In this document: positions 1-64,000 of the stretch, piece after piece | Numbering within the stretch: position 1 is the first letter of the stretch | How the letters are laid out: each line of letters begins with the position of its first letter | From: Acidobacteriota bacterium | GTDB taxonomy: Bacteria; Acidobacteriota; Thermoanaerobaculia; UBA5066; Gp7-AA6 | Direction of reading: 5' to 3' | Assembly (NCBI GenBank): GCA_050257975.1 | Contig: JBLMXY010000058.1 | Span: 10,274 to 74,273, forward strand | Length of the DNA stretch: 64,000 nt | Translations under genes and position numbers: made by a program | Notes under the pieces: generated by a model | What the model saw: only the letters and a program-made list of their open reading frames with translations | What the model was told of the DNA's origin: nothing | Database searches by the model: none

Positions 1-1218
1 CAGGACCGTGGCGCCGAGGTAGGTCTCGCTTCTCTCGACCCTCAGATTGAGCGAGTCCACGTCGAAATTCTTCGTCAGGAAGGCGCGGGAGAGGACCTCG
101 CGGGTCGAGGTCAGTGAAAACGACCGCTCGAAGTCCTGAAAGTACTCGGCGTCGGAATAGTCGTGGATCGAGACGACGCCGCGCATTCCCCAGGGCAGGT
201 CCTCCGAGGCGTGGTCGAGCCGGATCTTCCAGCGATTGCGGGTACGAGTCGTGAGCACGCCCGGTTGTCCGCTGGGAAGCGTGCAGAAGGCTCCGGTCTC
301 CCCTTCCGAGAGGGGAACGCAGGTCGTCGCCTCCGTGTCGCGGGCGAAGTAGCCCTGGAAGATCCCGGCGGACTCCCGCGAAGGGACCCACCGGAACTCC
401 TCGCCCAGGCCAACGGTCCCCTTGGAGAAGAGGTCGACCTGTGTCGTGAGATCCGTGGACTGGCCCGTCACCCAGTAGTGGGTCAGCCCCAGATAGGCGC
501 CACGCCTTTGCGTCAGGCCGATCCCGGGCACCAGCATCCCCGAGACGCGCCCCTCCTTCGTCGGCCAGATCAGGTAGGGAGAGTAGAGGAGCGGAACCTC
601 CCGCGCGCGGAAGTTGACGTCGCGCATCCGGGCATAGTCGTCGAGCGTGACGGTCGCCTCGGACATGCGGAACGACCAGTCGGGGCGCGGCACGTTGCAG
701 GCGGTGAAGAGCCCGTGGTGGACGCGGTAGGTCGCTTCGCCGATCTTGTCGATCGAATCCGCCACGATGTGGTAGCTCGGCGGCAGGTTCGCCGTGGCGG
801 CTTCGATCGTGCCGGTCTTGGATTCCAGGTCGAAGACGGCGCGCTCTCCGGCCAGGCGCGTGGGCCCCTGGTCGATGACCACGTGCCCCTCGAGGGTCGC
901 GGTCTTCGACGCGAAGTCGTAGCGCGCCCGGTCCGCGGCGATCTTGACGTCCTGGTACTCGATCCGGACTTCCTCGCTGCCTTCCCAGAAGACGTCCTTC
1001 TCGTAGTGGACGGGGTTCTTCGTGTAGAGCCGGACCTCTCCCCCCTTCTCCGGAGGGCGAAACTTGATCTGGAAGTTGACCCGGGTGCGGAAGCGGGACT
1101 CGAAGGGATCGGGTTGATCGACGCTCTGCTGGGCGAGAACGCGCGGGGCGAGAAGGAAGAGGGCCAGAAGAAGACGCGGGTCGGTGGGCGCAAAACGGCG
1201 GATCGTGTCGCGTCTCAC
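1..1218 (-). CDS. lptD: LPS-assembly outer-membrane protein LptD (OstA-like N-domain + LptD barrel); C-terminus lies beyond the window start
   Basis: Not in the ORF track because it runs off the window edge. Manual minus-strand translation from GTG at 1218-1216 gives VRRDTIRRFAPTDPRLLLALFLLAPRVLAQQ (signal-like). This is followed by an OstA-type stretch VRIEYQDVKIAADRARYDFASKTATLEGHVVIDQGPTRLAGERAVFDLESKTGT and the LptD-typical HHGLFTACNVPRPDWSFRMSEATVTLDDYARMRDVNFRAREVPLLYSPYLIWP. The frame stays open to position 1. Confidence 0.7.
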   Translation of the reverse strand, partial: MRRDTIRRFAPTDPRLLLALFLLAPRVLAQQSVDQPDPFESRFRTRVNFQIKFRPPEKGGEVRLYTKNPVHYEKDVFWEGSEEVRIEYQDVKIAADRARYDFASKTATLEGHVVIDQGPTRLAGERAVFDLESKTGTIEAATANLPPSYHIVADSIDKIGEATYRVHHGLFTACNVPRPDWSFRMSEATVTLDDYARMRDVNFRAREVPLLYSPYLIWPTKEGRVSGMLVPGIGLTQRRGAYLGLTHYWVTGQSTDLTTQVDLFSKGTVGLGEEFRWVPSRESAGIFQGYFARDTEATTCVPLSEGETGAFCTLPSGQPGVLTTRTRNRWKIRLDHASEDLPWGMRGVVSIHDYSDAEYFQDFERSFSLTSTREVLSRAFLTKNFDVDSLNLRVERSETYLGATVL

Positions 1219-1256
1219 CGAGCACCTATGACCTGGGCCCTACCACCTCTTGCTCC

Positions 1257-1916
1257 TCAAATCTCCATCGTCCGCAGGGCCGGCGACACCCGGAAGGCCG
1301 CCTCCGTCTTCGCGCGAACTTCTTCGACGCCGACCCCGGGCGCCGTCTCCACGAGATCGAGGCCCTGCCCCCCGGGCAGAACGTCGAAGACGCAGAGATC
1401 CGTGATGATCCGGTGGACGCAGCGACGGCCCGTCAGGGGCAGCGTGCAGCGCTTGAGCACCTTGGAGGCTCCGGCCCGGTTGGTGTGCTCCATCGTCACG
1501 ACGAGCCGGCGGGCGCCCGCGACCAGGTCCATGGCGCCGCCCATGCCCTTGACCATCTTGCCGGGGATCATGTAGTTGGCGATCGACCCCTCCTCGTCCA
1601 CCTCCATCGCGCCCAGGACCGAGAGGTCGACATGCCCTCCCCGGATCATGACGAAGGAGTCCGCCGAGGAGAAATACGAAGCGCCCGGCCTCACCGTCAC
1701 GGTTTCCTTGCCGGCATTGATCAGGTCCGCGTCGAGCTCGGCTTCGGTCGGATAGGGGCCCAGCCCGAGGATGCCGTTTTCCGACTGGAGGACGACTTCC
1801 ATGCCGGCGGGGATGTGGTTGGCGATCTGCGTCGGCATTCCGATGCCGAGGTTCACCGTGTAGCCGTCGCGCAGCTCCTTGACCGCCCTCCGGATGATCC
1901 CCTCGCGGTCGAGCAT
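1257..1916 (-). CDS. scoB: 3-oxoacid CoA-transferase, subunit B
   Basis: ORF 1257..2003 trimmed to the ATG at 1916 ([15 protein letters not shown]...). Family-typical [10 protein letters not shown] and [17 protein letters not shown] motifs. The start overlaps the scoA stop (TAATG). Confidence 0.9.
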
Positions 1917-2608
1917 TACTTGCGGACCGTCCGTCTCTCGATGCGCTTCTCGCGCGGCGCGACGACGACCCGGTTCACGAAGACTCCGGGAGTGTGGATG
2001 CACTCGGGGTCCAGATCGCCCGCCTCGACGAGCTGCTCGACCTCCGCGATCGAGATCTTCCCCGCCGTCGCGGCCAGCGGATTGAAGTTGCGCGCCGCCT
2101 TACGGTAGACGAGGTTCCCGAGACGGTCGGCTTTCCAGGCGGCGACCATCGAGAAGTCACCGACGATCCCGCGCTCGAGCACGAAGTCCCGGCCGTCGAA
2201 CTCCTTGATCTCCTTGCCCTGGGCGACCAGGGTCCCGACCCCCGTGGGGGTGTAGAAGCCCGGAATGCCGGCCCCGCCGGCGCGCATGCGCTCGGCGAGC
2301 GTGCCCTGCGGAACCAGCTCCACCTCGAGCTCGCCCGAGAGGAACTGCCGTTCGAACTCGGCGTTCTCTCCGACGTAGGAAGAGACCATTTTCCGGATCT
2401 GGCGCGTGCGCAGGAGAAGGCCCAGACCCCAGTCGTCCACGCCGCAGTTGTTCGAGACGACCGTGAGCCCCTTGACGCCGCGGCGAACGAGGGCCGCGAT
2501 CAGGTTCTCGGGGATCCCGCAGAGACCGAATCCTCCCACGACGAGCGTCGCGCCGTCGGCCACGTCGGCCACGGCCGCGTCGGCGCCCGCGACGACCTTG
2601 TTGATCAT
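1916..2608 (-). CDS. scoA: 3-oxoacid CoA-transferase, subunit A
   Basis: C-terminal 230 aa of ORF 1916..3424, starting at ATG 2608 ([37 protein letters not shown]...). The upstream part of that ORF is Arg-rich artefact overlapping the thiolase gene. Confidence 0.9.
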
Positions 2609-2688
2609 CGCTTTGGATGATAAACCACCCGTCCGGCGGGGCGGCGGACTCGGCGTCCGCCGCGGCGATCCGCGGAACCCGGGACCGG

Positions 2689-3867
2689 CTACGCCGTCTC
2701 GACGAGCATCGCGGTCGCCTCGCCGCCGCCGATGCAAATCGCGGCGATGCCGCGCTTGCCCCCGCCGTGCCGCAACGCGTGGATCAGGGTCGTCAGAATC
2801 CGCGCGCCGGAGGCTCCGATCGGGTGGCCGAGCGCCACGGCGCCGCCGCGGACGTTGACGCGCGCGGGATCGAGAGACAGCTCGCGGATGGCCGCCATCG
2901 CGACCGCGGCGAATGCTTCGTTGATCTCCCAGAGGTCGATGTCGGAGACCGCGAGACCGGTCTTCTCCAGAAGCTTTCGAATCGCGCCGACCGGCGCGGT
3001 CGTGAACCACTCGGGCGCCTGCGCCACGCCCGTGTAGGCGAGGATGCGCGCAATGGGCGCGTGTCCCTTCTGGCGGGCCCGCTCCTCCGTCGAGACGACG
3101 AGGGCCGCCGCCCCGTCGTTGATCTTCGAGGAGTTGGCGGCGGTCACCGATCCGTCCTTCTGGAAGGCCGGCTTCAGGGTCGGCATCTTGTCGAGGGGAG
3201 CCGCGAAGGGCTCCTCGTCCTTGTCGATCTTCTCGGCGTCGCCTTTCTTGCGCGGGACTTCCACGGAAACGATCTCCTGCCCCGAAAGGCAGCGGCTCGA
3301 GGCGTCCTGGGCGCGCCGGTACGACTCCAGGGCGAAGGCGTCCTGCTCCTCGCGCGTGAACTTGTACTTTCCGACGCACAGCTCGGCGCAGTTGCCCATG
3401 TGGACGTCCTTGTAGGGGTCCCACAGCCCGTCCTTGATCATGGAGTCGATCAGCTGGGCGTTGCCCATCCGGTAGCCCGTGCGGCCGCGATCAAGCAGGT
3501 AGGGGGCGTTGGACATCGACTCCATTCCCCCCGCGACCGCCATCTCGTACTCCCCCGCCTGGATCGCGTTGGCGACGTCCATGACGGCTCGCATGCCGGA
3601 GCCGCAGACCTTGTGGACCGTCACGCAGGGAACGCTGTCCGGGATTCCCGCCGCGAGGGCGGCCTGCCGGGCGGGGGCCTGCCCCTGCCCCGCCTGCAAA
3701 ACGTTGCCCATCACCACCTGCTCGATCTCGGGCGGCGCGGTGCCGGCTCGCTCGAGCGCTCCCCGGATGGCCGCCGCGCCGAGGGCGTGGGCGGGCAGGG
3801 AGGAAAGCTTTCCGAGGAAGGAACCGATCGGGGTGCGGGCGGCGGAGAGGACGACGATGTTCTTCAT
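2689..3867 (-). CDS. acetyl-CoA C-acetyltransferase (thiolase II)
   Basis: 392 aa, [21 protein letters not shown]..., active-site regions [12 protein letters not shown] and [21 protein letters not shown]...[13 protein letters not shown]. Head of a thiolase-scoAB operon. Confidence 0.92.
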
Positions 3868-4051
3868 GACGTCCCGATTCTAACCCCCGGGCCCCCGGCC
3901 GTCTTCCCCGTGCCCGCCCGGCGGGGAAATTGGGCCGGGCCCAGCGCGCGGCCCGGGCAATCCCTTTCCCGTCTTCACCTTGCGCGGACCCCGCCCCGGC
4001 CCGACGGATCCCCGCTTTGCGCCCGGCCGGACCGCCGCTACTCTGTTGCCG

Positions 4052-4456
4052 ATGCGCATTCTGGCGGTCGACTTCGGAGAGAAGCGAATCGGGCTCGCGA
4101 CCTCGGACGCCTCGGGTCAGATCGCAACCCCGCGCCGCACCCTCCGGCGGCGCGATGACGCCACGGCGGCGGAAGAGATCGCTCGGTTCTGCCGGGAGGA
4201 GGAGGTCGAGGCGGTCGTCTTCGGCCTGCCCCGCTCGCCCGAAGGCGTCGAGTCGCCCTTTGCGGCCCGGATCCGCTCCTTCGCGCGAAAGTTCGGGTCC
4301 CGGAGCAGCCTGCCCGTCGAATTCCACGAGGAGACACTGACCTCGCGCGAGGCGGAAAGCCGCCTGCCCGCGGGCGCCTCCCCGGAGGAGGTGGATCGCG
4401 CCGCCGCCGCTCTCCTCCTCGAGGACTTCCTCCGGCACGGAAAGGCCCTGCGATGA
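4052..4456 (+). CDS. ruvX: Holliday-junction resolvase-like nuclease YqgF/RuvX
   Basis: ORF 3980..4456 trimmed to ATG 4052 (MRILAVDFGEKRIGLATSD...VVFGLPRSPEG...). The stop overlaps the mltG start (ATGA). Confidence 0.85.
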   Translation: MRILAVDFGEKRIGLATSDASGQIATPRRTLRRRDDATAAEEIARFCREEEVEAVVFGLPRSPEGVESPFAARIRSFARKFGSRSSLPVEFHEETLTSREAESRLPAGASPEEVDRAAAALLLEDFLRHGKALR

Positions 4457-5517
4457 GCGCCGGCAAGCGGCTCGCGCGCCTGGTGCTGCTGCTCGTGCTT
4501 CTCGCCATTGCCGTGGCGCTCTGGTTCGCCAACCAGCTCCAGCGCCCGGAGGCGGTCCCCGGCCCTCCCGCGCAGGTCCTGCTCTACTTTCCTCCGGGCA
4601 CGCCGACCAGCGAGATCTTTCGGCGCCTGGCGGCCGAAGGCGTCATCGGCAACGCTCGCCTGGCCGAGATCTACTACCGGGTTCGCGCGGGCGCGACACC
4701 CCTCCAGGCCGGCGAGTACCGGTTCGATCGTCCGATGTCCATCGACGAGATCATCCGGCGAATGGGCCAGGGGGACGTCGTCCAGCACAAGATCGTCGTC
4801 CCGGAAGGCCTTACCTCGGAGGAGACCTTTCGCCTCTTCCTCGACCAGGGTATCGGCACGCCCGAGGCTTTTCGCCGGGCGCTGGCCGATACCTCCCTTC
4901 TGCCCGGGCTCGCGCAGGGGGCGCCCGACCTGGAGGGCTTTCTCTTCCCCGACACGTACCGGGTGACCAAGTCGACCTCCGCGCGGCACGTCGTCGAGCG
5001 GATGGCCTGGCAGTTCCGGGAGCACTTCGCGCCGCAGTTGCGGGAGCGCGCTCGGGCCCTGGGCCTGACGCCGCGGCAGGCGGTGACGCTCGCGTCGATC
5101 GTCGAGAAGGAGACGTGGCTGCCCCGCGAAGCGCCCGTGGTGGCCGGCGTCTACTTGAACCGCCTCGACCGCGGGATGCGGCTGCAGGCCGACCCGACCG
5201 TCATGTACGCGTTGAAGCGCGACGGCCGGTGGACGGGCCTCCTGCACCGATCGGACTACAACTACGAATCGCCCTACAACACCTACCTCTACGCCGGGCT
5301 CCCGCCGGGTCCGATCTGCAACCCGGGTCTGGCGGCGCTGACCGCGGCCGTGACGCCCTCGCGAACCGAGTTTCTGTACTTCGTCGCCGACGCCAGCGGC
5401 GGACACACGTTCTCCCGGACGTTCGAGCAGCACCTCCAGGCGATCGCCACGAATCGCCGGCAGCGCGCGGAGGCGGCCGCCGCCGGCGAGGAAACCCCGG
5501 TCCCGTCGGCCAATTGA
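4453..5517 (+). CDS. mltG: endolytic murein transglycosylase MltG (YceG family)
   Basis: N-terminal TM helix (LVLLLVLLAIAVALWF). YceG motifs PEGLTSEE, ASIVEKE, VYLNRLDRGMRLQADPTVMY, YNTYLYAGLPPGPICNPG. Confidence 0.9.
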   Translation: MSAGKRLARLVLLLVLLAIAVALWFANQLQRPEAVPGPPAQVLLYFPPGTPTSEIFRRLAAEGVIGNARLAEIYYRVRAGATPLQAGEYRFDRPMSIDEIIRRMGQGDVVQHKIVVPEGLTSEETFRLFLDQGIGTPEAFRRALADTSLLPGLAQGAPDLEGFLFPDTYRVTKSTSARHVVERMAWQFREHFAPQLRERARALGLTPRQAVTLASIVEKETWLPREAPVVAGVYLNRLDRGMRLQADPTVMYALKRDGRWTGLLHRSDYNYESPYNTYLYAGLPPGPICNPGLAALTAAVTPSRTEFLYFVADASGGHTFSRTFEQHLQAIATNRRQRAEAAAAGEETPVPSAN

Positions 5518-5626
5518 CGGGCCCCACCCGTTGCGGCCTTGACCGCAGCCCCTCCGGGACCGACAATCAGGGAGACTTCCAGGGAGTTCGAAATTTGAAC
5601 GCTTCTGCCAGGGCGTCTTCCGGCCC

Positions 5627-7390
5627 ATGCCCGTAGACGAGGCGCTGCCGCGCCGCTTCGGCTCGTACATCCTCACCGCAAGCCTCGGCGAGGACGCGCT
5701 CGGGCGCGTCTTCCGGGCGCTGCGAAGCGCTCCGGAGCGGGGCTTCGTCCGTCTGCGGATCCTGGAGTCTCCGGAGATCTCGGAGGACGCGGTCATCGAC
5801 GCGATCCAGGAGAACGGGGAGATTCATTCCTTCCTGAAGAACCCGGCGATCGCGCGCGGCGTCCAGATGGACTCGGTCGAGGGAGTCCCCTTCCTCGCCT
5901 GGAACGAAGAGAGCGGCCGCACGCTGGACGCGCTGCTGGCCAGGGCCCCGACCCTGCAGGGGCGAATCCCGCTCGAGCACTCGTTGCTGATCGCCGAGAA
6001 GATCGCCACGGCCCTGGACCACGCCTACAACACGACGATCGAGGGAGAGCGCACGCTGCACGGGCTGGTATGGCCGGGCTTCGTTTCGCTGACCGACGAC
6101 GGCGAAACGTGCCTGACGGGGTTCGGCCTCGCGCCCGGGCTGCTCGCTTCGCGCGGCCGGCCGCGGTTTGCCAGGGAGATCGCGCCGTATCTGGCGCCCG
6201 AGGAGCGGGCCGAGGGAAAGATCGGCAAGAATTCCGACGTCTACTCGGTCGGCGTCATTCTCTTCGAGCTGCTGACCGGTCGCCTTCCCGCGCCCGGCGG
6301 TCCCGTCGCCGACCTTTTTTCCGTCGCGCGAGGCCCCTCTCCGCTGCCTCCGGAAGTCACGGCGGTGCTCAAGATGTGCCTTTCCGACGCGGCCTCGCGC
6401 TATCAATCGACCGGCGAGCTGCGGCGGGAGCTGGGCAAGCTGCTCTTCTCGGGACCGTATTCGCCATCGACGTTCAACCTCGCCTACTTCCTGAACAATC
6501 TCTTCGCTCCCGAGATCGAGGCGGAGACGCGGGCCCGGGAAAAGGAAGCGGCGCTCGAACTCTCGGCGTTCCCGGAGGCTCCGGCCGCCCCAGCGGCGCC
6601 CGGGCACGAGGCCGCACCGCTCCGGCCGCAGCCTCCCCGAGCCGCGCCGCCATCCAGGGGCCCGACTCCCACGACGGCGCCGAAGTTCCTCGCCGAACCG
6701 GAGACACGCCGGAAAGCGCCGGTGGCGGTCATCGGGGGCGTTCTGCTGGCCGCAGCGGCGGCGGGAACGTGGCTCGTGATTTCGAGGCGCCAGCCTCCGC
6801 CCCCGCCCGCCATTCCCACTCCGCAGCCGACCGCCGTCGTCGTCCCGACCGCCGTTCCGCAGTCCGGTCCCTCCACGGCCGCGATGAACGCCGTCGAGTT
6901 CAAGGAGGAGGTGTCGCGGCGGGTCTCCGAGGAGATGAAGAAGCTCGAAGAGGAGGCGCAGCGTCAGAAAGAGGCCGCCGAGGCCGAAAGGCTCGCCGTG
7001 CTCGCCACCACGGCGACGGCGGTCGCCGCCGCCTCGCCGACGCCGCTGCCGACCGTCGTCGTCGTGGCGCAGCTGCCCGAGCCGACGAGCCCCCCGCCGC
7101 CGACGGCCACGCCGGTGCCGGCGCACGAGATTCCTCCGGCCATCCTGAAGGTCGTCAAGCCTCTCTACCCTCCCGTCGCGCTGCAGGCCCGCGTGGGCGG
7201 CCTCGTGATCCTGAGGGTGCTCGTGTCCGAGACGGGCGAGCCCCTCGACATCGAGGTCGTGCGGCCCGGCAAGGCGGGGCTGACGGAGGCGGCGGTCGCC
7301 GCCGTCAAGAAATGGACCTTCACGCCAGCGCGCAAGGGCGACGCCCCCGTCCGCGCCTGGACGACCGTTCCGATTCCCTTCCAGCCCTGA
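5627..7390 (+). CDS. protein-kinase-like (probably catalytically dead) domain - Pro-rich linker - TM helix - TonB C-terminal domain fusion
   Basis: The N-terminal ~270 aa has the kinase C-lobe signature (APEERAEGKIGKNSDVYSVGVILFELLTGRLP). However, HRDLKP is replaced by LHGLVWPGF, DFG by GFG, and the Gly-loop is degenerate. A TM helix follows (VAVIGGVLLAAAAAGTWLVI). The C-terminal ~85 aa is TonB_C-like (PPAILKVVKPLYPPVALQARVGGLVILRVLVSETGEPLDIEVVRPGKAGLTEAAVAAVKKWTFTPA). Confidence 0.7.
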   Translation: MPVDEALPRRFGSYILTASLGEDALGRVFRALRSAPERGFVRLRILESPEISEDAVIDAIQENGEIHSFLKNPAIARGVQMDSVEGVPFLAWNEESGRTLDALLARAPTLQGRIPLEHSLLIAEKIATALDHAYNTTIEGERTLHGLVWPGFVSLTDDGETCLTGFGLAPGLLASRGRPRFAREIAPYLAPEERAEGKIGKNSDVYSVGVILFELLTGRLPAPGGPVADLFSVARGPSPLPPEVTAVLKMCLSDAASRYQSTGELRRELGKLLFSGPYSPSTFNLAYFLNNLFAPEIEAETRAREKEAALELSAFPEAPAAPAAPGHEAAPLRPQPPRAAPPSRGPTPTTAPKFLAEPETRRKAPVAVIGGVLLAAAAAGTWLVISRRQPPPPPAIPTPQPTAVVVPTAVPQSGPSTAAMNAVEFKEEVSRRVSEEMKKLEEEAQRQKEAAEAERLAVLATTATAVAAASPTPLPTVVVVAQLPEPTSPPPPTATPVPAHEIPPAILKVVKPLYPPVALQARVGGLVILRVLVSETGEPLDIEVVRPGKAGLTEAAVAAVKKWTFTPARKGDAPVRAWTTVPIPFQP

Positions 7391-7391
7391 G

Positions 7392-7451
7392 CAGGGGTCA
7401 AGATTCAGGGGTCAGGGGTCAGAGAGGCGCCCCTCGGACACCGGACGCCGG
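7392..7451. repeat. tandem heptanucleotide repeats between convergent gene ends: CAGGGGT-type units followed by GGACRCC units
   Basis: Read directly: CAGGGGT CAAGATT CAGGGGT CAGGGGT CAGAGAG ... GGACACC GGACGCC GG. The array starts 2 nt after the stop codon at 7388-7390. Confidence 0.75.
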
Positions 7452-7455
7452 CCCG

Positions 7456-8604
7456 TTACTTCTTCGCGTAATCGATCGTCCTGATCTTCGGAAAGAGCGT
7501 GCGCAGGTAGTCTTCCATCACCTTGTCCTCGAGCCAGGTGATCTCCGTCCCGTCCACGAAGTACGTGGGGGTCGAGTTGACGCCGAGGCGGTAGCCCTCC
7601 TCCATGTCGCGGGCCACGCGCGCGAAGCTGTCGTCGCGAAGATAGCAGGACAGGAAGTCCGCGGAGCTGACTCCCTCGGCCTCGGCCGTGGTCACGGCGA
7701 GCTGGTCGATGCCGCCGACCGTCATGGACTCCTGCCCGTTGTAAACCAGCTGCTTGAACCGGAACATGGGGGCGGCGCCCGCGAAGCGGAAGATGCAGTC
7801 GGCGGCGGAGGCGGCCTTCATGGCCCAGACGTGGGCCAGCCAGAGGGGAAAGAACTTGTAGTGCCTTCGCGCGGAAACGACGCCCGCGTTGGCCTCCAGG
7901 AGCCTGTCCATCTGCTGGCCGCGAAACTTGCAGTATCCGCATTCCATGTCCGCGTACTCGACGATGTTGACCCGCGCGTCCGCGGGACCCGAGACCCGCC
8001 CGGCCGATAAGTCGATCATGCGGCGCCGCTCGGCCCGGGGGTCTTCGGCGTAGTCGAAGAGCGTGCCCTGCAGAAAGGCGCGGCCGTCGGGCGTCACGTA
8101 GCCGGACAAGCGCACCCTCCCGTATCCCGTCTGGCAGGAGACCAGCACGCCCTTGAGCCCGGCCTTGTCGCGCTCGGGCGCCAGGGCGGCGATCGCCGGC
8201 GTGTGGAAGAGGTTGGTCAGGTAGGTCGTGAGCCAGCCCAGGTCGTCGCTCGTGCGCACCGGCCTCGGATCCCGGTTTGGAAGCGTATCCCCGCCGAAGA
8301 ACCACTTCCCGTCCTCCGAAACGAAGACGACCCGGTCGCCGTTCAACTTGGCGTAGCGCCCCGTCCGGTGCGCCTTGTACGCGTGGTAGCCGGGCACGCT
8401 CTTCTCGTTGGTCCTCGAGATCGTCAGACGCGTCTCCGGATCGAACGGCAGGTACTTCAGCAGGTAGGCCTCGAGCGCCTTGTCCGCCGCGTTGGCGGGC
8501 GCCGCGGCGGGCGCCCTGGCCGGCGGCGGGGCGGGAGTCTGCCCCGCGGCGTGCATGCCCGAAAGCAGGGCGCAGAGTCCGAGAACCGTCGTTCGACTTT
8601 TCAT
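7456..8604 (-). CDS. secreted DsbA-family thioredoxin-fold protein (CxxC = CGYC) with N-terminal extra domain
   Basis: Signal peptide MKSRTTVLGLCALLSGMHAAGQ. Thioredoxin motif VEYADMECGYCKF. C-terminal GVNSTPTYFVDG typical of the DsbA family. Confidence 0.75.
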   Translation of the reverse strand: MKSRTTVLGLCALLSGMHAAGQTPAPPPARAPAAAPANAADKALEAYLLKYLPFDPETRLTISRTNEKSVPGYHAYKAHRTGRYAKLNGDRVVFVSEDGKWFFGGDTLPNRDPRPVRTSDDLGWLTTYLTNLFHTPAIAALAPERDKAGLKGVLVSCQTGYGRVRLSGYVTPDGRAFLQGTLFDYAEDPRAERRRMIDLSAGRVSGPADARVNIVEYADMECGYCKFRGQQMDRLLEANAGVVSARRHYKFFPLWLAHVWAMKAASAADCIFRFAGAAPMFRFKQLVYNGQESMTVGGIDQLAVTTAEAEGVSSADFLSCYLRDDSFARVARDMEEGYRLGVNSTPTYFVDGTEITWLEDKVMEDYLRTLFPKIRTIDYAKK

Positions 8605-8656
8605 TTCGCTCCTATTCTGACGAGGCCATGCGGCGGGTCCGCGCGCCTCGCGAAGT

Positions 8657-10687
8657 TCACGATCCCGGCGGCGCCTTTTCGCCGCGCAGCATCTTCAAGG
8701 ACTGGACCACGCCGGGCTGATCGGGCCGGATCGAGAGGGAGCGCTCGAAGAGCGCGATCGCCTCCCGCGTCCGGCCGAGGCACGTGTGGAAGAGGCCGAG
8801 AGCGTTGAAGGTGTCCGGGTCGTTCGTCGTCGTCGAGAAGGCGGCCAGAGCCGCCTCGGCTCCGGCGCAATCCTTCCCTCGGAACCGCGCGAGCGCGAGG
8901 TCGCGGGCGAGGCGCTCGCTCTTCGGATACTGTCGCGCGCCCCGCTCGAGCAACTGCCGTTCGGCGCCGGCATGGCCGTCCACGCGGTAGAGGCCGGCCC
9001 AACTGGCGACGGTCCCCTCCGGGTCCGCGTGACCCGCCGCGAGCGCGCGGAAGAGCCAGTCCTCCGCCTTCCCGAACTGATTCTGGTCGCGATAGAGCAC
9101 CGCGAGATTGAACATCGGCGAATGATAGTCGGGCCGCAGGGCGAGCGACTTCTCGAAGGCCTCCCGGGCTCGCGCGAGGTCCTTTCGCGTCTCCCGCTCG
9201 AAGAGCCCGAGGTTATTCCACGCCCCTTCCGTCATGCCGGGAACGTCTCCCCCGGTGGGCTCGAGCGGCCGCGCCTCGCTGCCCGAGAGGTACCCCAGGG
9301 CGAGCAGCTTCTTGGCGTACTCGCTCGCCTGTTCCGCCGTCATGGGCTGCGAGGCGACGCGCCGCACCGCCACGCTGCCGAAGAGATCCTTGCGGCCGGC
9401 GGCCGGAAGCCGCCCGAAAGCCGAGGCGACGGGCCGGCCCGCCATCCGGGTGTCCGCCGGCAGATCCAGCAGGGCGAGGACCGTCGGCGCGATGTCGAAG
9501 ATGCTCGCGCGGCCCCGCTCCGCCGCGCGGCGCACGCCTCTTCCCCAGAAGGCGTAGACGCCTTCCGGGCGATGCCAGAACGCGGCCGTCGACCAGTTCA
9601 GAGAGGAGCGCTCGCACGGACGGTCGGTTCCCCACTTGAACCCGTGATCGGAGTGCACGACGAGCGTGGCCCCGTCCTCCTCCGCGCGGCGCATCCACTG
9701 ACCCAGCATCCGGTCGATCACGCCGTAGTAGGCATCCACGGCGCGGGAGAAGCGGCGGGAGTCTTCCTCGGAGACGCAGGACAGGCGGGGCGGGACGAAG
9801 GAGGCGAACACATGGCCGATTTCGTCGGTGCCCTCCAGGTAGAGCGCCATCAGATCCGGGTGGTTCCGGTCGTAGAGGTCGCGCCCGATTCGCTGGTAGA
9901 CGCGCGTCGCTGCGAGGATGCGCGCCAGAGCGACGACGGGGTTCTCCATTCCGGCTCCGGAGGAGAGCGCACGGGAGATCTCCGCCTCGGGCATGTCGAG
10001 AAACGCCGAGAGGTCGCCTGCGCCGACCTGCCCGTCGCGCGCCACGACCTGCGCGACACCCGGCTCGAGGCTGGCGGGATACGCGACGCCGGAAAGGGGC
10101 AGCCTCTCGAAGAGGATCGGGCTCGCATGGTCGGACACGAAGAAGCCATCCACCTCCTCGGCCGGATGCGTGGCCCACCAGCCCACGACCCCGACGCGGC
10201 GGCCCGCCGCCGACGCCAGGTTCCAGACCGCCGGGACGGCGCGCGAGCGCCCGGAGATCGGGACTTTCTGTCCCGTCTTCGGGTCGACCTCCTGGAAGTC
10301 GAGAACGCGGTGGATGTCGGGTCCGACGCCGGTCGCCGCCGACGCCCAGAGCACCGGCGAGAGGATCGGAACGAAGCTCGCGAGATTGCCGGACGACCCC
10401 TCGGACACGAGGCGCTTCCAGTTGGGCATCTTTCCCTCGGCCGAGAGCCGGTCGAGCAGCTCCCAGTCGAGCCCGTCGAGGCCGATCCAAATGACGGGAG
10501 CCCTTCCTCCGGAGGGCCGCGGCGTCCTCGCCACGTCGGCCGCATCGACCGAGGGGGCCGACGCCACGGCTGGAGCCTGCGCGGCCGGCGACGGGGCCTC
10601 CGGCTTGCGGCAGGAAGGAATCCCCGCTGCGAGCGCCGCGAGAGCCAGCGTGACGAGAGTTCCGCGCGCCCGGGACCGCCGGATCAC
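8657..10687 (-). CDS. alkaline-phosphatase-superfamily (type I phosphodiesterase/nucleotide pyrophosphatase-like) protein with C-terminal TPR repeats, probably lipoprotein
   Basis: ORF 8657..11065 trimmed to GTG 10687 ([26 protein letters not shown], lipobox-like). Motifs PVIWIGLDGLDWELLD and LVVHSDHGF. The C-terminal ~230 aa are TPR-like. The upstream part of the track ORF overlaps the preceding gene and is Arg/Ser-rich. Confidence 0.7.
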   Translation of the reverse strand: MIRRSRARGTLVTLALAALAAGIPSCRKPEAPSPAAQAPAVASAPSVDAADVARTPRPSGGRAPVIWIGLDGLDWELLDRLSAEGKMPNWKRLVSEGSSGNLASFVPILSPVLWASAATGVGPDIHRVLDFQEVDPKTGQKVPISGRSRAVPAVWNLASAAGRRVGVVGWWATHPAEEVDGFFVSDHASPILFERLPLSGVAYPASLEPGVAQVVARDGQVGAGDLSAFLDMPEAEISRALSSGAGMENPVVALARILAATRVYQRIGRDLYDRNHPDLMALYLEGTDEIGHVFASFVPPRLSCVSEEDSRRFSRAVDAYYGVIDRMLGQWMRRAEEDGATLVVHSDHGFKWGTDRPCERSSLNWSTAAFWHRPEGVYAFWGRGVRRAAERGRASIFDIAPTVLALLDLPADTRMAGRPVASAFGRLPAAGRKDLFGSVAVRRVASQPMTAEQASEYAKKLLALGYLSGSEARPLEPTGGDVPGMTEGAWNNLGLFERETRKDLARAREAFEKSLALRPDYHSPMFNLAVLYRDQNQFGKAEDWLFRALAAGHADPEGTVASWAGLYRVDGHAGAERQLLERGARQYPKSERLARDLALARFRGKDCAGAEAALAAFSTTTNDPDTFNALGLFHTCLGRTREAIALFERSLSIRPDQPGVVQSLKMLRGEKAPPGS

Positions 10688-10697
10688 TGACCGTCTC

Positions 10698-11780
10698 TCA
10701 ATGGCCCGCAGCGGGCGAGCCGGATCTCTCGAAGAGGTAGCTCTCGAGGAGCCCCGACTCGCCCGACACCAGCGTCCCTTCGTGCACGAAGGTCGGGGTC
10801 GTGGAGATCCCGAGGCGCATCGCGAGGTGAATGTCCGCCAGGACCCGGCCGCGCGCCCGCCCGCTCTGGATCTCATCCCGATAACGCGCCGCGACGCCGG
10901 ACGACTCGGCCACGTCGGCGGCGAGATCCCGGCACCCGGTCTCCGTGAGGCTTCCCGCGCGAGCGAAGACCAGGTCGCGATACTTCGCGTAGAGGCCGGC
11001 GTCGAGCGCCCCGAGCGCCGACGCCGACTCCGCCGCCGCGAACGCCCAGGGATGGTTCTTGACAAGGGGCAGGAAGCGCGCCTCGACGAAGCCGCCGCGC
11101 CGCGCGACGGCCGCCTCGACTTCGGGCGCCCGGGCCCGGCAGCGCTCGCACTGGAAGTCGAGAAACTCCGTCACCGCGAAGCCGCCCGATCCCAGGCGCA
11201 CGCCGGGCCGCTCGGAGAGAAGCCGCTGGCGGAAATCTCGGGGCCCCTCGGAAAGCGGATGAAACTCCCCGATCGCGAGGACGGAGCCGTCGCGGGACAC
11301 GAACCCCTCGCATTCGAGCACCGCGTCGGCGCGCTCGCGAATCGCGATCCGCAGGCTCTCGAGCGTCCCGCGCGACGAGCCCGTCATCGTCACGCGGACC
11401 GGCAAGCCGAAGGCCTCCGCGAGCGAGGCCTGGATGTTCGGCAGATCCGCCCGCGCGTCGAAAGGTCGCCGGGCGGCGCGGCGGGCCGGGTCTCCGAAGA
11501 CGTCGCCGACGAGGATCTCCCTGCGGACGGGATCGACCAGGACGGCGTTGGATTCCTGATGGAAGCGGGAGCCGGAGCGGCGCTCGACGCGGTACGCCTC
11601 GAAGCCGGGCTGGGCGATCTCGGGCATCTCCGAGACGGAGACGGCGCCGCCTTGAACGTAGGAGTACCACTCCTCGAAGTAGCGTCCCACCCTTTCGCGC
11701 AGGTCCGATCCGGCGCCGGCCGAGGCGCCCGCCACGGCAAGCATCAAGAGAATCAGCAGGATACGCGGCGCCCGACGCAC
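10698..11780 (-). CDS. secreted DsbA-family thioredoxin-fold protein (CxxC = CERC), paralogous in architecture to 7456..8604
   Basis: Signal peptide MRRAPRILLILLMLAVAGASAGAG. EFLDFQCERCRA. C-terminal GISTTPTFVHEG. Confidence 0.7.
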   Translation of the reverse strand: MRRAPRILLILLMLAVAGASAGAGSDLRERVGRYFEEWYSYVQGGAVSVSEMPEIAQPGFEAYRVERRSGSRFHQESNAVLVDPVRREILVGDVFGDPARRAARRPFDARADLPNIQASLAEAFGLPVRVTMTGSSRGTLESLRIAIRERADAVLECEGFVSRDGSVLAIGEFHPLSEGPRDFRQRLLSERPGVRLGSGGFAVTEFLDFQCERCRARAPEVEAAVARRGGFVEARFLPLVKNHPWAFAAAESASALGALDAGLYAKYRDLVFARAGSLTETGCRDLAADVAESSGVAARYRDEIQSGRARGRVLADIHLAMRLGISTTPTFVHEGTLVSGESGLLESYLFERSGSPAAGH

Positions 11781-11873
11781 GGCGCCAACGTTAACACGGC
11801 GTCATCCGGCGCGATTCCGCCCGGGTGCGGCCGGCCTGCGCCGCTTCGCCCCGACGGCGGTGGCGTCAGCGGG

Positions 11874-12947
11874 CTAGGCTCTCTTCGCGAGCGCCTTGGC
11901 GCGCTCGAGCGCGGAGAGAACGTCGCTCTCCCGCTGCAACACGTTCTTGCCGTATCCCTGCTTGGTGACGAACTCGAAGTCGAGCTCCTGGTTCGGAATC
12001 TCCTTGGGCAGGTTCGCGCGCAGGTAGTGCCACGCCTCGATCCAATTGGAGGACGCATCCAGGATCGAGGTTCCCGGTCCGCTCACCTGGTTCTGGCGCG
12101 CGGCGCGGTCGGTGTTCGAGCCGCCCATCTGCTCCGAGGCGCGGATCTCGGACGGCGAGTACCGAGAGAGGCCGCTGGCGTCGGCCGCATCCTCGCCGGT
12201 CTTCAAGGGACGCCGGCCGCTGTAGGTGGGCGGACCCATCAAGACGAAGACCATCCCGCGGTCGGTGAGGCTCCCCCGAACCTCGTCCTGCGCCAAACGC
12301 GCGTCGGCGAAAGCGACGCGCTTGTCGAACTCCTCTCGGAACTCGTTTTCGGGAGTGTCGGGCCGGGGGTCGCGCGCCCGCCAGAAGTTCGCGATGAGCT
12401 CGGAGCGCGAGACGGGGTTGACAGCATCCAGGTACGCCCGCCTCTCGTCGGGCGTCAGGAGCCAGCGCACGGGGCCGTCCGCCCAGTCATCGCGCGAGCT
12501 TTCGTCGGCGTGCCCCGCCGGCGGGACGAAAGCGCGGTAGGCCGTCGCGAGCGCGCCGGTCTCCTCGGGCCGATTCACGCCGGGACGATTGGCGAGACTC
12601 TTGCGCGCGGCTTCGAGCGCGGCGATCACGGACTTGGGATAGAGCGCCGGATCGATCTGAATGCCCGGCTGCAGAGTCAGGAAGGTCTCGAACTGCTCCT
12701 GCGCCTCCCCCGCTTTTCCCATCGCGGCGAGGCAAGCGCCCCGGTAGAAGAGCAGGCCGGGCAGAAGGGCCGCGCGCTGATTCTCGATGCCGGGTTTCGC
12801 GCTTTCCGCGTCGAGCTCTGCGAGCGTCGCGAGCGCGTCCCCGTAGGCGGCCAGCTTGAATTGCGACTTCGCCTTCTGGAAGAGCTCGGGAAGTGTCGCC
12901 GCCGCGAGGAACACGGACAGGAGGAGAGGCAGGAGCGAGGACACCAT
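11874..12947 (-). CDS. GWxTD-domain-like secreted protein with N-terminal TPR-like region
   Basis: ORF 11874..12992. I prefer ATG 12947 (MVSSLLPLLLSVFLAAA signal) because a terminator hairpin occupies 12985-13015. Contains RGSLTDRGMVFVLMGPP, resembling the GWxTD signature (family recalled from memory). Confidence 0.6.
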   Translation of the reverse strand: MVSSLLPLLLSVFLAAATLPELFQKAKSQFKLAAYGDALATLAELDAESAKPGIENQRAALLPGLLFYRGACLAAMGKAGEAQEQFETFLTLQPGIQIDPALYPKSVIAALEAARKSLANRPGVNRPEETGALATAYRAFVPPAGHADESSRDDWADGPVRWLLTPDERRAYLDAVNPVSRSELIANFWRARDPRPDTPENEFREEFDKRVAFADARLAQDEVRGSLTDRGMVFVLMGPPTYSGRRPLKTGEDAADASGLSRYSPSEIRASEQMGGSNTDRAARQNQVSGPGTSILDASSNWIEAWHYLRANLPKEIPNQELDFEFVTKQGYGKNVLQRESDVLSALERAKALAKRA

Positions 12948-12984
12948 GGCGACCTCCGCCGTCAATCTACGGCCGGATCCTCCG

Positions 12985-13015
12985 GAAAACAACAGGGGGG
13001 GCCACCCGCCCCCCC
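12985..13015 (-). terminator. rho-independent terminator after the TonB-dependent receptor gene
   Basis: Minus strand reads GGGGGGG-CGGGTGG-CCCCCCC followed by TGTTGTTTTCC, 29 nt after the stop at 13044. Confidence 0.7.
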
Positions 13016-13043
13016 TCTCGGAACCGATCCAACGAGTCCCCCG

Positions 13044-16000
13044 TTAGAAGGAGACTTTGAGCGCGAAGCGGAAGAGCCGGGGATCCTGGCGCGACGTGGC
13101 CAGGCCGTAGTTGGCGTTGTTCTTCTCGTTGCAGTGATTGCCGATCGGGTCGGCGTTCTGCGCCGCCGTGCAGGGAGCGAGAAACAGATTGTTGTACTGA
13201 TCCGGTGTCTTCGGGTAGTTGGCGCCCTGCGAGATCTGCCAGTTGTTGTCCACGTTCGTGATGATCTGGCGGTTGAGCAGATTGAACGCATAGGCCTGAA
13301 GCGACACGGTCGCCGGGCCGATCTGGATCGGGTACGAGAGTGAGAGATTCATCTCGTACTGCGTCGGCAGGCGTCCGGCCGAGCCGTTGGGCACGAGGCT
13401 CGTCTGCGCGATGTAGAACTGGTTGAAGTAACCGTACACCGACTGCGGCGGGCCGGACTGGACGTAGCCCTGGAACCCGATCGCGAGCTTGATCGGCGTG
13501 ATGTAGGTCGTGTCGAGGCGGAAGTTGACCGGCCGGTCGAGGTAGAGCTTGCCGTACCGGTTGCGCAGGAACGAGTTGTAGTCGAAGTCGGCCGTGATGC
13601 CAGGGTCGGTCTGCACATAGTCCTGCTTCACGCCGCCGTCGTAGTTGCCGCGCAGCGACGAGTACACGAAGGAGGCCTGGGCCCAGAACTTGTCTCCGAT
13701 GGTCTTACGCGCCACGAGCTCGATGCCCCTGTACAGGCGGCGGGCCCGCGTGATCGTGCCCTGGGGCAGCAACGCGTTGATCGGCTTGATGCCGCACTCG
13801 TAGGCGTTGCCGTCGAGTCCGTTGCACCCCGTGAAGTCGCCGGTCGCGAACTGGCCCGTGCCGCCCGGATTGGTGATCACGCAGGTGTTGCCGTTGTTCT
13901 CGGGCGCGGACGAGTCGGCGTCGCAACGATCCTCGACGGCGCGGCCGAACCGGCGGTACTCGCCCTTGATGCCGATCGAGAAGGTCGGGTCGAGCAGCGC
14001 CTCGAAACCGACGTTGAACTCGTCCTGATAGATGCCCTTCATGCCCGCGTCGTGCGGCTCGGCGAAGATGCCGCCCTGCGTGTGCGCGGTCTCGTGGCCG
14101 ATGACGTTCGGATCCTGTGCGACGTCCGCGGCGGTCGTGCCGGGGTTGAAGTTGTAGGTGGCCACGAAGAGCTGCTGGCCGTAGGAACGGACGTTCAGGT
14201 CCGTCGGCAGCGCGTAGTAGAACTTGCCGCCAAAGGCGTAGATCTTCATCGATCCGTTGTTCTTCGGGTCCCAGACGATGCCGACGCGCGGCTGCCACTC
14301 GTTTTTCAAGTCGATGACGGACTCGCCGGCGAAATTCTTGAGGTTCTCGTTGTCCCAGCGCAGTCCCGCGTTGATCGTCAGGCCCGGCAGCACCTTCCAG
14401 GAATCCTGAAGAAAGGCGCTGTAATTGATCGTGTTCGGGTTGACGACGTTGTCCACGGGCGTGAAGTCGTCGGGGCCGGCGGCCCAGAAATTGTGTGCGT
14501 AGTACGTCTGTCCGTATTCGTTGTATTGCTGGACGTACTGCTTGCCGCTGATGTTGGTGATGGCGGTCGTCTTGCCGTTCTGCCAGTCGCCCCCGATCTT
14601 CATCTCGTGGTTACCGGCATACAGTGACATATCGCCGCGTGCCTGCCAGCGCGACGAATGGTTGTTGCGGATGTACCCCGAGATCGAGCCGAAGCCGCCG
14701 GACGCGGAGTTGGGCTCGACCGGCTGATCGCAGGGATCCGTCGGCGTCCCTCCCGCGCAAGTCCAATCCTCGAAACGCACGCCGGCGCCGGCACCGGCCG
14801 GGATGGTCTCGTACTTGTCGTAGTGGCGCGAGCCCTGGAGCGAGAGCAGGCCCGTCGAGCCGAAGAGCTGGTTGAGACGCACGCCGTAGTCCGTGCCGCC
14901 GATCTTGAGGTCGGAGCCCCACGTGCTCTCATCCGGGCTCACGATCGGCACCGGATAGTAGCTGTGCGTCGGATCCGAGGCCGCGGCGCCCGTGACCTTC
15001 GACGGATCCGCAAAGACCGTGCCGACGAGCGTGGTGCCGGTCGCGAGGTTCCAGGTCAGCTTGCCGGAGTAGAGGTTGTCGGTCGAGTCCGCCGGAAACT
15101 TGTCGTTGGCGGAGACGAGCGCGCTGTCGTTGTAGCGCGAGATGTCCGTCGGCTTGGAAACGTGGTCATAGGCGAAGAAGAACCACAGCCGGTCCTTGAC
15201 GATGCGGCCGCCGAAATCGGCGCCGAAGTCCGTCCGGTTGTAGCCGTTGATCCGCATGCCCTGAAAGTAGTCTTGGGACGTGATCTTCTGGTCCGCGCGG
15301 AGGCCGAACGAGTCGTAGTAGACGAAGCCGTCGCCGTGGAACTCGTTGCCCCCCGACTTCGTGATGACGTTGATGACACCGCCGAGCGCCCGGCCGTATT
15401 CGGCCTGGTAGCCGCCGGTCTTGATCTCGACTTCCTGGATGAACTCGCCGTTGATGGCCTTTCCCTGGAAGCCGCGGATGACGTTGGTCGTGTTGACGCC
15501 GTCGATGATGAACTGGTTCTCGACGGAGGTCGAGCCGTAAACGGTGAGCGAGAGAGCCCTTCCCTGCGTATCCCCCTGGTCCTGATTGACCCCGGGGTTG
15601 GAGCGGATGATCTCGGCGTAGTTTCTCCCGAGCGGAAGCTTCTCGATGACCTTCGCGCTGTAGTTCGTCCCGCCGGTCGTGGAGGTCGTGTCCACCATCG
15701 GCGCCTCACCCGTGACGACCACGGCCTCCTTGGCCGTCATCGAGAGCTGCAGGTTCACCGTCGCCGTGGCGTCCAGCGCGACGGTGGTGTTCTTCTCGAC
15801 GCTGCCCAACCCCGCCAGAGACGCGGTGACCTTGTACGTCCCGGGCGGAAGGCTGACGAATCGATATCGGCCGTCGCTTCCCGTCACCGCGGTTCGAGTG
15901 CCTTGCAGGTTCGGGCTCGAAGCCTCAACCGTGACACCGGGAAGCGGCGCTCCGTTCTGATCCAGTACGGTGCCCTCGATCCTCCCGGTCGTCTGGGCGG

Positions 16001-16070
16001 AAAGCGAAGGGACGACCAGGAGCAGAAGCAGGGACGCCGCGACCAACTGGAGATACCGGGCGGTCTTCAT
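13044..16070 (-). CDS. TonB-dependent outer-membrane receptor with N-terminal carboxypeptidase-regulatory-like domain
   Basis: ORF 13044..16109 trimmed to MKTARYLQLVAASLLLLLVVPSLSAQ. CarboxypepD_reg-like GRIEGTVLDQNGAPLPGVTVEASS...GRYRFVSLPPGTYKV. Plug and barrel sequence. Terminal aromatic residue (...RFALKVSF). Confidence 0.85.
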   Translation of the reverse strand: MKTARYLQLVAASLLLLLVVPSLSAQTTGRIEGTVLDQNGAPLPGVTVEASSPNLQGTRTAVTGSDGRYRFVSLPPGTYKVTASLAGLGSVEKNTTVALDATATVNLQLSMTAKEAVVVTGEAPMVDTTSTTGGTNYSAKVIEKLPLGRNYAEIIRSNPGVNQDQGDTQGRALSLTVYGSTSVENQFIIDGVNTTNVIRGFQGKAINGEFIQEVEIKTGGYQAEYGRALGGVINVITKSGGNEFHGDGFVYYDSFGLRADQKITSQDYFQGMRINGYNRTDFGADFGGRIVKDRLWFFFAYDHVSKPTDISRYNDSALVSANDKFPADSTDNLYSGKLTWNLATGTTLVGTVFADPSKVTGAAASDPTHSYYPVPIVSPDESTWGSDLKIGGTDYGVRLNQLFGSTGLLSLQGSRHYDKYETIPAGAGAGVRFEDWTCAGGTPTDPCDQPVEPNSASGGFGSISGYIRNNHSSRWQARGDMSLYAGNHEMKIGGDWQNGKTTAITNISGKQYVQQYNEYGQTYYAHNFWAAGPDDFTPVDNVVNPNTINYSAFLQDSWKVLPGLTINAGLRWDNENLKNFAGESVIDLKNEWQPRVGIVWDPKNNGSMKIYAFGGKFYYALPTDLNVRSYGQQLFVATYNFNPGTTAADVAQDPNVIGHETAHTQGGIFAEPHDAGMKGIYQDEFNVGFEALLDPTFSIGIKGEYRRFGRAVEDRCDADSSAPENNGNTCVITNPGGTGQFATGDFTGCNGLDGNAYECGIKPINALLPQGTITRARRLYRGIELVARKTIGDKFWAQASFVYSSLRGNYDGGVKQDYVQTDPGITADFDYNSFLRNRYGKLYLDRPVNFRLDTTYITPIKLAIGFQGYVQSGPPQSVYGYFNQFYIAQTSLVPNGSAGRLPTQYEMNLSLSYPIQIGPATVSLQAYAFNLLNRQIITNVDNNWQISQGANYPKTPDQYNNLFLAPCTAAQNADPIGNHCNEKNNANYGLATSRQDPRLFRFALKVSF

Positions 16071-16280
16071 ACCCACCTCCTCAAGTAATCTCAGAGAGCC
16101 GTCCCCCATGAGAAAACAGCCCCCCTCGAATCAGAAAAGACTCCTGCTCCTCCCAGCAGAGCAATGCCACTGCCAGAAATTGGCTAACTCTCGAACGGCG
16201 TAAGTTATTAACTGGTAACGAGAATTCTATGGAAGTGAGAGGACCACCCGGTCAGAAGCTAGATTATTTTGAAGTTCAGT

Positions 16281-16811
16281 TCATGAATTTGGAGAAAAAT
16301 GAATAACGAGCATCAGCGCTCGTCCTTCGACTGTTTCCCCGGCGGAAACGACGCAACGGGCAACCACGCCGCCCGAAGTGGCCCGGATCTCGTTTTGCAT
16401 CTTCATGGCTTCCAGCACGATCAGGACCTGGCCTTCTTCCACCCGTTGCCCTTCCGCGACGCGGACTTCCAGCACCCGGCCCGGCATGAGGGCCCGGATC
16501 TCTTCCTCGCCCGACTCGGAGTCCGAGGCTCCCGCGTGTGACAGGCGGTCCGTCAGGGGATCGGCCAGCTGCACCCGGCGCGAGCCGTCCATGGTGACGA
16601 CCTCGACCTGGCCCGGCTCGCCCGAGACCACACGGCCGCACCACTGCCGGCCGTCCGGAAAGAGCAGAGACAGCCGCCCGTCCGGAAGCTCTGCCATGGA
16701 CACCCATTCGGTCTGTCCCGCTCGGGTCAGCCGCCAGGAGTCCCCGTCTCCTTCGATGTGGATTTCCTCCGGTTCGCCGTCGCCACGAAAGACGAACTCT
16801 CTTCGACGCAT
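16281..16811 (-). CDS. biotinyl/lipoyl-domain carrier protein (BCCP-like) of the acyl-CoA carboxylase
   Basis: ORF 16281..16997 trimmed to ATG 16811 (MRRREFVFRGDG...). C-terminal biotinylation motif VLIVLEAMKMQNEIRA. Confidence 0.75.
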   Translation of the reverse strand: MRRREFVFRGDGEPEEIHIEGDGDSWRLTRAGQTEWVSMAELPDGRLSLLFPDGRQWCGRVVSGEPGQVEVVTMDGSRRVQLADPLTDRLSHAGASDSESGEEEIRALMPGRVLEVRVAEGQRVEEGQVLIVLEAMKMQNEIRATSGGVVARCVVSAGETVEGRALMLVIHFSPNS

Positions 16812-16822
16812 ATTCCGCCTGC

Positions 16823-18301
16823 CTACCGCAACATCTCGCGCCGCGCAGTCTGGCGCCAGACCGAGGAGCGCGCCGTCGCGCTCGCGGGACCGGCACCCTC
16901 GCGCGCCGCGGCGAGCCCGACGGCGGCCAGCATCACGTCCTCGGGCCGGACCGTGTCGGGCGCCAGCAACCCGTCCCCGAGACGGCGATCGAGCCACTGG
17001 ACGTCGAAGAGGCCCCGTTGAAACTCCGCGTCGTCAACGAGGGCTCGAAAGAGCGGCAGAGTCGTCGCCACGCCCGAGATCTCGTATTCGGCAAGCGCCC
17101 GCGAGAGCCGCGCGATCGCCGCCGCACGGTCCACCCCGTGGACGATCAGCTTGCCGAGCATCGGATCATAGTCGATCGGAACGGTGCCTCCCGATTCCAC
17201 GCCCATGTCGTTGCGCACGCCCGGCCCTCCGGGAAGCCGCAGAGCGCGGATCGTGCCGGGCGAGGGAGCAAAGCCCCGAGCCGGATCTTCCGCATAGATG
17301 CGGCACTCGATCGCGTGCCCCCGGGGAGAGAGGTCTCGGAACCCGAGCGGCTCGCCCAGAGCGATCCGGATCATCTCCGCCGCCAGGTCGACGCCCCAGA
17401 CCTCCTCGGTGACGGGGTGCTCGACCTGGAGCCGCGTGTTGACTTCCAGAAAGTAGAAGGAGCCGTCCGGCGCGAGCAGGAACTCGATCGTTCCGCAGGA
17501 AACGTAGCCGACGGCCTCGGCCGCCCGCAGGGCCGCCGCGAGCAGCCTCTCGCGCAGGGCCGCGCCCACGGCCTGCGACGGGCATTCCTCGACGACCTTC
17601 TGGTGGCGGCGCTGCAGGCTGCACTCGCGCTCCCCGACCGCGAGCAGGTTTCCGCGCGCGTCCCCGATGACCTGCACCTCCACGTGCCGGGGCCCCTCGA
17701 TCAGTTTCTCGGCATAGACCGCGCCGTCGCCGAAGTACGCCTTCGCCTCCGCCGACACGCGCTCGAAGGCCTCCGCGACCTCCGTCTCGGCGTCCACGCG
17801 GCGCATTCCCTTGCCGCCGCCCCCGGCGGAAGCCTTCAGCAGTATGGGAAACCCGCTCCGGCGGCCGAACTCTTCGAGCTCCCGCGCGCTGCCCGCCGGA
17901 CGCAGCGTTCCCGGCACGACGGGAACGCCGGCCGCTTCCATGAGCCGCCGGCTCTCCGTCTTCGAGCCCATCGCCTCGATCGTCTCGGGAGTGGGTCCAA
18001 CGAAGAGGAACCCGGCCTCGACGCATGCCCGGGCGAAGTGGGCGTTCTCGGCGAGGAACCCGTAGCCCGGATGGATCAGCCGCGCGCCAGTCCGCCGGGC
18101 CGCTTCGAGCAGGGCCGGAACCCACAGGTAGCTGTCCCGGGCGGGCGCCGGGCCCAGGCGCACCGCTTCGTCGGCCATCGCGACGTGCGGCGCGGTCCGG
18201 TCGGCATCGGAGAACACGGCGACGGTCCGCAGCCCGAGCTCGCGGCAGGCGCGGAAGATGCGGACCGCGATTTCGCCGCGGTTGGCCACGAGCAGCTTCA
18301 C
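16823..18301 (-). CDS. accC: biotin carboxylase subunit of an acyl-CoA carboxylase
   Basis: C-terminal 492 aa of ORF 16823..19576, starting at GTG 18301 (VKLLVANRGEIAVRIFRACRELG...). ATP-grasp motifs GGGGKGMRRV and IEFLLAPDGSFYFLEVNTRLQVEHPVTE. GTGA overlap with the upstream gene stop. Confidence 0.9.
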   Translation of the reverse strand: MKLLVANRGEIAVRIFRACRELGLRTVAVFSDADRTAPHVAMADEAVRLGPAPARDSYLWVPALLEAARRTGARLIHPGYGFLAENAHFARACVEAGFLFVGPTPETIEAMGSKTESRRLMEAAGVPVVPGTLRPAGSARELEEFGRRSGFPILLKASAGGGGKGMRRVDAETEVAEAFERVSAEAKAYFGDGAVYAEKLIEGPRHVEVQVIGDARGNLLAVGERECSLQRRHQKVVEECPSQAVGAALRERLLAAALRAAEAVGYVSCGTIEFLLAPDGSFYFLEVNTRLQVEHPVTEEVWGVDLAAEMIRIALGEPLGFRDLSPRGHAIECRIYAEDPARGFAPSPGTIRALRLPGGPGVRNDMGVESGGTVPIDYDPMLGKLIVHGVDRAAAIARLSRALAEYEISGVATTLPLFRALVDDAEFQRGLFDVQWLDRRLGDGLLAPDTVRPEDVMLAAVGLAAAREGAGPASATARSSVWRQTARREMLR

Positions 18302-19515
18302 GGGCCGGCTGGCTCCTCGAGCCGCAGGCGCATCGACCCGAAGTCGATCGTGACGCGGAAATGAAGCAGGGCCGACGATCCCAGGACTCCGTCCTCCAGT
18401 GTCTCTTCGGTCTCGGCGACAACCATATCCCGGAATCGGAGGCGCCGGCCGTCGACGGCGACCAGGATGCGGCCGACCTTGCCCCACGCGACGCGGGACT
18501 TGCCGATCCCCTCGACCCGCTTCGGGAAGAGGCCCGTCGCGGTGCGCAGCCCGAGGCGCTGGACGCCGCCCGAGGTGAGCATCGTCAGCTCGCTTCCCGA
18601 GTCGAGGAGAAACAGGGTCCAGGGCGAGCCGTCGACCGACACGCGGGCCATCACCTTGCCGCGGGAGAAGAAGAGGTTCTGCTCGGGGTCGGGGCGAAAG
18701 GCCCGCTCCGGAATCCGCGTCAGCGCCAGGCGGCGGCGGCCGTAGTCGACCTCGATCGAGAAATCCTTCAGCAGGTGGAGCCCGAGCACCATCGAGATCG
18801 GCAGGGGCCCGCGCGCCGTCTCGAACGACAGCGCGTCGTCGGGCATGACCATCACGGGCACGGTCGATAGCTCCGCCCCGGCGAGCGACAGCCGGCGAAC
18901 CTGGGCGAAGGTCAGCGGGATCGGCTTCTGGTGCAGGCCTCGACCGTAGGCTTCCGAATCGGCGATTTCCTCGAGGCCGGCCTCGCGCGCGAAAGATCGC
19001 GTCACGATGCAATACGACGCGCCGGTGTCGAGGATCGCGGTCACCGGCTTGCCGTTGACCAGAACGGGCACCTGGATGAGGTCGTAGAGCCCCGTCTGGA
19101 ATCCGGTCTCCAGGCGTTGTCCGAACGACGGGCCGGCATAGAGATCGGCTCCGGACAGGCTCTCCAGAAAGCGGATGAAGCCGGGAGACAGGGAGAGTCC
19201 CATCCGGACCGCCTCGGCCGCGTGACGGGCGGCCTGCCGGAAGTCGTCGGCCAGGACCAGGGCCTGTGCCAGCGTCCACTCGGCCTCCGCGCGCGCGGGA
19301 CCGGCCGCCGACCCGGCGATCGCCGCTTCGAGCGCCCGGCGCGCGCCCGCGAGGTCCCCTCGCGAAAAGAGCGCCCGGCCGTAGAGCACGAGATTGGCGG
19401 CGCTCTCGCGCTCCGGGGCGGGCAGGCGCTCCAGGTAACCGATGACCTCGAGAAAGCGGCCGCGCCCGAGCTCCGCCTCGACGTTGAACGCCGTGACCGC
19501 GGGCCCGGGTGGCAC
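18298..19515 (-). CDS. retropepsin-like aspartyl protease (two pseudo-repeat Asp domains, DTGAS and DSGSE) with N-terminal TPR-like region; probable lipoprotein whose true start may lie upstream
   Basis: 405-aa ORF starting at GTG 19515, with VNGKPVTAILDTGASYCIV and WTLFLLDSGSELTML. In-frame upstream codons (to 19614) encode ...PAPRRALLLAALWSAAC..., a lipoprotein-type signal, but without an ATG/GTG/TTG codon. Confidence 0.65.
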   Translation of the reverse strand: MPPGPAVTAFNVEAELGRGRFLEVIGYLERLPAPERESAANLVLYGRALFSRGDLAGARRALEAAIAGSAAGPARAEAEWTLAQALVLADDFRQAARHAAEAVRMGLSLSPGFIRFLESLSGADLYAGPSFGQRLETGFQTGLYDLIQVPVLVNGKPVTAILDTGASYCIVTRSFAREAGLEEIADSEAYGRGLHQKPIPLTFAQVRRLSLAGAELSTVPVMVMPDDALSFETARGPLPISMVLGLHLLKDFSIEVDYGRRRLALTRIPERAFRPDPEQNLFFSRGKVMARVSVDGSPWTLFLLDSGSELTMLTSGGVQRLGLRTATGLFPKRVEGIGKSRVAWGKVGRILVAVDGRRLRFRDMVVAETEETLEDGVLGSSALLHFRVTIDFGSMRLRLEEPAGP

Positions 19516-19615
19516 CGCGCCCGGAGGCAGGGTCTCGATCGTGACCGACGGCGAGGTCGCGCACGCCGCCGACCACAGGGCGGCGAGCAGGAGTGCTCGG
19601 CGCGGCGCCGGGATA

Positions 19616-21151
19616 TTAGAGCGGAATGTTCCCGTGTTTCTTGGCAGGCAGCTGCGTCCTCTTCGACTCGAGAAGCCTGAAGGCCGTGATCAGCTTCTCG
19701 CGCGTCTCGGACGGCTCGATGATCTCGTCGAGATAGCCGCGGCTGGCGGCCACGTACGGGTTGGCGAAATTTTCGACGTACTCGGCCACTCGCGAGGCTC
19801 GCGCTTCGGCCGAGTCCCCTTCGCGGCGATAGAGGATGTTCACGGCTCCTTCCGGGCCCATCACGGCCACCTCGGCCGTCGGGTAGGCGAAGTTGAAATC
19901 GGTCGCGATGTCCTTGGAGAGCATGACGCAGTAGGCGCCGCCGTAGGCCTTTCGCGTGATGACGCTGACCTTGGGCACGGTCGCCTCGGCGAAGGCGAAG
20001 AGGAGCTTCGCCCCGTGGCGAATGATGCCCCCGTACTCCTGCTGCGTGCCGGGCAGGAATCCCGGAACGTCTTCGAAAACGAGCAGCGGAATGTTGAAGG
20101 CGTCACAGAACCGCACGAAGCGCGCCCCCTTGACCGAGGCGTCGATGTCGAGAACCCCCGCCAGGTGCATCGGCTGGTTGGCGACCACGCCCACCGGGCG
20201 CCCGCCGAGGCGAACGAAGCCCACGAGCAGGTTGCGGGCGAACTCGGCGTGCACCTCGAAGAAGCGCCCCTCGTCGGCGACCTTCCGCACGACCTCTCCC
20301 ATGTCGTAGGGCCGGTTCGGCTCCTCCGGGATGAGGCCGTTCAACTCGCGCGGGTCCCCCGGGGCGTCCCGCGCCTCGCGGATCGGCGGGTCGTCCAGAT
20401 TGTTCGAAGGCAGGTACGAGAGCAGCTCGCGGATGGCGGCCAGCACGGCCGCGTCGTCCCTCCGGACGAAGTGCGCCACGCCGGAGACCGCCGAATGCGT
20501 GCGGGCGCCTCCCAGGTCCTCCTTGGTGACCTCCTCGTGGGTCACCGTCCGGATCACGTCGGGGCCCGTCACGAAAAGGTAGGAGGTCTTCTCGGTCATG
20601 AACACGAAATCGGTGATCGCCGGCGAATAGACGGCGCCGCCCGCGCACGGCCCGAGGATCGCGGAGATCTGCGGGACGACGCCCGAGGCCCGCGTGTTGC
20701 GAAGGAAGACCTTCGAGTAGCCGGCGAGCGAGACGACCCCCTCCTGGATGCGCGCCCCTCCCGAGTCGTTCAGGCCGATGATCGGCGCGCCGTTCTGAAC
20801 CGCCAGGTCCATGACCTTGCAGATCTTGCCCGCGTTCGTCTCGGAGAGCGAACCGCCGAAGACCGTGAAATCCTGGGCGAAGACGTACACCGGCCTTCCG
20901 TCGATGGTTCCGGCGCCGCAGACGACCCCGTCGCCCGGGATCTGGTTTTTCTCCATCCCGAAGTCGCGGCTCCGGTGCACGACGAAGGGATCGACCTCGA
21001 AGAAGGAGCCCGGATCGAGCAGCAGGGCGATTCGCTCGCGGGCGGCGAGCTTTCCCTCGGCGTGCTGGCGCTCGACGCGGTCGCGCCCGCCGCCCTGCAG
21101 GCTCCTTTCGCGGAGCGCCTCGAGGTGAGCGATGCGTTTTTCGAGAGTCAT
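19616..21151 (-). CDS. acyl-CoA carboxylase carboxyltransferase subunit (PccB / methylmalonyl-CoA carboxyltransferase-like)
   Basis: ORF 19616..21223 trimmed to ATG 21151 ([22 protein letters not shown]...). Family-typical [28 protein letters not shown] and [13 protein letters not shown]. Confidence 0.92.
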
Positions 21152-21158
21152 GGAAAAG

Positions 21159-21242
21159 CCGGTGCCCGGTGTCAGGTTCGCGGTGCCCGGGTCGCAAGCC
21201 CGACGGCTTCGGACACCGAGCACCGGACACCGGACACCGTCA
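21159..21242. repeat. inverted arrays of tandem heptamers (CCGGTGY x5 ... GGACACC x4) forming a long imperfect palindrome
   Basis: Phase-7 reading: CCGGTGC CCGGTGT CAGGTTC GCGGTGC CCGGGTC | GCAAGCC CGACGGC TTC | GGACACC GAGCACC GGACACC GGACACC G. There is a central mini-hairpin AAGCC-CGAC-GGCTT. The array fills the gap between the stop at 21240 and the next start at 21151. Confidence 0.8.
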
Positions 21243-21518
21243 CAATACGATTCCCCGCTGCTCCGCGAGCTTGCGGCGGATCCGGCGGAACAGCTCCTGG
21301 CCGTCCACGCGGCCCGAGGCGATCTCGCCGCGGGCCGCCTCCATCATGCGGCGCGCCTCGTCGTCGATGGTGCGCTCCTTTTCCGCCTCGTCGGCGAGCG
21401 CGCCGAGCACGGCCTGGCGCAGCGCCCCCGGCGCGCGCTCCTCGAAGAGCTTCCGCGCGGCAATGCCCCGCGCCGCCCGAACGGCGATGAACTCCTTCTT
21501 CAGGTCCGACAGGCTCAT
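21240..21518 (-). CDS. small conserved hypothetical protein (possibly DUF507-like; family call tentative)
   Basis: 92-aa ORF with normal, non-Arg-biased composition: [27 protein letters not shown]...[18 protein letters not shown]. Divergent from tldD. Confidence 0.5.
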
Positions 21519-21623
21519 CGGGCGGATGTTATTACAGGCCCCCTACCCCGGCCCTCTCCCGCCGGGAGAGGGAGCGGGCCCCTCACCCCGGGCGAAGAGC
21601 GTCTCCCCCATAATGCCCCTCCC

Positions 21624-22952
21624 ATGGACCTCGACTCCTCCGCCGTCACGCGCTGGCTCGAGCCGCTCGCCCGGGAGCCCGGCGAGATCACGGATGTCTT
21701 CGTCGAGCGCCGCCGCGAGACGATCCTCACGCTGCGGGACGGCGAGGTCGTCGGGTCGCAGGTGGCCTCGACCGAGGCGCTCTCGGCGCGCTGGCAGCGC
21801 GGCGGACAGCAGCGGCTCGCCGCCGTATCGCGCGCGGACGAGGCGGGCCTGCGCGATGCGCTTCGGGAGCTGCGGGCCGCGCTCGGCCGCGCCCCGCTGC
21901 CGATCCGCACGGGCAGGCGCCCTGCCGAAGCGGAAGACCCGCCTCCCTCCGCGGAGCGCTGGAGGAAGCGCCTCGCCGCGATGCTCGCCCGGCAGGCGCC
22001 GCGCCACCGCTTGCGCTGGAGGCTCCTGGAGCTGACGCGGGACGTGTTCCCGGCCCGAGGCCCGCACGTCACCCACACGCGAAGGCTGGTCTCGCTCGAA
22101 GGAAGCTTCACCGCGGCCTCCCGGCGCGGCGACGAGACGCGCGCCTTCTCCTTTCATGGCCCCGAGTCCGACACGCTTCCCGACGAACTGAAGGCCTGGC
22201 TCGTCCGAGCCGGGGAGCCGCGGGAGGCTCCCGTCCCGTGTCCCGAAGGAGAGACCGACGCGGTTCTCGCGGGCGGCTCGGCGGCGGTTCTCTTCCACGA
22301 GATTCTCTCGCATCCCCTCGAAGCGGGCGCCACCTCCCCCCTCTCCGGACTGGCGGACGCGCGCGTGGCGGTGCCGGAGCTCGAGGTGCGCGATGACGCC
22401 GGCCGCCTGGATCTTTTCGGGGGCTACGAGTGCGACGACGAAGGCGTGCGCCCGCGGCCGGTCAAGCTGCTCGACACCGGCCGTCTCGCGGGGCGGCTGA
22501 CGACCCGCTCGACGGCGGCGCGGATGGGGCGCGAAGGGTCCAACGGCCACGGCCGGCGCGCCGAAGCGGCCGACGCCCCCCTGCCGCGCGGCTCGAACAC
22601 CGTGGTCGCCGCCGGGAGCGTGACGCGCGAGGAGATGGCCCGGCGCCTCGGCAACGGGATCTGGATCCAGGACTTCGACGCCGGCTCGGTCGAGCTCGCA
22701 AGCGGCGGCTTCCGCCTGCGCTTTCCACGAGCCCGGCGCATCCGCCGCGGCCGGCTCTCCGACGAGCTCGGCCCGGGTCTTCTCGCGGGAGAGGTCCTGC
22801 AGACTCTGCGGCGCGTCGAATCGGGCCTCGGCCGCGAGTCGCACCCCTACCGCGCGCTCGGCTGGTGCTCGCGCGGGGGCCAGGTCGTCGCCGTGCAGGG
22901 CGAGGCACCCGACGTCCTGATCCGGGGTCTGGCGGTGCGGGCGCAGACATGA
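21624..22952 (+). CDS. tldD: TldD/PmbA-family metalloprotease (TldD-like)
   Basis: ORF 21132..22952 trimmed to ATG 21624 (MDLDSSAVTRWLEPLA...). Contains LFHEILSHPLEA (HExxxH-type site of TldD), NGHGRR and RGSNTVV. Confidence 0.8.
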   Translation: MDLDSSAVTRWLEPLAREPGEITDVFVERRRETILTLRDGEVVGSQVASTEALSARWQRGGQQRLAAVSRADEAGLRDALRELRAALGRAPLPIRTGRRPAEAEDPPPSAERWRKRLAAMLARQAPRHRLRWRLLELTRDVFPARGPHVTHTRRLVSLEGSFTAASRRGDETRAFSFHGPESDTLPDELKAWLVRAGEPREAPVPCPEGETDAVLAGGSAAVLFHEILSHPLEAGATSPLSGLADARVAVPELEVRDDAGRLDLFGGYECDDEGVRPRPVKLLDTGRLAGRLTTRSTAARMGREGSNGHGRRAEAADAPLPRGSNTVVAAGSVTREEMARRLGNGIWIQDFDAGSVELASGGFRLRFPRARRIRRGRLSDELGPGLLAGEVLQTLRRVESGLGRESHPYRALGWCSRGGQVVAVQGEAPDVLIRGLAVRAQT

Positions 22953-24199
22953 CCGGGCCGGCAGTCCCGGAGCTGCTCGAAGCGCGCGCGCCCGGTGCCT
23001 GGGAGCTCTACCGCAAGGAGGGCGCCTCGCGCGAGATCGTGCACTCCGGCGCCGAGCGCTGCGAATCGGCGCGCCGCGAGGAGGGGCTCGCCGCGCGCTG
23101 GTGGGACCCGGCGCCGCGCTTTGCCGCAGCCGGCAGCGAGGCCGAGCTCGCGCGCATCCTGCCGATGGCTGCCGAGGCGCTCGCCTCCCCGGGGGAGGCG
23201 CCGCAATGGCCCTCGGGAGCCGCGCGAACTCCGGAACAGGCCGCCGCGCTCGATCCGCCTCCCGATCTCTTCGAAGAGCTCGCCCGTCTCGTGTCGGCGG
23301 AATCGCGCGGGGAAGCCAGCTTGAGGCACCTCTCGGTCCGCCGCGGCCGGAGCGTCGAGCGGGTCGTCAACGCCGGAGGGCTCGACGTCGCCTGGGCGAG
23401 CGAGGCCTTGACCGGTTTTGCCGAGGCCGTCGGTCGGCGCGGGGCGCGGGCCTGCGAGGCGCGCACGCTCTTTCGCTGGGAAGGCGAGCCCGACCTGGCC
23501 GGCCTTGCCCGAAGGCTATCCGACCGGGCGACGCTCCCGCTCTGCGACCGGGCTTCGCCGGTCGATCGGGGCGAGTGGCTGCTCGACGTCTCGGTCGGCG
23601 CGGCGCTGCTTGCGGGGCTCGCCCCGCTGTTTGCCGGCGACGGGCACCCGCCCTGGGCCGCGCGCGGGAAGCTCCTGCCGGCGGAGATCTCGATCGTGGA
23701 CGACGCCACCCGGGACGCTCCGTTCGACGGGGAAGGTACAAAATCTCACCGCGTGGTCGTCGTGTCGGGCGGCGCGCTGCGCGCGCGCCTCCATGATCTT
23801 GCCTCCGCGCGCCGCGCCGGCGCGGCTTCGACGGGCCACGGCGTTCGCCGGTCCTACCGGACTCCGCCGGTGCGCGCCGCACGCCGGATCTTCTTCGAGA
23901 CCGAGCGCCCGGTGCCTCCGCGAGAGCTGCTGGCGTCCGTGCGCCGCGGCCTGTTCGCTTCCGCGCTGACCGCGCCGCTCTTCTGCGATCTCGAGAAGGA
24001 CCGCTACGAGGCGCAGTTCACCGGGATCGCGGTCGTGGCCGGGCGGGCGCAAGGGCCGGTGGCCGAGGCCCGGGTGCGGGGCCGGCTCTCGGAGCTGCTG
24101 CGCCGCATCGCCGCCCTCTGCCCGGACCCCGGATCCTTTCCGATGCCCGACCCGGTCGGCGGCGCGACCCTGCTGGTCGAGCGCGTTTCCTTCGAGTAA
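22949..24199 (+). CDS. TldD/PmbA-family protein (PmbA-like partner, divergent)
   Basis: ORF 22430..24199 trimmed to ATG 22949 (MTGPAVPELLEARAPGAWELYRKEG...), in ATGA overlap with the tldD stop. C-terminal STGHGVRRSYRTPP and GATLLVERVSFE resemble the PmbA family. Confidence 0.65.
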   Translation: MTGPAVPELLEARAPGAWELYRKEGASREIVHSGAERCESARREEGLAARWWDPAPRFAAAGSEAELARILPMAAEALASPGEAPQWPSGAARTPEQAAALDPPPDLFEELARLVSAESRGEASLRHLSVRRGRSVERVVNAGGLDVAWASEALTGFAEAVGRRGARACEARTLFRWEGEPDLAGLARRLSDRATLPLCDRASPVDRGEWLLDVSVGAALLAGLAPLFAGDGHPPWAARGKLLPAEISIVDDATRDAPFDGEGTKSHRVVVVSGGALRARLHDLASARRAGAASTGHGVRRSYRTPPVRAARRIFFETERPVPPRELLASVRRGLFASALTAPLFCDLEKDRYEAQFTGIAVVAGRAQGPVAEARVRGRLSELLRRIAALCPDPGSFPMPDPVGGATLLVERVSFE

Positions 24200-24214
24200 C
24201 GCCGGGCGGGCGCT

Positions 24215-25081
24215 CTACCCTTCCGGTTCCGGTTCGGGCGTCGGGACGGCTTCGGCGGGAACCGGAGTCGGCTCGGGAGGGACGGGCCGTGGCGCAAGAT
24301 CATGGCGGCCCGACCGCCCGGGGCGCGGGGTGGGCATCGGCGGCGCGCGGTTGCCGATCGGCGGAGCCGTCCGGCGAGTCTCGATCGTCTGCGGCCCGGA
24401 TTCTTCCACCACCTCGCTCGAATCGAGCATCCGGTCGACCGGCACGGGACGGAATCGGGCGACATCGACGTAGCCGGCATCGTGCGAAAGCGCCGACCGC
24501 GCGACGTCCCGATCGTAGTTGACGAGCGAAGCCCGGTCCATCAACCGGGATTCCACGACGAGCGGGTTGGTCCGCGGGTCGCGCAGGGCCGCGTCGATGC
24601 GGATGGCCTTGGCGTACTCCGCGACCGCTTCGTCGTTTCTCCCCTGCCTCTCGTAAAGGAGCCCGAGGCGAAAGTGCGCGGGAGGAAAGCCCCGGCGCCG
24701 GTCGATCGCCTCGCGATAGGCGGAGACGGCGGCCCGGATCCGCCCTTCGGTTTCCTCCATCATGCCGAGGTTGTAGGCGGCCAGAAAGAAATGCGGATCG
24801 AGCTCCAGCGCCTTGCGATACTCCGCGCGGGCCTCCTTGGGAAACCGGCGCTCGGCGAGCAGATTGCCGAAATCGTTGCGCAGCTCCGCGGAGGTGGGGT
24901 TCTCGGCGACCCGTTTCTCCTGGGCGAGCAGCTTCTCGTCCAGCGGATCGCCCGGGACCAGGAATTGGTGAAAGAAAGGCTCGCCGGATTTCGCGTCGCC
25001 CTTCTGGGCTCCGCCGACGGGCCCGGCCAGCAGAAGAAGCGCCGCCGCGACCACCGCCCCCCGGCCCCCGAGATGTGTCAT
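24215..25081 (-). CDS. secreted TPR-repeat protein with Pro-rich C-terminus
   Basis: Signal MTHLGGRGAVVAAALLLLAGPVGGA. TPR-like repeats (AEYRKALELDPHFFLAAYNLG, SAYREAIDRRRGFPPAHFRLGLLY, AEYAKAIRID). ATGA overlap with the upstream gene. Confidence 0.7.
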   Translation of the reverse strand: MTHLGGRGAVVAAALLLLAGPVGGAQKGDAKSGEPFFHQFLVPGDPLDEKLLAQEKRVAENPTSAELRNDFGNLLAERRFPKEARAEYRKALELDPHFFLAAYNLGMMEETEGRIRAAVSAYREAIDRRRGFPPAHFRLGLLYERQGRNDEAVAEYAKAIRIDAALRDPRTNPLVVESRLMDRASLVNYDRDVARSALSHDAGYVDVARFRPVPVDRMLDSSEVVEESGPQTIETRRTAPPIGNRAPPMPTPRPGRSGRHDLAPRPVPPEPTPVPAEAVPTPEPEPEG

Positions 25082-25707
25082 TTCTTGCCTCCCGGGGGGG
25101 CGTCCCCCTCGGCCGGGCCGCGCCTGGCGATGAGCTTGACTCTCCCCTCGCGTTCCGCGACCTCGAACACGACGTCCTCCGTTCCGAGGCGCTCCTTCAG
25201 GCGCGCCCGCTCGCGGGCGAGGCTCTGGGCGAACTTCTGGAAGTCGTAGCCCTCGACGCTCTCGCCGCGAGCCTTTCGAGCGCCCAGGTACGTTTCGAAG
25301 AGCTGTCGGTCGGCGCCCGCGGAAACCCCCGGACGTTCTACGGAACCGGAGCCGGCCGCGTTTGGGGCGTTGCCCGGTGCGGAGCCGACGGGGCCCGCCG
25401 CGTGCGGCCTATCCGCGCCCGGGACGAAATGCCCGTAGAGCCCCGGGCGCCTCCCCGACTCCTTCTCGCCCTGGAGGCGCTCCCAGCGCTCCGTCAGGGT
25501 CGTGTAGCGCCCCTGCAGGGTCGCGAATCGGTAGCGTTCGGCCGCCGCGTCGAGGGAGACGCCTGAAAGGCGCCGGATCATCTGCTCGACGTGCTTGCGG
25601 CTCTCGACGGGAGGCTTCGTGGCCGTGCCGTAGAGAAAGGCGTCGTACTCGGCGCCAAGCCGCCGGATCGCCTCCTCCAGCACCTCCAGCTCCCGATCCC
25701 AGGCCAC
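25078..25707 (-). CDS. hypothetical protein (soluble, coiled-coil-like N-terminus)
   Basis: 209-aa ORF, MAWDRELEVLEEAIRRLGAEYDAFLYGTATKPP...EGYDFQKFAQSLARERARLKERLGTEDVVFEVAEREGRVKLIARR. Protein-like composition. First gene of a 2-gene operon with the TPR protein. Confidence 0.6.
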   Translation of the reverse strand: MAWDRELEVLEEAIRRLGAEYDAFLYGTATKPPVESRKHVEQMIRRLSGVSLDAAAERYRFATLQGRYTTLTERWERLQGEKESGRRPGLYGHFVPGADRPHAAGPVGSAPGNAPNAAGSGSVERPGVSAGADRQLFETYLGARKARGESVEGYDFQKFAQSLARERARLKERLGTEDVVFEVAEREGRVKLIARRGPAEGDAPPGGKK

Positions 25708-25805
25708 GGAACTATAGTAAGGGACGTGAGGCGCAGGGCGACAGGAGGGAGGCCGGTCTGAGCCCGCGGACGACCGAGGCGCCCGCGCCTGCCCGCCCGC
25801 CTTCG

Positions 25806-27116
25806 ATGGATTCGCTGCTCGGCTCGGAGGCGGCCGCCGAGGCTCTCCGGCTCTACGGCCGGGAGGCTCTCAAGGAGGAGTTGCGCCGGATGATGGCGCA
25901 GGGGGCGACGCGCCCCGAGGAGCTGCTCGCCGCGGCCCGAACGGCGCTCGCGCGGCGGTTCGCCCCGACGCTCTCGCGCGCGATCAACGCGACCGGCGTT
26001 CTCCTGCACACCAATCTGGGCCGGGCGCCGCTTTCCGCCGGGGCCCGCGAAGCAATGCTCGAGGCCTCGCGCGGTTATTCGACGCTCGAGTACGACGTCG
26101 AAACCGGCGAGCGCGGCAAGCGCCAGGATCACGTGCGCGCGCTCGCGCGCGACCTCTTCCGGGTGGACGACGCGCTGGCGGTCAACAACAACGCCGCGGC
26201 GCTGCTTCTCGCCTTGAACGCGCTTGCCCGAAACCGAGGCGTTCTCGTCTCGCGCGGAGAGCTCGTCGCCATCGGCGGCTCCTTCAAGATCCCCGAGATC
26301 CTGGAGGCCTCGGGCGCGAGGCTCCTCGAGGTCGGCACCACCAACCGCACGACGATCGAGGACTACCGCCGCGCGCTCTCCGGGGATGTCGCGATGGTCC
26401 TGACGGTTCATCCCTCCAACTACGAGATCCGCGGATACACGGCGCGCCCGGCCCCCGAACAGGTGGCGGCGCTCGCGAAGGAGGCCCGCCTGGTCTGGCT
26501 GCACGACCAGGGAACCGGCTGCGTCGAGCCGCTCGACGAGTTCGGCGTTCCCGGCGAGCCGACCGTGGCGCGCTGTCTGGCAGACGGCGCCGACCTGGTC
26601 ACTTTCTCGGGGGACAAGCTCCTCTGCGGCCCGCAGGCGGGCCTGGTGGTCGGAAAGGCGGATCGGATCGCGGTCCTCGCCGCTTCTCCCGTGGCGCGCG
26701 CCGTGCGGCCCGACAAACTGACTCTGGCGGCGCTCGCGGCGACACTCGCGGCCTGGAAGCGCGGCTCGTGGCGAGACTTCCCGGTCTACCGCGCCGCCGG
26801 CCGGCCTCTCGAGGAGCTCGAGCGGCGCGGCGCGGCGCTGGCCGAGGGTGCCGCCGCGATTCCGGAGCTCTCCGTCACGGTCGAGCCCAGCCTGGCGCTC
26901 TTCGGCGGAGGGACGAGCCCCGAGAAGCGCTTCGCGTCCCGGGCGCTGACGCTCTCCCACGCGCGCCTCTCCGCCGACGAGCTCGCCTCGAAGCTGCGGC
27001 GACGCCCGACGCCGGTCGTGGGCCGAGCCGAGCAGGGACGCCTGTGGCTCGACCTGCGCTCGGTCGCGCCCGAGGAGGACGCCGAGATTGCCGCCGCTCT
27101 CGCGGAGCTGCGATAA
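25806..27116 (+). CDS. selA: L-seryl-tRNA(Sec) selenium transferase
   Basis: ORF 25362..27116 trimmed to ATG 25806 (MDSLLGSEAAAEALRLYG...). SelA-typical INATGVLLHTNLGRAPL, VNNNAAALLLAL, ELVAIGGSFKIPEI, VTFSGDKLLCGPQAG (PLP lysine). Confidence 0.88.
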   Translation: MDSLLGSEAAAEALRLYGREALKEELRRMMAQGATRPEELLAAARTALARRFAPTLSRAINATGVLLHTNLGRAPLSAGAREAMLEASRGYSTLEYDVETGERGKRQDHVRALARDLFRVDDALAVNNNAAALLLALNALARNRGVLVSRGELVAIGGSFKIPEILEASGARLLEVGTTNRTTIEDYRRALSGDVAMVLTVHPSNYEIRGYTARPAPEQVAALAKEARLVWLHDQGTGCVEPLDEFGVPGEPTVARCLADGADLVTFSGDKLLCGPQAGLVVGKADRIAVLAASPVARAVRPDKLTLAALAATLAAWKRGSWRDFPVYRAAGRPLEELERRGAALAEGAAAIPELSVTVEPSLALFGGGTSPEKRFASRALTLSHARLSADELASKLRRRPTPVVGRAEQGRLWLDLRSVAPEEDAEIAAALAELR

Positions 27117-27123
27117 TCCGCGC

Positions 27124-27330
27124 GTGACCGCGCGCCGCCGGCTTCTCGCCCTCGCGCTCGCCGCCGCCGTCGCGGCGCCCCTGGCCGGCGCGGGCGCCTG
27201 CCGCAAGAAACCCCCGGAGGGCAAGGCCCCGCCCGGCTTCGAGCGCCGGCCCTACACGCCGATCGCGCCGCCTCCCACCCGGACGCTGAAGCCCGGAGAG
27301 CCGACACCGCTGCCGAGGCTTCCCGAGTAG
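27124..27330 (+). CDS. small Pro-rich lipoprotein (hypothetical)
   Basis: ORF 27088..27330. GTG 27124 gives VTARRRLLALALAAAVAAPLAGAGAC (lipobox LAGAGAC). Short and low-complexity, so weakly supported. Confidence 0.35.
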   Translation: MTARRRLLALALAAAVAAPLAGAGACRKKPPEGKAPPGFERRPYTPIAPPPTRTLKPGEPTPLPRLPE

Positions 27331-27379
27331 GCCTCGCGCTCCGGCGGTCGAGAGGGATCCGCCCGTCGCGCTCGAGGGC

Positions 27380-38037: not shown

Positions 38038-38567
38038 TGCCACGCCGTCGGCGTCACGACCTCGACCCGGCCTCCCGAGGTCGTGCGGATCGTGATCTGG
38101 TTCATGCGCGTCGAGCCCACCGGCCCCTCCACCGTAATGACGGCCGGAGTCGGGTTCGTGAAGTTGGCCAGACGGCCGTCGCCCCCGAAAGTCACCGTCC
38201 CGCCGGGAGACGCGGGGGTCGCGACGAACTGGGCGGCCTTGCCGGGCAGCACCAGCTGCTGCGGGACCGGCGTGGGCGTCGGCGCCGGGGGGTTCGGCTC
38301 GATCGTCGTAAACTCGATCGGCGGAGTGACCGAGGCGATCACGACGCTGACCTGCTGATTCCGGCGCACCGCCTTCATGCGCGCGGCGAGAAGCGTCGTC
38401 TGGATCTCGCGCGCGGCGCTCTTGATCTGGTTGCGCTGATGGAGCTTGATGAACCACGGTGTGGCGATCAGCGCCATCATCGCCATCAAGGCGAGGACGA
38501 TCATCAACTCGACGAGGGAGAACCCTCGCCGTCCCGCGGATACACAAGTCCGGAGCATTGGGCACAA
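38034..38567 (-). CDS. fimT: GspH/FimT-family minor pilin (FimT/FimU-like), first gene of the minor-pilin operon
   Basis: Prepilin motif RRGFSLVELMIVLALMAMMALIATPWF followed by a GspH-like segment (QIKSAAREIQTTLLAARMKAVRRNQ). The start may be the second Met at 38558. Confidence 0.75.
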   Translation of the reverse strand: MCPMLRTCVSAGRRGFSLVELMIVLALMAMMALIATPWFIKLHQRNQIKSAAREIQTTLLAARMKAVRRNQQVSVVIASVTPPIEFTTIEPNPPAPTPTPVPQQLVLPGKAAQFVATPASPGGTVTFGGDGRLANFTNPTPAVITVEGPVGSTRMNQITIRTTSGGRVEVVTPTAWQ

Positions 38568-38788
38568 GACAGAGCGATTCCTGTGCCCGCGTGCACGATC
38601 GAGAGAAGCCCTTTGAAATCAGCGGGATTCGAAACGAGGATCGGTCTCGATGCCCGGTCTGACGCCGATTTCGTTACGTTCGGTAACGCACGCAGGATCG
38701 GATTTCGCCCGGCGGCCGAAGCGTTCTGGGCAGGATCCCGCGACCGGCAGCCGCGCGCCGAGGGCGCTACACTGTTCACAACATATCC

Positions 38789-41269
38789 ATGTGGAAGGCA
38801 CGAGGGATTCTCGCGGCGGAGACGCGCGCGCTGCTCGCCCGGCTCAAGGCGCGCGGCTGGAAAGGGGAAGGCGAGCGGGAGGACCTGCTCCGCCGCCTCG
38901 CGGAGGCCAAGGACCTCGAACCCGAGGACGTCGCGTGGATGGCGACCGAGACGGACCCGGCGGTGCGGCAGGCCGGCCTCGCCCTGCTCAAGCGCTTCCC
39001 CTACGAGCGATCGGCGGCGGCTCTCTTCCCGATGCTCGCGACGCGCTCGGAGGCGCTGCTGCGCGCGGCGATGCAGGCCCTGGAAGCGCTGGCCGGAGCG
39101 TCGTTTCCGGAAAAGATGCTCGGGTACCTCGAGCACCGCGATCCCGCGGTCGTCAACGCGGCGCTCGAGTACGCGCGCAAGAACCCTTCCGACCGCTACC
39201 TGCCCGGCATCGCCAGGGCCCTGCATTCTTCCTCGGCGCCGATCCGTCGCAAGGCCTTCGGCATCGTCGAGGGCGTCGCGTCGCCGCGGGCCGCGACGCT
39301 CGCCCTGCGCACGCTCGAGGACGATGACGAGGAGCTCCGCTTTCGGGCCATCCAGGTCATCGCGAAGTTCCCCGACGAGTCGCACATCGGCCCGCTGCTC
39401 AAGCGCTGCCGCAACGACACGGCCCGTATCCAGGAGGCGGCCCTGGGCGCGCTCACCCCGCTGCTCGCGCGCGCGGACGACCGGTTCAACCGGGAGGTCC
39501 TTCCGCTGCTTTCTGACAACAATCCGAAGGTGCGGCAGCTCGCGGTCAAGATCCTCCAACGCCAGTCCCCAGAGAAAGTCGCCGAAGGCTTCCTGCATGC
39601 CTTTCAGGGCTCCTTCGGAATCGTGCGCGAGCGCGGCATCGAGGCGCTCGGAGCATTCGGCCCGGAGTTCATCCGGGCCTTCCTCGCCCACGACCGGGAC
39701 CCGGACGAGGGAATCGCCGGCCTCGCCTCGGCGATCGCGGTGACCGTGCGCTCCCCCGAGGCCATCCCGCACTGCGTCCGTTACCTGAAGGGGGAGGACT
39801 TCTGGATGCGGGACCGCGCGGCGCAGGCGCTGGCCGAGATCCGCCAGCCGGCCACTCTGCCCCACCTGGTCGCGATGCTCGAGGATCCCGAGTCGAATCT
39901 CTCCGCGGCCAACGCGCTCGGCGTGTGGGGTGCCGGAGAGGCGCTGCCGCCGCTGCTGGCCGCGTACAAGAAGGGCGGCGCCGATCTGCGGCTCGAGATC
40001 CTGGACGCCTTCGCCCGCATCGCGGACCCCCGCGTGGGCCCTCTGCTCGACTCGATCGTGAAGGCGGATCCCGACCCGATCGTCCGCTCCAAGGCGGCGC
40101 GCCTTTCCGCGGCGAAGGCCGGCGGCGCGGCGGCGCTTTCCGCCGCCCCTCCGGCGGCCAGGGAGTTCGCGCCCGTCGATTTCAAGGCCAACCCGAAGCC
40201 CTCGCTCGCCGATCTGCTGCGGCACGCCCGGGCGACCGAGGCTTCGGACCTGCATCTGGCCACGGGAACCCTGCCGCACGTGCGGATCAACGGCGTCCTG
40301 ACGCCGCTGCCGATGCCGGAGGTGACGGCGGAGCAGATGCAGGGGTGGATCACGCCGATCCTCACGCCGGACCGGCGCAAGCGCCTGGAGGCGGAGCGGC
40401 AGCTCGACTTCTGCCACAAGGATCCGGAGCTCGGGCGGTTTCGAACGAACGTCTTCTTCCAGCGCAAGGGGGCCAACGCGGTCTTCCGCGTCATTCCGCT
40501 CGAGGTGCCGACCGTCGCCGAGATCGAGCTGCCCGAGAGCCTCTGGGACCTGACCAACTACTCCCAGGGCCTCGTGCTCGTGACGGGCTCCTCGGGCTGC
40601 GGCAAGACGACCACGCTGGCGGCGCTGATCGACCGGATCAACCAGAGCCGCCCCCTGCACATCCTGACCATCGAGGACCCGATCGAGTACGTCCACCGGG
40701 GAAAGGAGGCGCTCGTCAACCAGCGGGAGGTGCCGTCGCACACCCGCTCCTTCGCCCGGGCGCTGCGGCAGGCGCTTCGCGAAGACCCCGACGTCATTCT
40801 CGTGGGAGAAATGCGGGACCTCGAGACCATCTCGCTCGCCATCACGGCCTCCGAGACAGGGCACCTCGTCTTCGCGACGCTGCACACGACGACCGCCGCC
40901 ACGACCGTGGACCGGGTCATCAACTCCTTCCCTCCGGACCAGCAGGGACAGATCCGCATGATGATCGCCGACTCCCTCAGGGCGGTCGTCTCGCAGGTCC
41001 TGCTGCCCCGACGGGACGGCTCGGGGCGCGTGGCCGCCTTCGAAATCCTGCGCAACACCGCCAACGTCGCCGGACTGATCCGCGAGGGGAAGACCTTCCA
41101 GATCCCGACGGCGATCCAGACCGGGGTCTCGGCGGGGATGATCACGATGGACGGCGCCCTGCTCCAGCTCGTCCAGAACGGCGCGATCGATCCGAGAGTC
41201 GGCTTCGACCACGCGCAGCGCAAGGAGGCCTTCGAGGCGCTGCTCGAAGACTCGGGGAGCGCCGCGTGA
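38789..41269 (+). CDS. PilT-family hexameric ATPase fused to a ~475-aa N-terminal HEAT/armadillo-like repeat domain
   Basis: The C-terminal ~345 aa carries all PilT boxes: Walker A GSSGCGKTT, Asp box ILTIEDPIEYVH, Walker B DPDVILVGEMRD, His box TGHLVFATLHTT, and LIREGKTFQI. The N-terminus has recurrent HEAT-like units (DPAVRQAGLALL, SAPIRRKAFGIV, DEELRFRAIQVI, NPKVRQLAVKIL, DFWMRDRAAQALAEI, DPIVRSKAARL). Confidence 0.85.
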   Translation: MWKARGILAAETRALLARLKARGWKGEGEREDLLRRLAEAKDLEPEDVAWMATETDPAVRQAGLALLKRFPYERSAAALFPMLATRSEALLRAAMQALEALAGASFPEKMLGYLEHRDPAVVNAALEYARKNPSDRYLPGIARALHSSSAPIRRKAFGIVEGVASPRAATLALRTLEDDDEELRFRAIQVIAKFPDESHIGPLLKRCRNDTARIQEAALGALTPLLARADDRFNREVLPLLSDNNPKVRQLAVKILQRQSPEKVAEGFLHAFQGSFGIVRERGIEALGAFGPEFIRAFLAHDRDPDEGIAGLASAIAVTVRSPEAIPHCVRYLKGEDFWMRDRAAQALAEIRQPATLPHLVAMLEDPESNLSAANALGVWGAGEALPPLLAAYKKGGADLRLEILDAFARIADPRVGPLLDSIVKADPDPIVRSKAARLSAAKAGGAAALSAAPPAAREFAPVDFKANPKPSLADLLRHARATEASDLHLATGTLPHVRINGVLTPLPMPEVTAEQMQGWITPILTPDRRKRLEAERQLDFCHKDPELGRFRTNVFFQRKGANAVFRVIPLEVPTVAEIELPESLWDLTNYSQGLVLVTGSSGCGKTTTLAALIDRINQSRPLHILTIEDPIEYVHRGKEALVNQREVPSHTRSFARALRQALREDPDVILVGEMRDLETISLAITASETGHLVFATLHTTTAATTVDRVINSFPPDQQGQIRMMIADSLRAVVSQVLLPRRDGSGRVAAFEILRNTANVAGLIREGKTFQIPTAIQTGVSAGMITMDGALLQLVQNGAIDPRVGFDHAQRKEAFEALLEDSGSAA

Positions 41270-42399
41270 GCGGGTCCCAGGGCCGCCGCGCGCACCGCAT
41301 CGACCGGTTCCTGTCGATCCTGCCGACGTCCAACGGCTCCGACCTCCACCTGGCGGTGGGCTCCCCTCCCATCGTCCGGCTGGACGGCGAGCTCCAGCGC
41401 AGCCGCTTCCGCGCGCTGACCGAGGGGGACTTCGAGAACCTCGTCCGGCCGATCACGCCGGCGCCCCTGTGGGAGGCATACGCGGAGAGCGGCGACGTGG
41501 ACTTCGCCTACCAGATGGGCAGTGAAGGGCGCTTCCGCGTCAACCTGTTCCGGCAGGAGAAGGGCGGCGGCGCGGTCTTCCGCCTGATCCCCTCGCGCAT
41601 CCCCACCTGCGAAGAGCTGGGCCTGCCGGCGCCGATCTCCGCGCTCTACGCGGCCGAGCGGGGCCTGGTGCTCGTGACCGGCCCGACCGGAAGCGGCAAG
41701 TCCACGACACTCGCGGGCATCCTGGATCGGATCAACAAGCGCCTTCCGTACCACATCGTGACGATCGAGGACCCGATCGAGTTCGTCCACGCCAACGACC
41801 GGTCCCTCTTCACCCAGCGTGAGATCGGGCCCGACGTCCCGACGTTCGCCGAGGGAGTCCGCGCCGCGATTCGCGAAGATCCCGACTGCTTGCTGGTGGG
41901 CGAGATGCGCGACCTGGAGACGATGCGGATGGCGCTGACGGCGGCCGAAACGGGACTGCTCGTGTTCGCGACCCTCCACACGAACTCCGCCGCGAAGGCC
42001 GTCGATCGCATCATCGACGCCTTCCCCGCCGCCGAGCAGGAGCAGATCCGGACGGTCCTGGCGGAGGTCCTGCGCGCCGTCGTCGCGCAGCAGCTGCTCC
42101 GAAAGAAGGAGCGAGGGAGGACGGCGGCTTTCGAGATCCTGCTCGGCTCGACCGCGCTGTCCAACGCGATTCGCGAGGGCAAGACCGGAATGATCAACAA
42201 CCAGATCCAGACGGGGCGCGCCAAGGGGATGATCGCGATGGATCAGTCGCTCGCCGAGCTCCTGCGCGCCGGGACCGTCGCCCCGGAGGAGGCCCTCGAC
42301 TGCGCGTTCGACAAGGATTCCCTCAAGACGCTCATCGCGACCCTGCCGAAGGAGCCGCGGCGGGAGCCGGCGGCCGCGCCGAAGGAAGCCTCAGGATGA
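41266..42399 (+). CDS. pilT: twitching-motility ATPase PilT (canonical length)
   Basis: Part of ORF 39925..42399 from GTG 41266 (GTGA overlap with the upstream stop). Motifs SDLHLAVGSPPIVRLDG, GPTGSGKSTTLA, IVTIEDPIEFVH, DPDCLLVGEMRD, TGLLVFATLHTNSA, AIREGKTGMI. Confidence 0.92.
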   Translation: MSGSQGRRAHRIDRFLSILPTSNGSDLHLAVGSPPIVRLDGELQRSRFRALTEGDFENLVRPITPAPLWEAYAESGDVDFAYQMGSEGRFRVNLFRQEKGGGAVFRLIPSRIPTCEELGLPAPISALYAAERGLVLVTGPTGSGKSTTLAGILDRINKRLPYHIVTIEDPIEFVHANDRSLFTQREIGPDVPTFAEGVRAAIREDPDCLLVGEMRDLETMRMALTAAETGLLVFATLHTNSAAKAVDRIIDAFPAAEQEQIRTVLAEVLRAVVAQQLLRKKERGRTAAFEILLGSTALSNAIREGKTGMINNQIQTGRAKGMIAMDQSLAELLRAGTVAPEEALDCAFDKDSLKTLIATLPKEPRREPAAAPKEASG

Positions 42400-44161
42400 A
42401 GAAGGAGCCGCCGCCGGGGCGCGCCGACACCTCGACGGTGCCGCCGTGCAGGTCGGCGATCCGCCCCACGATGGCCAGTCCGAAGCCCGCGCCGTCGGGC
42501 TTGGTCGAGTAGAACGGCATGAAGATCTTCTCCCTCTGAGCCGGATCGACGCCGGCGCCCCGGTCCCCGACGGACAGCGCGAGCTCCTCCCCGCCGACCC
42601 GACCCTCGAGCACGATGGCCTCCCCGGCGGCCCGCTGCGCGACCGGAGTCGCCTGCACGGCGTTGCGCAGCAGGTTGACCAGCGCGCGGCGCAGAAGCAC
42701 CGCCGACCCGCGAACCTCCGGGAATTCGCCCCGGCGGGCGACCGGCACGCCGGGAAACGCCCCTTCGATCTCGCGCACGGCCGCGTCCACGACGCCCTCG
42801 AGCGGGACGGCCTCGGGCGAAAAGCCCTCCGGCCGCGCGAAGAGCAGGAAGTCGCTCGTCACCCGGCTCATCTCCTGCGCCTCGCGGCGGATCGCCTTCA
42901 GGTGCTCGACCGCGCGCTCCGGGTGCCGCAGCGCCAGGTCGGCATAGCCGTCGATCGCGGCGGCCGCGTTTCGAAATTCGTGGGCGGCGCCCGCGGAGAC
43001 TTCTCCCAGGTCGGCGAGATGGCGCGCGAGCGCCACGCGCGCCTCGAGCCGCCGCACCTCCGACAGGTCGGTGAAGAGGGCGAGCACGCCGAGGAAGCGT
43101 CCGTCGGCCCCCATCGCCGCCGTCGCCGTGACGCCGAGCACGCGCTCCTCGCCCTGCCGGACCCAGCGCGCCTCGCGCCGCTCGAGGGTCTCGCGCTCGC
43201 GCAGGGCCCGGGCCACCAGCTCCCGAAGCTCCGGGATGTCCGCCAGGAGCCTCTCGAACGGCTCTCCCCGCGCCTCGCGCGAGAGCGCGAGGATCTCCCG
43301 GCCGGCCTCGTTCAGCTCGACGACGGTCCCCTGCGGATCGAGCGACAGGAGACCGGTGGGAAGGTTTCGCGCGAGCGTGCGCGCGGCGGTCTCGAGATCG
43401 TCGGCTCGCTCCTTCTCGAGGCGTGCGAGGCGATGGAGCTCGCGCTCCTTCTCCGAGAGGGATGCGATCGTCGACTCGAACCGCGCGATCAGGAACTCGC
43501 GCTCGTCGCCGACGGCCTTCTCGCCGCCGGCCACCGCGCCCGCGGTCTCGAGCATCCGATCGTAGGGCGCGAGCAGCGACTTGAGGTACAGGCCCGCCAG
43601 CACGACGAGCGCCGCCCCGGCCACGGGCACGAGGATCGTCATCAAGAGGGCCAGCCAACGCAGCGTCGCGCCCGGGCCGGGCTCGAGCGCGAGCAGGTAG
43701 GTGCGCCTGCCGTCCGAGAGGGCGGCGAGCAGCAGCGCCGGCCGCCGCTTCCACTGGTAGGACACGCGGCCGGGGGGCGGCCTCTCGACCGAAAGGACGA
43801 GCGGCGCCTGGAAGCCGTGGCCCGAGCTCTGCACGCGGCGCCCCCGCTCGTCGTAGACGCCGACGAACACGACGTCCGGCTCGAGAACGGCGCGCTCGAT
43901 CGACTCCGCCGCGGCTTCGGGGGCCGGCGGGAGCGACAGGCGCCGCAGCAGCTCTCCCGCGCGCCGCTCGGTGACGAGCTCGCCCCAGGCCACCGCGTTG
44001 CGGAAGAAGAGGAGCGTGATGAAGTTGACGAAGAGGATCAGCAGCAGCGCGATCCAGAGGAAGAGCCGGGATTCGCGGCGGAAGGAGCGCGGGACCTGTC
44101 CTCCGTTGCCGGAGGAAGACTCCGCGCGATCCGGCTCGGCCGCGTTCTCTGGGCTGGGCAT
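42332..44161 (-). CDS. membrane sensor histidine kinase (2 TM + PAS-like + HisKA + HATPase; PilS/NtrB-like)
   Basis: ORF 42332..44779 trimmed to ATG 44161 (MPSPENAAEP...). TM helices LFLWIALLLILFVNFITLLFF and LALLMTILVPVAGAALVVLAGLYL. H-box EVSAGAAHEFRNAAAAI. N/G boxes LLRNAVQA, DRGAGVDP, GAGFGLAIV. Confidence 0.85.
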   Translation of the reverse strand: MPSPENAAEPDRAESSSGNGGQVPRSFRRESRLFLWIALLLILFVNFITLLFFRNAVAWGELVTERRAGELLRRLSLPPAPEAAAESIERAVLEPDVVFVGVYDERGRRVQSSGHGFQAPLVLSVERPPPGRVSYQWKRRPALLLAALSDGRRTYLLALEPGPGATLRWLALLMTILVPVAGAALVVLAGLYLKSLLAPYDRMLETAGAVAGGEKAVGDEREFLIARFESTIASLSEKERELHRLARLEKERADDLETAARTLARNLPTGLLSLDPQGTVVELNEAGREILALSREARGEPFERLLADIPELRELVARALRERETLERREARWVRQGEERVLGVTATAAMGADGRFLGVLALFTDLSEVRRLEARVALARHLADLGEVSAGAAHEFRNAAAAIDGYADLALRHPERAVEHLKAIRREAQEMSRVTSDFLLFARPEGFSPEAVPLEGVVDAAVREIEGAFPGVPVARRGEFPEVRGSAVLLRRALVNLLRNAVQATPVAQRAAGEAIVLEGRVGGEELALSVGDRGAGVDPAQREKIFMPFYSTKPDGAGFGLAIVGRIADLHGGTVEVSARPGGGSFFILRLPSARPPAPAAAPSAGSR

Positions 44162-44251
44162 GGCTCTCGATGGGTCCGTGCTACATTGTAAGAAGAGGTC
44201 AGGGTTACGCGACTCCCGAATCTGGCAGGCGGGGCGATCGCCGCGGTTCTC

Positions 44252-44797
44252 TTGCTGCCCGCCCGGGCGGCGTCGGGCCAGAGCCTGCCCGTGGCGGTGG
44301 GACAGGAGCACGAGCAGGCCGTCGCCGCGCTCAAGGCCAAAGGGATCGATTTCCACGAGGAAACGGCCGGCACGGGCAAGCGAATCACCTACGGCGCCGC
44401 GGGCGAGTCGGTGACGCTCGACTTCACGATGTGGCCCGGGGACTCGAACGCGCCGGCGTCCTCCTGGGAGTCCGCCGACACGTCCAACAAGCGGCTCCTG
44501 CTGACGCACATTCTCGACGTCGCCCCGGGATCCGAGGCCCGCCGCGACTGGGTGCGCACCTTCGAAAAGGAGGGCGGTCACTGGGCCTACCTCTCGGAGA
44601 AGGCGATGGCGCAGCGGCCCGCCGCACAGCGCGCGCGATACCCGGTCGTGGCGTTTCTCCAGTGGCCGGGCTCTTCCGGCTCCTTCCCCGTGACGTTTCT
44701 CTTCCAGGCCGCGCGGCCCGCCGGCACGCCTCCCGGAAAGGAGACGACCGCCCTCGAGGTCTTCCTCGAGAATCCGCACAAGCCGCGCCTGTTCTGA
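44252..44797 (+). CDS. hypothetical protein (possibly secreted)
   Basis: 181-aa ORF starting at TTG 44252. Protein-like composition (KAKGIDFHEETAGTGKRITYGAAGESVTLDFTMWPGD...). Upstream in-frame codons read ...AIAAVLL, suggesting a signal peptide truncated by the start-codon call. Confidence 0.45.
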   Translation: MLPARAASGQSLPVAVGQEHEQAVAALKAKGIDFHEETAGTGKRITYGAAGESVTLDFTMWPGDSNAPASSWESADTSNKRLLLTHILDVAPGSEARRDWVRTFEKEGGHWAYLSEKAMAQRPAAQRARYPVVAFLQWPGSSGSFPVTFLFQAARPAGTPPGKETTALEVFLENPHKPRLF

Positions 44798-44847
44798 TCA
44801 CGCCCCCCCCCGCCGGCCGCTCCTCCCGCAAGGCCGTCCCGGCCGCG

Positions 44848-46185
44848 ATGGTCGCCGCGGGACTCCTCTCCGCGGCGGCGGGCCCCGGAGGGCCCGGCCC
44901 GTCGATCCGGCCCGAGCGGCGGATGACCGTCGCCCTGACCGGCGACACGATCGTGACCCGCCCCCTCTCGGGTCACTCCGAGCCGGAGTACCTCGCGCTG
45001 CTCAACCTGCTGCGCGGCGCCGATGCGGCCTTCACGAACCTCGAAACTCTCTTCCACGACTTCGAGGGGCCCGCGACGGCCGCCATGCCCGCGCTGCGCT
45101 CGGACCCGAAGCTCGCGCGGGAGCTGGCCTGGGCGGGCTTCGATCTGGTCGCGCGCGCCAACAACCATGCCTGGGACTACGGGACCGCGGGATGGCGCGA
45201 GACGGGCCGCCACGTCGTCGGCGCCGGGCTCGTCGCCGCGGGAACCGGCGGGAGCCTCGCCGAGGCGCGCCGGGCCGGAATCTTCCGCGGTCCGGCGGGA
45301 AGCGTCGCGCTCGTCTCGGCCACCTCGACGTTTCCGGAGGACGCGCGAGCCGGAAACCCGCGCGGCCGGATTCCGGCGCGGCCGGGGGTCAATCCGCTGC
45401 GATTGGCGACCACCTACGTCGTGTCGCCGGGCCAGCTCGAGGCGCTGCGCGCGATGGCGCGCGATCTCGGCCAGAGACCGCCCGCCGAGGGGGACCGCCT
45501 GGACCTGGGAGGCCTGCGCTTTGCGGCCGGCGAGAAGCCCGGGGTCTCCGTCGTGGCCGACGCCCGAGACCTCGAAGCGATCGCCGCGGAGGTGCGCCGG
45601 GTCGGCGCGGTCGCGGATCACACGATCGTCTCGCTCCACTGCCACGAGGCCGCCGCCGGCGGCCGCGAGTCCGCGCCCGAGTTCTTCGTGGCGTTCGCCC
45701 ACGCGATGATCGACGCCGGCGCGGACGCCGTCGTGGGACACGGCCCCCACGTCCTGCGCGGCATCGAGCTGTATCGGGGACGCCCGATTCTCTACGGCCT
45801 CGGAAACTTTCTCTTCGAGTACGAGACGGTGAGCGAGCTGCCCGCCGACGATTACGAGAACGTGGATCTCCCCGCGACGGCGAAACCGGACGACTTCTTC
45901 GACCGGTACGATCAGGGCGGCGCGCGCGGCTACCCGGCCGACGCCGAGGTCTGGGAGTCCGCGGTCGCCCTCGCTCGCTGGAACGGGAAGCGGCTCGAGG
46001 CGCTGGAGCTCTACCCGATCTCGCTCGGCTTCGGCCTTCCCCGTCGCGAGCGCGGCCGGCCCGTTCTCGCGGGGCCGGACCTCTCCCGGAAGATCCTCGA
46101 GCGCCTGGCCCGCCTTTCGGAGCCCTTCGGAACGAAGATCCGGTTGGTCGAGGGGGTCGGAAGGATCGTCCTTCCGCCGGACTAG
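44848..46185 (+). CDS. CapA/PGA_cap-family metallophosphoesterase-like protein
   Basis: ORF 44170..46185 trimmed to ATG 44848. Motifs VALTGDTIVTRP, ADAAFTNLE, ARANNHAWDYG, ADAVVGHGPHVLRGIELYRGRPILYGLGNFLF. Confidence 0.8.
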   Translation: MVAAGLLSAAAGPGGPGPSIRPERRMTVALTGDTIVTRPLSGHSEPEYLALLNLLRGADAAFTNLETLFHDFEGPATAAMPALRSDPKLARELAWAGFDLVARANNHAWDYGTAGWRETGRHVVGAGLVAAGTGGSLAEARRAGIFRGPAGSVALVSATSTFPEDARAGNPRGRIPARPGVNPLRLATTYVVSPGQLEALRAMARDLGQRPPAEGDRLDLGGLRFAAGEKPGVSVVADARDLEAIAAEVRRVGAVADHTIVSLHCHEAAAGGRESAPEFFVAFAHAMIDAGADAVVGHGPHVLRGIELYRGRPILYGLGNFLFEYETVSELPADDYENVDLPATAKPDDFFDRYDQGGARGYPADAEVWESAVALARWNGKRLEALELYPISLGFGLPRRERGRPVLAGPDLSRKILERLARLSEPFGTKIRLVEGVGRIVLPPD

Positions 46186-46267
46186 GACCCGCGCCGACCG
46201 CGTTCCCGAGGCACGCGGCAGCGGCCGGGCTCGTTACCTCCCGCGGACGACCCTTCTCGCGAGGCGG

Positions 46268-46507
46268 TTATCTTCCGCTGACGTCGAGCGCCTCGGCCCG
46301 GAAGGCGATCGTGGCGTCGCAGCCGGCGCAGAGCACCTCCGGCCCGACCGACAGACGGTCCACCTCGAGGCGGAGCACCGCGAAGCAACGCGGGCACTCC
46401 ACTTCGACCATTCCCTCCCGTTCGAAGGGAAGCTTGTCGTCCGCCCCGCGGCGCGCCGAACGGCCGCGGGCAAAGGCGTCGAAGGAAACCACGTTGTCTC
46501 GGTTCAC
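46268..46507 (-). CDS. small zinc-ribbon-like protein (two CxxC pairs)
   Basis: 79 aa with GTG start, CPRC ... CAGC. GTGA overlap with the upstream small membrane-protein gene. Confidence 0.4.
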   Translation of the reverse strand: MNRDNVVSFDAFARGRSARRGADDKLPFEREGMVEVECPRCFAVLRLEVDRLSVGPEVLCAGCDATIAFRAEALDVSGR

Positions 46508-46809
46508 TGCTCCTCCTGTCGGTAGGGCCGGCCTTCGAAATCCTTCGTCGGATCGATCGGCTCGGCGAGTGAAAGCGAAGCCTTCCGCCTGCGCGTGCCG
46601 CGCACCGCGAGCACCGCGCCGCCGAGGAAGAGAACGCCTCCGGCGGCGAGCAAACTCGCCACCGCGGCGCGCAACGGCTTCGGAGCGGTCGAGAGGTCCC
46701 CTCCGGAGCCCACCAGCGTCCCGCCCAGAAAGATGAGCACCAGGGACACCAGCAGGGGGTTGCGCCGGCGGTCGCGGGCGGAGGACGGCTGGGACCAGAC
46801 GAGCTTCAC
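46504..46809 (-). CDS. small membrane protein (2 predicted TM helices)
   Basis: Last 101 codons of ORF 46504..48291 from GTG 46809: VKLVWSQPSSARDRRRNPLLVSLVLIFLGGTLVG...AAVASLLAAGGVLFLGGAVLAV... The rest of that track ORF is antisense to the M28 peptidase gene. Confidence 0.4.
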   Translation of the reverse strand: MKLVWSQPSSARDRRRNPLLVSLVLIFLGGTLVGSGGDLSTAPKPLRAAVASLLAAGGVLFLGGAVLAVRGTRRRKASLSLAEPIDPTKDFEGRPYRQEEQ

Positions 46810-46992
46810 TTCCGGAGCCCCCTGGGAACCAGGCCGGACGGCCCGAGAGGATCGCGAAGCGCCGCGTTCGGAGCGAACTCGTGCACGAAGCCCCCCTCCG
46901 AAACGTCTGGAGCCTGGCCCGCGCCGGCCCCCTGTCAACGCTCTGATTTTATTCGAGAAAGACCCGGCAGGCAATTGATTTATCCTCCGCCG

Positions 46993-49230
46993 ATGCACTT
47001 GCGAACCAGGCTCGCCGCCGCCGCGCTCGCCGGTTTTTCTCTCTTGTCCGCGTCCGACGCCTCCTCGCGCGAGAGCGCGCCCGACCCGGCCGCGTGGGAG
47101 GCGGCGCTGCGCGCGATTCCGGATCCGGCGCGCATCCGCGAAGCGAACCGCTCTCTGTCGGCCGAGCCGCATCACCTCGGGTCGCCCTACGGCGCGCGCA
47201 ACGCGCGCTGGATCCTGGAAAGATTCCGTGAATACGGCCTCGAGGCCTCGATCGAGACCTTCCACGTGCTCTTCCCGACGCCCCGTCAGCGGCTGCTCGA
47301 GCTCGTCGAGCCCGTGAGGTTCCGCGCCTCCCTCGCCGAGCCGCCCGTCCCGGGAGATCCGACCTCGGGGCAAACGAGCCTGCAGCTTCCGAGCTACAAC
47401 GCCTACTCGATCGACGGAGACGTGACCGCTCCTCTCGTCTACGTCAACTTCGGCGTGCCGGCCGACTACGAGCGGCTGGCGTCGCTCGGCATCGACGTGA
47501 AGGGAAAGATCGTCATCGCCCGGTACCTCGGAAGCTGGCGCGGCATCAAGCCGAAGGTCGCGGCCGAGCACGGCGCGGTCGGCTGCATCATTTACTCCGA
47601 CCCGCACGAAGACGGCTACTTCGAGGGGGACACTTACCCGAAGGGACCGCTGCGGCCCGAGCAGGGAGTGCAGCGCGGGAGTGTCGCGGACATGCCTCTC
47701 TACTCCGGGGACCCGCTGACTCCCGGTGTGGGCGCCACGAAGGCCGCCTCGAGCTTCGACCTGAAGGACGCCCGGACGCTGACGAAGATCCCGGTCCTGC
47801 CGATCTCCTACTCGGACGCGCGGCCCCTGCTCACGGCACTGGGCGGGCCGGTGGCGCCGGCGGACTGGCGCGGGGCGCTTCCTCTCACCTACCACGTCGG
47901 TCCCGGCCCGGCGAAGGTCCACCTGAAGGTCGCCTTCGACTGGAAGATCGTCGACGCCAACGACGTGATCGCCCGCATCCCGGGCTCGACCTTTCCCGAC
48001 GAGTGGGTCATCCACGGCAATCACCACGACGCCTGGGTCAACGGGTCGCAGGATCCGGTCAGCGGGATGTCCGCGCTTCTCGAGGAGGCGCGCGCGCTCG
48101 GCGAGCTCGTCAAGAAGGGATGGCGGCCGAAGCGGACGATCCTGCTCTGCGCCTGGGACGGCGAGGAGGAAGGTCTCTTCGGATCGACCGAGTGGGCCGA
48201 GACGCACGCGGAGGAGCTGCGGCGCAAGGCCGTCGTCTACATCAACACCGACTCGAACGGGCGCGGATTCCTTTCGGCCGGCGGCTCGCACCTGCTCGAG
48301 CCTTTCGTCAACGCCGTGGCCGAGGCGATCACCGACCCGGAGAAGAAGATCCCGGTCGCCCTGCGCCTGCGCGACAAGATGATCGCGGAGGCCAAATCAG
48401 CCGAGACGCGAAAGGAGCTTCGCGACCGCAGGGCGTTCCGGATCGAAGCCCTGGGGTCCGGCTCGGACTTCACGCCGTTCCTGCAGCACCTCGGCATCGC
48501 CTCGCTGAATCTCGGCTACGGAAGCGAAGGCGCCGACGGCGGCGTCTACCACTCGATCTACGACGACTTCGCCTGGTACACGCGCTTTTCCGACACCGAC
48601 TTCGCCTACGGACGGGCGCTCGCCCAGACGATCGGCACCGCGGTGCTGCGCCTGGCGGACGCCGACCTGCTGCCCTTCGATCCCGTCGCGCTTTCCGACG
48701 CCATCGCGCAGTACGTGAAGGAGGTGCGGGAGCTCGCCGCCGAGAAGCGCGAGGCGTCCGAGGAGCGGTCGATCCAGATCGACGAGGGAGTGCCGCAGGC
48801 GGTGGCGGACCCGCGCGAGCCGTTCGTGCCGCCCCAGAAGGAGGAGGCCGTCCCCTTCTTCGACTTCTCTCCCCTCGAGAACGCGTCCGCGGCCCTGGCC
48901 CGGGCCGCGAAGGAATGTCAGGAAGCGATCTCGGCCTCCGGCTCGAGCGCGTCGGCCGACCGCGCGCGCGTCGCCCGCGTCAACGCGGCCCTGCGCGGGA
49001 TCGAGGGCGCTCTGACGCGCGAGGAAGGCCTGCCCGGCCGGCCCTGGTACCGGCACTACGTCTACGCTCCCGGGTTCTACACGGGTTACTCCGTCAAGAC
49101 GTTGCCTGCCGTTCGCGAGGCGATCGAACAGAAGCAGTGGAGCAGCGTGAACCGGCAGATCGCCGCCACGGCGGAGGCGCTCGCCAGAGCCGCGGCGAAG
49201 GTGAACGAGGCGACGGCTGCCCTGAAGTGA
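46993..49230 (+). CDS. M28-family peptidase of the glutamate carboxypeptidase II / transferrin-receptor-like type (PA domain + M28 + dimerisation domain)
   Basis: ORF 46975..49230. Signal MHLRTRLAAAALAGFSLLSA. Motifs GKIVIARYLGSWRGIKPKVAAEHGAVGCIIYSDP, HGNHHDAWVNGSQDPVSG, CAWDGEEEGLFGSTEW, GSGSDFTPFL, YHSIYD. Confidence 0.88.
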   Translation: MHLRTRLAAAALAGFSLLSASDASSRESAPDPAAWEAALRAIPDPARIREANRSLSAEPHHLGSPYGARNARWILERFREYGLEASIETFHVLFPTPRQRLLELVEPVRFRASLAEPPVPGDPTSGQTSLQLPSYNAYSIDGDVTAPLVYVNFGVPADYERLASLGIDVKGKIVIARYLGSWRGIKPKVAAEHGAVGCIIYSDPHEDGYFEGDTYPKGPLRPEQGVQRGSVADMPLYSGDPLTPGVGATKAASSFDLKDARTLTKIPVLPISYSDARPLLTALGGPVAPADWRGALPLTYHVGPGPAKVHLKVAFDWKIVDANDVIARIPGSTFPDEWVIHGNHHDAWVNGSQDPVSGMSALLEEARALGELVKKGWRPKRTILLCAWDGEEEGLFGSTEWAETHAEELRRKAVVYINTDSNGRGFLSAGGSHLLEPFVNAVAEAITDPEKKIPVALRLRDKMIAEAKSAETRKELRDRRAFRIEALGSGSDFTPFLQHLGIASLNLGYGSEGADGGVYHSIYDDFAWYTRFSDTDFAYGRALAQTIGTAVLRLADADLLPFDPVALSDAIAQYVKEVRELAAEKREASEERSIQIDEGVPQAVADPREPFVPPQKEEAVPFFDFSPLENASAALARAAKECQEAISASGSSASADRARVARVNAALRGIEGALTREEGLPGRPWYRHYVYAPGFYTGYSVKTLPAVREAIEQKQWSSVNRQIAATAEALARAAAKVNEATAALK

Positions 49231-49238
49231 GCCGCTGT

Positions 49239-49300
49239 TGGGTGATCGGTGCTCGGCGTCCGGCCTTCCCGAGCACCGGACGCCGAACACCGGACACCGG
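49239..49300. repeat. inverted arrays of tandem heptamers (TSGGYGY x4 ... GRRCRCC x4) forming a hairpin between convergent genes
   Basis: TGGGTGA TCGGTGC TCGGCGT CCGGCCT ... GAGCACC GGACGCC GAACACC GGACACC GG. The left arm GGTGATCGGTGCTCGGCGTCCGG is complementary to CCGGACGCCGAACACCGGACACC at 19 of 23 positions by eye. Confidence 0.8.
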
Positions 49301-49807
49301 CTACGGCGCCACCTTCCCCGCTCGCACCTTCTCGTAGATTTCCTGGCTGTCGGTCCTGCCTTGCGCGACGGCGCAGGTGCCGTCGCAGCGGGCGGTGACC
49401 TCGCCCGCGCCGTCCGTGATCTCGGCCGCGGCGAAGATCAGGTTCATTCCGGGGCGCACGAGGCGAGCCTCGGCCGCGACACGGGAGCCCCGGGTGGGGC
49501 GAAAGAAGGTCATCGCCAGATTGACCGTGGCCGACCGCGTTTCGGGGCGAGTCAACCAGCCGACCGTGCCGATCACCAGATCGAAGAGGCCCGCCAGCAC
49601 GACCCCGTTGACCGCGTCGGTCCCCATGCCGCCTCGATGAAACGGCAGCACCGGGTCGATCACGGCGCGCACGCGGTCGATCCGAGTGAACTCGAGGCGC
49701 GCTCCGAGGTGCTTCATCGGGGGGCCGGCGTTCCAGATGTCGGCCAGCCTGCCAAGCGCCTCGAGCGTCCCGTAGGCCGGGGAGAAGGGCTTGCCCTCGA
49801 GGCTCAT
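49301..49807 (-). CDS. PaaI/hotdog-fold thioesterase
   Basis: 168 aa. PFHRGGMGTDAVNGVVLAGLFDLVIG and AEARLVRPGMNLIFAAAEITDGAGEVTA are typical of the 4HBT/PaaI family. Confidence 0.75.
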   Translation of the reverse strand: MSLEGKPFSPAYGTLEALGRLADIWNAGPPMKHLGARLEFTRIDRVRAVIDPVLPFHRGGMGTDAVNGVVLAGLFDLVIGTVGWLTRPETRSATVNLAMTFFRPTRGSRVAAEARLVRPGMNLIFAAAEITDGAGEVTARCDGTCAVAQGRTDSQEIYEKVRAGKVAP

Positions 49808-49879
49808 CGGCCGGAATTCTCTCCCGGGAGCCTTCGTCCTCCAAGGAAACCGGACAGCGCCACCCCCGAGTTTGCTAGG

Positions 49880-50320
49880 ATGCGCGCCTCAAACGACGAC
49901 GATAAGGAGTCTCTCGTGGCAAGACGCAGAAGGACGGCCCTTCCCAAGATCACGGCGGAGCAGGCGCAGCAGGCGCTTCACATCATGGTGCAGGACGGCC
50001 GCATCGCCGTCCGCGACGTTTCCAAGGCGCTCGCGCGGCGGGAGAAGCTCGTCCGAGAGCTGCGAAGCCGCCTCTCGGCCCTCGGCGACGACGTCGCGGG
50101 AGCCGTCAATCGCGCAGTTCCAGGGAAGACCCGCAGGGCGCTCCGCCGCGGCGCGCGCAAGGCGATCACGGAGGCGCAGCGCACGGCGCGCCGGGCTCAG
50201 GGCCAGTACCTGGCTGCGATCCGCAGGCTCTCCAAGGCCTCTCGCGCGAAGGTCCGGGAGGTCCGCAAGAGCTCGGGCGTCAAGGCCGCGATCGCCGCCG
50301 CCAAGAAGCTCGCCTCTTAG
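49880..50320 (+). CDS. small basic hypothetical protein (Lys/Arg/Ala-rich C-terminus, possibly nucleic-acid binding)
   Basis: ORF 49238..50320 trimmed to ATG 49880 (MRASNDDDKESLVARRRRTALPKITAEQAQQALHIMVQDGRIAV...KSSGVKAAIAAAKKLAS). Confidence 0.5.
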   Translation: MRASNDDDKESLVARRRRTALPKITAEQAQQALHIMVQDGRIAVRDVSKALARREKLVRELRSRLSALGDDVAGAVNRAVPGKTRRALRRGARKAITEAQRTARRAQGQYLAAIRRLSKASRAKVREVRKSSGVKAAIAAAKKLAS

Positions 50321-50541
50321 GGTTCGAGAGCCCGCGGATTCTCTCGAGCGGGCCCGAGAGTGCCTTCTGACCGGAGGCCGGGCGCTCTCTCCTTGAGCTC
50401 TTCCACCAGATGGAGGACAGAGAGCAAGCGCTTGCAACTGTAGATGGAGGACTTCTCATCGGGCGTCAGACGTCCAGAACACCTCGTCCAGACGCGGATC
50501 GTTCGCGGGCGACCGCGCCGCGATTCCCCGCAGCTGCTAAG

Positions 50542-51432
50542 ATGCCTTCCAAAGACCTCAGAGTGCCTGTTGCCAACGATCCGCCGCTCTCGCACGGACA
50601 GCGTCTGCGCGAAGAGGTCGAGCGTCGTCAGACGCTGCCCTTCATCGGGGTCTACGACGCCTATTCCGCGTCTCTCGCGGCGCGGCAGTTCAACGCGCTG
50701 TTCTTGAGCGGCTTCAGCTTTTCGGCCAGCTACTACGGGCTGCCCGACGAGGGGTACATCGCGTGGCCGGACGTGGCGCAGTGCGCCCAGCGGATCCGGG
50801 CGGTCTTGCCCGAAGCGCACCTGCTCGTTGACATGGATGACGGATACGGAGACGCCGGAGTGGCGGCGCACGCCGCGGCAACGCTCGAGGCCGCCGGGGC
50901 CTCGGGCGTCGTCTTCGAGGACCAGCTTCGGCCCAAGAAGTGCGGCCACCTGGATGGAAAGCAGGTCGTCGAGCTCGAGACCTACCTCGACAAGCTCGAT
51001 CGGGTGCTTTCCGCCCGGAGCGACTTGTTCGTCGTCGCGCGAACGGACGCCACCGCTCCGGAGGAGCGGCTTCGGCGCTCCGCGGCGTTCGACCGCGCGG
51101 GCGCGGACGCGATTCTCGTCGACGGAATCGAAGACCTCGCCTTCCTCCGCGAGCTGCGGAGCCGGGTGAAAGCGCCGGTCGCCTTCAACCAGATTGCCGG
51201 CGGAAAGTCTCCGTCCCGCAGCTGGACCGAGCTGCGCGAGGCCGGGGTCTCCATCGTCATCTACAGCACCCCGTGCCTCTTCGCCGCTCATCAGGCAATC
51301 GATCAGGCGCTCGGCGACCTGGGGCGCGAGGACGGCCGCCTCCAGGACCCCGTGCCTCCGCGGGTGGGCCTCTCGGCCGCGAACGATCATCTCCACGCAA
51401 ACCTCGCCGGGCGATCCCGGGGACGGTCGTAG
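50542..51432 (+). CDS. isocitrate lyase / PEP mutase superfamily enzyme (lyase-type KKCGH motif)
   Basis: ORF 50410..51432 trimmed to ATG 50542. Motifs FIGVYDAYSA, DMDDGYGD, VVFEDQLRPKKCGHLDGKQVV, VVARTDA, ADAILVDG. Confidence 0.85.
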   Translation: MPSKDLRVPVANDPPLSHGQRLREEVERRQTLPFIGVYDAYSASLAARQFNALFLSGFSFSASYYGLPDEGYIAWPDVAQCAQRIRAVLPEAHLLVDMDDGYGDAGVAAHAAATLEAAGASGVVFEDQLRPKKCGHLDGKQVVELETYLDKLDRVLSARSDLFVVARTDATAPEERLRRSAAFDRAGADAILVDGIEDLAFLRELRSRVKAPVAFNQIAGGKSPSRSWTELREAGVSIVIYSTPCLFAAHQAIDQALGDLGREDGRLQDPVPPRVGLSAANDHLHANLAGRSRGRS

Positions 51433-51455
51433 CGCGGGCCGCATTTCATCGCTCC

Positions 51456-52982
51456 ATGTTTCTCGCGCCGAGCCCGGGTCCTCTGTCGGAACCGCTCACC
51501 GGGCGCCGCTGGGATCCGGCGCAGATCGAGAGCCAGGTTGCGCGGCGGGCCGCCGCGTTTCGCGCGCGCGGGGTCGCTCCCGGGGAGCGGGTCTTTCTGG
51601 GCTTCGGCAACCGGCTCGAGTTCTTCGGAGACCTGCTCGCGATCTGGCGCATCGGGGCATGCGCGGTCCCGCTCGATGCGCGGCTGACGCCGTTCGAGAT
51701 CGAGACGCTGGCTCAGGCGGCCAGACCAGGAGCGTACGTCGCTCCCGGCGAACTCGACGCGCGGCTCGCCGCGGCCCTTCGCGGCCTCGGCGCCGTGCTG
51801 TTCGACTCTCTCGAAGTCGGAGATCTCTCGAGTTCCGAGCCGGGCGCCGCTGGCGCGTTTTCCCTGGAAGACGACGCGCTCATCCTTTTCACGTCGGGAA
51901 CCACGGGGAACCCCAAGGGGGTGGTCCACACCCACCGCACGTTGCGGGCCCGCTGGGTCACCCTGCGGCAGAGCCTCGGGCTCGAGAAGCACCGGCGGTC
52001 GCTCTGCCTGCTTCCGACCCACTTCGGCCACGGACTCATCTGTAACTCCCTCTTCCCCTGGCTTTCGGGCCAGGAGCTGTTCATCCTTCCTCCCTTCTCC
52101 TCCGAGGTCGTCATGCACCTGGGCGAGATCGTCGACGAGAACGGCATCACCTTTCTTTCCTCGGTCCCCTCGGTCTGGCGGCTTGCGCTCAAGCTCGCGC
52201 GGCCGCCTCGCGCGGGGTCGCTCGAGCGCGTGTTCGTGGGCTCCGCGCCGCTTTCCGCCCACCTCTGGCGGCAGATCCAGGAGTGGTCCGGCACCCGCGA
52301 GGTCTGCAACGCCTACGGCATCACGGAGACTGGAAGCTGGACGGCCGGAACGACGATTCCGGACTTCGAGCCGGAGGACGGACTGATCGGCGTTCCCTGG
52401 GGCGCGGTCGTGGCCGTCACCAGGGGCGGCGCCGTCGAGGAGCCGCCCGGGATCGGGGCTCCGGCCGGGCCGGGTGACACGGGATTCGTCTGGCTCAACA
52501 CGCCGGCTCTCATGAAGGGCTACCTCGGCCGGGACGACCTGACCGCCCGAAGCGTGCGCGCCGGATGGTTCCTCACCGGGGACCTCGGCTACCTCGACGC
52601 CCGCGGTCACCTGTACCTGCGAGGCCGCGTGCGGGACGAGATCAACAAGGGAGGCGCCAAGATCTATCCTGCCGACATCGAGTCGGTCGCCGAACGGTTC
52701 GCCGGTGTGGCCGACTGCTGCTGCTTTCCCATCGAGGATCCCCTCTACGGACAGAACGTGGCCCTCGCCCTCGTGATGCCCGGACAAACGCCCGCCAGCA
52801 TCCGGGGCCTACACGCCTGGCTCAAGAGGCACCTGGCCGAGCACCAGATGCCGGTGCGCTGGTACCGGTTGGACGAGCTGCCGCGAACCTCGCGGGGCAA
52901 GATCAATCGGGACCAGATCGCCGCCGCCTGCCAGGGCCTCTCGCCGCTGGATCTGCGAGCGATTCTGGCCGCGGCTCCATGA
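51456..52982 (+). CDS. adenylate-forming enzyme (AMP-dependent synthetase/ligase, DltA-like position)
   Basis: ORF 50940..52982 trimmed to ATG 51456. Motifs ILFTSGTTGNPKGVVHTH, NAYGITETG, GDLGYLDARGHLYLRGRVRDEINKGGAKIYPADIE, PRTSRGKINR. Confidence 0.88.
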   Translation: MFLAPSPGPLSEPLTGRRWDPAQIESQVARRAAAFRARGVAPGERVFLGFGNRLEFFGDLLAIWRIGACAVPLDARLTPFEIETLAQAARPGAYVAPGELDARLAAALRGLGAVLFDSLEVGDLSSSEPGAAGAFSLEDDALILFTSGTTGNPKGVVHTHRTLRARWVTLRQSLGLEKHRRSLCLLPTHFGHGLICNSLFPWLSGQELFILPPFSSEVVMHLGEIVDENGITFLSSVPSVWRLALKLARPPRAGSLERVFVGSAPLSAHLWRQIQEWSGTREVCNAYGITETGSWTAGTTIPDFEPEDGLIGVPWGAVVAVTRGGAVEEPPGIGAPAGPGDTGFVWLNTPALMKGYLGRDDLTARSVRAGWFLTGDLGYLDARGHLYLRGRVRDEINKGGAKIYPADIESVAERFAGVADCCCFPIEDPLYGQNVALALVMPGQTPASIRGLHAWLKRHLAEHQMPVRWYRLDELPRTSRGKINRDQIAAACQGLSPLDLRAILAAAP

Positions 52983-53233
52983 GCCGCGCCGGCAACCGGG
53001 AGCGCCTGCTCCGTTTTCTGGACGGCATCCGCCGGCCGGACCGGCGGCTTTCGGAGATCGAAGAGGGTGAGAACCTCGTGCAATCGGGCCTGATCGATTC
53101 GCTCGCCCTGCTCGAGATCGTCTCGTTTCTCGAATCGGAGTTCGGCGTCGATTTCTCCTCCACTGGCCTCGATCCCGGACGCCTGACGACGATCCCCAGC
53201 ATCCTCGACCTGATCGAAACCGAGACGGGATGA
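52979..53233 (+). CDS. acyl/aminoacyl carrier protein (phosphopantetheine site in LIDSLALLE; DltC-like position)
   Basis: Last 84 codons of ORF 52565..53233 from ATG 52979 (ATGA overlap with the ligase stop): ...NLVQSGLIDSLALLEIVSFLESEFGVDF... Confidence 0.8.
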   Translation: MSRAGNRERLLRFLDGIRRPDRRLSEIEEGENLVQSGLIDSLALLEIVSFLESEFGVDFSSTGLDPGRLTTIPSILDLIETETG

Positions 53234-54696
53234 CGGCGCCGACGGGGCTTCGCCGAATCCTCTCGTGGCACGAAGACCCCTGGCTCCAGGCACGGGCCGC
53301 GACGACTCTCGGCCGTTTCACCGTGTGGTGCGCGGCGGCGGGACTCCTGCCGGACAAATGGCGGCTCCCCGTCCTGCCGTTTCTGGCGCTCGCTCAGTTC
53401 TTCCCGGGCAGGCGCATCGAACTCCTGGCGATCGGATCGCTCTGGGTTCTCTTCGACCGCCTCCCATTATCGGTTCGGGCGCTCGGGCCGGTCCGGGCGC
53501 TGCCGGGAATGCTCCTCGTCCTGGCGGTCCCGGCGACGGTGTTCCTCGCCGCCCGAAGTTTCGGCAGGCTGCCGCCCTGGGTTCGGCGGTATCCCGACGT
53601 GATCCTGCATGTCCTGCTCTGGGGGGGCGCCGGACTGGCGTACGCGCTTCCGGCGGCCGTTGCCCTCCGCCCGGGCTCGCTCCCATGGGTCCTCGTTCGG
53701 AGCCTGCAACGGCTGCTCCCCTTCCTCGTCTGGCGATGCGGCTATGTGATGCTCTCCGGAAAGCGGGGCACGGCGCAGAAGAGCCGATTCCGCGATCACC
53801 TCTTCTACTGCCTTCCTCTCTGGGGCGGGACCCTGACTCCCTTCGGGAAGGGATACGACTATCTCCGGCAAAACCGCGCGGAGGCTCGCGATCAGATCGC
53901 GGCGGCGCAACTGTCCGGGGTCAAGCTCCTCGCGCTGTCCTGGATCTGGACCGGAGCGGGCATGCTGCTTGCCGCGGCGGTCTTCGGGAAGCCGGCCGGC
54001 CCGTTGAGCGCCCTTCTGGGCGAGCGGCATCTTGCGGTGCCGCGCCTCGCCGAGGCGATCGCCGCGGGAGGCGCGCTGCCACTGACCCTGACGACGCGCT
54101 GGGCCGCCGTCGTCTGCGAGCTGCTCTTCCGGACCGCGGAGCTGGCGGCGTCGGGGCACGTCATCATCGGGATCCTGCGTCTCTTCGGATTCCGCGTCTT
54201 CCGCAACACCTACAAGCCCCTGCTCGCGGCCTCGCTCGTAGACTTCTGGAATCGCTTCTACTATTACTTCAAGGAGCTCCTGGTCGAGTTCTTCTTCTTC
54301 CCTGTCTACGTCAGCTCATTCAAGCGCCATCCGCGTCTGCGCATCTTCGCCGCCACGATGGCGGCCGCGGCATTCGGCAACCTCTACTTTCACCTCCTGC
54401 GGGACTTCGGGCAGATGCTCCTCGTGCCTCGCGAGGTCGCCGCCTCGCGCGTGGGAAGCCGTCTCTTCTACTCGGTTCTTCTCGGCGTCGGCATCTTCGT
54501 CTCGATGCTGCGCGAACGCCGGAGGCGGGGAGGCGCGGCGCGGCCGCGCGGCGTGTGGCCGGCGCTCGGACGCATCCGCGCGATCGCGGGAGTCTGGCTC
54601 TTCTATTCCTTGATCCGCGTCTGGAGCGTCGAGCCGGTCTCGCTCGGCTTCTGGCAGCGAAGCCGCTTCTTCCTGTCGCTCTGGGGGCTGACGTGA
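53230..54696 (+). CDS. polytopic MBOAT-like membrane protein (DltB/AlgI-like position), with the canonical His replaced
   Basis: 488 aa with many hydrophobic segments. The segment GHVIIGILRLFGFRVFRNTYKPLLAASLVDFWNRFYYYFKELLVEFFFFPVY parallels the MBOAT core (...G..lpeNF..P..a.s..eFWrRWH.sL..w.rdY.Y.P), but RWH reads RFY. ATGA overlap with the carrier-protein stop. Confidence 0.65.
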   Translation: MTAPTGLRRILSWHEDPWLQARAATTLGRFTVWCAAAGLLPDKWRLPVLPFLALAQFFPGRRIELLAIGSLWVLFDRLPLSVRALGPVRALPGMLLVLAVPATVFLAARSFGRLPPWVRRYPDVILHVLLWGGAGLAYALPAAVALRPGSLPWVLVRSLQRLLPFLVWRCGYVMLSGKRGTAQKSRFRDHLFYCLPLWGGTLTPFGKGYDYLRQNRAEARDQIAAAQLSGVKLLALSWIWTGAGMLLAAAVFGKPAGPLSALLGERHLAVPRLAEAIAAGGALPLTLTTRWAAVVCELLFRTAELAASGHVIIGILRLFGFRVFRNTYKPLLAASLVDFWNRFYYYFKELLVEFFFFPVYVSSFKRHPRLRIFAATMAAAAFGNLYFHLLRDFGQMLLVPREVAASRVGSRLFYSVLLGVGIFVSMLRERRRRGGAARPRGVWPALGRIRAIAGVWLFYSLIRVWSVEPVSLGFWQRSRFFLSLWGLT

Positions 54697-54743
54697 GCGC
54701 CCGCTGATACCGAGAAGGCGCAAACGGCGCGCCGTCCTCACCC

Positions 54744-57401
54744 CTATCTCGAAACGAGAGACGGCCAGTTCATGAGGACCGAGATGGGTGCCGGCTCCGG
54801 GGAGCCGACGTCGATCAGGAACCGCTCTCCATCGGAAGCCACATCCCAGTCGCGGATGACGCCCTCGACGTGGAAGAGCGCCACCGGCGCTCCGGGCGCC
54901 TCCCTGCTCCCGGCGGCGAACGATACCGCCATCACCGCGCCGTCGAGCGCAACGTAGTACAGCTCGCGGCCGTCCCGGCGCCAGCGCGGCAGCGCGCCGC
55001 CTCCGACGGAGACGCGGACCTTCTTGCCCGAGCCGAGCCGCGGGACGACGTAGACCTCCCGCTCTCCGGACTCGTCGGAGATGTAGGCGATCGATTGCCC
55101 GTCGGGCGAAAAGCGCGCCCCCCTCTCTCGAAACCGGGTCGCCGCGACCGTCGCGGGCTTCTGCTCGCCGGAAAGCGGCAGCAGCAGGAGGTTCTCGTCC
55201 ACCTGCGAGTAATACTCCGTGTACACGAGAGACTTGCCGTCCGGGGAGACGTCTTCCGGCTGCTGAACGCCGGGAGCGGCGTAAACGGGAGTCTGCAACC
55301 CGGGCGCTCCGACCGACAGCCGGAAGACGTCGGGCGCGCCGTTCGCGTCGGACCGATAGTAGAGCATTCGCCCGTCCGGAGACCAGACAGGATTCTTTTC
55401 GTCGACGGCGTCGAAGGTCAGCCGCACGGAGACGTTCCGTGCGAGGTCGCGCAGCCAGAGGTCGCGGGTCCCTGTCTTGGGATCCTCGATCTGTAGGGCG
55501 ATCGAGCGGTTGTCCGGCGACAGGCGGACCCCGCTCACGGGAGAGGAAGAATCGATGGTCTCGAGCCGCTTTCCGTTCCGGGAAAACCACGCAACCCGCG
55601 CGGGCCTCGCCCCAGTCTCGTACGCAACCGAGCCTGGTGACGCCGAGAAACCGGCGTTGGCAGGCCCGTAGAACGAGTAGATGCCGTCGGCCAGCGCTAC
55701 GGCTTCTCCTCGCAGCACGAGCCGGGCGGGATCGAAGGGCTGAGCCAGAAGGGTTCCTTGCCGCACATACACCAGGAAGCCGGGCTCCACGTACTCGACG
55801 CGCGACTCGAATGGTCCGATGACCGTCGAGGCCTCCTTCGGATCGAGCGAGCCGACCCGAAGCTCGTGACCGGGGGGAGCCTCGGCGGCTCGGCGAATGG
55901 CGAGGTGGAGGAAGTGCCGTCCGTCGGGAAGGAACTGCGGCCAGAACAGCGCGGTTTCGCCCTTCGCGAGATCGGTCTTGAGGAGAAGTTCGGGCTCTCC
56001 GCCGGCGGCATTGACGCGCCAGATGCCGGAACGCTTGCCCGCGAACTGGGCGAACAGGATCACTCCCTGGCGACTCCACGCGGGCACGCACGCGACGGGC
56101 GCCTCGCAGATGACCTGCGGCGGGCCCCCGGAAGCTTCCATCTTCTTGATCTTCCCGTCGGCAAAGAAACCCAGAAAACGGCCGTCCGGCGACCAGAACG
56201 GGGATGTCGCGCCCTCGGTATTTTCGAGCGGTCTCGCGTCCAACGTGTCGAGCCGGCGCAGGTAGAGACGGTCGCCGCCCGGGCCCCTGCCAACGAAGGC
56301 GAGCCTCTGCCCGTCGGGAGCCAGGGCGATCCTCGTTTCCACCTCGGCTGACAGGAATGCGACGTTCTCGGGCAGGACGACCGAGAACCGCACCGGCCTG
56401 GGCGGGGCTGTCGGAGCGCGCCGTGCCACGATCGTCACGCCGAGGGCCAGGGCGAGCGCGCCGGCAAAGAGCCATGGCGCCACCCGAAACCACGGACGGC
56501 GTGCGGCCGCGACCGAGCGCGGCTGCGCCCCGCTCGCCTCGAAGAGGCGATCTCGCAGATTGGCGAGGTCTCGCGCCAGGTCCCGTGTCGAGGCGTAGCG
56601 GTCCTCGGCACTCTTGGCGAGGCAGCGCTCGACGATCCAGCGCAGCGGCGCCGGGGCGAGAGCGTTGTGCTCCTCGATCGGCGCCGGCTCATCCCGGATG
56701 ATCGCCGACAGGGTTTCGGGCGCGCTGCCGCGCGCGAAGGCCCGGCGGCCCGTTGCGAGCTCGTAGAGAATGGCTCCGAAAGCGAACTGGTCCGACCGAT
56801 AATCGAGCGGCTTGCCGAGGGCTTGCTCCGGCGACATGTACCCGACCGTTCCCATCACGATGCCCGGATGCGTCTCGCCGGACACCGTCGGCGCCTGCGT
56901 GGCCCCGCTCGGGTCCTCGGGCTGGGTCAGCTTGGCGAGGCCGAAGTCGAGGATCTTGACGAAGCCGTCTCCAGACACCATCACGTTTTCTGGCTTGAGG
57001 TCGCGATGCACGATTCCCGCGGCGTGAGCCTTCGCCAGGCCGTCGGCCACCTGCGCGGCGATTCCGAGCACGCGCCGGATCGGTGGCGGGCCATCGGTGA
57101 GGATCTCGCGCAGCGTCTGCCCGGACACCAGCTCCATGGCGATGAAGGCGGCGCCGTCGGCCTGCCCGACGTCGTGGATCATGACGATGTTGGGGTGGTT
57201 GAGCGAGGAGGCCGCCCGCGCCTCCTTCTCGAATCGTTTCAGACGCTGCGGATCGGAAGACACGTCAGAAGGCAGGACCTTGACCGCGACATCGCGCTGC
57301 AGGCGGGTATCCCGTGCCCGGTAGACCTCCCCCATCCCCCCGGCGCCCAGGACGGACAGCACCTCGTACGGACCAAGCCTGGCCCCAATCGGAAGGGTCA
57401 T
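54744..57401 (-). CDS. Ser/Thr protein kinase - TM helix - TolB-like (PD40/WD40-like) beta-propeller (STK1)
   Basis: ORF 54744..58439 trimmed to ATG 57401 ([31 protein letters not shown]...). Motifs [36 protein letters not shown] helix WLFAGALALALGVTIV. C-terminal repeated FSPDG/WSPDG propeller motifs. Confidence 0.88.
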   Translation of the reverse strand: MTLPIGARLGPYEVLSVLGAGGMGEVYRARDTRLQRDVAVKVLPSDVSSDPQRLKRFEKEARAASSLNHPNIVMIHDVGQADGAAFIAMELVSGQTLREILTDGPPPIRRVLGIAAQVADGLAKAHAAGIVHRDLKPENVMVSGDGFVKILDFGLAKLTQPEDPSGATQAPTVSGETHPGIVMGTVGYMSPEQALGKPLDYRSDQFAFGAILYELATGRRAFARGSAPETLSAIIRDEPAPIEEHNALAPAPLRWIVERCLAKSAEDRYASTRDLARDLANLRDRLFEASGAQPRSVAAARRPWFRVAPWLFAGALALALGVTIVARRAPTAPPRPVRFSVVLPENVAFLSAEVETRIALAPDGQRLAFVGRGPGGDRLYLRRLDTLDARPLENTEGATSPFWSPDGRFLGFFADGKIKKMEASGGPPQVICEAPVACVPAWSRQGVILFAQFAGKRSGIWRVNAAGGEPELLLKTDLAKGETALFWPQFLPDGRHFLHLAIRRAAEAPPGHELRVGSLDPKEASTVIGPFESRVEYVEPGFLVYVRQGTLLAQPFDPARLVLRGEAVALADGIYSFYGPANAGFSASPGSVAYETGARPARVAWFSRNGKRLETIDSSSPVSGVRLSPDNRSIALQIEDPKTGTRDLWLRDLARNVSVRLTFDAVDEKNPVWSPDGRMLYYRSDANGAPDVFRLSVGAPGLQTPVYAAPGVQQPEDVSPDGKSLVYTEYYSQVDENLLLLPLSGEQKPATVAATRFRERGARFSPDGQSIAYISDESGEREVYVVPRLGSGKKVRVSVGGGALPRWRRDGRELYYVALDGAVMAVSFAAGSREAPGAPVALFHVEGVIRDWDVASDGERFLIDVGSPEPAPISVLMNWPSLVSR

Positions 57402-57646
57402 CGTCGTTCGCGGCGCGACGAAGTTTCGCGAAGTAACCGAGCGAGACGACTCGCGCCGCGGGAGCCGGAGCGCGGCGAGAAGATCAGGGCCGCGGTCGAG
57501 TCCGCATCCGGACGAGCCGTGGCCCGGCGCCCGAAGGGCGGATCTTCGAGCGAGCGAAGGCGACGGTAGACTTCCCCCATTCCGCCCGCGCCGAGTGGCG
57601 AGAGGATTTCGTAGGGCCCAAGGCGGCTGCCCGCGGGGAGAGCCAT
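57398..57646 (-). other. upstream ORF made of a relic kinase N-terminus (28 codons incl. [10 protein letters not shown]) read into the conserved element; its stop overlaps the STK1 start (ATGA)
   Basis: Track ORF 57398..57646: [28 protein letters not shown]|RLRSLEDPPFGRR... The first 28 aa parallel the STK1 N-terminus [28 protein letters not shown]. The remainder has no kinase similarity. Confidence 0.6.
57402..57567 (-). ncRNA. conserved hairpin-rich non-coding element, copy A (candidate structured leader RNA or miniature inverted-repeat element)
   Basis: 166 nt, differing at 5 positions from copy B (63332..63497) by manual alignment. The substitutions are non-synonymous in both open frames. 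The ends are complementary (CGTCG-CC-TTCGC ... GCGAA-CGACG). Internal hairpins include CGCCC-TTC-GGGCG and GTCCG-GATG-CGGAC. Confidence 0.55.
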
Positions 57647-57669
57647 CGGATTTGGCCAATTGTATGGGC

Positions 57670-57705
57670 AAAGGAAAAGCCCGGAGCCCGCGGAAGGCTC
57701 CGGGC
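57670..57705 (-). terminator. rho-independent terminator after the ABC-operon secreted-protein gene
   Basis: Minus strand reads GCCCGGAGCC-TTCCGCG-GGCTCCGGGC followed by TTTTCCTTT, 26 nt after the stop at 57731. Confidence 0.7.
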
Positions 57706-57730
57706 GCGCGGGAAGAGAGAGAAAGGCGGC

Positions 57731-58702
57731 CTACTTGTCGCGGTGGGCTCGGGCCTCGGCCGAGAGCGACCGGATCAGGTCTCCCGGCAGCTTGCCCGAG
57801 ATCGTGACGCCCTCGTCGTCGCGCGAGACCTGGAACTTCCGGATCACGGCCACCAGCTGCGGCGACTTCTCCTGCGCCGCCAGGCGCCAGGCCGCCGTCA
57901 GGCCGCGCAGGGCGTCCTCGAGCAGGCCTCGCGTCTCCTCGTCGGAGGACAGGCCCGTGGCCTTGACGGCGAGCGCGTCGGACTCGACCGTCGCCTCCAT
58001 CGCGAGGAGCGAGACGGACCGAAGCGCCGAAACGACGCCCGCCGCGGGCCCGTCGCCCCCGTGCAGCGACGCCGCGGCGCGGCGGGACTTCTCGACGTCG
58101 ACGAGGACCCAGGCGGTCGCCGCGGGGTCCACGCGATGGAGCTCGCGGCCAAGGCCCTTGCCCGAGGAGAAGCCCGTTCCGCCGGCGGCGCGGTCCGAGA
58201 GCGCCGCGATGACGGCGGGCTCGCTTCCGGCGACGACGAGGTGGGAGTTCACGAAGGCGACGGATCCCTGCCCGCGCTCGCCGTGAGATTCGTCCTTCAG
58301 AAGAAAGTAATCCCCGACGTTTGCAGATTTTCGAATCGCGCCGCGCTTGCCGACCGCCGCGGCGAGCCGGGCCGGATCGAAGCGCCCCTCGAAGAAGACG
58401 AGCGACCGTCCCCGCCCCTGGTCGGAGGAGGTCGTGCACGCCACGACCGCGTCCACGTCCTCGCGAAGGTTCAAGCCCGCCTCCGCCAGGAAGCGGCCGC
58501 CCTCGCCGTCGGAGCTCAACTTGTCGGCCTCTTCGAACACCCGCAGCTGGAAGGGATTCGAGCGCAAATCCGCGACCCGCACGAATCCGACGGTCGTCGC
58601 GTTCTCCGGCACGAGCGAGAGGGCGCCGCCGGACGCGGCCGCCGCCGGGGCGGCGAGCAGCGCGAGGACCGGCAGCGCGAGCAGAGCTTTCTTCATCATC
58701 AT
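57731..58702 (-). CDS. secreted hypothetical protein, third gene of the ABC-2 operon
   Basis: ORF 57731..58909 trimmed to the ATG triplet run at 58702 (MMMKKALLALPVLALLAAPAAAASG signal). TGATG overlap with the permease stop. Confidence 0.6.
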   Translation of the reverse strand: MMMKKALLALPVLALLAAPAAAASGGALSLVPENATTVGFVRVADLRSNPFQLRVFEEADKLSSDGEGGRFLAEAGLNLREDVDAVVACTTSSDQGRGRSLVFFEGRFDPARLAAAVGKRGAIRKSANVGDYFLLKDESHGERGQGSVAFVNSHLVVAGSEPAVIAALSDRAAGGTGFSSGKGLGRELHRVDPAATAWVLVDVEKSRRAAASLHGGDGPAAGVVSALRSVSLLAMEATVESDALAVKATGLSSDEETRGLLEDALRGLTAAWRLAAQEKSPQLVAVIRKFQVSRDDEGVTISGKLPGDLIRSLSAEARAHRDK

Positions 58703-59556
58703 CAGAAGTCCTTTCTCCGAAAGAGGAAGCTCGAGAGTCCCAGACAAGCGACGCCGAAGGCTCCGGTCGTGGCGAACGTCATCCAGTTGAGGCCCTGGCT
58801 CAGGCGACCCGGCGCGTGCCCCGCCGCGACGAAGGCGACGACCGCCTGCCCGAGCTCGGCGGTCTTCGGCAGGATCCAGTAGAGGGCGTGGACGACCGTG
58901 GCCTGCCACTCCTTCGAGACGGCCGCGGCGATGCGTTCATGCTGTGCGAGGAGTGCCGCGAAGAAGAAGACGCCGTAGGTCGACATGATCGAAACCCCCG
59001 TCGAGGAGGTGACGACACCGACGAGGAAGGCGAAGGCGAGAAGCGCCGCGATCGCGAACAGGATCACGCCGCCTCCGAGCAGGAAGCGGGGATGCACCAC
59101 CTTCGTCTTCCAGATCAGGATCGCCCAGATCGAACCGATCAGGTACACGAGGTTGGCCGCCGCGAGCAGCAGCCCCGCCGCGTAGCGCGAGAGAAGGAGC
59201 GAGACTCGCCCGACGGGGCGCGACAGGTAAAGGTCCACGGTGCCCTTCTCCTGCATTCGCGGCACCAGGTGAGACGTCGCGAAGACGGCGAGGAAGGTGC
59301 CGACGAGGTAAAGAAAGGCGGAGAAGCCCGACTCGAAGCCGAGGACGAGCTTGTCGAGGTCGACCCGGCTGCCCGGCAGGTCCACCGAGCGGCCGAAGAG
59401 CCTGGCGCCCGCCAGCGCGCCGTCCACGATGTCGAGGTTCACGGCGAAGGCGAAGATCAGGATGAAGAGCGTCGAGAGCGCGAAATAGGCGGCGAGCGTC
59501 CAGCGCGCCGCGGCTTCCCGGAAGACGTCCTCGATCGAAGCGGCGAAGGCCTTCAC
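58702..59556 (-). CDS. ABC-2-type transporter permease
   Basis: 284 aa with about 6 hydrophobic segments (LAAYFALSTLFILIFAFAV, FLYLVGTFLAVFA, LLLAAANLVYLIGSIWAILIW, GGVILFAIAALLAFAFLVGVV ...). Lies immediately after the ATPase gene. Confidence 0.72.
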   Translation of the reverse strand: MKAFAASIEDVFREAAARWTLAAYFALSTLFILIFAFAVNLDIVDGALAGARLFGRSVDLPGSRVDLDKLVLGFESGFSAFLYLVGTFLAVFATSHLVPRMQEKGTVDLYLSRPVGRVSLLLSRYAAGLLLAAANLVYLIGSIWAILIWKTKVVHPRFLLGGGVILFAIAALLAFAFLVGVVTSSTGVSIMSTYGVFFFAALLAQHERIAAAVSKEWQATVVHALYWILPKTAELGQAVVAFVAAGHAPGRLSQGLNWMTFATTGAFGVACLGLSSFLFRRKDF

Positions 59557-59557
59557 G

Positions 59558-60508
59558 TCAATTCACCTTGTCTTCGGATTCCGGGCCGGGCTGCACGAGA
59601 TCGACGAAGACGTCTTCGAGCGTCGAGCGGTCGGGCGCGAGCTCCTTCAACGCCCGACCCTCCGCCCGAAGCCGGTCCACCAGGGCGTTGACGTGCGCGA
59701 GGTCGCGCACCGAGAGCACCAGATGGCCGTTGACGCGCTCGACGCCCGCGCCGGTCGCGCGAAAGGCTTCGAGCAGGCGGTCGTCCACCGACTCGGCCAC
59801 CATGCGATAGCGCGCCTCCTGGCGGGTCAGTTCCTCGATCGGACCTTGCCGCACGACGCGCCCCTTGCGGAGGATGGCGACGCGGTTGCAGGTCTGCTCG
59901 ATCTCCGACAGCAGATGCGAGTTGAGAAGGATCGCGCGGCCGCGCGCGGCCTCCTCGCGCAAGAGGTCGCGGATCTCGCGCCGCCCGACCGGATCGACGC
60001 CGTCGGTCGGCTCGTCGAGCAACAGCACGTCCGGATCGTGCACGAGCGCGGCGGCAAGGCCCAGCCGCTGGACCATTCCCTTGGAGAACTTCCTGACGCG
60101 CACATCCGCCCAGTCGGAAAGGCGCACCCGGGCGAGAAGCTCCTCCGTCCGCCGTCGAATCTCGGCCCGGGTCATCCCCGACATCCTTCCGAAGACCGAG
60201 AGCGTCGCCCTCGCCGTGAGATAGCCGGGGAACCGGTGCCCTTCGGGCAGATACCCCACGCGCCGGCGGCTCTCCGGCCTTCCCACGGGGATCCCGAAGA
60301 GCGTCGCCTCGCCCGAGGTCGCATGCGTGAGCCCGAGCAGGATCTTGACCGCGGTCGTCTTTCCAGCGCCGTTGGGGCCCAGCAGGCCAAAGATCTCACC
60401 CGGCTCGACTTGAAGGGACACGCCGTCCAGGGCGAGCACGGAGGTTCCCCCGAAGCGGGACCGGTACCGCTTGGTCAGCGCCGAGACGGAGATCGCACTT
60501 CCACTCAT
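59558..60508 (-). CDS. ABC transporter ATP-binding protein
   Basis: Walker A GPNGAGKTT, Q-loop, signature FSKGMVQRLGLA, Walker B VLLLDEPTDGVD. Confidence 0.92.
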   Translation of the reverse strand: MSGSAISVSALTKRYRSRFGGTSVLALDGVSLQVEPGEIFGLLGPNGAGKTTAVKILLGLTHATSGEATLFGIPVGRPESRRRVGYLPEGHRFPGYLTARATLSVFGRMSGMTRAEIRRRTEELLARVRLSDWADVRVRKFSKGMVQRLGLAAALVHDPDVLLLDEPTDGVDPVGRREIRDLLREEAARGRAILLNSHLLSEIEQTCNRVAILRKGRVVRQGPIEELTRQEARYRMVAESVDDRLLEAFRATGAGVERVNGHLVLSVRDLAHVNALVDRLRAEGRALKELAPDRSTLEDVFVDLVQPGPESEDKVN

Positions 60509-60600
60509 TACCCGTCAATACGGAGAAAAGAGGCTCGATGTTCCTGGCCCGGCGCCGTCACAAACGCCGAGCCGTCGCATATCTCGGCACCCGCGTCCTT

Positions 60601-60767
60601 TCCGCTCGCGGCGCGAGGAGTCTCCCGAGGTAATCGAGGGAGGAGCCTCGCGCCGCGGGAGCGAGCGCGAAGCGAGAGATCAGGCGAGCGGTCGAGGCCG
60701 CAACCGGCCGAGCCGCTTGCCGGTGCGCCCCGCGGGCGCAGGTCCCGAGCGTAGCGCGAGCGACGGT
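60601..60767 (-). ncRNA. conserved hairpin-rich element, diverged copy C, between the STK2 stop and the ABC operon
   Basis: 167 nt, same block order as copies A/B (ACCGTCGC..., TCGnCCGGnTGCGGnCTCGACCGC, CCTGATCT, GCTCCCGCGGCGCGAG, TCGCGCCGCGA). Its first base is the A of the STK2 TGA stop. Helices are kept by compensatory changes. Confidence 0.5.
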
Positions 60768-63331
60768 CAGCGCAGCCCTGTCACGACGAAGAGAGTCGAG
60801 AGCTGCCGCATGATGCTGTAGGCGTACGTCTTCCCGTCCGGCGTCAGGCCGATCGTGTCGATCCCATCGGTGCCCGTCGGATCGGACGGCCCGATCGCGG
60901 CGAGCTTTTCCTGCCGGCCGGTCTCGACATCAAGCCGCCAGATCTCGACGCCCGGGGGCTTCTCCTTGCGCAGGAAGAGCGCCCGGCCGCTCGCGTCCCA
61001 GCGAAGGACGTCGATGACGTCCGGGCCGATCCCGGGAATGGGACGCGGCTCGCCGCCCGCCACAGGATAGAAGAGCCACTTGTGGTCGCGGGTGTTGAGC
61101 AGAGCCGTCTTGCCGTCCGGCGATATCGGGCCGCCGATGCCGAAATTCTCCGGGCCGAACGGGCGGGGCGCGCCTCCCGAGAGATCCTGGACATACATGC
61201 GATAGGGCCTGTCGCCCGATCGAGCCTGAAACAAGAACTGCTTGCTATCGTGTGTCCAGACGAGACCGGGCGCGTATCGCATGCCCTCCATCCGGAATTC
61301 CTTCGACTGTCCGGCGCCCGTCGGAATCAGGAACAACCGATCGGGCGTCGTTCCCGGCTCCGCGATGACCCATTTGCCGTCCGGCGAGAGCGCGAGCGGC
61401 TTCCCGTCGCCCAGGCGCGTCGCGGCCGAGCCATCCGTCCGGCGAAGGTAGATCGATCCCCGCGCGCCGCCTCCTCGGCCCCCCTCCTCGAGGAGGACCG
61501 TGTTCCCATCCTCGGAGAAATCCACGACGCGGGAGAAGTCGAGCCAGGAGAGGTTGGTCTCCGCCGAGCCGACTCGGCCGTACATCGTGGACTCGTGCCA
61601 GTCGTCGACCCGGAGAAGCACGCGGCCGTCTGCGGCGATGTCCTGGACGAGCGTGACGCCGGGAGGCCGCGCGACGACACGAGTCTTTCCCGAGGAGGGC
61701 GACACCGCGCAGAGCATCAGCACGCTCCCGGGCTCGGTGTCCCTCGGGGAGAACCAGATCTCGCCGGTCCGCGGGTGCCAGGCGAGGCCCGCAGCGAAGC
61801 CCCAGCCGGAGCTGACCGTGCGCTTCCTGCCCGTCGCGACGTCGAAGACGACGACCGAGGACGCCTCGTTCGCTCCCCGGAACCTCTCGATCGCGGCGAT
61901 CTCACGGCCGTCGGGCGAAAAGCGGGGAAAATACAGCGCCGCCTGCTCCGCCGGCGCGCCGAGGACCTTGCCGATCGGGAACTCCAGCTTCCCGCGATTG
62001 ATCACGGCGAGCCGCCGGCCGTCCGGCGACCAGTCGGCGAAACGGGTCCCTTCGAGGATCTCGCGCGGCGCACCGCCGGTGAGCGACGCCTCTGCGAGCG
62101 TGAGCGCGTCGCCGCGCAAGAGTCCCACAGCGAGTTTCCCCGAGGAGGAAATCGCGGAGAGGAATGCGTTCGGAAGCGGCAGGGCGGCCGTCTCCGCGCT
62201 GTCCGCTCGGGTCGAGTAGAGCTGAGGCGGCTTGCCCTCCCACTGCGCCGCATAGACGATGGTCTGCCCGTCGGGTGCAAAGCGCGCCTGGTCCATCGTC
62301 CCGCGGCGATACGTGACCGCGCGATAATCGGCGACGGGCGCCGGTCCCCTTCGCGTCGCGAGGACCCCGATCCCGACTCCGGCGGCGAGGGCGAGAACAA
62401 TCGCTGCGAGCCACCTCGAGGGGAGGCGGCGCGGCAGCGTTGCCGCGAACGCCCCGGACGCGCTCGCTTCGGAGATGCCGTCCTTCAACCTCGCGAGGTC
62501 GCGCGAGAGATCCCGCGTCGCGGCGTAGCGTTCGTCGGGATCCTTGGCGAGGCACCGCTCGACGATCCAGCGAAGCGGCACGGGCGTCGACGGCATCGCG
62601 GTCGCGAGGGACTCCGGCTCCTCCCGGAGGATCGCCGTCATCGTCTCCGGCCCGGTCGCCCGCGCGAAGGCCTTCTTGCCCGTCACCATCTCGTAGAGCA
62701 TCGAGCCGAACGAGAACTGGTCCGACCGGAAGTCGAGCGGCTTGCCGAGCGTCTGCTCGGGCGACATATACGACACCGTCCCCACCACCATGCCCGGCTC
62801 GGTCCCGCCCGAGACCGTCGCCACCTGCGTGCCGCCGCTCGAATCCTCCGGCTGAGTCAGCTTGGCCAGCCCGAAGTCCAGGATCTTGGCGAAGCCATCC
62901 CGGGTCACCATGACGTTCTCGGGCTTCAGGTCCCGGTGCACGATGCCGGCGTCGTGCGCCTTGGCGAGCCCTTCGGCCACCTGGGCGGCGACGGCTAGGA
63001 GCTTCTTCTGCGCGAGCGGGCCCTCCGCAAGCATCTGCCGGAGAGTGACGCCCTCGACGAGCTCCATCGCAATGTAAGACGTGGCGCCGGAAGAGCCGAT
63101 GTCGTAGACCGTGACGATGTTGGGGTGGTTGAGAGAGGAGGCCGATTGCGCCTCCTTCTCGAACCGGCGCAGCCGCCGCGCGTCCGCCGAGAGCGCCTCC
63201 GGGAGAACCTTGACCGCGACCACGCGCCCGAGCCGCGTGTCCCGCGCCCGGTACACTTCCCCCATCCCTCCGGCGCCCAGGACGGACAGAACCTCGTACG
63301 GACCGAGCCTGGTCCCGATGGAGAGGGTCAT
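60767..63331 (-). CDS. Ser/Thr protein kinase - TM helix - TolB-like beta-propeller (STK2, paralog of STK1)
   Basis: ORF 60767..63601 trimmed to ATG 63331 ([31 protein letters not shown]...). Motifs [30 protein letters not shown] helix [18 protein letters not shown]. Propeller motifs FAPDG, WSPDG, FSPDG, LSPDG. Confidence 0.88.
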
Positions 63332-63576
63332 CGTCGTTCGCGGCGCGACGAAGCTTCGCGAAGTAACCGAGCGAAACGACTCGCGCCGCGGGAGCCGGAG
63401 CGCGGCGAGAAGATCAGGGCCGCGGCCGAGTCCGCATCCGGACGAGCCGCGGCCCGGCGCCCGAAGGGCGGATCTTCGAGCGAACGAAGGCGACGGTAGA
63501 CTTCTCCCATCCCCCCGGCGCCGAGCGGCGCCAGGAGCTCGTAGGGACGGGGCCGGCTCCCGGCGGCTGATGTCAT
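63328..63576 (-). other. upstream ORF with relic kinase N-terminus preceding STK2; stop overlaps the STK2 start (ATGA)
   Basis: Track ORF 63328..63576: [28 protein letters not shown]|RLRSLEDPPFGRR... Same architecture as 57398..57646. Confidence 0.6.
63332..63497 (-). ncRNA. conserved hairpin-rich non-coding element, copy B
   Basis: 161 of 166 positions identical to copy A, at the same position relative to the kinase start and exactly 5930 nt away. Confidence 0.55.
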
Positions 63577-63716
63577 GGAAGTTGCTCAATTCTATGGGCA
63601 AAGGGGAAGCGAACCACGACAGCTGTTTCTCCCCGAAGGGACCGCGATTCCCGGCCGGAGCGCTGCCGAGAGCTAAACTCCTATTCAGGTCTGGTCTCTC
63701 AGACTACAATAGTCAT

Positions 63717-64000
63717 CATGAAACGCGCTTCGATCTCGGAGCTGAAGGCATCGCTCTCCGCCTATCTCTCGGTCGTCAAGAAGGGAGACGAGGTCCTGGT
63801 CACGGATCGTGGAAGGCCCGTCGCGCGCCTGGTCCCCGCTGCGGACTCGGAGACCGCGAGCGACCGCGTGCGCCGGCTCGCCCGTGAGGGGATCGTCCGC
63901 CCCGCCTCCGGGAGGCTCCCCCGGATCCTTCTCGAGCCGTCCCCAGCGGAGGACTCGGAAGGCAGGGTCCTGGCGAGTCTGCTCGAAGAAAGGCGCGCCG
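63717..64000 (+). CDS. Phd/YefM-family type II antitoxin (runs to or past the window end)
   Basis: Not in the track (edge). Manual translation from ATG 63717: MKRASISELKASLSAYLSVVKKGDEVLVTDRGRPVARLVPAADSE..., the canonical Phd/YefM N-terminus. The frame is still open at 64000. Confidence 0.7.

What the first reader, a model, noticed from the sequence alone, without database searches (positions are those of the whole stretch)
38789..41269. PilT-type retraction ATPase fused to a ~475-aa HEAT-repeat N-terminal domain, translationally coupled to a canonical pilT
Canonical PilT/PilU proteins are about 345-380 aa, like the downstream gene 41266..42399. This paralog carries all ATPase boxes but with an atypical Walker A (GSSGCGKTT instead of GPTGSGKST). 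It also has a long helical-repeat N-terminus with at least 7-8 HEAT-like units. A protein-protein interaction scaffold bolted onto a pilus motor suggests recruitment or regulation by another partner (e.g. c-di-GMP effector, polarity factor, secretin/platform). The gene is divergently arranged from the minor-pilin operon and overlaps pilT by GTGA.
Basis: partly seen in the sequence, partly recalled or inferred. Interest (0 to 1): 0.6.

Follow-up and report, generated by a model that had tools for sequence, protein, structure and literature searches.

The report
HEAT-armed PilT motor with partner PilT
This gene really does encode a pilus-retraction-type (PilT) motor ATPase with a 440-residue HEAT-repeat arm, and it always travels with a second, specialised PilT gene, so the two probably form a single, still uncharacterised two-part motor.

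Summary
ORF 38789..41269 encodes 826 aa: a confident alpha-solenoid of about 13 HEAT hairpins (aa 10-443), a disordered linker, then a complete PilT module. It overlaps by GTGA a 377-aa PilT-family gene.

It is not an assembly artefact. Hundreds of collinear orthologues exist: about 68 of 151 genomes sampled from its class (named Thermoanaerobaculia, Acidobacteriota) and about 23 of 121 Myxococcota.

The downstream gene is not the canonical pilT. That one, with an exact AIRNLIRE motif beside pilB and pilC, lies on another contig.

The fusion (A) and its partner (B) are sister clades with mirrored trees. They are adjacent in 49 of 50 loci; the fiftieth is cut by a contig end. Minor-pilin linkage holds only in part of this order (families f1 and f2).

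Degeneration is one-sided. B always lacks the first His-box histidine but keeps every other ATP-site motif canonical. A always keeps ETGH but has a variable P-loop and often loses the gamma-phosphate histidine.

I read A as the HEAT-docked adaptor and B as the main catalytic subunit of one motor. A mixed A3B3 ring is possible but unproven.

This scan found the pair before in Myxococcota. No paper describes it. The nearest studied case is M. xanthus MXAN_6705/6706.

The parts
38789..41269 (+). Gene A: HEAT-repeat::PilT fusion, 826 aa
   Evidence: ORF and translation. Pfam and NCBIfam hits. More than 120 collinear orthologues of 62-84% identity.
38816..40117 (+). HEAT-like alpha-solenoid, aa 10-443 (27 helices, about 13 hairpins)
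   Evidence: AlphaFold2 block pLDDT about 70-94. HEAT_2, HEAT and HEAT_PBS hits. Sequence matches to AlphaRep designed HEAT proteins in the PDB.
40118..40204 (+). Ala/Gly/Pro-rich flexible linker, aa 444-472, ending in a conserved RxFxPxDF motif
   Evidence: pLDDT about 45-55 with no secondary structure. The alignment is variable here except for D464, F465 and P471.
40205..41266 (+). PilT ATPase module of A, aa 473-826
   Evidence: TIGR01420 430 bits. Foldseek TM 0.86-0.92 to PilT4 (6OJX) and P. aeruginosa PilT (3JVV) at 44-48% identity. phmmer 323 bits to 3JVU against 240 to PilU 9N32.
40586..40612 (+). Walker A of A, GSSGCGKTT (aa 600-608); Cys604 is clade-typical
   Evidence: A-clade P-loops vary (GPAGCGKTT, GPSGSGKST and others), whereas B is always GPTGSGKST.
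40853..40888 (+). His box of A, ETGHLVFATLHT (aa 689-700); both histidines present in this clade
   Evidence: ETGH (GTGH in one locus) is kept in all 49 A sequences that could be read. The second His is lost in 19 of them, in other lineages.
41253..41269 (+). A/B junction: SD-like GGGGAG, GTG start of B at 41266, overlapping the TGA stop of A at 41267-41269
   Evidence: Sequence read directly. Relatives show overlaps of 1-4 nt or gaps of 2-36 nt.
41266..42399 (+). Gene B: partner PilT-family ATPase, 377 aa
   Evidence: TIGR01420 428 bits. Forms its own clade, sister to the A ATPase module. Lies directly downstream of A in 49 of 50 loci.
41947..41982 (+). His box of B, ETGLLVFATLHT: first His replaced by Leu, second His kept
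   Evidence: The first His is L, T, V, F, I or S in every direct partner examined.
38568..38788 (.). Divergent intergenic region. Motifs conserved within the family: sigma-54-like GGCAC-N5-TCGC on the minus strand (38574-38588), palindrome CGTTAC-N5-GTAACG (38672-38688), and a -10-like TACACTG (38768-38774) before A
   Evidence: Alignment of upstream regions from 12 family members. Pattern hit at 38574-38588. Function is inferred only.
29780..38567 (-). Context: minor-pilin operon (GspH/FimT-like, PilV, PilW, PilX, 1888-aa PilY1)
   Evidence: Pfam hits. The same arrangement occurs in L009 and in family f2. It is absent next to A/B in f3, in the 35%-identity group and in Myxococcota.
42332..44779 (-). 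Context: convergent PAS-HisKA-HATPase histidine kinase overlapping the 3' end of B
   Evidence: Pfam hits. Conserved after B in L009 and L050-L052 only.

Best explanation
Genes A (HEAT::PilT, 38789..41269) and B (41266..42399) encode the two subunits of one accessory PilT-type motor. They are not a decorated PilT placed next to the housekeeping PilT. B is the strictly conserved catalytic subunit. A is a PilT-fold subunit whose own ATP site is evolutionarily relaxed. It carries a roughly 440-residue HEAT solenoid on a flexible tether of about 30 residues. That arm docks or regulates the motor at a partner not yet identified (inferred). In this organism and part of its order (families f1 and f2) the pair sits back to back with one of two minor-pilin/PilY1 operons. 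It therefore most likely acts as a second retraction motor for type IVa pili primed by that set, alongside the canonical PilB-PilT-PilC cluster on contig C16 (inferred from linkage). Shown: domain architecture, fold, conservation, obligate adjacency, sister-clade origin and the asymmetric motif pattern. Inferred: physical A-B association, its geometry (mixed ring or stacked rings), the target of the HEAT arm, and the pilus-retraction role.
For: Architecture and fold are established. B lies directly downstream of A in 49 of 50 distinct loci from two phyla. The exception is cut by a contig end. Junctions are usually overlapping. In the tree of ATPase modules, A is one clade (SH-aLRT 95), B is one clade (98), and the two group together (93) apart from the four other paralogues of this genome. 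Branching orders within A and within B mirror each other. The motif asymmetry is consistent. All direct B partners have GPTGSGKST, GE[ML]RD (one not matched by the pattern) and the second His, but never the first His-box histidine. All A sequences keep ETGH (GTGH in one locus), but have variable P-loops. Nineteen of about 49 have lost the gamma-phosphate histidine, several together with Walker B E to D. [quoted passage not shown] Every degenerate feature therefore maps to the A-bound site and none to the B-bound site. There is a precedent that an inactive PilT can still link an active partner ATPase to the machine (PMC12607626). Pilus linkage: a divergent minor-pilin/PilY1 operon is conserved in families f1 and f2. 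The canonical pilB-pilT-pilC cluster lies elsewhere.
Against: There is no experimental or co-folding evidence that A and B touch. In the window's own clade A keeps every catalytic residue, so it could be a fully independent motor. The one studied tandem, PilT/PilU, forms separate homohexamers. The association between loss of the B Thr and loss of the A second His rests on about two events and has no statistical power. The trans role of the first histidine itself is my inference from its neighbour Thr. P. aeruginosa PilT H222A is only slowed, not dead. Outside this order the pair has no pilus genes nearby. No candidate ligand for the HEAT arm emerged.
Confidence: 0.55

Rival explanations
1. A and B form two separate homohexamers that cooperate like PilT and PilU. 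The rings act side by side or stacked. The HEAT-armed A ring links the B ring to the pilus machine or to a regulator. There is no mixed ring.
For: [quoted passage not shown] In the window's clade both proteins keep Walker A, Walker B, the Asp box and the second His. Single-chain double-PilT proteins exist; stacked rings are one possible arrangement for them.
Against: A B6 ring would give every strictly conserved B site a degenerate trans motif. An A6 ring in many lineages would lack the gamma-phosphate histidine at all six sites while still conserving ETGH strictly. This pattern is easier to explain if A's ETGH serves B's site.
Confidence: 0.3
2. The A/B pair is not a pilus motor. It is a PilT-fold ATPase pair recruited to another process, for example kinase-linked signalling or remodelling of another envelope machine. 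Its position beside minor pilins here is a lineage-specific accident.
For: Across the class and in Myxococcota the only conserved neighbour is B. Pilus genes are adjacent only in families f1 and f2. Myxococcota versions sit next to Ser/Thr kinases. Some loci hold four PilT-like genes plus a HEAT_2 protein and a LON substrate-binding protein.
Against: Both modules score well above the PilT/PilU family cut-off and are 44-48% identical to bona fide PilT proteins. The block of minor pilins, A/B and kinase is syntenic in families f1 and f2. In M. xanthus, deleting one gene of an adjacent PilT-paralogue pair weakens pilus-dependent motility, though orthology was not tested here.
Confidence: 0.12
3. 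The 826-aa frame is an artefact: two genes joined by a sequencing or assembly error.
For: None was found.
Against: More than 120 orthologues of 820-831 aa at 62-84% identity cover 98-100% of the query, from independent assemblies that include megabase contigs. About 30 more clusters at 31-53% identity are collinear over the full length. The linker and the junction motif are conserved.
Confidence: 0.01

Closest known systems
PilT, the type IVa pilus retraction ATPase (P. aeruginosa PilT 3JVU/3JVV; Geobacter PilT4 6OJX/5ZFQ; Aquifex PilT 2EWV)
   Same: The C-terminal 354 residues of A, and all of B, have the PilT fold and motifs. TM-score is 0.86-0.92 at 44-48% identity, and both score over the TIGR01420 cut-off.
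   Different: Canonical PilT is about 345-385 aa with no N-terminal domain and carries AIRNLIRE. A has NVAGLIRE plus a 470-residue HEAT arm and linker. B has ALSNAIRE and lacks the first His-box histidine. The genome has a separate canonical PilT beside pilB and pilC.
PilT-PilU tandem retraction motors (Pseudomonas, Vibrio, Acinetobacter, Neisseria; PMC12607626)
   Same: Two adjacent PilT-family genes act on one machine. One partner can be catalytically weak yet still be needed as a link.
   Different: Neither A nor B is PilU-like: 323 and 325 bits to PilT against 240 and 219 to PilU 9N32. PilT and PilU have no HEAT arm and are reported not to mix in one ring. The A/B pair exists in addition to a canonical PilT.
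Myxococcus xanthus PilT paralogue pair MXAN_6705/MXAN_6706 (bioRxiv 10.64898/2026.05.11.724270)
   Same: These are adjacent PilT paralogues conserved across Myxococcales. The first has a longer N-terminus. Deleting MXAN_6706 gives a partial S-motility defect. HEAT::PilT plus PilT pairs are common in Myxococcota.
   Different: The MXAN_6705 extension is described as intrinsically disordered, not HEAT. I could not fetch those sequences, so orthology with A/B and the His-box pattern are untested.
N-terminal docking domains of extension and secretion ATPases (PilB/GspE N1 and MshEN domains, from general knowledge of these families)
   Same: An extra N-terminal domain on a flexible linker is attached to a PilT-like hexameric ATPase. 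In those systems it binds a machine component or c-di-GMP. One relative (P0248) even combines MshEN, HEAT and PilT.
   Different: The fold is different (HEAT solenoid), it sits on a retraction-type rather than an extension-type ATPase, and its partner is unknown.
PBS-lyase-type HEAT-like repeats (Pfam HEAT_2/HEAT_PBS; designed AlphaRep proteins such as 3LTJ and 6FSQ)
   Same: Sequence-level matches of the N-domain at E 1e-9 to 1e-32.
   Different: These are generic binding scaffolds and carry no functional information about the target.

Membership tests
PilT/PilU family type 4a pilus ATPase (TIGR01420) | Whole-protein score over the curated cut-off (319.1 bits) | tested here: met
   A scores 429.8 bits on aa 473-812 and B scores 428.3 bits.
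PilT/PilU family type 4a pilus ATPase (TIGR01420) | Walker A, Asp box, Walker B and both His-box histidines | tested here: inconclusive
   A in this window has all of them, with an unusual Cys in the P-loop. B has all except the first His-box histidine, which is Leu. PilT H222A in P. aeruginosa is slowed but functional.
PilT/PilU family type 4a pilus ATPase (TIGR01420) | PilT two-domain fold | tested here: met
   The AlphaFold2 model matches 6OJX and 3JVV with TM 0.86-0.92. B was not modelled.
Canonical PilT (housekeeping retraction motor) | C-terminal AIRNLIRE motif and a pilB-pilT-pilC gene neighbourhood | tested here: not met
   A has NVAGLIRE and B has ALSNAIRE. The paralogue on contig C16 has exact AIRNLIRE and lies between pilB-like and pilC-like genes.
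Canonical PilT (housekeeping retraction motor) | Homohexamer that retracts pili | not testable with these tools
   This needs biochemistry or genetics.
PilU | Closer to PilU than to PilT | tested here: not met
   Scores are 323/325 bits to PilT 3JVU against 240/219 bits to PilU 9N32.
HEAT-repeat proteins (Pfam HEAT_2, PF13646) | Score over the gathering cut-off and an alpha-solenoid of helical hairpins | tested here: met
   123 bits in 5 stretches against a cut-off of 27.7. The model has 27 helices with block pLDDT about 70-94.
HEAT::PilT + partner PilT module (A/B pair; an unnamed family seen earlier by this scan) | A followed directly by B; A and B in their own sister clades; B without the first His-box histidine; A with ETGH | tested here: met
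   The window pair nests inside both clades.
M. xanthus MXAN_6705/6706 pair | Orthology of the ATPase modules with A and B | not tested
   The sequences could not be fetched. Only the published description was used.

The most novel reading that the evidence does not exclude
A and B alternate in one ring, forming an A3B3 heterohexameric PilT-type motor. It would have three competent ATP sites (ATP bound by B, closed in trans by A's invariant ETGH) and three relaxed or regulatory sites (ATP bound by A, next to B's degenerate motif). Three HEAT arms would project from the ring. This would be the first heteromeric motor in the PilT/GspE/VirB11 superfamily, and a built-in version of the C3 open-closed-open-closed ring seen in PilT crystals.
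Probability: 0.3. Interest if true: 0.85.

Novelty: new variant of a known kind. Interest (0 to 1): 0.55.

Why it matters
How bacteria use several PilT paralogues is an open question. So far only PilT and PilU have been dissected, and both are plain homohexamers. This is a widespread, strongly conserved pair found in two phyla and hundreds of genomes. One subunit carries a large protein-binding arm and has a relaxed ATP site. The other is a strictly conserved catalytic module that lacks one trans-acting residue.

If the two subunits co-assemble, the pair would show how a pilus motor can be tethered and asymmetrically regulated. It would also add a heteromeric member to a motor superfamily so far described only as homomeric. 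The Thermoanaerobaculia version adds something the Myxococcota versions lack. It is physically linked to a minor-pilin/PilY1 set, which ties the module to type IV pili and suggests that a particular motor serves a particular pilus-tip complex.

Tried and rejected
It returned only 11 true relatives, all uncultured MAGs, so no cultured or tractable host was identified.

2. The profile search with distant fusions returned mostly generic HEAT proteins, because the word index draws on the first 500 residues. Only 11 fusions were recovered.

3. I tested whether loss of the B Thr and loss of the A second His are linked on the tree. There are only about 2 independent changes each, so the test has no power. 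I do not claim covariation.

4. A sigma-54 consensus scan of the window gave no more hits than chance. The one hit in the intergenic region is kept only because it is conserved in relatives. The sigma-70 and terminator scans found nothing useful.

5. A search for conserved neighbours of A/B across the class found none other than B.

6. I checked whether single-chain double-PilT proteins are A-B fusions. They are a different family, with both halves keeping the first His, so they are not Rosetta-stone evidence for A-B contact.

9. Only one distant relative carries an MshEN domain.
Full report
**Observation.** The frame 38789..41269 on the plus strand is open and begins with the first possible start codon. 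It gives 826 residues (P0001). Pfam finds HEAT_2 in five stretches, plus HEAT, HEAT_PBS and T2SSE. NCBIfam TIGR01420 (PilT/PilU family) scores 430 bits over aa 473-812, above the cut-off of 319.

The next gene, 41266..42399 (P0002, 377 aa), scores 428 bits on the same model. Its GTG start overlaps the TGA stop of the first gene, and GGGGAG lies 7 nt upstream.

Upstream on the other strand lie GspH/FimT-like, PilV, PilW, PilX and a 1888-aa PilY1 gene. Downstream lies a convergent PAS histidine kinase.

**Not an artefact.** More than 120 proteins of 820-831 aa match at 62-84% identity, all but a few truncated entries over 98-100% of the query. Several come from megabase contigs. Those that carry a name are labelled Thermoanaerobaculia. 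Sixteen of them align without breaks, and the HEAT half is conserved as well as the ATPase half.

An exhaustive search of representatives at 50% identity adds about 30 clusters. These are collinear over the whole length at 31-53% identity. A second class of 910-960 aa has a longer N-terminus.

In 151 genomes drawn evenly from the window's class, about 68 have the full-length fusion: 15 of 18 in its family f1, all 16 of f2, all 3 of f3, and 34 genomes of other families at about 35% identity. In 121 Myxococcota genomes about 13 have a full-length version and about 10 more a partial-HEAT version. Names given by sources include Thermoanaerobaculia, Acidobacteriota, Myxococcota and 'Deltaproteobacteria' MAGs.

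**Structure.** AlphaFold2, run on a 56-sequence alignment, gives mean pLDDT 82.7.
- Residues 10-443 form 27 helices, an alpha-solenoid of about 13 hairpins rather than 7-8.
- Residues 444-472 are disordered.
- Residues 473-819 have the PilT fold.
- pTM is low (0.49), which fits two domains on a flexible tether.

Foldseek matches the C-terminal half to PilT4 of Geobacter and PilT of P. aeruginosa with TM 0.86-0.92 at 44-48% identity. None of the 50 best structural matches listed covers both halves. By sequence, both A's ATPase module and B are nearer to PilT than to PilU. The N-domain matches only designed AlphaRep HEAT proteins.

**The downstream gene is not the housekeeping pilT.** The genome holds six proteins over the PilT-family cut-off. 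The one on contig C16 has the exact AIRNLIRE motif. It lies between a PilB-like gene and a PilC-like gene. A has NVAGLIRE and B has ALSNAIRE. The genome also has a second PilY1 on contig C10 and PilM on C1. The window therefore holds one of two minor-pilin/PilY1 sets together with an accessory ATPase pair.

**The invariant unit is the pair.** I examined 50 distinct loci: the window, six assembly contigs, 30 from the class and 13 from Myxococcota. The fusion is followed at once by a PilT-family gene in 49 of them. The remaining locus is cut by a contig end, and in one locus B is split across two frames.

Each downstream gene is more like P0002 than like A's ATPase module, and the reverse also holds. 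One Myxococcota locus (L010) is ambiguous.

A maximum-likelihood tree places all A modules in one clade (SH-aLRT 95, or 83 with one long branch). All direct partners form another clade (98). The two clades group together (93), apart from the four other paralogues of this genome. Branching orders within A and within B mirror each other. This points to an old tandem duplication that has since been inherited as a unit.

The minor-pilin operon and the PAS kinase accompany the pair only in families f1 and f2. No other neighbour is conserved across the class. Myxococcota versions sit next to Ser/Thr kinases. Two contigs carry four PilT-like genes in a row, followed by a HEAT_2 protein and a LON substrate-binding protein.

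**One-sided degeneration.** I read the catalytic motifs in all pairs.
- *B, intact motifs:* every direct partner has Walker A GPTGSGKST and the second His-box histidine. Walker B GE[ML]RD was read in all but one, where the pattern did not match.
- *B, degenerate motifs:* none has the first histidine. It is L, T, V, F, I or S, and the preceding Thr is R or K in two lineages.
- *A, intact motif:* all 49 readable A sequences keep ETGH (GTGH in one locus).
- *A, degenerate motifs:* A's P-loop varies (Cys in 27 of 39, and Ser for the fourth Gly in four). Nineteen have lost the second histidine, several together with Walker B Glu to Asp.
- *The window's own A* keeps all catalytic residues apart from the Cys-bearing P-loop.

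The literature gives these residues a role. [quoted passage not shown] The Thr of the His box contacts that histidine of the adjacent chain in the closed interface (10.1101/672212). In P. aeruginosa, H229A abolishes twitching, whereas H222A only slows retraction (PMC10187167).

Every degenerate feature therefore belongs to one composite site: ATP bound by A, closed by B. None belongs to the other site: ATP bound by B, closed by A. This is what an alternating A-B ring would predict. It is harder to explain with separate A6 and B6 rings.

The evidence is descriptive, and I state its limits. A test for linked change on the tree had only about two events and no power. The trans role of the first histidine is inferred from its neighbour. 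The studied PilT/PilU pair does not mix in one ring (PMC12607626).

**Mechanism proposed.** A and B form one accessory PilT-type motor. B supplies most of the catalysis. A supplies a tethered HEAT arm that docks or regulates the motor at an unknown partner. In this order the motor probably serves pili primed by the adjacent minor-pilin/PilY1 set. Whether the geometry is a mixed ring or stacked rings is open. I give the partnership 0.55, the mixed ring 0.3, cooperating homohexamers 0.3 and a non-pilus role about 0.12.

**Comparison with what is known.** I found no paper that mentions a HEAT::PilT protein. The nearest studied case is the adjacent pair MXAN_6705/6706 of M. xanthus. That pair is conserved across Myxococcales. 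The first gene has a longer N-terminus, described as disordered, and deleting 6706 gives a partial motility defect. I could not fetch those sequences, so orthology is untested. [quoted passage not shown]

This scan has reported the HEAT::PilT plus PilT pair before in Myxococcota genomes, including kinase-linked and catalytically dead variants. New here are:
- the Acidobacteriota branch with its pilin linkage;
- the sister-clade tree;
- the rule that B lacks the first histidine while A keeps ETGH.

**Verdict.** The feature is real, conserved and uncharacterised. It is a new variant of a known kind of motor. Interest is moderate, and would be high if the mixed-ring reading is confirmed.

Noticed in passing
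window 38556-38588 (minus strand): A sigma-54-like element GGCAC-N5-TCGC and an ATG 16 nt downstream of it (38558) are conserved in most family members (about 10 of the 12 aligned sequences). The GspH/FimT-like gene therefore probably starts at 38558, not at the TTG at 38567. It may be transcribed nearly leaderless from a sigma-54 promoter, which would fit the NtrC/PilR-like gene at the end of the operon.
   Followed up: partly
window 38672-38688: A perfect palindrome CGTTAC-N5-GTAACG lies about 95 bp upstream of the sigma-54-like element. It is conserved as GTTAC-N5-6-GTAAC across the family. It may be an activator-binding site shared by the two divergent operons.
   Followed up: partly
window 38768-38774: TACACTG or TAAACTG is conserved 15-20 nt before the ATG of gene A in family members. 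It looks like a -10 element. A would then have a very short leader and no Shine-Dalgarno sequence.
   Followed up: no
P0127, P0129, P0133, P0136, P0143, P0146, P0126 (representatives): These single polypeptides of 720-1020 aa hold two complete PilT modules in tandem. The first module has diverged motifs (LTGH, odd P-loops) and the second is canonical. They look like a separate 'double PilT' family. P0127 also has an N-terminal DUF4388 domain.
   Followed up: partly
P0248 (1336 aa): A relative combines an MshEN (c-di-GMP-binding type) domain, HEAT repeats and a PilT module in one protein.
   Followed up: no
L012:3615-13859 and L014:8001-18056: These contigs carry clusters of four consecutive PilT-like ATPase genes (HEAT::PilT, a 585-645-aa partner with an unassigned N-extension, a 359-aa one and a 562-564-aa one). 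They are followed by an unknown 303-aa gene, a 476-aa HEAT_2 protein and a LON substrate-binding-domain protein.
   Followed up: partly
class survey, family f14 genus g31: About 21 genomes of one genus in the class, many of them closed, have no PilT-family gene at all. Their best match is E about 1e-24. This lineage appears to have lost retractile pili.
   Followed up: no
G000 contigs C43:17105-18133 and C10:7410-8570: Another PilT paralogue in this genome has a roughly 100-aa C-terminal extension (480 aa). A second PilY1 of about 1556 aa lies on contig C10.
   Followed up: no
L060 (G099:C4), 7009-8707: In one class member the B partner is split across two reading frames. This is either a frameshift or an assembly error.
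   Followed up: no
G151 and G152 (Myxococcota MAGs): Each genome holds 10 and 12 PilT-family genes over the cut-off, respectively, including two to three separate tandem pairs. The paired arrangement has been duplicated repeatedly within single genomes.
   Followed up: no

What the first reader, a model, noticed from the sequence alone, without database searches (positions are those of the whole stretch)
50542..54696. Dlt-like cassette (adenylating enzyme + carrier protein + MBOAT-like membrane protein) in a diderm, coupled to an ICL/PEPM-family lyase and lacking DltD
Four tightly linked plus-strand genes; the last three overlap by ATGA. The trio ligase / small carrier protein with a Ser in LIDSLALLE / polytopic MBOAT-like protein mirrors DltA-DltC-DltB, the D-alanylation machinery of Gram-positive teichoic acids (established for Firmicutes). 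Here it sits in an organism with LptD and TonB-dependent receptors, with no DltD-like gene in the window. It is preceded by an isocitrate-lyase/PEP-mutase superfamily enzyme carrying the lyase-type KKCGH motif. That enzyme could supply an unusual 2-oxo/hydroxy-acid substrate. Together this suggests carrier-protein-dependent esterification of an envelope polymer with a non-standard acyl or aminoacyl group.
Basis: partly seen in the sequence, partly recalled or inferred. Interest (0 to 1): 0.7.

Follow-up and report, generated by a model that had tools for sequence, protein, structure and literature searches.

The report
Unannotated Dlt-like acyl-transfer cassette in diderms
Four linked genes in an Acidobacteriota genome encode an acid-activating enzyme, a small carrier protein, a previously unrecognised DltB-like membrane acyltransferase and an accessory lyase. 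The cassette is conserved in hundreds of Gram-negative lineages and probably decorates the cell envelope with a small organic acid that is still unidentified.

Summary
Four plus-strand genes sit at 50542-54696, and the last three are joined by ATGA overlaps. G1 is a lyase-type ICL/PEP-mutase enzyme (KKCGH motif). G2 is an AMP-forming ligase. G3 is an 84-aa carrier protein with an invariant Asp-Ser. G4 is a 488-aa polytopic protein.

G4 hits no Pfam model, including the MBOAT models, and no PDB sequence. Its AlphaFold model (pLDDT 91.9) nevertheless matches DltB best, then HHAT, PORCN and DGAT1, so it has the MBOAT fold.

The G4 family is large: 1149 clusters at 50% identity and 308 species genomes. 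All 79 loci fetched come from diderm lineages, and every member that carries a source name is called "hypothetical".

In 48 loci with full flanks, a carrier gene is adjacent in 44 and a ligase in 42. The G1-type lyase is present in 13, in three different gene orders. An LtaS/OpgB- or CptA-like membrane phosphotransferase is present in 20, though not in this window.

The ligase is of the acyl-CoA-synthetase type, not DltA-like, so D-alanine is unlikely. No DltD, DltX or FxYxxF shuttle motif is conserved nearby. DltB His289 is replaced by Tyr inside an invariant YYYY motif.

Verdict: a new variant of carrier-dependent MBOAT envelope acylation. The acyl group and the acceptor are both unknown.

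The parts
50542..51432 (+). G1: lyase-type member of the isocitrate-lyase/PEP-mutase superfamily (296 aa). It is an accessory component, probably making or processing the acid that is loaded on the carrier.
   Evidence: Pfam PEP_mutase E 3.9e-35. NCBIfam PrpB scores 171 bits against a cutoff of 354, so G1 is not PrpB. The best PDB matches are petal death protein, methylisocitrate lyases, dimethylmalate lyase and oxaloacetate acetylhydrolase. The EDQ...KKCGH loop and the metal-binding Asp residues are invariant in 15 orthologues. G1 is linked to the cassette in three gene orders and to a second ligase/carrier/C-domain context.
51456..52982 (+). G2: AMP-forming (ANL) ligase of 508 aa. It is inferred to adenylate a small carboxylic acid and load it on G3.
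   Evidence: AMP-binding E 1.2e-57 plus AMP-binding_C. All NCBIfam hits are below their cutoffs. The best PDB hits are oxalate-CoA ligase (155 bits), feruloyl-CoA synthetase, FadD13 and malonyl-CoA synthetase. No DltA structure is among the 60 best. The pocket motifs THFGHG, GSAPL, YGITETGSW and W315 are invariant in 46 family members.
52979..53233 (+). G3: free-standing 84-aa carrier protein. Ser41 in GLIDSLA is the presumed phosphopantetheine attachment site.
   Evidence: PP-binding scores 21.5 bits against a 20.8-bit cutoff. D40-S41 is invariant in 16 homologues. A family profile hits type II PCPs at E 2.6e-10, DltC (1dv5) at 8e-6 and the DltC chain of the DltB-DltC complex (6bug_A) at 3e-4. 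The start overlaps the G2 stop by ATGA.
53230..54696 (+). G4: 488-aa polytopic MBOAT-fold protein from an unannotated family. It is the inferred acyltransferase that takes the acyl group from G3.
   Evidence: No Pfam hit and no PDB sequence hit. The AF2 model has pLDDT 91.9. The top Foldseek hits are DltB 8jem/6bug (E 4e-7 to 1e-6, target-normalised TM 0.62-0.67), followed by HHAT, PORCN, DGAT1, MBOAT7 and ACAT. hhalign against DltB gives E 2.4e-4 and aligns FRNTYKPL..FWNRYYYY with INFDKPF..FWNRWH289. H388 and four other His residues are invariant.

Best explanation
The cassette is a carrier-protein-dependent membrane acyl-transfer system. It is built like DltA-DltC-DltB but is chemically and evolutionarily distinct from it.

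Proposed mechanism, with the basis of each step:
1. G2 adenylates a small, probably polar, carboxylic acid that is not D-alanine. It then thioesterifies the acid to the phosphopantetheine arm of G3. This is inferred from domain content, pocket motifs and translational coupling.
2. Acyl-G3 docks on the cytoplasmic face of G4, an MBOAT-fold protein closest in structure to DltB. The fold is shown. The docking is inferred by analogy with the DltB-DltC complex.
3. G4 passes the acyl group through the membrane using the invariant His388. I take His388 to be the equivalent of the catalytic DltB His336. The acyl group ends up on an extracytoplasmic or membrane-embedded acceptor (inferred).
4. No DltX, DltD or SGNH partner and no C-terminal FxYxxF shuttle is conserved with G4. 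Transfer is therefore probably direct, as in eukaryotic MBOATs. Alternatively it may run through the invariant Tyr cluster (Y344-Y346) that replaces DltB His289. The Tyr-relay idea is speculative.
5. G1, a lyase-type ICL/PEPM enzyme, is an accessory that makes or trims the acid. This rests on linkage in two independent ligase/carrier contexts.
6. In other genomes the cassette is often followed by an LtaS/OpgB-like glycerophosphotransferase or flanked by a CptA-like phosphoethanolamine transferase. The most likely acceptor is therefore a phospho-alcohol-decorated envelope glycan or lipid, such as LPS core, periplasmic glucan or a glycolipid. This is the weakest step, and this window contains no such gene.
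For: Gene structure and coupling.

Domains.

G4 fold: a high-confidence model. All 19 best Foldseek hits are MBOATs, led by DltB. The shared motif N-x-x-K-P-x8-F-W-N-R aligns without gaps to DltB. Dozens of family members give independent weak tblastn hits to this same DltB segment.

Family size and host range: 403 or more hits, all unnamed or called 'hypothetical'. There are 1149 50%-identity clusters and 308 GTDB species genomes. The 79 fetched loci are all from diderm lineages.

Synteny in 48 loci with full flanks: carrier in 44, G2-type ligase in 34, another AMP-ligase in 8, G1-type lyase in 13, sulfatase-family membrane transferase in 20.

Gene-order permutations that keep the set together.

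Carrier type.

Ligase: the pocket is invariant across phyla and has no amino-binding Asp.

G1 seen from its own side: among 80 metagenomic loci, 39 show cassette genes and about 20 show an A-T didomain and/or a stand-alone condensation domain next to the G1-like gene.

Neighbour identities: CptA at 825-878 bits against a cutoff of 404. The LtaS-like neighbour's best PDB matches are VP1736 and the LTA primase. ArnT-like, BacA and DedA genes also occur.

Canonical MBOAT-SGNH mechanism and the FxYxxF motif used for comparison: PMC12148441.
Against: No biochemical data exist for any member of the family.

G4 fails every sequence model for MBOATs.

The equivalence of His388 with DltB His336 is not shown by any alignment. 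hhalign places them about 10 residues apart. It rests on helix order, a similar spacing from the FWNR motif (48 versus 51 residues) and invariance. The DltB control model I made was poor, with pLDDT 49.

The second MBOAT signature residue (DltB His289) is Tyr.

The acceptor is inferred only from neighbours that are absent from this 64-kb window. Those neighbours are present in fewer than half of the loci.

G1 is present in only about a quarter of the loci.

Four of the 48 full loci have an orphan G4 with no ligase or carrier nearby.
Confidence: 0.6

Rival explanations
1. Lipid or lipoprotein remodelling. G2 acts as a fatty-acyl-AMP/ACP ligase, and G4 works like DGAT, ACAT or LPLAT-type MBOATs. 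It would acylate a membrane lipid, a lyso-lipid, lipid A or a lipoprotein with a fatty acid inside the bilayer, rather than decorating a polymer with a small acid.
For: The highest NCBIfam scores for G2 are long-chain fatty-acid-CoA ligase subfamilies, at 251 and 223 bits, though below their cutoffs. Lipid-acylating MBOATs (DGAT1, MBOAT7, ACAT, LPCAT3) are among the fold matches. No SGNH or DltX partner is conserved, as is the case for lipid MBOATs. Lipid-A-modifying neighbours (CptA-like, ArnT-like, BacA, DedA) occur in some loci.
Against: The pocket positions of G2 are polar and carry two invariant Trp residues (H189, H192, S263, S294, W295, W315). This argues for a small substrate. The carrier is PCP/DltC-like rather than FAS-ACP-like. 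A C-C lyase of the ICL/PEPM family makes short acids, not fatty acids. DltB, not the lipid MBOATs, is the best structural match.
Confidence: 0.15
2. Small-molecule (secondary-metabolite-like) pathway. G1, G2 and G3 build a carrier-tethered acid. G4 then esterifies a diffusible metabolite, or couples acyl transfer to export, with no role in envelope structure.
For: G1-like lyases also sit next to an A-T didomain plus a stand-alone NRPS condensation domain. In two of those loci an oxalyl-CoA-decarboxylase/HACL-like ThDP enzyme is present as well. That is a typical small-molecule assembly set. A hotdog (4HBT) thioesterase lies just upstream of the cassette in the window.
Against: The cassette is spread across many phyla as a compact 3-4 gene unit with no further tailoring or export genes. 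Its recurrent neighbours are envelope-modifying enzymes. All characterised bacterial MBOATs act on envelope or secreted polymers (PMC12148441).
Confidence: 0.12
3. A genuine but highly diverged Dlt system that D-alanylates an envelope component of diderms, like the dlt/dra loci reported in some Gram-negative bacteria.
For: The architecture is ligase-carrier-MBOAT. DltB is the best fold match. DltC is among the carrier matches. An LtaS-like gene lies downstream in 13 or more loci.
Against: G2 has the acyl-CoA-synthetase A4 motif THFGHG with no Asp for an alpha-amino group. No DltA structure is among its 60 best PDB matches. G4 scores 16 bits against the DltB model, whose cutoff is 375. G3 scores 17.8 bits against the DltC model, whose cutoff is 68. 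No DltD or DltX is present.
Confidence: 0.03

Closest known systems
DltABCD/DltX teichoic-acid D-alanylation system of Firmicutes (DltB structures 6BUG, 8JEM)
   Same: Both have an adenylating enzyme, a small free-standing carrier protein with a Ser-phosphopantetheine site, and an MBOAT-fold membrane protein encoded together. DltB is the best structural match of G4. The motif NxxKPx8FWNR is shared. An LtaS-type gene is adjacent in a subset of loci.
   Different: The ligase belongs to the acyl-CoA-synthetase class and lacks the D-Ala pocket. No DltD and no DltX/FxYxxF shuttle are conserved. DltB His289 is replaced by Tyr in an invariant YYYY motif. G4 is undetectable with DltB or MBOAT HMMs. 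The hosts are diderms. A lyase-type ICL/PEPM enzyme is an optional partner.
Bacterial MBOAT-SGNH O-acetyltransferase pairs (PatA/PatB, AlgI/AlgJ/AlgX, WssH) as described in PMC12148441
   Same: An MBOAT membrane protein moves an acyl group from the cytoplasm to an extracytoplasmic envelope polymer in Gram-negative bacteria.
   Different: Those systems use acyl-CoA and have no carrier protein. Their MBOAT carries two extra TM helices ending in an FxYxxF acyl-shuttle motif, and they need an SGNH partner. G4 ends in a conserved but Tyr-free FF(L)(S/G/A)LFG(L/I) motif. It has no conserved SGNH neighbour.
Vibrio cholerae AlmEFG lipid A glycine modification (PMC4278540)
   Same: A diderm system in which a DltA-like ligase (AlmE) and a DltC-like carrier (AlmF) feed an envelope acylation reaction.
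   Different: From my own knowledge, the transferase AlmG is a lysophospholipid-acyltransferase-type enzyme, not an MBOAT, and AlmE activates an amino acid. Here the transferase is MBOAT-fold and the ligase pocket is not of the amino-acid type.
Eukaryotic protein/lipid MBOATs (HHAT, PORCN, DGAT1)
   Same: They share the fold. They act without an SGNH partner or shuttle peptide and transfer directly to the acceptor. This is the mode I infer for G4.
   Different: They use acyl-CoA donors. There is no carrier protein or dedicated ligase, and they come from a different kingdom.

Membership tests
MBOAT superfamily | Match to the Pfam MBOAT (PF03062) or MBOAT_2 (PF13813) models | tested here: not met
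   G4 has no Pfam hit at E<=0.01. Ten diverged family members have none at E<=1. The precomputed Pfam field is '-' for all 120 listed homologues.
MBOAT superfamily | MBOAT fold: a ring of TM helices around a central funnel/tunnel core | tested here: met
   The AF2 model has pLDDT 91.9 and pTM 0.89. Foldseek ranks 1-19 against the PDB are all MBOATs: DltB at E 3.8e-7 and TMt 0.62-0.67, then HHAT, PORCN, DGAT1, MBOAT7, ACAT1/2 and LPCAT3. Non-MBOAT hits have TM<0.2.
MBOAT superfamily | Invariant catalytic His in a TM helix (DltB His336, in GFWHG) | tested here: inconclusive
   G4 His388 (GNLYxH) is invariant in 35 sequences. It lies 48 residues after the Trp of the FWNR motif, compared with 51 in DltB. 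It sits at the C-terminal end of the corresponding helix. However, hhalign does not align the two residues, and no coordinates were available for superposition.
MBOAT superfamily | Second conserved polar residue about 40-50 positions upstream (Asn, Asp or His; DltB His289 in FWNRWH) | tested here: not met
   The gapless motif alignment puts G4 Tyr344 at this position. The Tyr is conserved in at least 90% of sequences, within the Y344-Y345-Y346 run.
Dlt D-alanylation system | DltA: a D-alanine-specific adenylation enzyme | tested here: not met
   The A4 motif is THFGHG, invariant in 46 sequences, with no Asp. The best hits are acyl-, oxalyl- and malonyl-CoA ligases. No DltA model is among the 25 best NCBIfam families and no DltA structure is among the 60 best PDB matches.
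Dlt D-alanylation system | DltC: a small carrier protein with a Ser-Ppant site | tested here: inconclusive
   D40-S41 is invariant. A family profile hits DltC 1dv5 at E 8e-6 and 6bug_A at 3e-4, but type II PCPs score better. The NCBIfam DltC model gives 17.8 bits against a cutoff of 68. G3 is a carrier protein, but not a DltC equivalog.
Dlt D-alanylation system | DltB equivalog | tested here: not met
   TIGR04091 scores 16.4 bits against a cutoff of 375, covering residues 311-367 only. The relationship is fold-level only.
Dlt D-alanylation system | DltX microprotein with a C-terminal FxYxxF shuttle, and a DltD (SGNH-like) transferase | tested here: not met
   A motif scan of all small ORFs within 5 kb of G4 in 80 loci found 2 unrelated chance hits. 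Neighbour clustering found no other conserved real gene. The recurrent small-ORF clusters I inspected are shadow ORFs, and the remaining clusters are the envelope-enzyme and locus-specific genes already named. A DltD HMM was not run on the whole window.
Bacterial MBOAT-SGNH acetyltransferases (PatA/AlgI type) | C-terminal FxYxxF motif fused to the MBOAT on two extra helices, plus an SGNH partner | tested here: not met
   The G4 C-terminus has the consensus RFFLSLFGL and no Tyr. There is no SGNH-like conserved neighbour. The motif definition is from PMC12148441.
ICL/PEP-mutase superfamily, lyase branch | PEP_mutase-type TIM barrel with Mg-binding Asp residues and a K(K/R)CGH gating loop | tested here: met
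   PF13714 at E 3.9e-35. D97/D99, E126-D127-Q128 and C134-G135-H136 are invariant in 15 orthologues.
Methylisocitrate lyase PrpB | Score above the equivalog cutoff | tested here: not met
   TIGR02317 scores 171.6 bits against a cutoff of 354. NF008455 scores 154.7 bits against 353.
Oxalyl-CoA synthetase (AAE3 type) | Oxalate-specific pocket residues Ser289 and His319 (PMC8905533) | tested here: not met
   In the HMMER alignment to 5IE0, Ser289 corresponds to G2 Ser263, which is conserved. His319 corresponds to G2 Ser294, which is invariant in the family. One of the two markers is met.

The most novel reading that the evidence does not exclude
The cassette defines a widespread, so far unrecognised envelope-decoration pathway of Gram-negative bacteria. 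In this reading a self-sufficient MBOAT takes a small organic acid from a dedicated carrier protein. The acid is made or trimmed by a C-C lyase. The MBOAT needs no DltX, DltD or SGNH helper and may use its own invariant Tyr cluster as the acyl relay. It esterifies glycerophosphate- or phosphoethanolamine-bearing envelope glycans or lipids. That would be teichoic-acid-like chemistry in diderms.
Probability: 0.25. Interest if true: 0.85.

Novelty: new variant of a known kind. Interest (0 to 1): 0.62.

Why it matters
Carrier-protein-fed MBOAT acylation is so far a Gram-positive paradigm, exemplified by Dlt, which is a target for anti-virulence drugs. This work points to a sequence-invisible MBOAT family of at least 1100 clusters and 308 species genomes. 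It has its own ligase and carrier and occurs in Acidobacteriota, Binatia, Magnetococcales, Accumulibacter, Verrucomicrobiota, Nitrospirota and others.

If the family is an envelope acylation system, it adds a new chemical modification to diderm envelopes. It also offers a natural test of whether bacterial MBOATs can work without the Tyr-shuttle/SGNH relay. In addition, it gives a function to a large block of 'hypothetical proteins'.

The finding is directly testable with three soluble proteins and one membrane protein.

Tried and rejected
1. Sequence-level links of G4 to known families failed. Pfam, PDB phmmer and hmmsearch with the full protein, a family profile or the motif-rich segment gave nothing.

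2. I first read the FWNRFY motif as loss of the catalytic His. Numbering DltB from the 6BUG alignment corrected this: the FWNRWH His is His289, and the catalytic His336 lies in GFWHG.

3. My search for DltB homologues returned only close streptococcal sequences. The resulting DltB profile and AF2 control model were weak, with hhalign probability 43% and pLDDT 49.

4. The oxalate hypothesis had three points in its favour. G1 resembles oxaloacetate acetylhydrolase and petal death protein. The top PDB hit of G2 is oxalate-CoA ligase. An Oxc-like ThDP enzyme occurs in the alternative G1 context. The hypothesis is only half supported, because one of the two AAE3 marker residues is absent. I could not map the OAH marker Ser, because no OAH or DMML alignment could be displayed.

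5. The recurrent small 'conserved ORF' clusters near G4 that I inspected are shadow ORFs of real genes.

6. The DltX-motif scan was negative.

7. There are no homologues on PLSDB plasmids.

8. The promoter/terminator scan was uninformative.

9. Literature searches found no description of this cassette.


Full report
**Observation**

The window has about 70% G+C. It comes from an Acidobacteriota MAG: G4 is 100% identical to NCBI MGE5276404.1.

Four plus-strand genes occupy 50542-54696:
- G1, 50542-51432, 296 aa
- G2, 51456-52982, 508 aa
- G3, 52979-53233, 84 aa
- G4, 53230-54696, 488 aa

The G2/G3 and G3/G4 junctions are ATGA overlaps. G1 and G2 are 23 bp apart. An independent gene call on a public contig gives the same four genes. 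The next gene downstream is convergent, and about 220 bp of non-coding DNA precede G1. The four genes therefore look like one operon.

A TonB-dependent-receptor-like outer-membrane protein and a TonB_C protein in the window confirm a diderm host. I did not find LptD among the 20 ORFs scanned.

**What the four proteins are**

G1 is a PEP_mutase-family TIM barrel (E 3.9e-35). It carries the lyase-type EDQxxPKKCGH loop. It scores far below the PrpB, CPEP-mutase and PEP-mutase equivalog cutoffs. Its best solved relatives are the petal death protein, methylisocitrate lyases, 2,3-dimethylmalate lyase and oxaloacetate acetylhydrolase.

G2 is an ANL ligase, with AMP-binding and AMP-binding_C domains. 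All named NCBIfam families score below their cutoffs. Its best solved relatives are oxalate-CoA ligase (155 bits), feruloyl-CoA synthetase, FadD13 and malonyl-CoA synthetase. No DltA structure is among the 60 best matches.

G3 barely passes PP-binding. Its family has an invariant Asp40-Ser41. A family profile matches free-standing peptidyl/aminoacyl carrier proteins and DltC better than fatty-acid ACPs.

G4 has no Pfam hit. Its only hit is a marginal 16-bit match to the NCBIfam DltB model, whose cutoff is 375.

**Is G4 an MBOAT?**

At the sequence level the answer is no. No Pfam model matches G4 or ten diverged relatives. No PDB sequence matches the protein, its profile or its most conserved segment.

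At the structural level the answer is yes. An AlphaFold2 model built from 35 homologues has pLDDT 91.9 and pTM 0.89. Its 19 best Foldseek matches in the PDB are all MBOATs. DltB leads (8jem and 6bug: E 4e-7 to 1e-6, TM 0.62-0.67 normalised to DltB). HHAT, PORCN, DGAT1, MBOAT7, ACAT and LPCAT3 follow. Unrelated transporters score TM<0.2.

Profile-sequence comparison with DltB is weak (E 2.4e-4 to 5.6e-4, probability 30-43%). It does align the invariant FRNTYKPLLAxSxVEFWNRYYYY segment, without gaps, to DltB INFDKPFISRDMKEFWNRWH. Dozens of family members independently give weak tblastn hits to this same DltB segment.

Numbering DltB from the 6BUG alignment shows that the FWNRWH His is His289, and that the catalytic His336 lies in GFWHG. 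G4 therefore has Tyr344 in place of His289, inside a near-invariant Tyr344-346 run.

The invariant His388 (GNLYxH) is the probable counterpart of His336. The arguments are a similar distance from the FWNR motif, the same position at the end of the corresponding helix, and invariance. This last equivalence is inferred. hhalign does not reproduce it, and I had no coordinates to superpose.

**Family and synteny**

The G4 family is large and unannotated. There are 403 or more hits, all without a name or called 'hypothetical', and none with a Pfam domain. There are 1149 clusters at 50% identity with E<=1e-3 and 308 GTDB species genomes.

The 79 fetched loci come from Acidobacteriota, Binatia, Magnetococcales, Gemmatimonadota, Verrucomicrobiota, Nitrospirales, Methylomirabilota, Rokubacteria, Spirochaetota, Myxococcota, Desulfobacterota and many Alpha-, Beta- and Gammaproteobacteria, including Accumulibacter and Propionivibrio. 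None is a monoderm.

In the 48 loci with at least 3 kb of flank on both sides:
- A G3-like carrier is adjacent in 44.
- A G2-type ligase (at least 45% identity) is adjacent in 34.
- A different AMP-ligase is adjacent in 8. This is the pattern seen in the Magnetococcales loci.
- A G1-type lyase is present in 13.

Gene order varies while the set stays together: lyase-ligase-carrier-MBOAT, ligase-carrier-MBOAT-lyase, MBOAT-ligase-carrier-lyase and carrier-MBOAT-ligase. That is the signature of a functional unit. No other conserved real gene, and no DltX-like microprotein with an FxYxxF end, accompanies the cassette.

**The ligase is not DltA**

Across 46 G2-type ligases from many phyla, the positions that line the acyl pocket in AAE3 are invariant. 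These are T188-H189-F190-G191-H192-G193, G262-S263, Y287-G288-I289-T-E-T-G-S294-W295 and W315.

There is no Asp at the A4 position that binds the alpha-amino group in amino-acid-activating enzymes. The two Trp residues and the several polar side chains suggest a small polar acid.

Of the two residues said to be specific for oxalyl-CoA synthetases (Ser289 and His319; PMC8905533), the Ser is present and the His is Ser294. Oxalate is therefore not established. The invariance of the pocket, with or without G1 in the locus, suggests that all G2-type cassettes move the same acid.

**The lyase is a real but optional partner**

G1 orthologues (52-59% identity across phyla) form a tight subfamily. They have their own motifs, FNQIAGGKSP and IYSTPCLF, and an intact catalytic loop.

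I also searched from the G1 side, looking at 80 metagenomic loci:
- 39 show cassette genes next to the lyase, even though many of the contigs are short.
- About 20 show a second context. This has an AMP-binding+PP-binding didomain, the lyase and a stand-alone condensation domain. In L098 and L104 an oxalyl-CoA-decarboxylase/2-hydroxyacyl-CoA-lyase-like ThDP enzyme is also present.

The lyase is therefore tied to 'adenylate, carrier, acyl transfer' modules with two unrelated transferases. Which acid it is remains open.

**Clues to the acceptor**

In 20 of the 48 full loci (27 of all 79), a membrane-anchored alkaline-phosphatase-superfamily transferase is adjacent. There are two types.

The first is a protein of about 670 aa directly downstream of G4 on the same strand, seen in 13 or more loci. 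Its best matches are phosphoglycerol transferase I, LtaS, the LTA primase and VP1736.

The second is a CptA-type phosphoethanolamine transferase, scoring 825-878 bits against a cutoff of 404.

A Binatia/Deltaproteobacteria group also has ArnT-like, BacA and DedA genes nearby. These are envelope-modification enzymes.

The LtaS-type neighbour recalls the LtaS/Dlt pairing of Firmicutes. It suggests that the ester is placed on a glycerophosphate- or ethanolamine-phosphate-bearing glycan or lipid. This is inference from context. The window itself has no sulfatase-family ORF.

**Mechanism proposed**

G2 activates a small carboxylic acid and loads it on G3. Acyl-G3 docks on G4. G4 uses His388 to move the acyl group across or into the inner membrane.

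Characterised bacterial MBOATs hand the acyl group to a Tyr in an FxYxxF shuttle, either on DltX or fused to the MBOAT, and then to an SGNH/DltD transferase (PMC12148441). G4 has neither. Its conserved C-terminus, FFLSLFGL, lacks Tyr. G4 therefore either transfers directly, as eukaryotic MBOATs do, or uses the Tyr344-346 cluster next to the active site. The second option is speculative.

I put about 0.6 on the general mechanism. My confidence in the identity of the acid and of the acceptor is much lower.

**Comparison and novelty**

The system works like Dlt but is not a member of it. DltA, DltB, DltD and DltX all fail their membership tests, and DltC is inconclusive. It differs from the PatA/AlgI-type MBOAT-SGNH pairs in having a carrier rather than a CoA donor, and in having no shuttle and no SGNH partner. 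It differs from Vibrio AlmEFG in the class of transferase. I found no paper describing it.

I rate it a new variant of a known kind. It is interesting mainly for three reasons. It exposes a large, sequence-invisible MBOAT family. It is a candidate for a new envelope modification in diderms. And it is readily testable.

Noticed in passing
window 57402-57660 (-) and 63332-63590 (-): About 190 nt directly upstream of the start codons of the two paralogous Ser/Thr-kinase/TolB-propeller genes (starts at 57401 and 63331) are nearly identical. Over the 260 nt compared, identity is 88%. The first 900 nt of the coding regions are only 75% identical. The conserved segment is preceded by a duplicated copy of the kinase N-terminus ([27 protein letters not shown]). 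There is no Rfam match. It could be a conserved leader, an inserted element or a gene-conversion tract.
   Followed up: partly
L098 5055-11147; also L104, L091, L115, L116, L118, L119: G1-like lyases (51-62% identical) recur in a second operon type. It has an AMP-binding+PP-binding didomain, the lyase and a stand-alone NRPS condensation domain. In L098 and L104 there is also an oxalyl-CoA-decarboxylase/2-hydroxyacyl-CoA-lyase-like ThDP enzyme. This looks like an uncharacterised small assembly line.
   Followed up: partly
window 49304-49807 (-) and 49880-50317 (+): A hotdog (4HBT) thioesterase and a 146-aa ORF with no Pfam hit lie directly upstream of the cassette. A thioesterase could edit the carrier protein, but I did not see it conserved in other loci.
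   Followed up: partly
L023 about 9100-14650: Three DltB-like segments occur in tandem (tblastn hits at 9107, 10505 and 11942). They suggest up to three tandem G4 paralogues, followed by the LtaS-like gene.
   Followed up: no
L074/L054, L060/L047, L065/L076: Some MAGs carry two G4 paralogues. One has a ligase and carrier. The other is an orphan, in one case (L054) with an LtaS-like gene. This hints that one ligase/carrier pair may serve two MBOATs.
   Followed up: no
window 29783-36033 (-) and 38687-41266 (+): A 1964-aa PilY1-domain protein and a PilX-like protein lie near a T2SSE-type ATPase that is fused to HEAT repeats. Together they form a type IV pilus-related region.
   Followed up: no

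What the first reader, a model, noticed from the sequence alone, without database searches (positions are those of the whole stretch)
57398..57646. Relic second kinase N-terminus forms an 82-codon uORF that ends in ATGA on the STK1 start
Upstream of STK1 there is a second, diverged copy of the first 28 kinase codons: [28 protein letters not shown] versus [28 protein letters not shown]. After the shared ...GAAGTCTACCG it runs straight into the conserved element and stops at a TGA overlapping the genuine ATG. Deleting everything between the two GEVYR-coding sites would recreate an intact kinase. The layout therefore looks like an insertion into codon ~29 that brought, or was followed by, a replacement 5' end. 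Alternatives are a regulatory uORF translationally coupled to the kinase, a recombination cassette for N-terminus swapping, or (least likely) a recoding/bypass event. Upstream of this ATG I saw no Shine-Dalgarno-like purine run.
Basis: partly seen in the sequence, partly recalled or inferred. Interest (0 to 1): 0.65.

Follow-up and report, generated by a model that had tools for sequence, protein, structure and literature searches.

The report
Kinase stub plus repeat forms uORF
The small reading frame in front of this bacterial kinase gene is the leftover start of another kinase gene fused to a copy of a folded, genome-wide repeat, and related bacteria keep its frame so that it always ends on the kinase start codon, probably to pass ribosomes on to the kinase.

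Summary
An 82-codon ORF (57398-57646) starts with a diverged copy of the first 27-28 kinase codons and ends in the TGA of the ATGA that starts STK1. STK2 has the same layout (63328-63576).

The 161-nt "conserved element" is one copy of a dispersed, about 160-nt structured repeat. More than 117 copies were found in Thermoanaerobaculia/Acidobacteriota genomes. It has strong covariation and is absent from Rfam. It normally begins 0-5 nt after a stop codon or a tRNA-Leu gene. A third copy follows STK2's stop.

The relic carries the promoter geometry of intact kinases. The real kinases start ATGA, like internal genes of tandem arrays. Best reading: a kinase stub was joined to the element that already lay in front of the next kinase. 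The origin is inferred.

The uORF frame is conserved. Seven independent length changes all keep the stop on the kinase ATG, whereas control copies show no mod-3 bias. The layout is retained across orthologous loci. This supports translational coupling. This is a new variant of known kinds, of moderate interest.

The parts
57679..57705 (-). Intrinsic-terminator-like hairpin plus T-run that ends the upstream gene (57731..58909, minus strand). It places the start of the STK1 transcription unit downstream of it.
   Evidence: 11-bp stem, 9 GC pairs, TTTTCCTTTG tail
57659..57664 (-). -10-like box TACAAT, 12 nt upstream of the relic ATG. This is the promoter geometry shared with intact kinases. It implies a very short leader (about 5-9 nt) without an SD (inferred).
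   Evidence: conserved CCTTTGCCCATAnAATTG in both window loci; TA[GC]AAT-N12-15-ATG before relics and before intact, element-free kinases
57566..57646 (-). Relic: the first 27 codons (81 nt) of a kinase gene, [27 protein letters not shown], ending ...GTCTAC| at the element boundary.
57406..57565 (-). Copy 1 of the dispersed structured repeat (begins CGTCGCC, ends CGCGCCGCGAAC). It has a three-way-junction domain plus a long bulged hairpin. It lacks the about 22-nt 3' extension seen in copies that follow stop codons.
   Evidence: 153.5 bits, E 4e-28
57398..57646 (-). The 82-codon uORF: relic plus read-through of the element. Its TGA (57398-57400) overlaps the STK1 ATG (57399-57401) as ATGA.
57321..57401 (-). 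Genuine STK1 N-terminus (first 27 codons), a direct repeat of the relic (56/84 nt identity over 28 codons).
54744..57401 (-). STK1: an 885-aa Ser/Thr kinase with a C-terminal PD40/TolB-type beta-propeller.
   Evidence: P0121 is called from this ATG
63589..63594 (-). -10-like box TAGAAT upstream of the second relic.
63328..63576 (-). Second 82-codon uORF (relic [27 protein letters not shown] plus element read-through). It ends in the ATGA of STK2.
63336..63495 (-). Copy 2 of the repeat. The 161-nt spacer is 156/161 identical to that of copy 1.
   Evidence: 151.5 bits
60767..63331 (-). STK2: an 854-aa paralogous kinase-propeller protein.
60604..60765 (-). Copy 3 of the repeat in its usual position, starting 1 nt after the STK2 stop codon (..CTG CGC TGA C|CGTCGC..), with the 3' extension.
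   Evidence: (120.4 bits)

Best explanation
SHOWN. The 161 nt between the relic and the STK1 start is one copy of a dispersed, about 160-nt repeat (called E here) with a conserved fold. In Thermoanaerobaculia genomes E normally begins 0-5 nt after the stop codon of a same-strand gene, or just after a tRNA-Leu gene.

SHOWN. The relic is the true 5' end of a promoter-bearing kinase. The real kinase starts ATGA, like internal genes of the tandem kinase arrays of these organisms. All E copies that sit in front of a kinase share one 3' junction (CGCGAAC-NNNN-ATGA) and lack E's 3' extension.

INFERRED ORIGIN. In an array [promoter-kinase A ... stop | E | kinase B], most of A was lost. This happened either by a microhomology deletion ending at the A-stop/E boundary, or by a second E inserting at ..GTNTAC| in A followed by E-by-E recombination. 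The result is [promoter - 27 codons of A | E | kinase B]. Later duplications, speciation and further in-frame erosion of the relic (to 25, 13 and 7 codons) spread and reshaped it.

SHOWN. The reading frame that starts at the relic ATG is kept open through E and always ends on the TGA of the kinase ATGA.

INFERRED MECHANISM. Ribosomes load at the relic AUG, which lies on a very short leader without an SD. They translate through E and unwind it. E's 9-bp all-GC helix ends only 7 nt before the kinase AUG. The ribosomes terminate at AUGA and reinitiate on the kinase. So the stub works as a coupling leader ORF, not as a peptide with its own function.
For: Dispersed repeat:
- The invariant 22-mer hit >117 loci, nearly all in Acidobacteriota/Thermoanaerobaculia MAGs, with several per genome.
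- The ends are sharp.
- 50 of 81 non-kinase copies start 0-5 nt after a same-strand stop, and 4 start after tRNA-Leu.
- A third window copy starts right after the STK2 stop.

Structure:
- 24 of 43 pairs show double compensatory changes. 96.5% of cells pair, against 82.6% in shuffles and 30-44% when partners are slid. 0 of 500 shuffles reach the covariation score.

Relic is a kinase 5' end:
- TA[GC]AAT-N12-15-ATG occurs before relics and before intact, element-free kinases.
- 42 of 48 real kinase starts are [A/G]TGA, and neighbouring kinases in arrays overlap by 4 nt.

Progenitor-like and related states:
- L111/L124: kinase A stop|E|GGCT-ATG kinase B. L045: E-ATG kinase with no relic.
- Stubs without E: P0091, P0087, P0036 and L132 493-726.

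Frame selection:
- The uORF frame is open to the ATGA in 16 of 17 genome loci and in all 6 distinct metagenome loci. ATG-to-ATG distances from 173 to 359 nt are all 2 mod 3.
- Control copies have length mod 3 = 27/32/24, and only 19 of 83 would qualify.
- Seven length changes are all net multiples of 3: -6, -36/-42, -59 in the relic together with -4 in E, +3, a different internal frame that returns, +15 and +99.

Retention:
- L022/L030/L076/L008 are orthologous loci in four species. L060/L075 are collinear over 3.8 kb.

The peptide tail does not matter:
- The same 22-mer is read as SGSRGAS in some loci and as ALRLPRR in others.

Background: termination-reinitiation at 4-nt overlaps, and structure-dependent coupling (PMC6728339).
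Against: - There are no expression data of any kind. The promoter, the short leader and the coupling are all inferred from sequence.
- Kinases with E upstream but no uORF exist (L045, L111/L124). So E does not make coupling obligatory.
- L077 has a stop inside its uORF, although its 99.3%-identical relative L130 does not.
- Some relics lack an ATG (L060, L075, L056) and would need a CTG or GTG start, or coupling to the gene upstream.
- No orthologous locus with an intact kinase A-E-B was found for any relic-bearing locus. STK1 has no homolog above 64% identity. The deletion origin is therefore indirect.
- Orthologous relics show pN/pS of about 0.05. A pure coupling role does not predict this. 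I attribute it to gene conversion with the real N-terminus (patchy identity in L076 and L132), but that is not proven.
- Kinase-linked copies are related to one another, so the count of seven independent frame-preserving events is an estimate.
Confidence: 0.6

Rival explanations
1. First reader's favoured model. A single kinase was split at codon ~28 by a mobile unit made of the element plus a captured kinase 5' end, for example by read-through of the element's 3' end to the next ..AC| site. The insertion itself supplied the new start.
For: - In the window, identity between the two loci is about 70% in the relic, 95-98% in the element and 86-90% in the real N-terminus, then drops to about 64% just after the real GEVY site.
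- The relic/element junction is sharp, and all relic junctions end ..AC| like the flanks of other copies.
- Kinase-linked copies lack the normal 3' extension, which could cause read-through.
- L108 holds an orphan, decayed N-terminal fragment between two element copies.
Against: - Across 17 loci, element identity does not predict real-N-terminus synonymous divergence (rho 0.11, p 0.22). L007 versus the window has the element at 95% but real-N pS of 0.77.
- In the window pair, real-N pS (0.36) is close to body pS (0.48). The block pattern is explained by the element's own constraint plus protein-level constraint on the N-terminus.
- The same 3' junction occurs without a relic (L045) and between tandem kinases (L111/L124).
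- The relic and the real N-terminus belong to different start types, promoter-bearing versus ATGA-internal.
- A plain element insertion at codon 3 made a pseudogene and not a restored gene (L111).
- No terminal inverted repeats, no target-site duplication and no transposase link were found.
Confidence: 0.15
2. Neutral debris. The uORF is a meaningless by-product of gene decay in GC-rich DNA, where long open frames arise by chance. The kinase initiates on its own.
For: - GC-rich sequence has few stops: in control element copies each frame is open in 54-69 of 83.
- Kinase arrays are littered with stubs.
- Kinases with E upstream but no uORF exist (L045, L111).
Against: - Length mod 3 is flat in controls, but 16 of 17 kinase-linked copies are 2 mod 3, and the one exception is compensated by its relic length.
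- Seven length changes all preserve the stop on the ATG.
- The arrangement is kept at orthologous loci in four species.
- Orthologous relics have pN 0-0.02 against pS 0.09-0.36.
Confidence: 0.12
3. The relic is still used as a kinase N-terminus. The 245-nt interval (element plus second N-terminus) is skipped or removed in some molecules, by ribosomal bypass from UAC to UAC, by RNA processing, or by precise DNA deletion between the 81-nt direct repeats. This would give two N-terminal isoforms or two expression states.
For: - Orthologous relics are as constrained at the protein level as real N-termini (pN/pS about 0.05).
- Removing the 245 nt restores an intact ORF.
- Identical take-off and landing codons exist (GTC TAC CG in both).
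- Relic and real copies exchange sequence (L076 78/81; L132).
Against: - No stop codon follows the putative take-off codon.
- The gap is about five times the known 50-nt bypass (own knowledge of T4 gene 60).
- No Rfam intron or ribozyme matches.
- Frame conservation of the uORF through the element is not expected if the element is skipped.
- Relics eroded to 7-13 codons, or lacking an ATG, are retained.
- Gene conversion gives a simpler reason for the low pN.
Confidence: 0.05
4. The uORF peptide is itself a functional small protein, for example a regulator of the kinase.
For: - About 40 homologs of about 82 aa exist.
- The relic part is conserved at the protein level.
Against: - The tail is dictated by the element's nucleotides and is read in different frames in different loci (SGSRGAS versus ALRLPRR from the same 22-mer).
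- The relic can shrink to 7 codons (L008).
- There is no Pfam match.
- A 27-aa fragment of the glycine-rich loop cannot form a kinase fold (own knowledge).
Confidence: 0.03

Closest known systems
Translational coupling by termination-reinitiation at overlapping stop/start codons (ATGA) and upstream-translation-dependent initiation (Huber et al. 2019, PMC6728339)
   Same: There is a 4-nt ATGA overlap. The downstream start has no obvious SD and sits next to stable structure. The kinase arrays of these genomes use the same overlap between full-length genes.
   Different: The upstream cistron is not a gene. It is a 7-27-codon gene stub fused to a read-through of a folded repeat. Coupling is inferred from frame conservation and has not been measured.
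Short leader ORFs as first cistron of polycistronic mRNAs in mycobacteria (bioRxiv 10.1101/834739) and classical leader-peptide uORFs
   Same: A short ORF at the extreme 5' end of the transcript lies upstream of the regulated gene. There is no SD. A -10-like box lies close to the start codon.
   Different: No amino-acid-sensing codon run and no attenuator terminator are evident. The -10 box is 18-21 nt from the ATG rather than the roughly 12 nt typical of true leaderless genes (PMC3160421). The ORF derives from a paralogous gene plus a repeat.
REP/BIME and CGTC- or GTAG-tagged palindromic repeats; RPE, Correia/NEMIS and ERIC-type structured repeats (Di Nocera et al. 2013, PMC3733652)
   Same: Many dispersed copies. 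Mostly just downstream of coding regions in the sense orientation. Folded. No transposase of their own. Occasionally found inside genes. The element starts with CGTC.
   Different: It is about 160-185 nt with a three-way junction plus a long hairpin, not a single 20-40-bp palindrome. Copies at orthologous sites are 97-99% conserved across species. No dimer organisation was seen. A link to RAYT transposases was not established.
IS200/IS605-derived non-autonomous elements (PATEs)
   Same: No inverted terminal repeats and no target duplication. Strongly folded. The 5' flank shows a short motif (T-R-A-C|).
   Different: The flank motif may simply reflect stop codons followed by C. No TnpA-carrying parent was found. 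Many copies are positionally stable across species.
Programmed translational bypass (phage T4 gene 60)
   Same: Matching codons lie on both sides of a non-coding gap, with a structured gap.
   Different: The gap is 245 nt, not 50. There is no stop after the take-off codon. The frame through the gap is conserved, which bypass does not need.

Membership tests
Translationally coupled uORF (termination-reinitiation) | The stop of the upstream ORF overlaps or abuts the downstream start (ATGA/TGATG). | tested here: met
   ATGA in both window loci and in all 23 kinase-linked copies.
Translationally coupled uORF (termination-reinitiation) | The upstream ORF is conserved as an open frame that ends at the downstream start. 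| tested here: met
   16 of 17 genome loci and 6 of 6 metagenome loci. Control copies: 19 of 83.
Translationally coupled uORF (termination-reinitiation) | Downstream translation depends on upstream translation. | not testable with these tools
   Needs reporters or ribosome profiling.
Leaderless mRNA | TANNNT box with its first T about 12 nt upstream of the start codon (PMC3160421). | tested here: not met
   The first T is 18-21 nt upstream. This implies a short leader of about 5-9 nt, not a leaderless mRNA.
Any Rfam 15 RNA family | Score at or above the family gathering threshold. | tested here: not met
   0 hits in the whole window at gathering threshold. Only noise at E<=10 over all three copies.
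REP (GTAG/CGTC-tagged palindromic repeats) | A single 20-40-bp imperfect palindrome. | tested here: not met
   About 160 nt, 7 helices, two branch points.
REP (GTAG/CGTC-tagged palindromic repeats) | A conserved GTAG or CGTC tetranucleotide at one end. | tested here: met
   The element begins CGTCGCC in nearly all copies.
REP (GTAG/CGTC-tagged palindromic repeats) | Extragenic, predominantly downstream of coding regions. | tested here: met
   50 of 81 copies start 0-5 nt after a same-strand stop.
REP (GTAG/CGTC-tagged palindromic repeats) | Association with a RAYT (Y1 transposase) gene. | not tested
   Only one incidental PF01797 gene was seen, about 10 kb away in L001.
MITE | Terminal inverted repeats. 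| tested here: not met
   The median longest complementary run between the ends is 4 nt.
MITE | Target-site duplication. | tested here: inconclusive
   4-mers: 15 observed against 10 expected. Nothing at 6 nt or longer. The exact 3' end is uncertain.
IS200/IS605-type non-autonomous element | Insertion 3' of a fixed 4-5-nt target, no TSD, subterminal hairpins, and a TnpA-bearing parent. | tested here: inconclusive
   The flank is T-R-A-C|, but this is confounded with stop codons. No parent element was sought successfully.
Programmed translational bypass (gene 60 type) | Matching take-off and landing codons. | tested here: met
   GTC TAC CG lies at both sites.
Programmed translational bypass (gene 60 type) | A stop codon right after the take-off codon, and a gap of about 50 nt. 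| tested here: not met
   The next codon is CGT. The gap is 245 nt.
Ser/Thr protein kinase (Pkinase) with PD40 propeller | Pfam PF00069 plus PF07676 above the curated cut-offs. | tested here: met
   STK1 149.6 and 101.9 bits. STK2 172.6 and 38.2 bits. The uORF has no family.

The most novel reading that the evidence does not exclude
The repeat is a new class of functional structured RNA module that normally acts in 3' UTRs. In this kinase family it has been co-opted inside a translated leader ORF as a gate. Whatever binds or stabilises the fold would decide whether ribosomes reach the AUGA and make the kinase. The 81-nt relic is kept coding because exchange or precise deletion between the two N-terminal repeats can switch the gene between gated and ungated states.
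Probability: 0.08. Interest if true: 0.8.

Novelty: new variant of a known kind. Interest (0 to 1): 0.5.

Why it matters
First, it shows how gene debris and a repeat can be turned into a working part. A promoter-bearing stub of one paralog, fused through a folded repeat, seems to be kept by selection only so that ribosomes end up on the start codon of the next gene. That would be a clear natural case of selection on a reading frame and not on its product. It can be tested with a single stop or frameshift mutation.

Second, following the finding uncovered a structured repeat of about 160 nt, with many copies per genome, in Thermoanaerobaculia. It is not in Rfam. It sits right after stop codons and tRNA-Leu genes. 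It is 97-99% conserved at orthologous sites while synonymous sites differ by about 30%. That pattern points to a host function (3'-end processing, stability, termination or protein binding) that is unknown.

Third, there is a practical lesson for annotation. These 80-aa "hypothetical proteins" and the many 50-90-aa "kinase" mini-ORFs in Acidobacteriota MAGs are stubs, not genes. Gene callers also often miss the true kinase starts.

Tried and rejected
1. Known RNA families. The Rfam gathering scan of the whole window and permissive scans over all three copies gave nothing.
2. Source look-up of window proteins. Neither protein is on record.
3. 'Internally deleted upstream kinase whose own 3' end forms the spacer'. 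Rejected for this locus once the spacer proved to be a dispersed repeat. Such stubs do exist elsewhere.
4. 'Element plus N-terminus as one recently mobile unit'. Tested by segment-wise divergence across 17 loci and not supported.
5. 'Relic length classes are independent insertions'. Rejected, because L008 is orthologous to the 27-codon loci and L060/L075 are collinear.
6. Classical MITE. No TIR and no clear TSD.
7. Search for the predicted intermediate (element at codon 28 with the same kinase body continuing). None found in this sample.
8. Empty-site ortholog of STK1. The best homolog is only 64% identical. Comparing N-termini of homologs with relic and real was uninformative.
9. Homologs called from an internal 'MGEVYR' start looked like interrupted genes but are start-calling artefacts.
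10. The antisense strand of the window copy folds better (z -4.8 vs -2.3). However, G-U against A-C counts in 45 copies, and the orientation after stop codons, favour the sense strand.
11. Ungapped body dN/dS was wrong. Even after codon alignment, body pN is inflated in some MFD MAGs, probably by frameshifts if these are long-read assemblies as I assume, so it was not used.
12. The metagenome scan with the junction pattern returned only 8 loci.


Full report
OBSERVATION

The feature is real and lies on the minus strand. ORF 57398..57646(-) encodes 82 aa. Its first 28 codons ([28 protein letters not shown]) are a diverged copy of the STK1 start ([28 protein letters not shown]). They share 56/84 nt, 19 of 28 differences fall at third codon positions, and there are 15 synonymous against 5 non-synonymous codon changes. 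After ...GTCTAC the ORF runs through a 161-nt spacer and stops at the TGA of the ATGA that starts STK1. The two GEVY-coding sites are 245 nt apart.

STK2, 6 kb away, has the same layout at 63328..63576(-). Both kinases are Pkinase plus PD40 beta-propeller proteins. The uORF matches no Pfam family. The upstream gene ends in a terminator-like hairpin at 57679-57705, and a -10-like TACAAT lies 12 nt before the relic ATG.

THE ARRANGEMENT IS RECURRENT

A protein search with the uORF found about 40 distinct ORFs of about 82 aa that cover the whole query, tail included. Where named, they come from Thermoanaerobaculia MAGs, and some MAGs have more than one. In their contigs the kinases lie in tandem arrays whose stop and start codons overlap by 4 nt. 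The uORF precedes some kinases with the same overlap.

THE SPACER IS A DISPERSED STRUCTURED REPEAT

Between diverged loci the spacer is more conserved than the coding DNA on either side, and it shows compensatory changes. Nearly all are Acidobacteriota/Thermoanaerobaculia MAGs with several copies per genome. A few hits in Streptomyces, Lentzea, Burkholderiaceae and Bacillota records showed no recognisable element boundaries and are probably chance matches. Most copies have no kinase next to them.

The element, called E here, has sharp ends: CGTCGCC... and ...CGCGCCGCGAAC. Non-kinase copies carry a weakly conserved 3' extension of about 22 nt. Of 81 non-kinase copies, 50 begin 0-5 nt after the stop codon of a same-strand ORF, and 4 begin directly after tRNA-Leu genes. 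The 5' flank consensus is T-R-A-C|. E follows many unrelated genes, and often the same gene in several species.

An alignment of 45 non-redundant copies gives a three-way-junction domain plus a long bulged hairpin (43 pairs). Of these pairs, 24 show double compensatory changes. 96.5% of cells pair, against 82.6% in shuffles and 30-44% when partners are slid. 0 of 500 shuffles reach the covariation score. Rfam 15 has no match. There are no terminal inverted repeats and no clear target duplication. A covariance model finds a third copy in the window at 60604-60765(-), starting 1 nt after the STK2 stop.

One caveat applies. The 22-mer's invariance follows from how the copies were collected.

WHAT THE RELIC IS

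Intact, element-free kinases in these genomes have the same upstream geometry as the relics, TA[GC]AAT-N12-15-ATG. L007 even holds an intact paralog with the promoter and N-terminus of its own relic. So the relic is the genuine promoter plus 5' end of a promoter-bearing kinase.

The "real" kinases behind E all start ATGA, as 42 of 48 kinase starts in these arrays do. All kinase-linked E copies share one 3' junction (CGCGAAC-NNNN-ATGA) and lack the 3' extension.

That junction also occurs without a relic (L045), and between two tandem kinases as kinase A stop|E|GGCT-ATG kinase B (L111/L124). E after a kinase stop is common. A plain E insertion at codon 3 produced a decayed kinase, not a restored one (L111).

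Kinase stubs without any E are frequent. They include an N-terminus fused to the last few residues (P0091, P0087, L132 493-726) and a relic fused in frame ahead of a full N-terminus (P0036).

ORIGIN (INFERRED)

The simplest history starts from the array layout [promoter-kinase A ... stop | E | kinase B] and loses most of A. Two routes give the same product:
- a deletion that ends at the A-stop/E boundary, where microhomology such as AC|CG is available;
- a second E inserted at ..GTNTAC| in A, followed by recombination between the two E copies.

I could not see the ancestral state directly. STK1's best homolog is only 64% identical.

The different relic lengths are not separate insertions. L008 (7 codons) is orthologous to L022/L030/L076 (27 codons). 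L075 (25 codons) is collinear with L060 (27 codons) over 3.8 kb. So relics erode by secondary deletions, and the number of founding events is unknown (at least one).

In the window, the block of high identity between the two loci runs from one GEVY site to the other. That looks like a 245-nt inserted unit. Across 17 loci, however, element identity does not predict synonymous divergence of the real N-terminus (rho 0.11, p 0.22). In the window pair the real N-terminus has pS 0.36, against 0.48 for the body. The block is therefore explained by E's own constraint plus protein-level constraint on the N-terminus. Orthologous E copies are 97-99% identical while coding pS is about 0.3.

THE FRAME IS UNDER SELECTION

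In 16 of 17 distinct genome loci, and in all 6 distinct metagenome loci found with a relic-independent pattern, the frame that ends in the TGA of ATGA is open through E and into the relic. ATG-to-ATG distances range from 173 to 359 nt and are all 2 mod 3. The exception, L077, has a stop that its 99.3%-identical relative L130 lacks.

Controls behave differently. The 83 non-kinase copies have length mod 3 = 27/32/24, and only 19 would give an open frame with the right phase.

Seven length changes are each a net multiple of 3:
- -6 nt in the relic;
- -36 or -42 nt in the relic;
- -59 nt in the relic together with -4 nt in E (L008);
- +3 nt in E;
- an E subfamily that is read in another frame internally and returns (L022 type);
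- +15 nt in E;
- +99 nt in E.

At one third each, the chance of this is about 5e-4. This is an estimate, because the copies are related.

The peptide tail itself is not conserved. The same 22-mer is read as SGSRGAS or as ALRLPRR.

MECHANISM (INFERRED)

The -10-like box is 18-21 nt from the relic ATG. This is further than the roughly 12 nt typical of leaderless genes (PMC3160421). The leader is therefore very short (about 5-9 nt) and has no SD. The kinase ATG has no SD either, and it lies 7 nt after a 9-bp all-GC helix of E.

I propose the following sequence. Ribosomes enter at the relic AUG. They translate through E and unwind it. They terminate at AUGA and reinitiate on the kinase. This is the termination-reinitiation and structure-dependent coupling described for overlapping genes (PMC6728339).

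UNEXPLAINED

Orthologous relics show pN 0-0.02 against pS 0.09-0.36. They are as constrained as real N-termini. Patchy relic/real identity in L076 (78/81) and L132 shows gene conversion between the two repeats, in both directions. That could impose indirect selection on the relic, but direct use of the relic is not excluded.

LIMITS

- There are no expression data.
- Many loci come from MFD MAGs that I take to be long-read assemblies with possible indel errors.
- E's native function and its means of spread are unknown.

Noticed in passing
window 60604-60765 (-): A third full-length copy of the structured repeat starts 1 nt after the STK2 stop codon and has the 3' extension. STK2 is therefore bracketed by copies.
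   Followed up: yes
L007-L123 (genome scan), e.g. L048/L058/L062, L047/L068/L122, L083/L103, L102/L116, L010/L115: The repeat follows the stop codon of the same gene in several species, and orthologous copies are 97-99% identical. It behaves like a conserved 3'-UTR module, not a freely jumping element. It is not in Rfam 15.
   Followed up: partly
L071 2123-2208, L085 110-196, L101 6572-6658, L123 1080-1164: Four copies of the repeat begin a few nt after the 3' end of tRNA-Leu genes (anticodons CAA, TAG, TAG, GAG).
   Followed up: partly
L111 6142-6474 (= L124): Two repeat copies lie in tandem, separated by ACGGCT-ATG-ACG-CAC. The second copy is inserted at codon 3 of a kinase whose remainder is decayed (in-frame TAG).
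   Followed up: yes
L108 2688-3050: An orphan, decayed kinase N-terminal fragment (ACG in place of ATG, about 24 codons) lies between a full repeat copy and an internally deleted one, upstream of a nuoA-like gene.
   Followed up: partly
P0091, P0087, P0036, P0045; L132 493-726: Mini-ORFs of 50-95 aa annotated as kinases or hypothetical proteins are internally deleted kinase stubs: an N-terminus fused to the last residues, or a relic fused ahead of a full N-terminus without any repeat.
   Followed up: partly
P0162, P0163, P0165, P0167, P0168, P0170, P0173, P0176, P0178, P0179; L133 2936-3001: About ten homologs are called from the internal Met of the P-loop (MGEVYR...). In the one locus inspected (P0179, L133) the true ATG with a TAGAAT box lies 66 nt upstream, so this is a start-calling artefact; the others were not checked.
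   Followed up: yes
L001 19925-20249: A gene with a Y1 transposase domain (PF01797, 322 aa, RAYT-like size) lies about 10 kb from the relic locus. No link to the repeat was tested.
   Followed up: no
L106 6084-6510 (-): The layout is [repeat]-30 nt-[relic with TTG start]-[repeat]-[kinase]. The relic is itself preceded by another copy.
   Followed up: no
L030 3139-4456 and L076 2581-3911: About 1.3 kb of extra DNA lies between the upstream block and the relic, compared with the orthologous L022 locus. Its content was not examined.
   Followed up: no
window 29780-35458: Very long ORFs (about 1890 aa) are open on both strands over the same interval. Not examined.
   Followed up: no
window 57390-57575: The antisense (plus) strand of this copy folds better than the sense strand (z -4.8 vs -2.3), although family-wide G-U counts and orientation favour the sense strand.
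   Followed up: partly

What the first reader, a model, noticed from the sequence alone, without database searches (positions are those of the whole stretch)
57402..57567. Non-coding ~166-nt element conserved far better than the genes around it (copy A; twin at 63332-63497)
A 166-nt stretch lies between a relic kinase start (57646) and the real STK1 start (57401). It recurs at the equivalent place upstream of paralog STK2, exactly 5930 nt away. By hand alignment the two copies differ at 5 of 166 positions. The kinase coding DNA just downstream differs at roughly 1 in 5-10 positions, and the relic codons just upstream at roughly 1 in 3. All 5 differences are non-synonymous in the STK frame and 4 of 5 in the uORF frame, so the conservation is not protein-level. 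The element is packed with GC hairpins (CTTCG-CTCGCT-CGAAG, CGCCC-TTC-GGGCG, GCCG-GGCCA-CGGC, GTCCG-GATG-CGGAC). Its ends are complementary (5' CGTCG-CC-TTCGC ... GCGAA-CGACG 3'). That fits either the closing helix of a structured leader RNA (riboswitch/attenuator-like) or the terminal inverted repeats of a miniature mobile element. I do not recognise it as any named RNA family.
Basis: seen in the sequence. Interest (0 to 1): 0.8.

Follow-up and report, generated by a model that had tools for sequence, protein, structure and literature searches.

The report
Gene-end repeat element, not riboswitch
The well-conserved 166-nt stretch is one copy of a large, undescribed family of tightly folded repeat elements from soil Acidobacteriota that sit directly behind gene ends. 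Here it has replaced most of an upstream kinase gene, so its near-identity to its twin marks a young or homogenised repeat, not a dedicated kinase-control RNA.

Summary
Copies A and B differ at 5 of 166 positions, while neutral divergence of the flanking paralogous kinases is about 0.75 substitutions per site. A diverged third copy lies at 60598-60765.

The element is not a private kinase leader. It belongs to a family with well over 100 copies in soil metagenomes and Acidobacteriota/Thermoanaerobaculia MAGs, and it has no Rfam match. The family shares a two-domain fold: 52 pairs, 43 with compensatory changes.

Its CGTCGC head lies 0-2 nt after the stop codon of unrelated genes, or 2-4 nt after tRNA CCA ends, always on the same strand as that gene. 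Ends are sharp, with no target duplication. Copies 94-99% identical occur in unrelated loci, so 97% identity is normal for this family.

In related genomes the STK1 orthologue follows a full-length tandem kinase whose stop overlaps its start. In the window only 27 codons of that upstream kinase remain, fused to the element. Together they form an 82-codon uORF ending at the TGA of ATGA. This arrangement holds in 8 of 8 such loci, which suggests retained translational coupling (inferred).

I class it as a new member of the REP/MITE-like kind. The mobilising enzyme and the RNA-versus-DNA level of selection are unresolved.

The parts
57402..57565 (-). Repeat element copy A (CGTCGC head at 57565-57560; tail ...CGCGCCGCG AACGACG ends at 57402, flush with the STK1 ATG)
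   Evidence: (135.8 bits against family model R1)
63332..63495 (-). Repeat element copy B, 97% identical to A, at the same position ahead of STK2
   Evidence: (134 bits)
60598..60765 (-). Repeat element copy C of a different subfamily (about 70% identical to A). Its head starts 1 nt after the STK2 stop codon TGA (60767-60769). About 90 nt upstream of the ABC ATPase gene start at 60508
   Evidence: (157.2 bits)
57541..57564 (-). Copy A, 5' strand of the discontinuous long-range stem P1 (pairs with 57461-57485), closing domain 1
   Evidence: mapping of the family consensus; covariation (helices 1-5)
57528..57540 (-). Copy A, hairpin P2 (CGCCC-TTC-GGGCG)
   Evidence: (helix 6)
57487..57525 (-). 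Copy A, long hairpin P3 with GTCCG-GATG-CGGAC tip. A has an A.C mismatch at 57520/57492 where B has G-C
   Evidence: (helix 7: 13 of 15 pairs with double changes)
57409..57460 (-). Copy A, domain 2: long hairpin P4 (CGCGGCGCGAG.../...TCGCGCCGCG) with 11-nt loop TCGGTTACTTC (57440-57430)
   Evidence: (helices 8-9). P4 also occurs alone or with only the head in short forms of the element
57566..57646 (-). 27-codon 5' remnant of an upstream tandem kinase gene ([27 protein letters not shown]), junction GTC TAC|CGTCGC
   Evidence: (family D5)
63496..63576 (-). Equivalent 27-codon kinase remnant ahead of copy B ([27 protein letters not shown])
57398..57646 (-). uORF A: remnant plus read-through of the element, 82 codons. 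Its stop TGA (57400-57398) overlaps the STK1 start ATG (57401-57399)
63328..63576 (-). uORF B, 82 codons, with stop TGA overlapping the STK2 start ATG
54744..57401 (-). STK1: Ser/Thr protein kinase (Pkinase from residue 12) with PD40/Tricorn-type beta-propeller domains, 885 aa. The NCBI MAG annotation calls the same start
   Evidence: P0001, 100% identity, 885 aa
60767..63331 (-). STK2: paralogous kinase, 854 aa. Copy C abuts its stop codon
57659..57664 (-). Promoter -10-like box TACAAT, 12 nt upstream of the uORF A start. TAGAAT lies at the equivalent 63589-63594 for B. The same GATAGAAT box precedes kinase starts in related loci (inferred promoter)
   Evidence: The sigma-70 consensus scan finds no full promoter
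57679..57705 (-). Terminator-like hairpin plus T run ending the preceding gene. The uORF A/STK1 transcript should therefore start downstream of it

Best explanation
Shown:
- The 166-nt stretch is a copy of a roughly 160-nt, non-coding, strongly folded interspersed repeat family confined, as far as sampled, to Acidobacteriota/Thermoanaerobaculia.
- Family members share a two-domain fold. Domain 1 is a long stem closing a three-way junction. Domain 2 is a long hairpin.
- They have sharp ends and no target-site duplication.
- Their CGTCGC head lies 0-2 nt after a stop codon or 2-4 nt after a tRNA CCA end, on the same strand as that gene.
- Near-identical copies occur in unrelated loci.
- Related genomes carry tandem kinase genes whose stop and start codons overlap or nearly touch.

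Inferred:
- The element landed in that tiny gap between tandem kinases.
- The body of the upstream kinase was then lost. This happened either by recombination or slippage at the microhomology ACCG, or as an element-mediated adjacent deletion.
- What remains is promoter, 27 codons, the element, then the ATG of the downstream kinase.
- The remnant plus the element now form an 82-codon uORF that ends at the TGA of ATGA. Ribosomes translating the uORF melt the element's structure and re-initiate at the kinase start, preserving the ancestral translational coupling.
- The 97% identity of A and B reflects recent arrival or homogenisation (gene conversion among repeat copies), not locus-specific selection for a leader function.
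For: Family size and range. The covariance model found 115 plus further hits. Four Acidobacteriota/Thermoanaerobaculia MAG contigs carry copies. There were none in viral contigs, none in the chance pattern matches from other phyla, and no Rfam match.

Fold. 52 pairs are 92.6% paired, 43 have compensatory double changes, 0 of 500 shuffles reach the observed values, and slid controls are 34-51% paired.

Gene-end rule. In 46 of 92 non-redundant copies a same-strand ORF (at least 80 codons, or at least 40 if cut by the contig end) ends 0-5 nt before the head (0-2 nt in 44). The upstream genes are unrelated real genes. At least 9 copies follow tRNA-Ala/Gln/Pro/SeC on the same strand. There is no such rule at the tail.

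Target preference. TAA and TAG stops are over-represented: 19 TAA, 17 TAG and 9 TGA, against a background of 14%, 32% and 54%.

Mobility. Ends are sharp, with unrelated flanks around copies 94-99% identical.

Local history.
- STK1 orthologues (58-64% identity) are preceded by full-length kinases with an overlapping GTGA or a 2-nt gap, and have no element.
- L072 shows stop-AT-element-ATGACGC between tandem kinases.
- L132 shows the empty equivalent, TGA-G-ATG.

uORF. In all 8 remnant loci the uORF (82-100 codons) stays open and ends at (A/G)TGA, despite element lengths of about 153-208 nt. Among other copies only 66% are open in that frame.

Age. Element K is about 0.03 against kinase dS of about 0.75.
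Against: - No transposase or other mobilising enzyme was found. The one Y1 transposase seen (L077) carries unrelated inverted repeats.
- No true filled/empty pair from closely related strains was available. The nearest orthologues of STK1 are only 64% identical.
- The stop-codon adjacency could reflect selection for an RNA function at gene ends rather than insertion preference.
- There is no G.U excess over A.C in the helices (72 versus 85 cells), so the level at which the fold is selected (RNA or single-stranded DNA) is open.
- The remnants of A and B differ mainly at synonymous sites (14 synonymous, 8 non-synonymous, p = 5e-4). That needs either two independent truncations at the same codon or selection on the uORF peptide.
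- Translational coupling is inferred from reading-frame geometry only. Openness alone is weak evidence (0.66 per copy).
- No copy was found inside a kinase lacking its own N-terminus, so the recombination-between-two-copies route has no observed intermediate.
Confidence: 0.72

Rival explanations
1. The element is a dedicated cis-regulatory leader RNA (riboswitch, attenuator or thermosensor) of the two kinase genes, kept nearly invariant by selection on that function.
For: It lies directly upstream of both kinase start codons, is highly structured and is far more alike than its flanks.
Against: - The same fold occurs at well over 100 loci, mostly at 3' ends of unrelated genes and tRNAs.
- Only 11 of 92 copies have a kinase downstream.
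- Orthologous kinases in related genomes have no element at all.
- Copies 94-99% identical exist in unrelated contexts.
- There is no Rfam match.
Confidence: 0.03
2. The family is primarily a functional sense-strand RNA module of gene 3' ends, acting as a terminator, a 3'-exonuclease barrier, or a structure that acts on terminating ribosomes as stop-proximal REPs do. Its position 0-2 nt after stop codons is kept by selection. Mobility is secondary.
For: - Strict co-orientation with, and abutment to, the upstream gene for both mRNAs and tRNAs.
- Tail-to-tail dimers between convergent genes, each head on its own gene's stop codon.
- Strong covariation.
- REP families are also concentrated within 20 bp of ORF 3' ends and are thought to act as RNA (PMC3733652).
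Against: - There is no wobble-pair excess on the sense strand.
- The antisense strand folds better in 77 of 78 copies.
- No T run follows the element.
- TAA/TAG enrichment points to a sequence preference.
- In copies A and B the element is in a 5' leader/uORF, not at a 3' end.
Confidence: 0.25
3. A and B have been at these two sites since the kinase unit was duplicated. Their 97% identity is due only to a recent gene-conversion tract between the two loci, with no recent mobility.
For: - Both loci share the same architecture, the same remnant length and an ungapped 5930-nt register from about 57685 to 56531.
- Identity rises gradually over the last roughly 12 nt of the remnant. The shared rare GAA codon in GAAGTCTAC is an example.
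- Relic loci in different genomes carry different element subfamilies, as expected if local copies get overwritten.
Against: - The high-identity tract coincides with the element's own ends to within about 10 nt and drops at kinase codons 2-7.
- A 95%-identical copy sits in another contig in a different 5' context (L072).
- The remnants' dS of 1.45 with dN/dS of 0.1 fits two separately truncated functional genes at least as well.
Confidence: 0.3
4. The fold is read as single-stranded DNA. The element would then be the substrate or site of an HUH (IS200/IS605/RAYT-like) or other strand-specific recombinase, which inserts it 3' of a T-R-R target in a fixed orientation.
For: - No target duplication, and sharp ends with a fixed orientation relative to an asymmetric A/T-rich flank.
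- G.U is no more tolerated than A.C.
- The CGTC head resembles that of CGTC-tagged REPs.
- Acidobacteria encode Y1 transposases (PMC3733652; L077).
Against: - No Y1 or other transposase was found linked to the element.
- The flank is degenerate rather than a fixed tetranucleotide.
- CGTC REPs themselves have no known transposase.
Confidence: 0.3

Closest known systems
REP elements, in particular the CGTC-tagged REP super-family (Di Nocera et al. 2013, PMC3733652)
   Same: High-copy, GC-rich, palindromic and intergenic. Concentrated close to ORF 3' ends between co-directional or convergent genes. Forms tail-to-tail dimers. Has a terminal CGTC motif. No dedicated transposase is known for CGTC REPs.
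   Different: REPs are single 20-40-bp hairpins (8-9-bp stem, 4-5-nt loop, CCA tail). This element is about 160 nt with four helices and a three-way junction, has no CCA tail, and its head sits 0-2 nt from the stop codon in one fixed orientation.
Bacterial MITEs and long structured repeats (Correia/NEMIS, ERIC, RUP, BOX; review PMC3184786)
   Same: 100-200 nt, non-autonomous and multi-copy. They fold into long, stable stem-loops, are co-transcribed with neighbouring genes, and are sometimes fused to reading frames.
   Different: Classical MITEs have terminal inverted repeats and target-site duplications (for example TA) and insert in either orientation. Here there is no duplication, the terminal complementarity is not conserved, and the orientation relative to the upstream gene is fixed.
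MIRU (mycobacterial interspersed repetitive units; Supply et al. 1997, as summarised in PMC3184786)
   Same: Intergenic repeats inside polycistronic units that carry small ORFs whose ends overlap the flanking genes' stop and start codons. This parallels the uORF through copies A and B ending at ATGA.
   Different: MIRUs are 40-100 bp, often tandem, with flanking tetranucleotide direct repeats. Here the ORF is made of a kinase gene remnant plus the element, and most family copies are not translated.
Neisseria REP2 repeats (review PMC3184786)
   Same: A repeat that supplies promoter, RBS or ATG fused to downstream ORFs. The subfamily of A and B ends in ...ATGAC even in two non-kinase contexts.
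   Different: No promoter or RBS was detected inside this element. The ATGAC may simply be captured flank.
REPIN/RAYT and IS200/IS605-derived palindrome-associated elements
   Same: Hairpin-rich, with no target duplication, strand-specific, and inserted 3' of a short target (own knowledge of IS608/ISDra2 and REPIN biology; a lead only).
   Different: No RAYT or TnpA was found next to any copy. The only Y1 gene seen has unrelated GGGGWSAS-type inverted repeats. The target is degenerate.

Membership tests
CGTC-tagged REP (Di Nocera 2013) | Terminal unpaired CGTC (or TGTC/CCTC) tetranucleotide at one end | tested here: met
   93 of 100 full-length copies have CGTCGC at the 5' end (one exact duplicate removed for later counts) (L004 has CTTCGC). 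In the consensus fold, however, G, G and C of the head are paired.
CGTC-tagged REP (Di Nocera 2013) | Small size (20-40 bp): one 8-9-bp stem with A/T at stem positions 1-2, a 4-5-nt loop and a CCA tail | tested here: not met
   Element is 150-165 nt (up to about 230), with four helices and no CCA tail.
CGTC-tagged REP (Di Nocera 2013) | High copy number, intergenic, close to ORF 3' ends | tested here: met
MITE | Terminal inverted repeats conserved across the family | tested here: not met
   The CGTCG...CGACG complementarity occurs in the A/B subfamily only. The 3' tails differ between subfamilies.
MITE | Target-site duplication flanking each copy | tested here: not met
   No direct repeats at the sharp boundaries of ten near-identical pairs with unrelated flanks.
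MITE | Short non-coding multi-copy element with near-identical copies at unrelated loci | tested here: met
MITE | Related autonomous element encoding a transposase with the same ends | tested here: inconclusive
   None found in about 0.85 Mb of fetched loci. Whole genomes were not available.
Riboswitch / attenuator leader RNA | Consistent position in 5' leaders of functionally related genes | tested here: not met
   Most copies follow stop codons or tRNAs of unrelated genes.
Riboswitch / attenuator leader RNA | Match to a curated RNA family | tested here: not met
   Rfam 15 scan at E up to 10 over 54000-64000 gave nothing at any copy.
Riboswitch / attenuator leader RNA | Ligand-dependent alternative structures (terminator/antiterminator or SD sequestration) | not testable with these tools
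   Needs in-line probing or reporter assays.
Integron attC site | R''-L''...L'-R' organisation with a GTTRRRY core, arrays of small cassettes, 57-141 bp | tested here: not met
   No GTTRRRY ends. Copies are separated by large ordinary genes, not cassette arrays.
MIRU-like translated intergenic repeat | ORF through the repeat whose ends overlap the stop/start of flanking genes in an operon | tested here: inconclusive
   At the 8 remnant loci the uORF ends at (A/G)TGA of the kinase start. However, the ORF starts in a gene remnant, and most copies begin after, not across, the upstream stop codon.
REPIN/RAYT or IS200/IS605-derived element | Association with a Y1 HUH transposase gene flanked by the same repeats | tested here: not met
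   The one Y1 gene found (L077 1266-1962) is flanked by unrelated inverted repeats.
REPIN/RAYT or IS200/IS605-derived element | Insertion 3' of a fixed tetra- or pentanucleotide, no target duplication, strand-specific | tested here: inconclusive
   There is no duplication and the orientation is fixed, but the flank is only a degenerate T-R-R(C/A).

The most novel reading that the evidence does not exclude
The element could be a 'gene-end seeker': a repeat that is placed, or retained, exactly at the 3' boundary of functional RNAs. It sits 0-2 nt after stop codons and 2-4 nt after tRNA CCA ends, always in sense orientation.

This could happen by either of two routes not described for bacterial repeats:
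- a strand-specific recombinase guided by the element's own fold to T-R-R sites, or
- an RNA-level role at terminating ribosomes and tRNA 3' processing that makes this exact spacing selectable.

In tandem kinase arrays it would then act as an agent that truncates genes and rewires their translational coupling.
Probability: 0.2. Interest if true: 0.7.

Novelty: new member of a known kind. Interest (0 to 1): 0.4.

Why it matters
- Annotation. It removes a false lead: there is no new riboswitch here. It replaces that lead with a concrete, well-defined repeat family for a poorly studied but abundant soil phylum. The family comes with a covariance model-grade fold (43 covarying pairs) that could be curated, for example into Rfam or repeat libraries, and used to mask or annotate MAGs.
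- Repeat biology. The very tight, oriented abutment to stop codons and tRNA ends, the absence of target duplications and the lack of any linked transposase make it a good system for asking how REP-like elements choose their sites.
- Gene-family evolution. The locus shows how such a repeat can erase a gene from a translationally coupled tandem kinase array while the 5' stub survives as a coupling uORF.

Tried and rejected
- Rfam scan at permissive threshold: nothing.
- Protein-coding reading of the element: rejected, because of indels of 4, 1 and 1 nt between copies and frame changes between loci.
- Antisense-RNA reading based on lower folding energy of the opposite strand: not upheld. Structure-aware counts show no wobble preference for either strand apart from one position, and the sense strand is simply C/T-rich.
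- TA target-duplication (IS630/mariner-type MITE) idea: rejected, because there are no duplications at sharp boundaries and the adjacency is one-sided.
- The idea that the element supplies the stop codon: rejected, because near-identical copies have different T-R-R triplets in front of them.
- Search for an autonomous partner:
  - Half-elements 2.5 kb apart in L041 enclose ordinary genes.
  - A Y1 transposase in L077 has unrelated repeats.
- Search for a kinase interrupted by the element without its own N-terminus: none found.
- My genome-collection pattern used a wrong gap (35-50 instead of about 30). It therefore under-sampled genomes, and that scan could not be repeated.
- Look-ups of the window's own proteins by exact sequence found no contig.
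- Literature searches for a described family of this kind in Acidobacteria found none.
- Viral contigs: no copies.
Full report
**1. The observation**

All features lie on the minus strand. 57402-57567 and 63332-63497 align without gaps at an offset of exactly 5930 nt and differ at five positions: 57554, 57520, 57496, 57445 and 57424.

Identity by segment:

| Segment | Identity |
|---|---|
| Upstream of the short kinase-like start | 36% |
| 27-codon kinase-like stretch | 72% |
| Element | 97.0% |
| Kinase codons 1-30 | 88% |
| Kinase codons 31-130 | 68% |
| Kinase codons 131-290 | 76% |

Synonymous divergence of the two kinase domains is 0.74-0.79 substitutions per site, against about 0.03 in the element.

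A third, diverged copy lies at 60598-60765. It starts one base after the STK2 stop codon. Indels of 4, 1 and 1 nt between it and copy A exclude a shared reading frame. A profile search finds no further copy in the window.

**2. It is a family, not a private leader**

Nothing in Rfam 15 matches any of the three copies at E up to 10.

- A pattern from the most conserved hairpin found homologues in three Acidobacteriota/Thermoanaerobaculia MAGs (four contigs). Profile and covariance-model searches confirmed these. Pattern matches in Haloferax, Streptomyces, a Polyangiaceae MAG and an alphaproteobacterial MAG were chance.
- My gap setting in that genome scan was too wide of the mark (35-50 instead of about 30), so genomes are under-sampled.
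- In these loci nhmmer finds 161 matches, 100 of them full length.
- The covariance model finds 115 matches in the first 96 sources and more in the rest.
- Viral contigs have none.

**3. The fold**

An alignment of 78 copies gives the same consensus structure on either strand. On the model-based alignment of 113 distinct copies:

- 52 pairs are 92.6% paired.
- 43 pairs show compensatory double changes. Several positions show three or four Watson-Crick pair types.
- None of 500 column shuffles reaches any observed measure.
- Sliding the 3' partners drops pairing to 34-51%.

The caveat is that this alignment is fitted to the structure. However, the MAFFT alignment already showed 23 of 37 pairs with double changes.

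The fold has two domains. Domain 1 is a long, interrupted stem (P1) closing a three-way junction with a short hairpin (P2) and a long hairpin (P3). Domain 2 is a long hairpin (P4) with an 11-nt loop. Coordinates for copy A are and in the parts list.

The other two are not.
- Shorter forms exist that keep the head and P4 only, about 85 nt.
- Some copies carry extra hairpins inserted at helix tips, reaching up to about 230 nt.

**4. Where copies sit**

In 46 of 92 non-redundant copies a long same-strand ORF ends 0-5 nt upstream of the CGTCGC head. The distance is 0 nt in 3 copies, 1 nt in 24, 2 nt in 17, and 3 and 5 nt in one each.

- Ten of these upstream ORFs were scanned. Seven matched ordinary, unrelated gene families: CO-dehydrogenase flavoprotein, PIN toxin, S41 and M23 peptidases, a PDZ protease, a pentapeptide-repeat protein and RNase III. 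The other three had no Pfam match.
- At least nine more copies start 2-4 nt after the CCA end of a same-strand tRNA gene (Ala, Gln, Pro, SeC).
- Others follow another copy of the element or a kinase remnant.
- At the tail there is no such rule. Convergent ORFs end anywhere from 2 to 65 nt away.
- Between convergent genes, two copies can lie tail to tail, each with its head on its own gene's stop codon.

The 4-5 nt in front of the head are A/T-rich in a 70% G+C background, with consensus T-R-A-C/A. TAA and TAG are strongly over-represented among the abutting stop codons: 19 TAA, 17 TAG and 9 TGA, against a background of 14%, 32% and 54%. Near-identical copies have different triplets in front of them, so the stop codon belongs to the host gene, not to the element.

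**5. Signs of mobility or homogenisation**

Copies 94-99% identical occur in different contigs with unrelated flanks. Similarity starts within 1-2 nt of CGTCGC and stops a few to about 16 nt after CGCGCCGCG. No flanking direct repeats are present.

Copy A is 96.8% identical to B. It is 94.9% identical to a copy in contig L072 that follows a kinase stop codon, and 87-89% identical to copies in L111 (same architecture) and L021 (after tRNA-Ala). A 97% twin is therefore ordinary for this family.

No transposase was found. Two half-copies 2.5 kb apart enclose ordinary genes. The single Y1 transposase gene in the fetched DNA carries unrelated GGGGWSAS-type inverted repeats, as described for acidobacterial 'TIRtrons'.

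**6. RNA or DNA?**

This is unresolved.

- The strict co-orientation with upstream genes argues for a sense transcript or a strand-specific insertion mechanism.
- Wobble pairs are no commoner than A.C mismatches (72 versus 85 cells). The exception is one position that is C.A on the sense strand, and therefore U.G on the other, in 91 of 98 copies.
- The antisense strand folds about 10 kcal/mol better in 77 of 78 copies. The sense strand is C/T-rich, which explains part of this.
- A fold selected as single-stranded DNA would fit the lack of wobble excess.

**7. What happened at the two kinase genes**

STK1 and STK2 are Pkinase plus PD40/Tricorn beta-propeller proteins. The Pkinase match begins at residue 12, and NCBI's MAG annotation of STK1 uses the same start.

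- The 'relic start' encodes 27 codons of a kinase N-terminus up to GEVY and joins the element at GTC TAC|CGTCGC.
- The same architecture occurs in six further loci: L111, L004, two in L002, L106 and L042 (the last seen again in L075). L106 and L042 have a junction 6 nt shorter.
- In the closest orthologous loci (58-64% protein identity) there is no element. In three of the four distinct ones a full-length kinase precedes the STK1 orthologue. Its stop codon overlaps the next start (GTGA, L130), lies 2 nt before it (L132), or lies about 100 nt upstream (L131).
- L132 also shows TGA-G-ATG between two kinases. L072 shows the filled counterpart, TGA-AT-element-ATGACGC.
- A box (GATAGAAT; TACAAT or TAGAAT in the window) lies 12-20 nt upstream of kinase start codons and of both remnants.

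I infer the following sequence. The remnant is the promoter-proximal stub of an upstream tandem kinase. The element entered the gap between the tandem genes. The body of the upstream gene was then deleted. The junction shares ACCG with the usual stop-C-CGTCGC head junction, so slippage or recombination is possible. An element-mediated adjacent deletion is also possible.

No intermediate was observed. In the sample, no kinase is interrupted by the element while lacking its own N-terminus.

Partial duplications of tRNA 3' ends next to copies in L118 and L030 show that rearrangements cluster at the element's head.

**8. The uORF**

In all eight remnant loci the reading frame that starts at the remnant stays open through the element (82-100 codons). 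It ends at the TGA that overlaps the kinase start (ATGA or GTGA). This holds although the elements belong to different subfamilies and the distance from head to start codon differs between loci.

- Among other copies the corresponding frame is open in only 66%.
- The phase must also be right in five or six independent length classes. My rough estimate is that this happens by chance about once in a thousand.
- Neither the uORF stop region nor the orthologous overlapping junctions show a Shine-Dalgarno sequence.

I therefore propose, as an inference, that the stub-plus-element uORF preserves the termination-reinitiation coupling that tandem kinases have in this lineage. Translation of the uORF would unwind a structure of -80 to -100 kcal/mol that would otherwise bury the start codon.

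The remnants of A and B differ mostly at synonymous sites: 14 synonymous against 8 non-synonymous, p = 5e-4. Variable sites by codon position among six remnants are 6, 1 and 15. Two readings fit this:

- The two loci were truncated independently and recently from two functional upstream kinases.
- The uORF's N-terminal peptide is under selection.

I cannot decide between them.

**9. Why A and B are 97% alike**

Structural constraint cannot explain it, because loops and unpaired bases are as identical as stems. Four of the five differences are transitions in stems that create a wobble or a mismatch.

The high-identity tract coincides with the element to within about 10 nt and falls again at kinase codons 2-7. 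Either both copies are young relative to the kinase duplication, or they have been homogenised by gene conversion, as happens among dispersed repeats. Relic loci in different genomes carry different subfamilies, which suggests that local copies can be overwritten.

**10. Comparison with known elements**

- REP elements. The distribution resembles them, including the CGTC-tagged super-family: a CGTC head, closeness to ORF 3' ends, tail-to-tail dimers and no dedicated transposase (PMC3733652). The defining REP anatomy, one 20-40-bp hairpin with a CCA tail, is not met.
- Classical MITEs. It lacks their conserved terminal inverted repeats and target duplications.
- MIRU. The translated arrangement at the kinases recalls these small ORFs that overlap flanking genes in operons.
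- Neisseria REP2. This repeat supplies an ATG to downstream ORFs (PMC3184786).

I found no description of this family. I class it as a new member of the REP/MITE-like kind of structured interspersed repeats, with an unusually strict gene-end rule.

**11. Verdict**

The riboswitch/attenuator reading is not supported. The 'miniature mobile element' reading is broadly right, although the enzyme and the level of selection are unknown.

Interest is moderate. The finding is useful for annotation of Acidobacteriota and as a system for studying how REP-like elements pick gene ends. The kinase locus is a neat case of gene loss with retained translational coupling.

Noticed in passing
window 33652-34600: Dense tandem repeats with 30/36-nt periodicity (repeat finder families D1 and D2, up to 19 copies). 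Probably a repetitive coding region.
   Followed up: no
window 57679-57705 (-): Terminator-like hairpin with a T run right after the ORF ending at 57731. It lies immediately upstream of the promoter-like box of the uORF A/STK1 unit.
   Followed up: partly
window 57659-57664 (-) and 63589-63594 (-); L131 about 3974-3981 and 1211-1218; L133 about 3972-3979; L111 7562-7569: A conserved (GA)TAGAAT / TACAAT box lies 12-20 nt upstream of kinase start codons and of both remnants. It is a candidate -10 element, implying very short leaders.
   Followed up: partly
window 63719-64000 (+): Start of a small ORF (MKRASISELKASLSAYLSVVKKGDEVLVTDRGRPVARLVP...) that looks like a Phd/YefM-type antitoxin. It is divergent from the uORF B unit and cut by the window end. 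The family assignment is from memory and was not tested.
   Followed up: no
L077 1266-1962 (-): A Y1 (IS200-like, RAYT/TIRYT-type by eye) transposase gene flanked by inverted copies of AACCGGGGACAGACCACGGTTTC, which contains the GGGGWSAS motif of Di Nocera 2013. It is unrelated to the element under study.
   Followed up: partly
L014 about 5190-5228, L036 after 4910, L057 after 4610, L112, L126: A second, short palindromic repeat (CCCTCTCCCC-GNNA-CGGGGAGAGGG) recurs next to the tails of element copies.
   Followed up: no
L118 451-703 and L030 1186-1510: A complete tRNA-Ala gene is followed at a distance by a 27-nt duplicate of its own 3' end (GGTTCGATCCCGGTCAGCTCCACCA), which in turn abuts an element copy. 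This shows rearrangements clustering at the element's head.
   Followed up: partly
L130 4001-4004; L132 3996-4003; L132 1600-1613: Tandem Ser/Thr kinase genes in Thermoanaerobaculia MAGs have overlapping or nearly touching stop and start codons (GTGA; TAG-TC-GTG; TGA-G-ATG). This suggests translational coupling along kinase arrays.
   Followed up: partly
L016 2146-2235 versus L056 2471-2638: Downstream of orthologous genes, one contig has the full element and the other only the short form (head plus P4). The two proteins' C-terminal tails differ in length after a shared FVRD motif.
   Followed up: partly
L002 7225-7330: The kinase after copy L002c reads [20 protein letters not shown], consistent with small indels in this long-read MAG. 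Frame arguments from that locus should therefore be taken with care.
   Followed up: no
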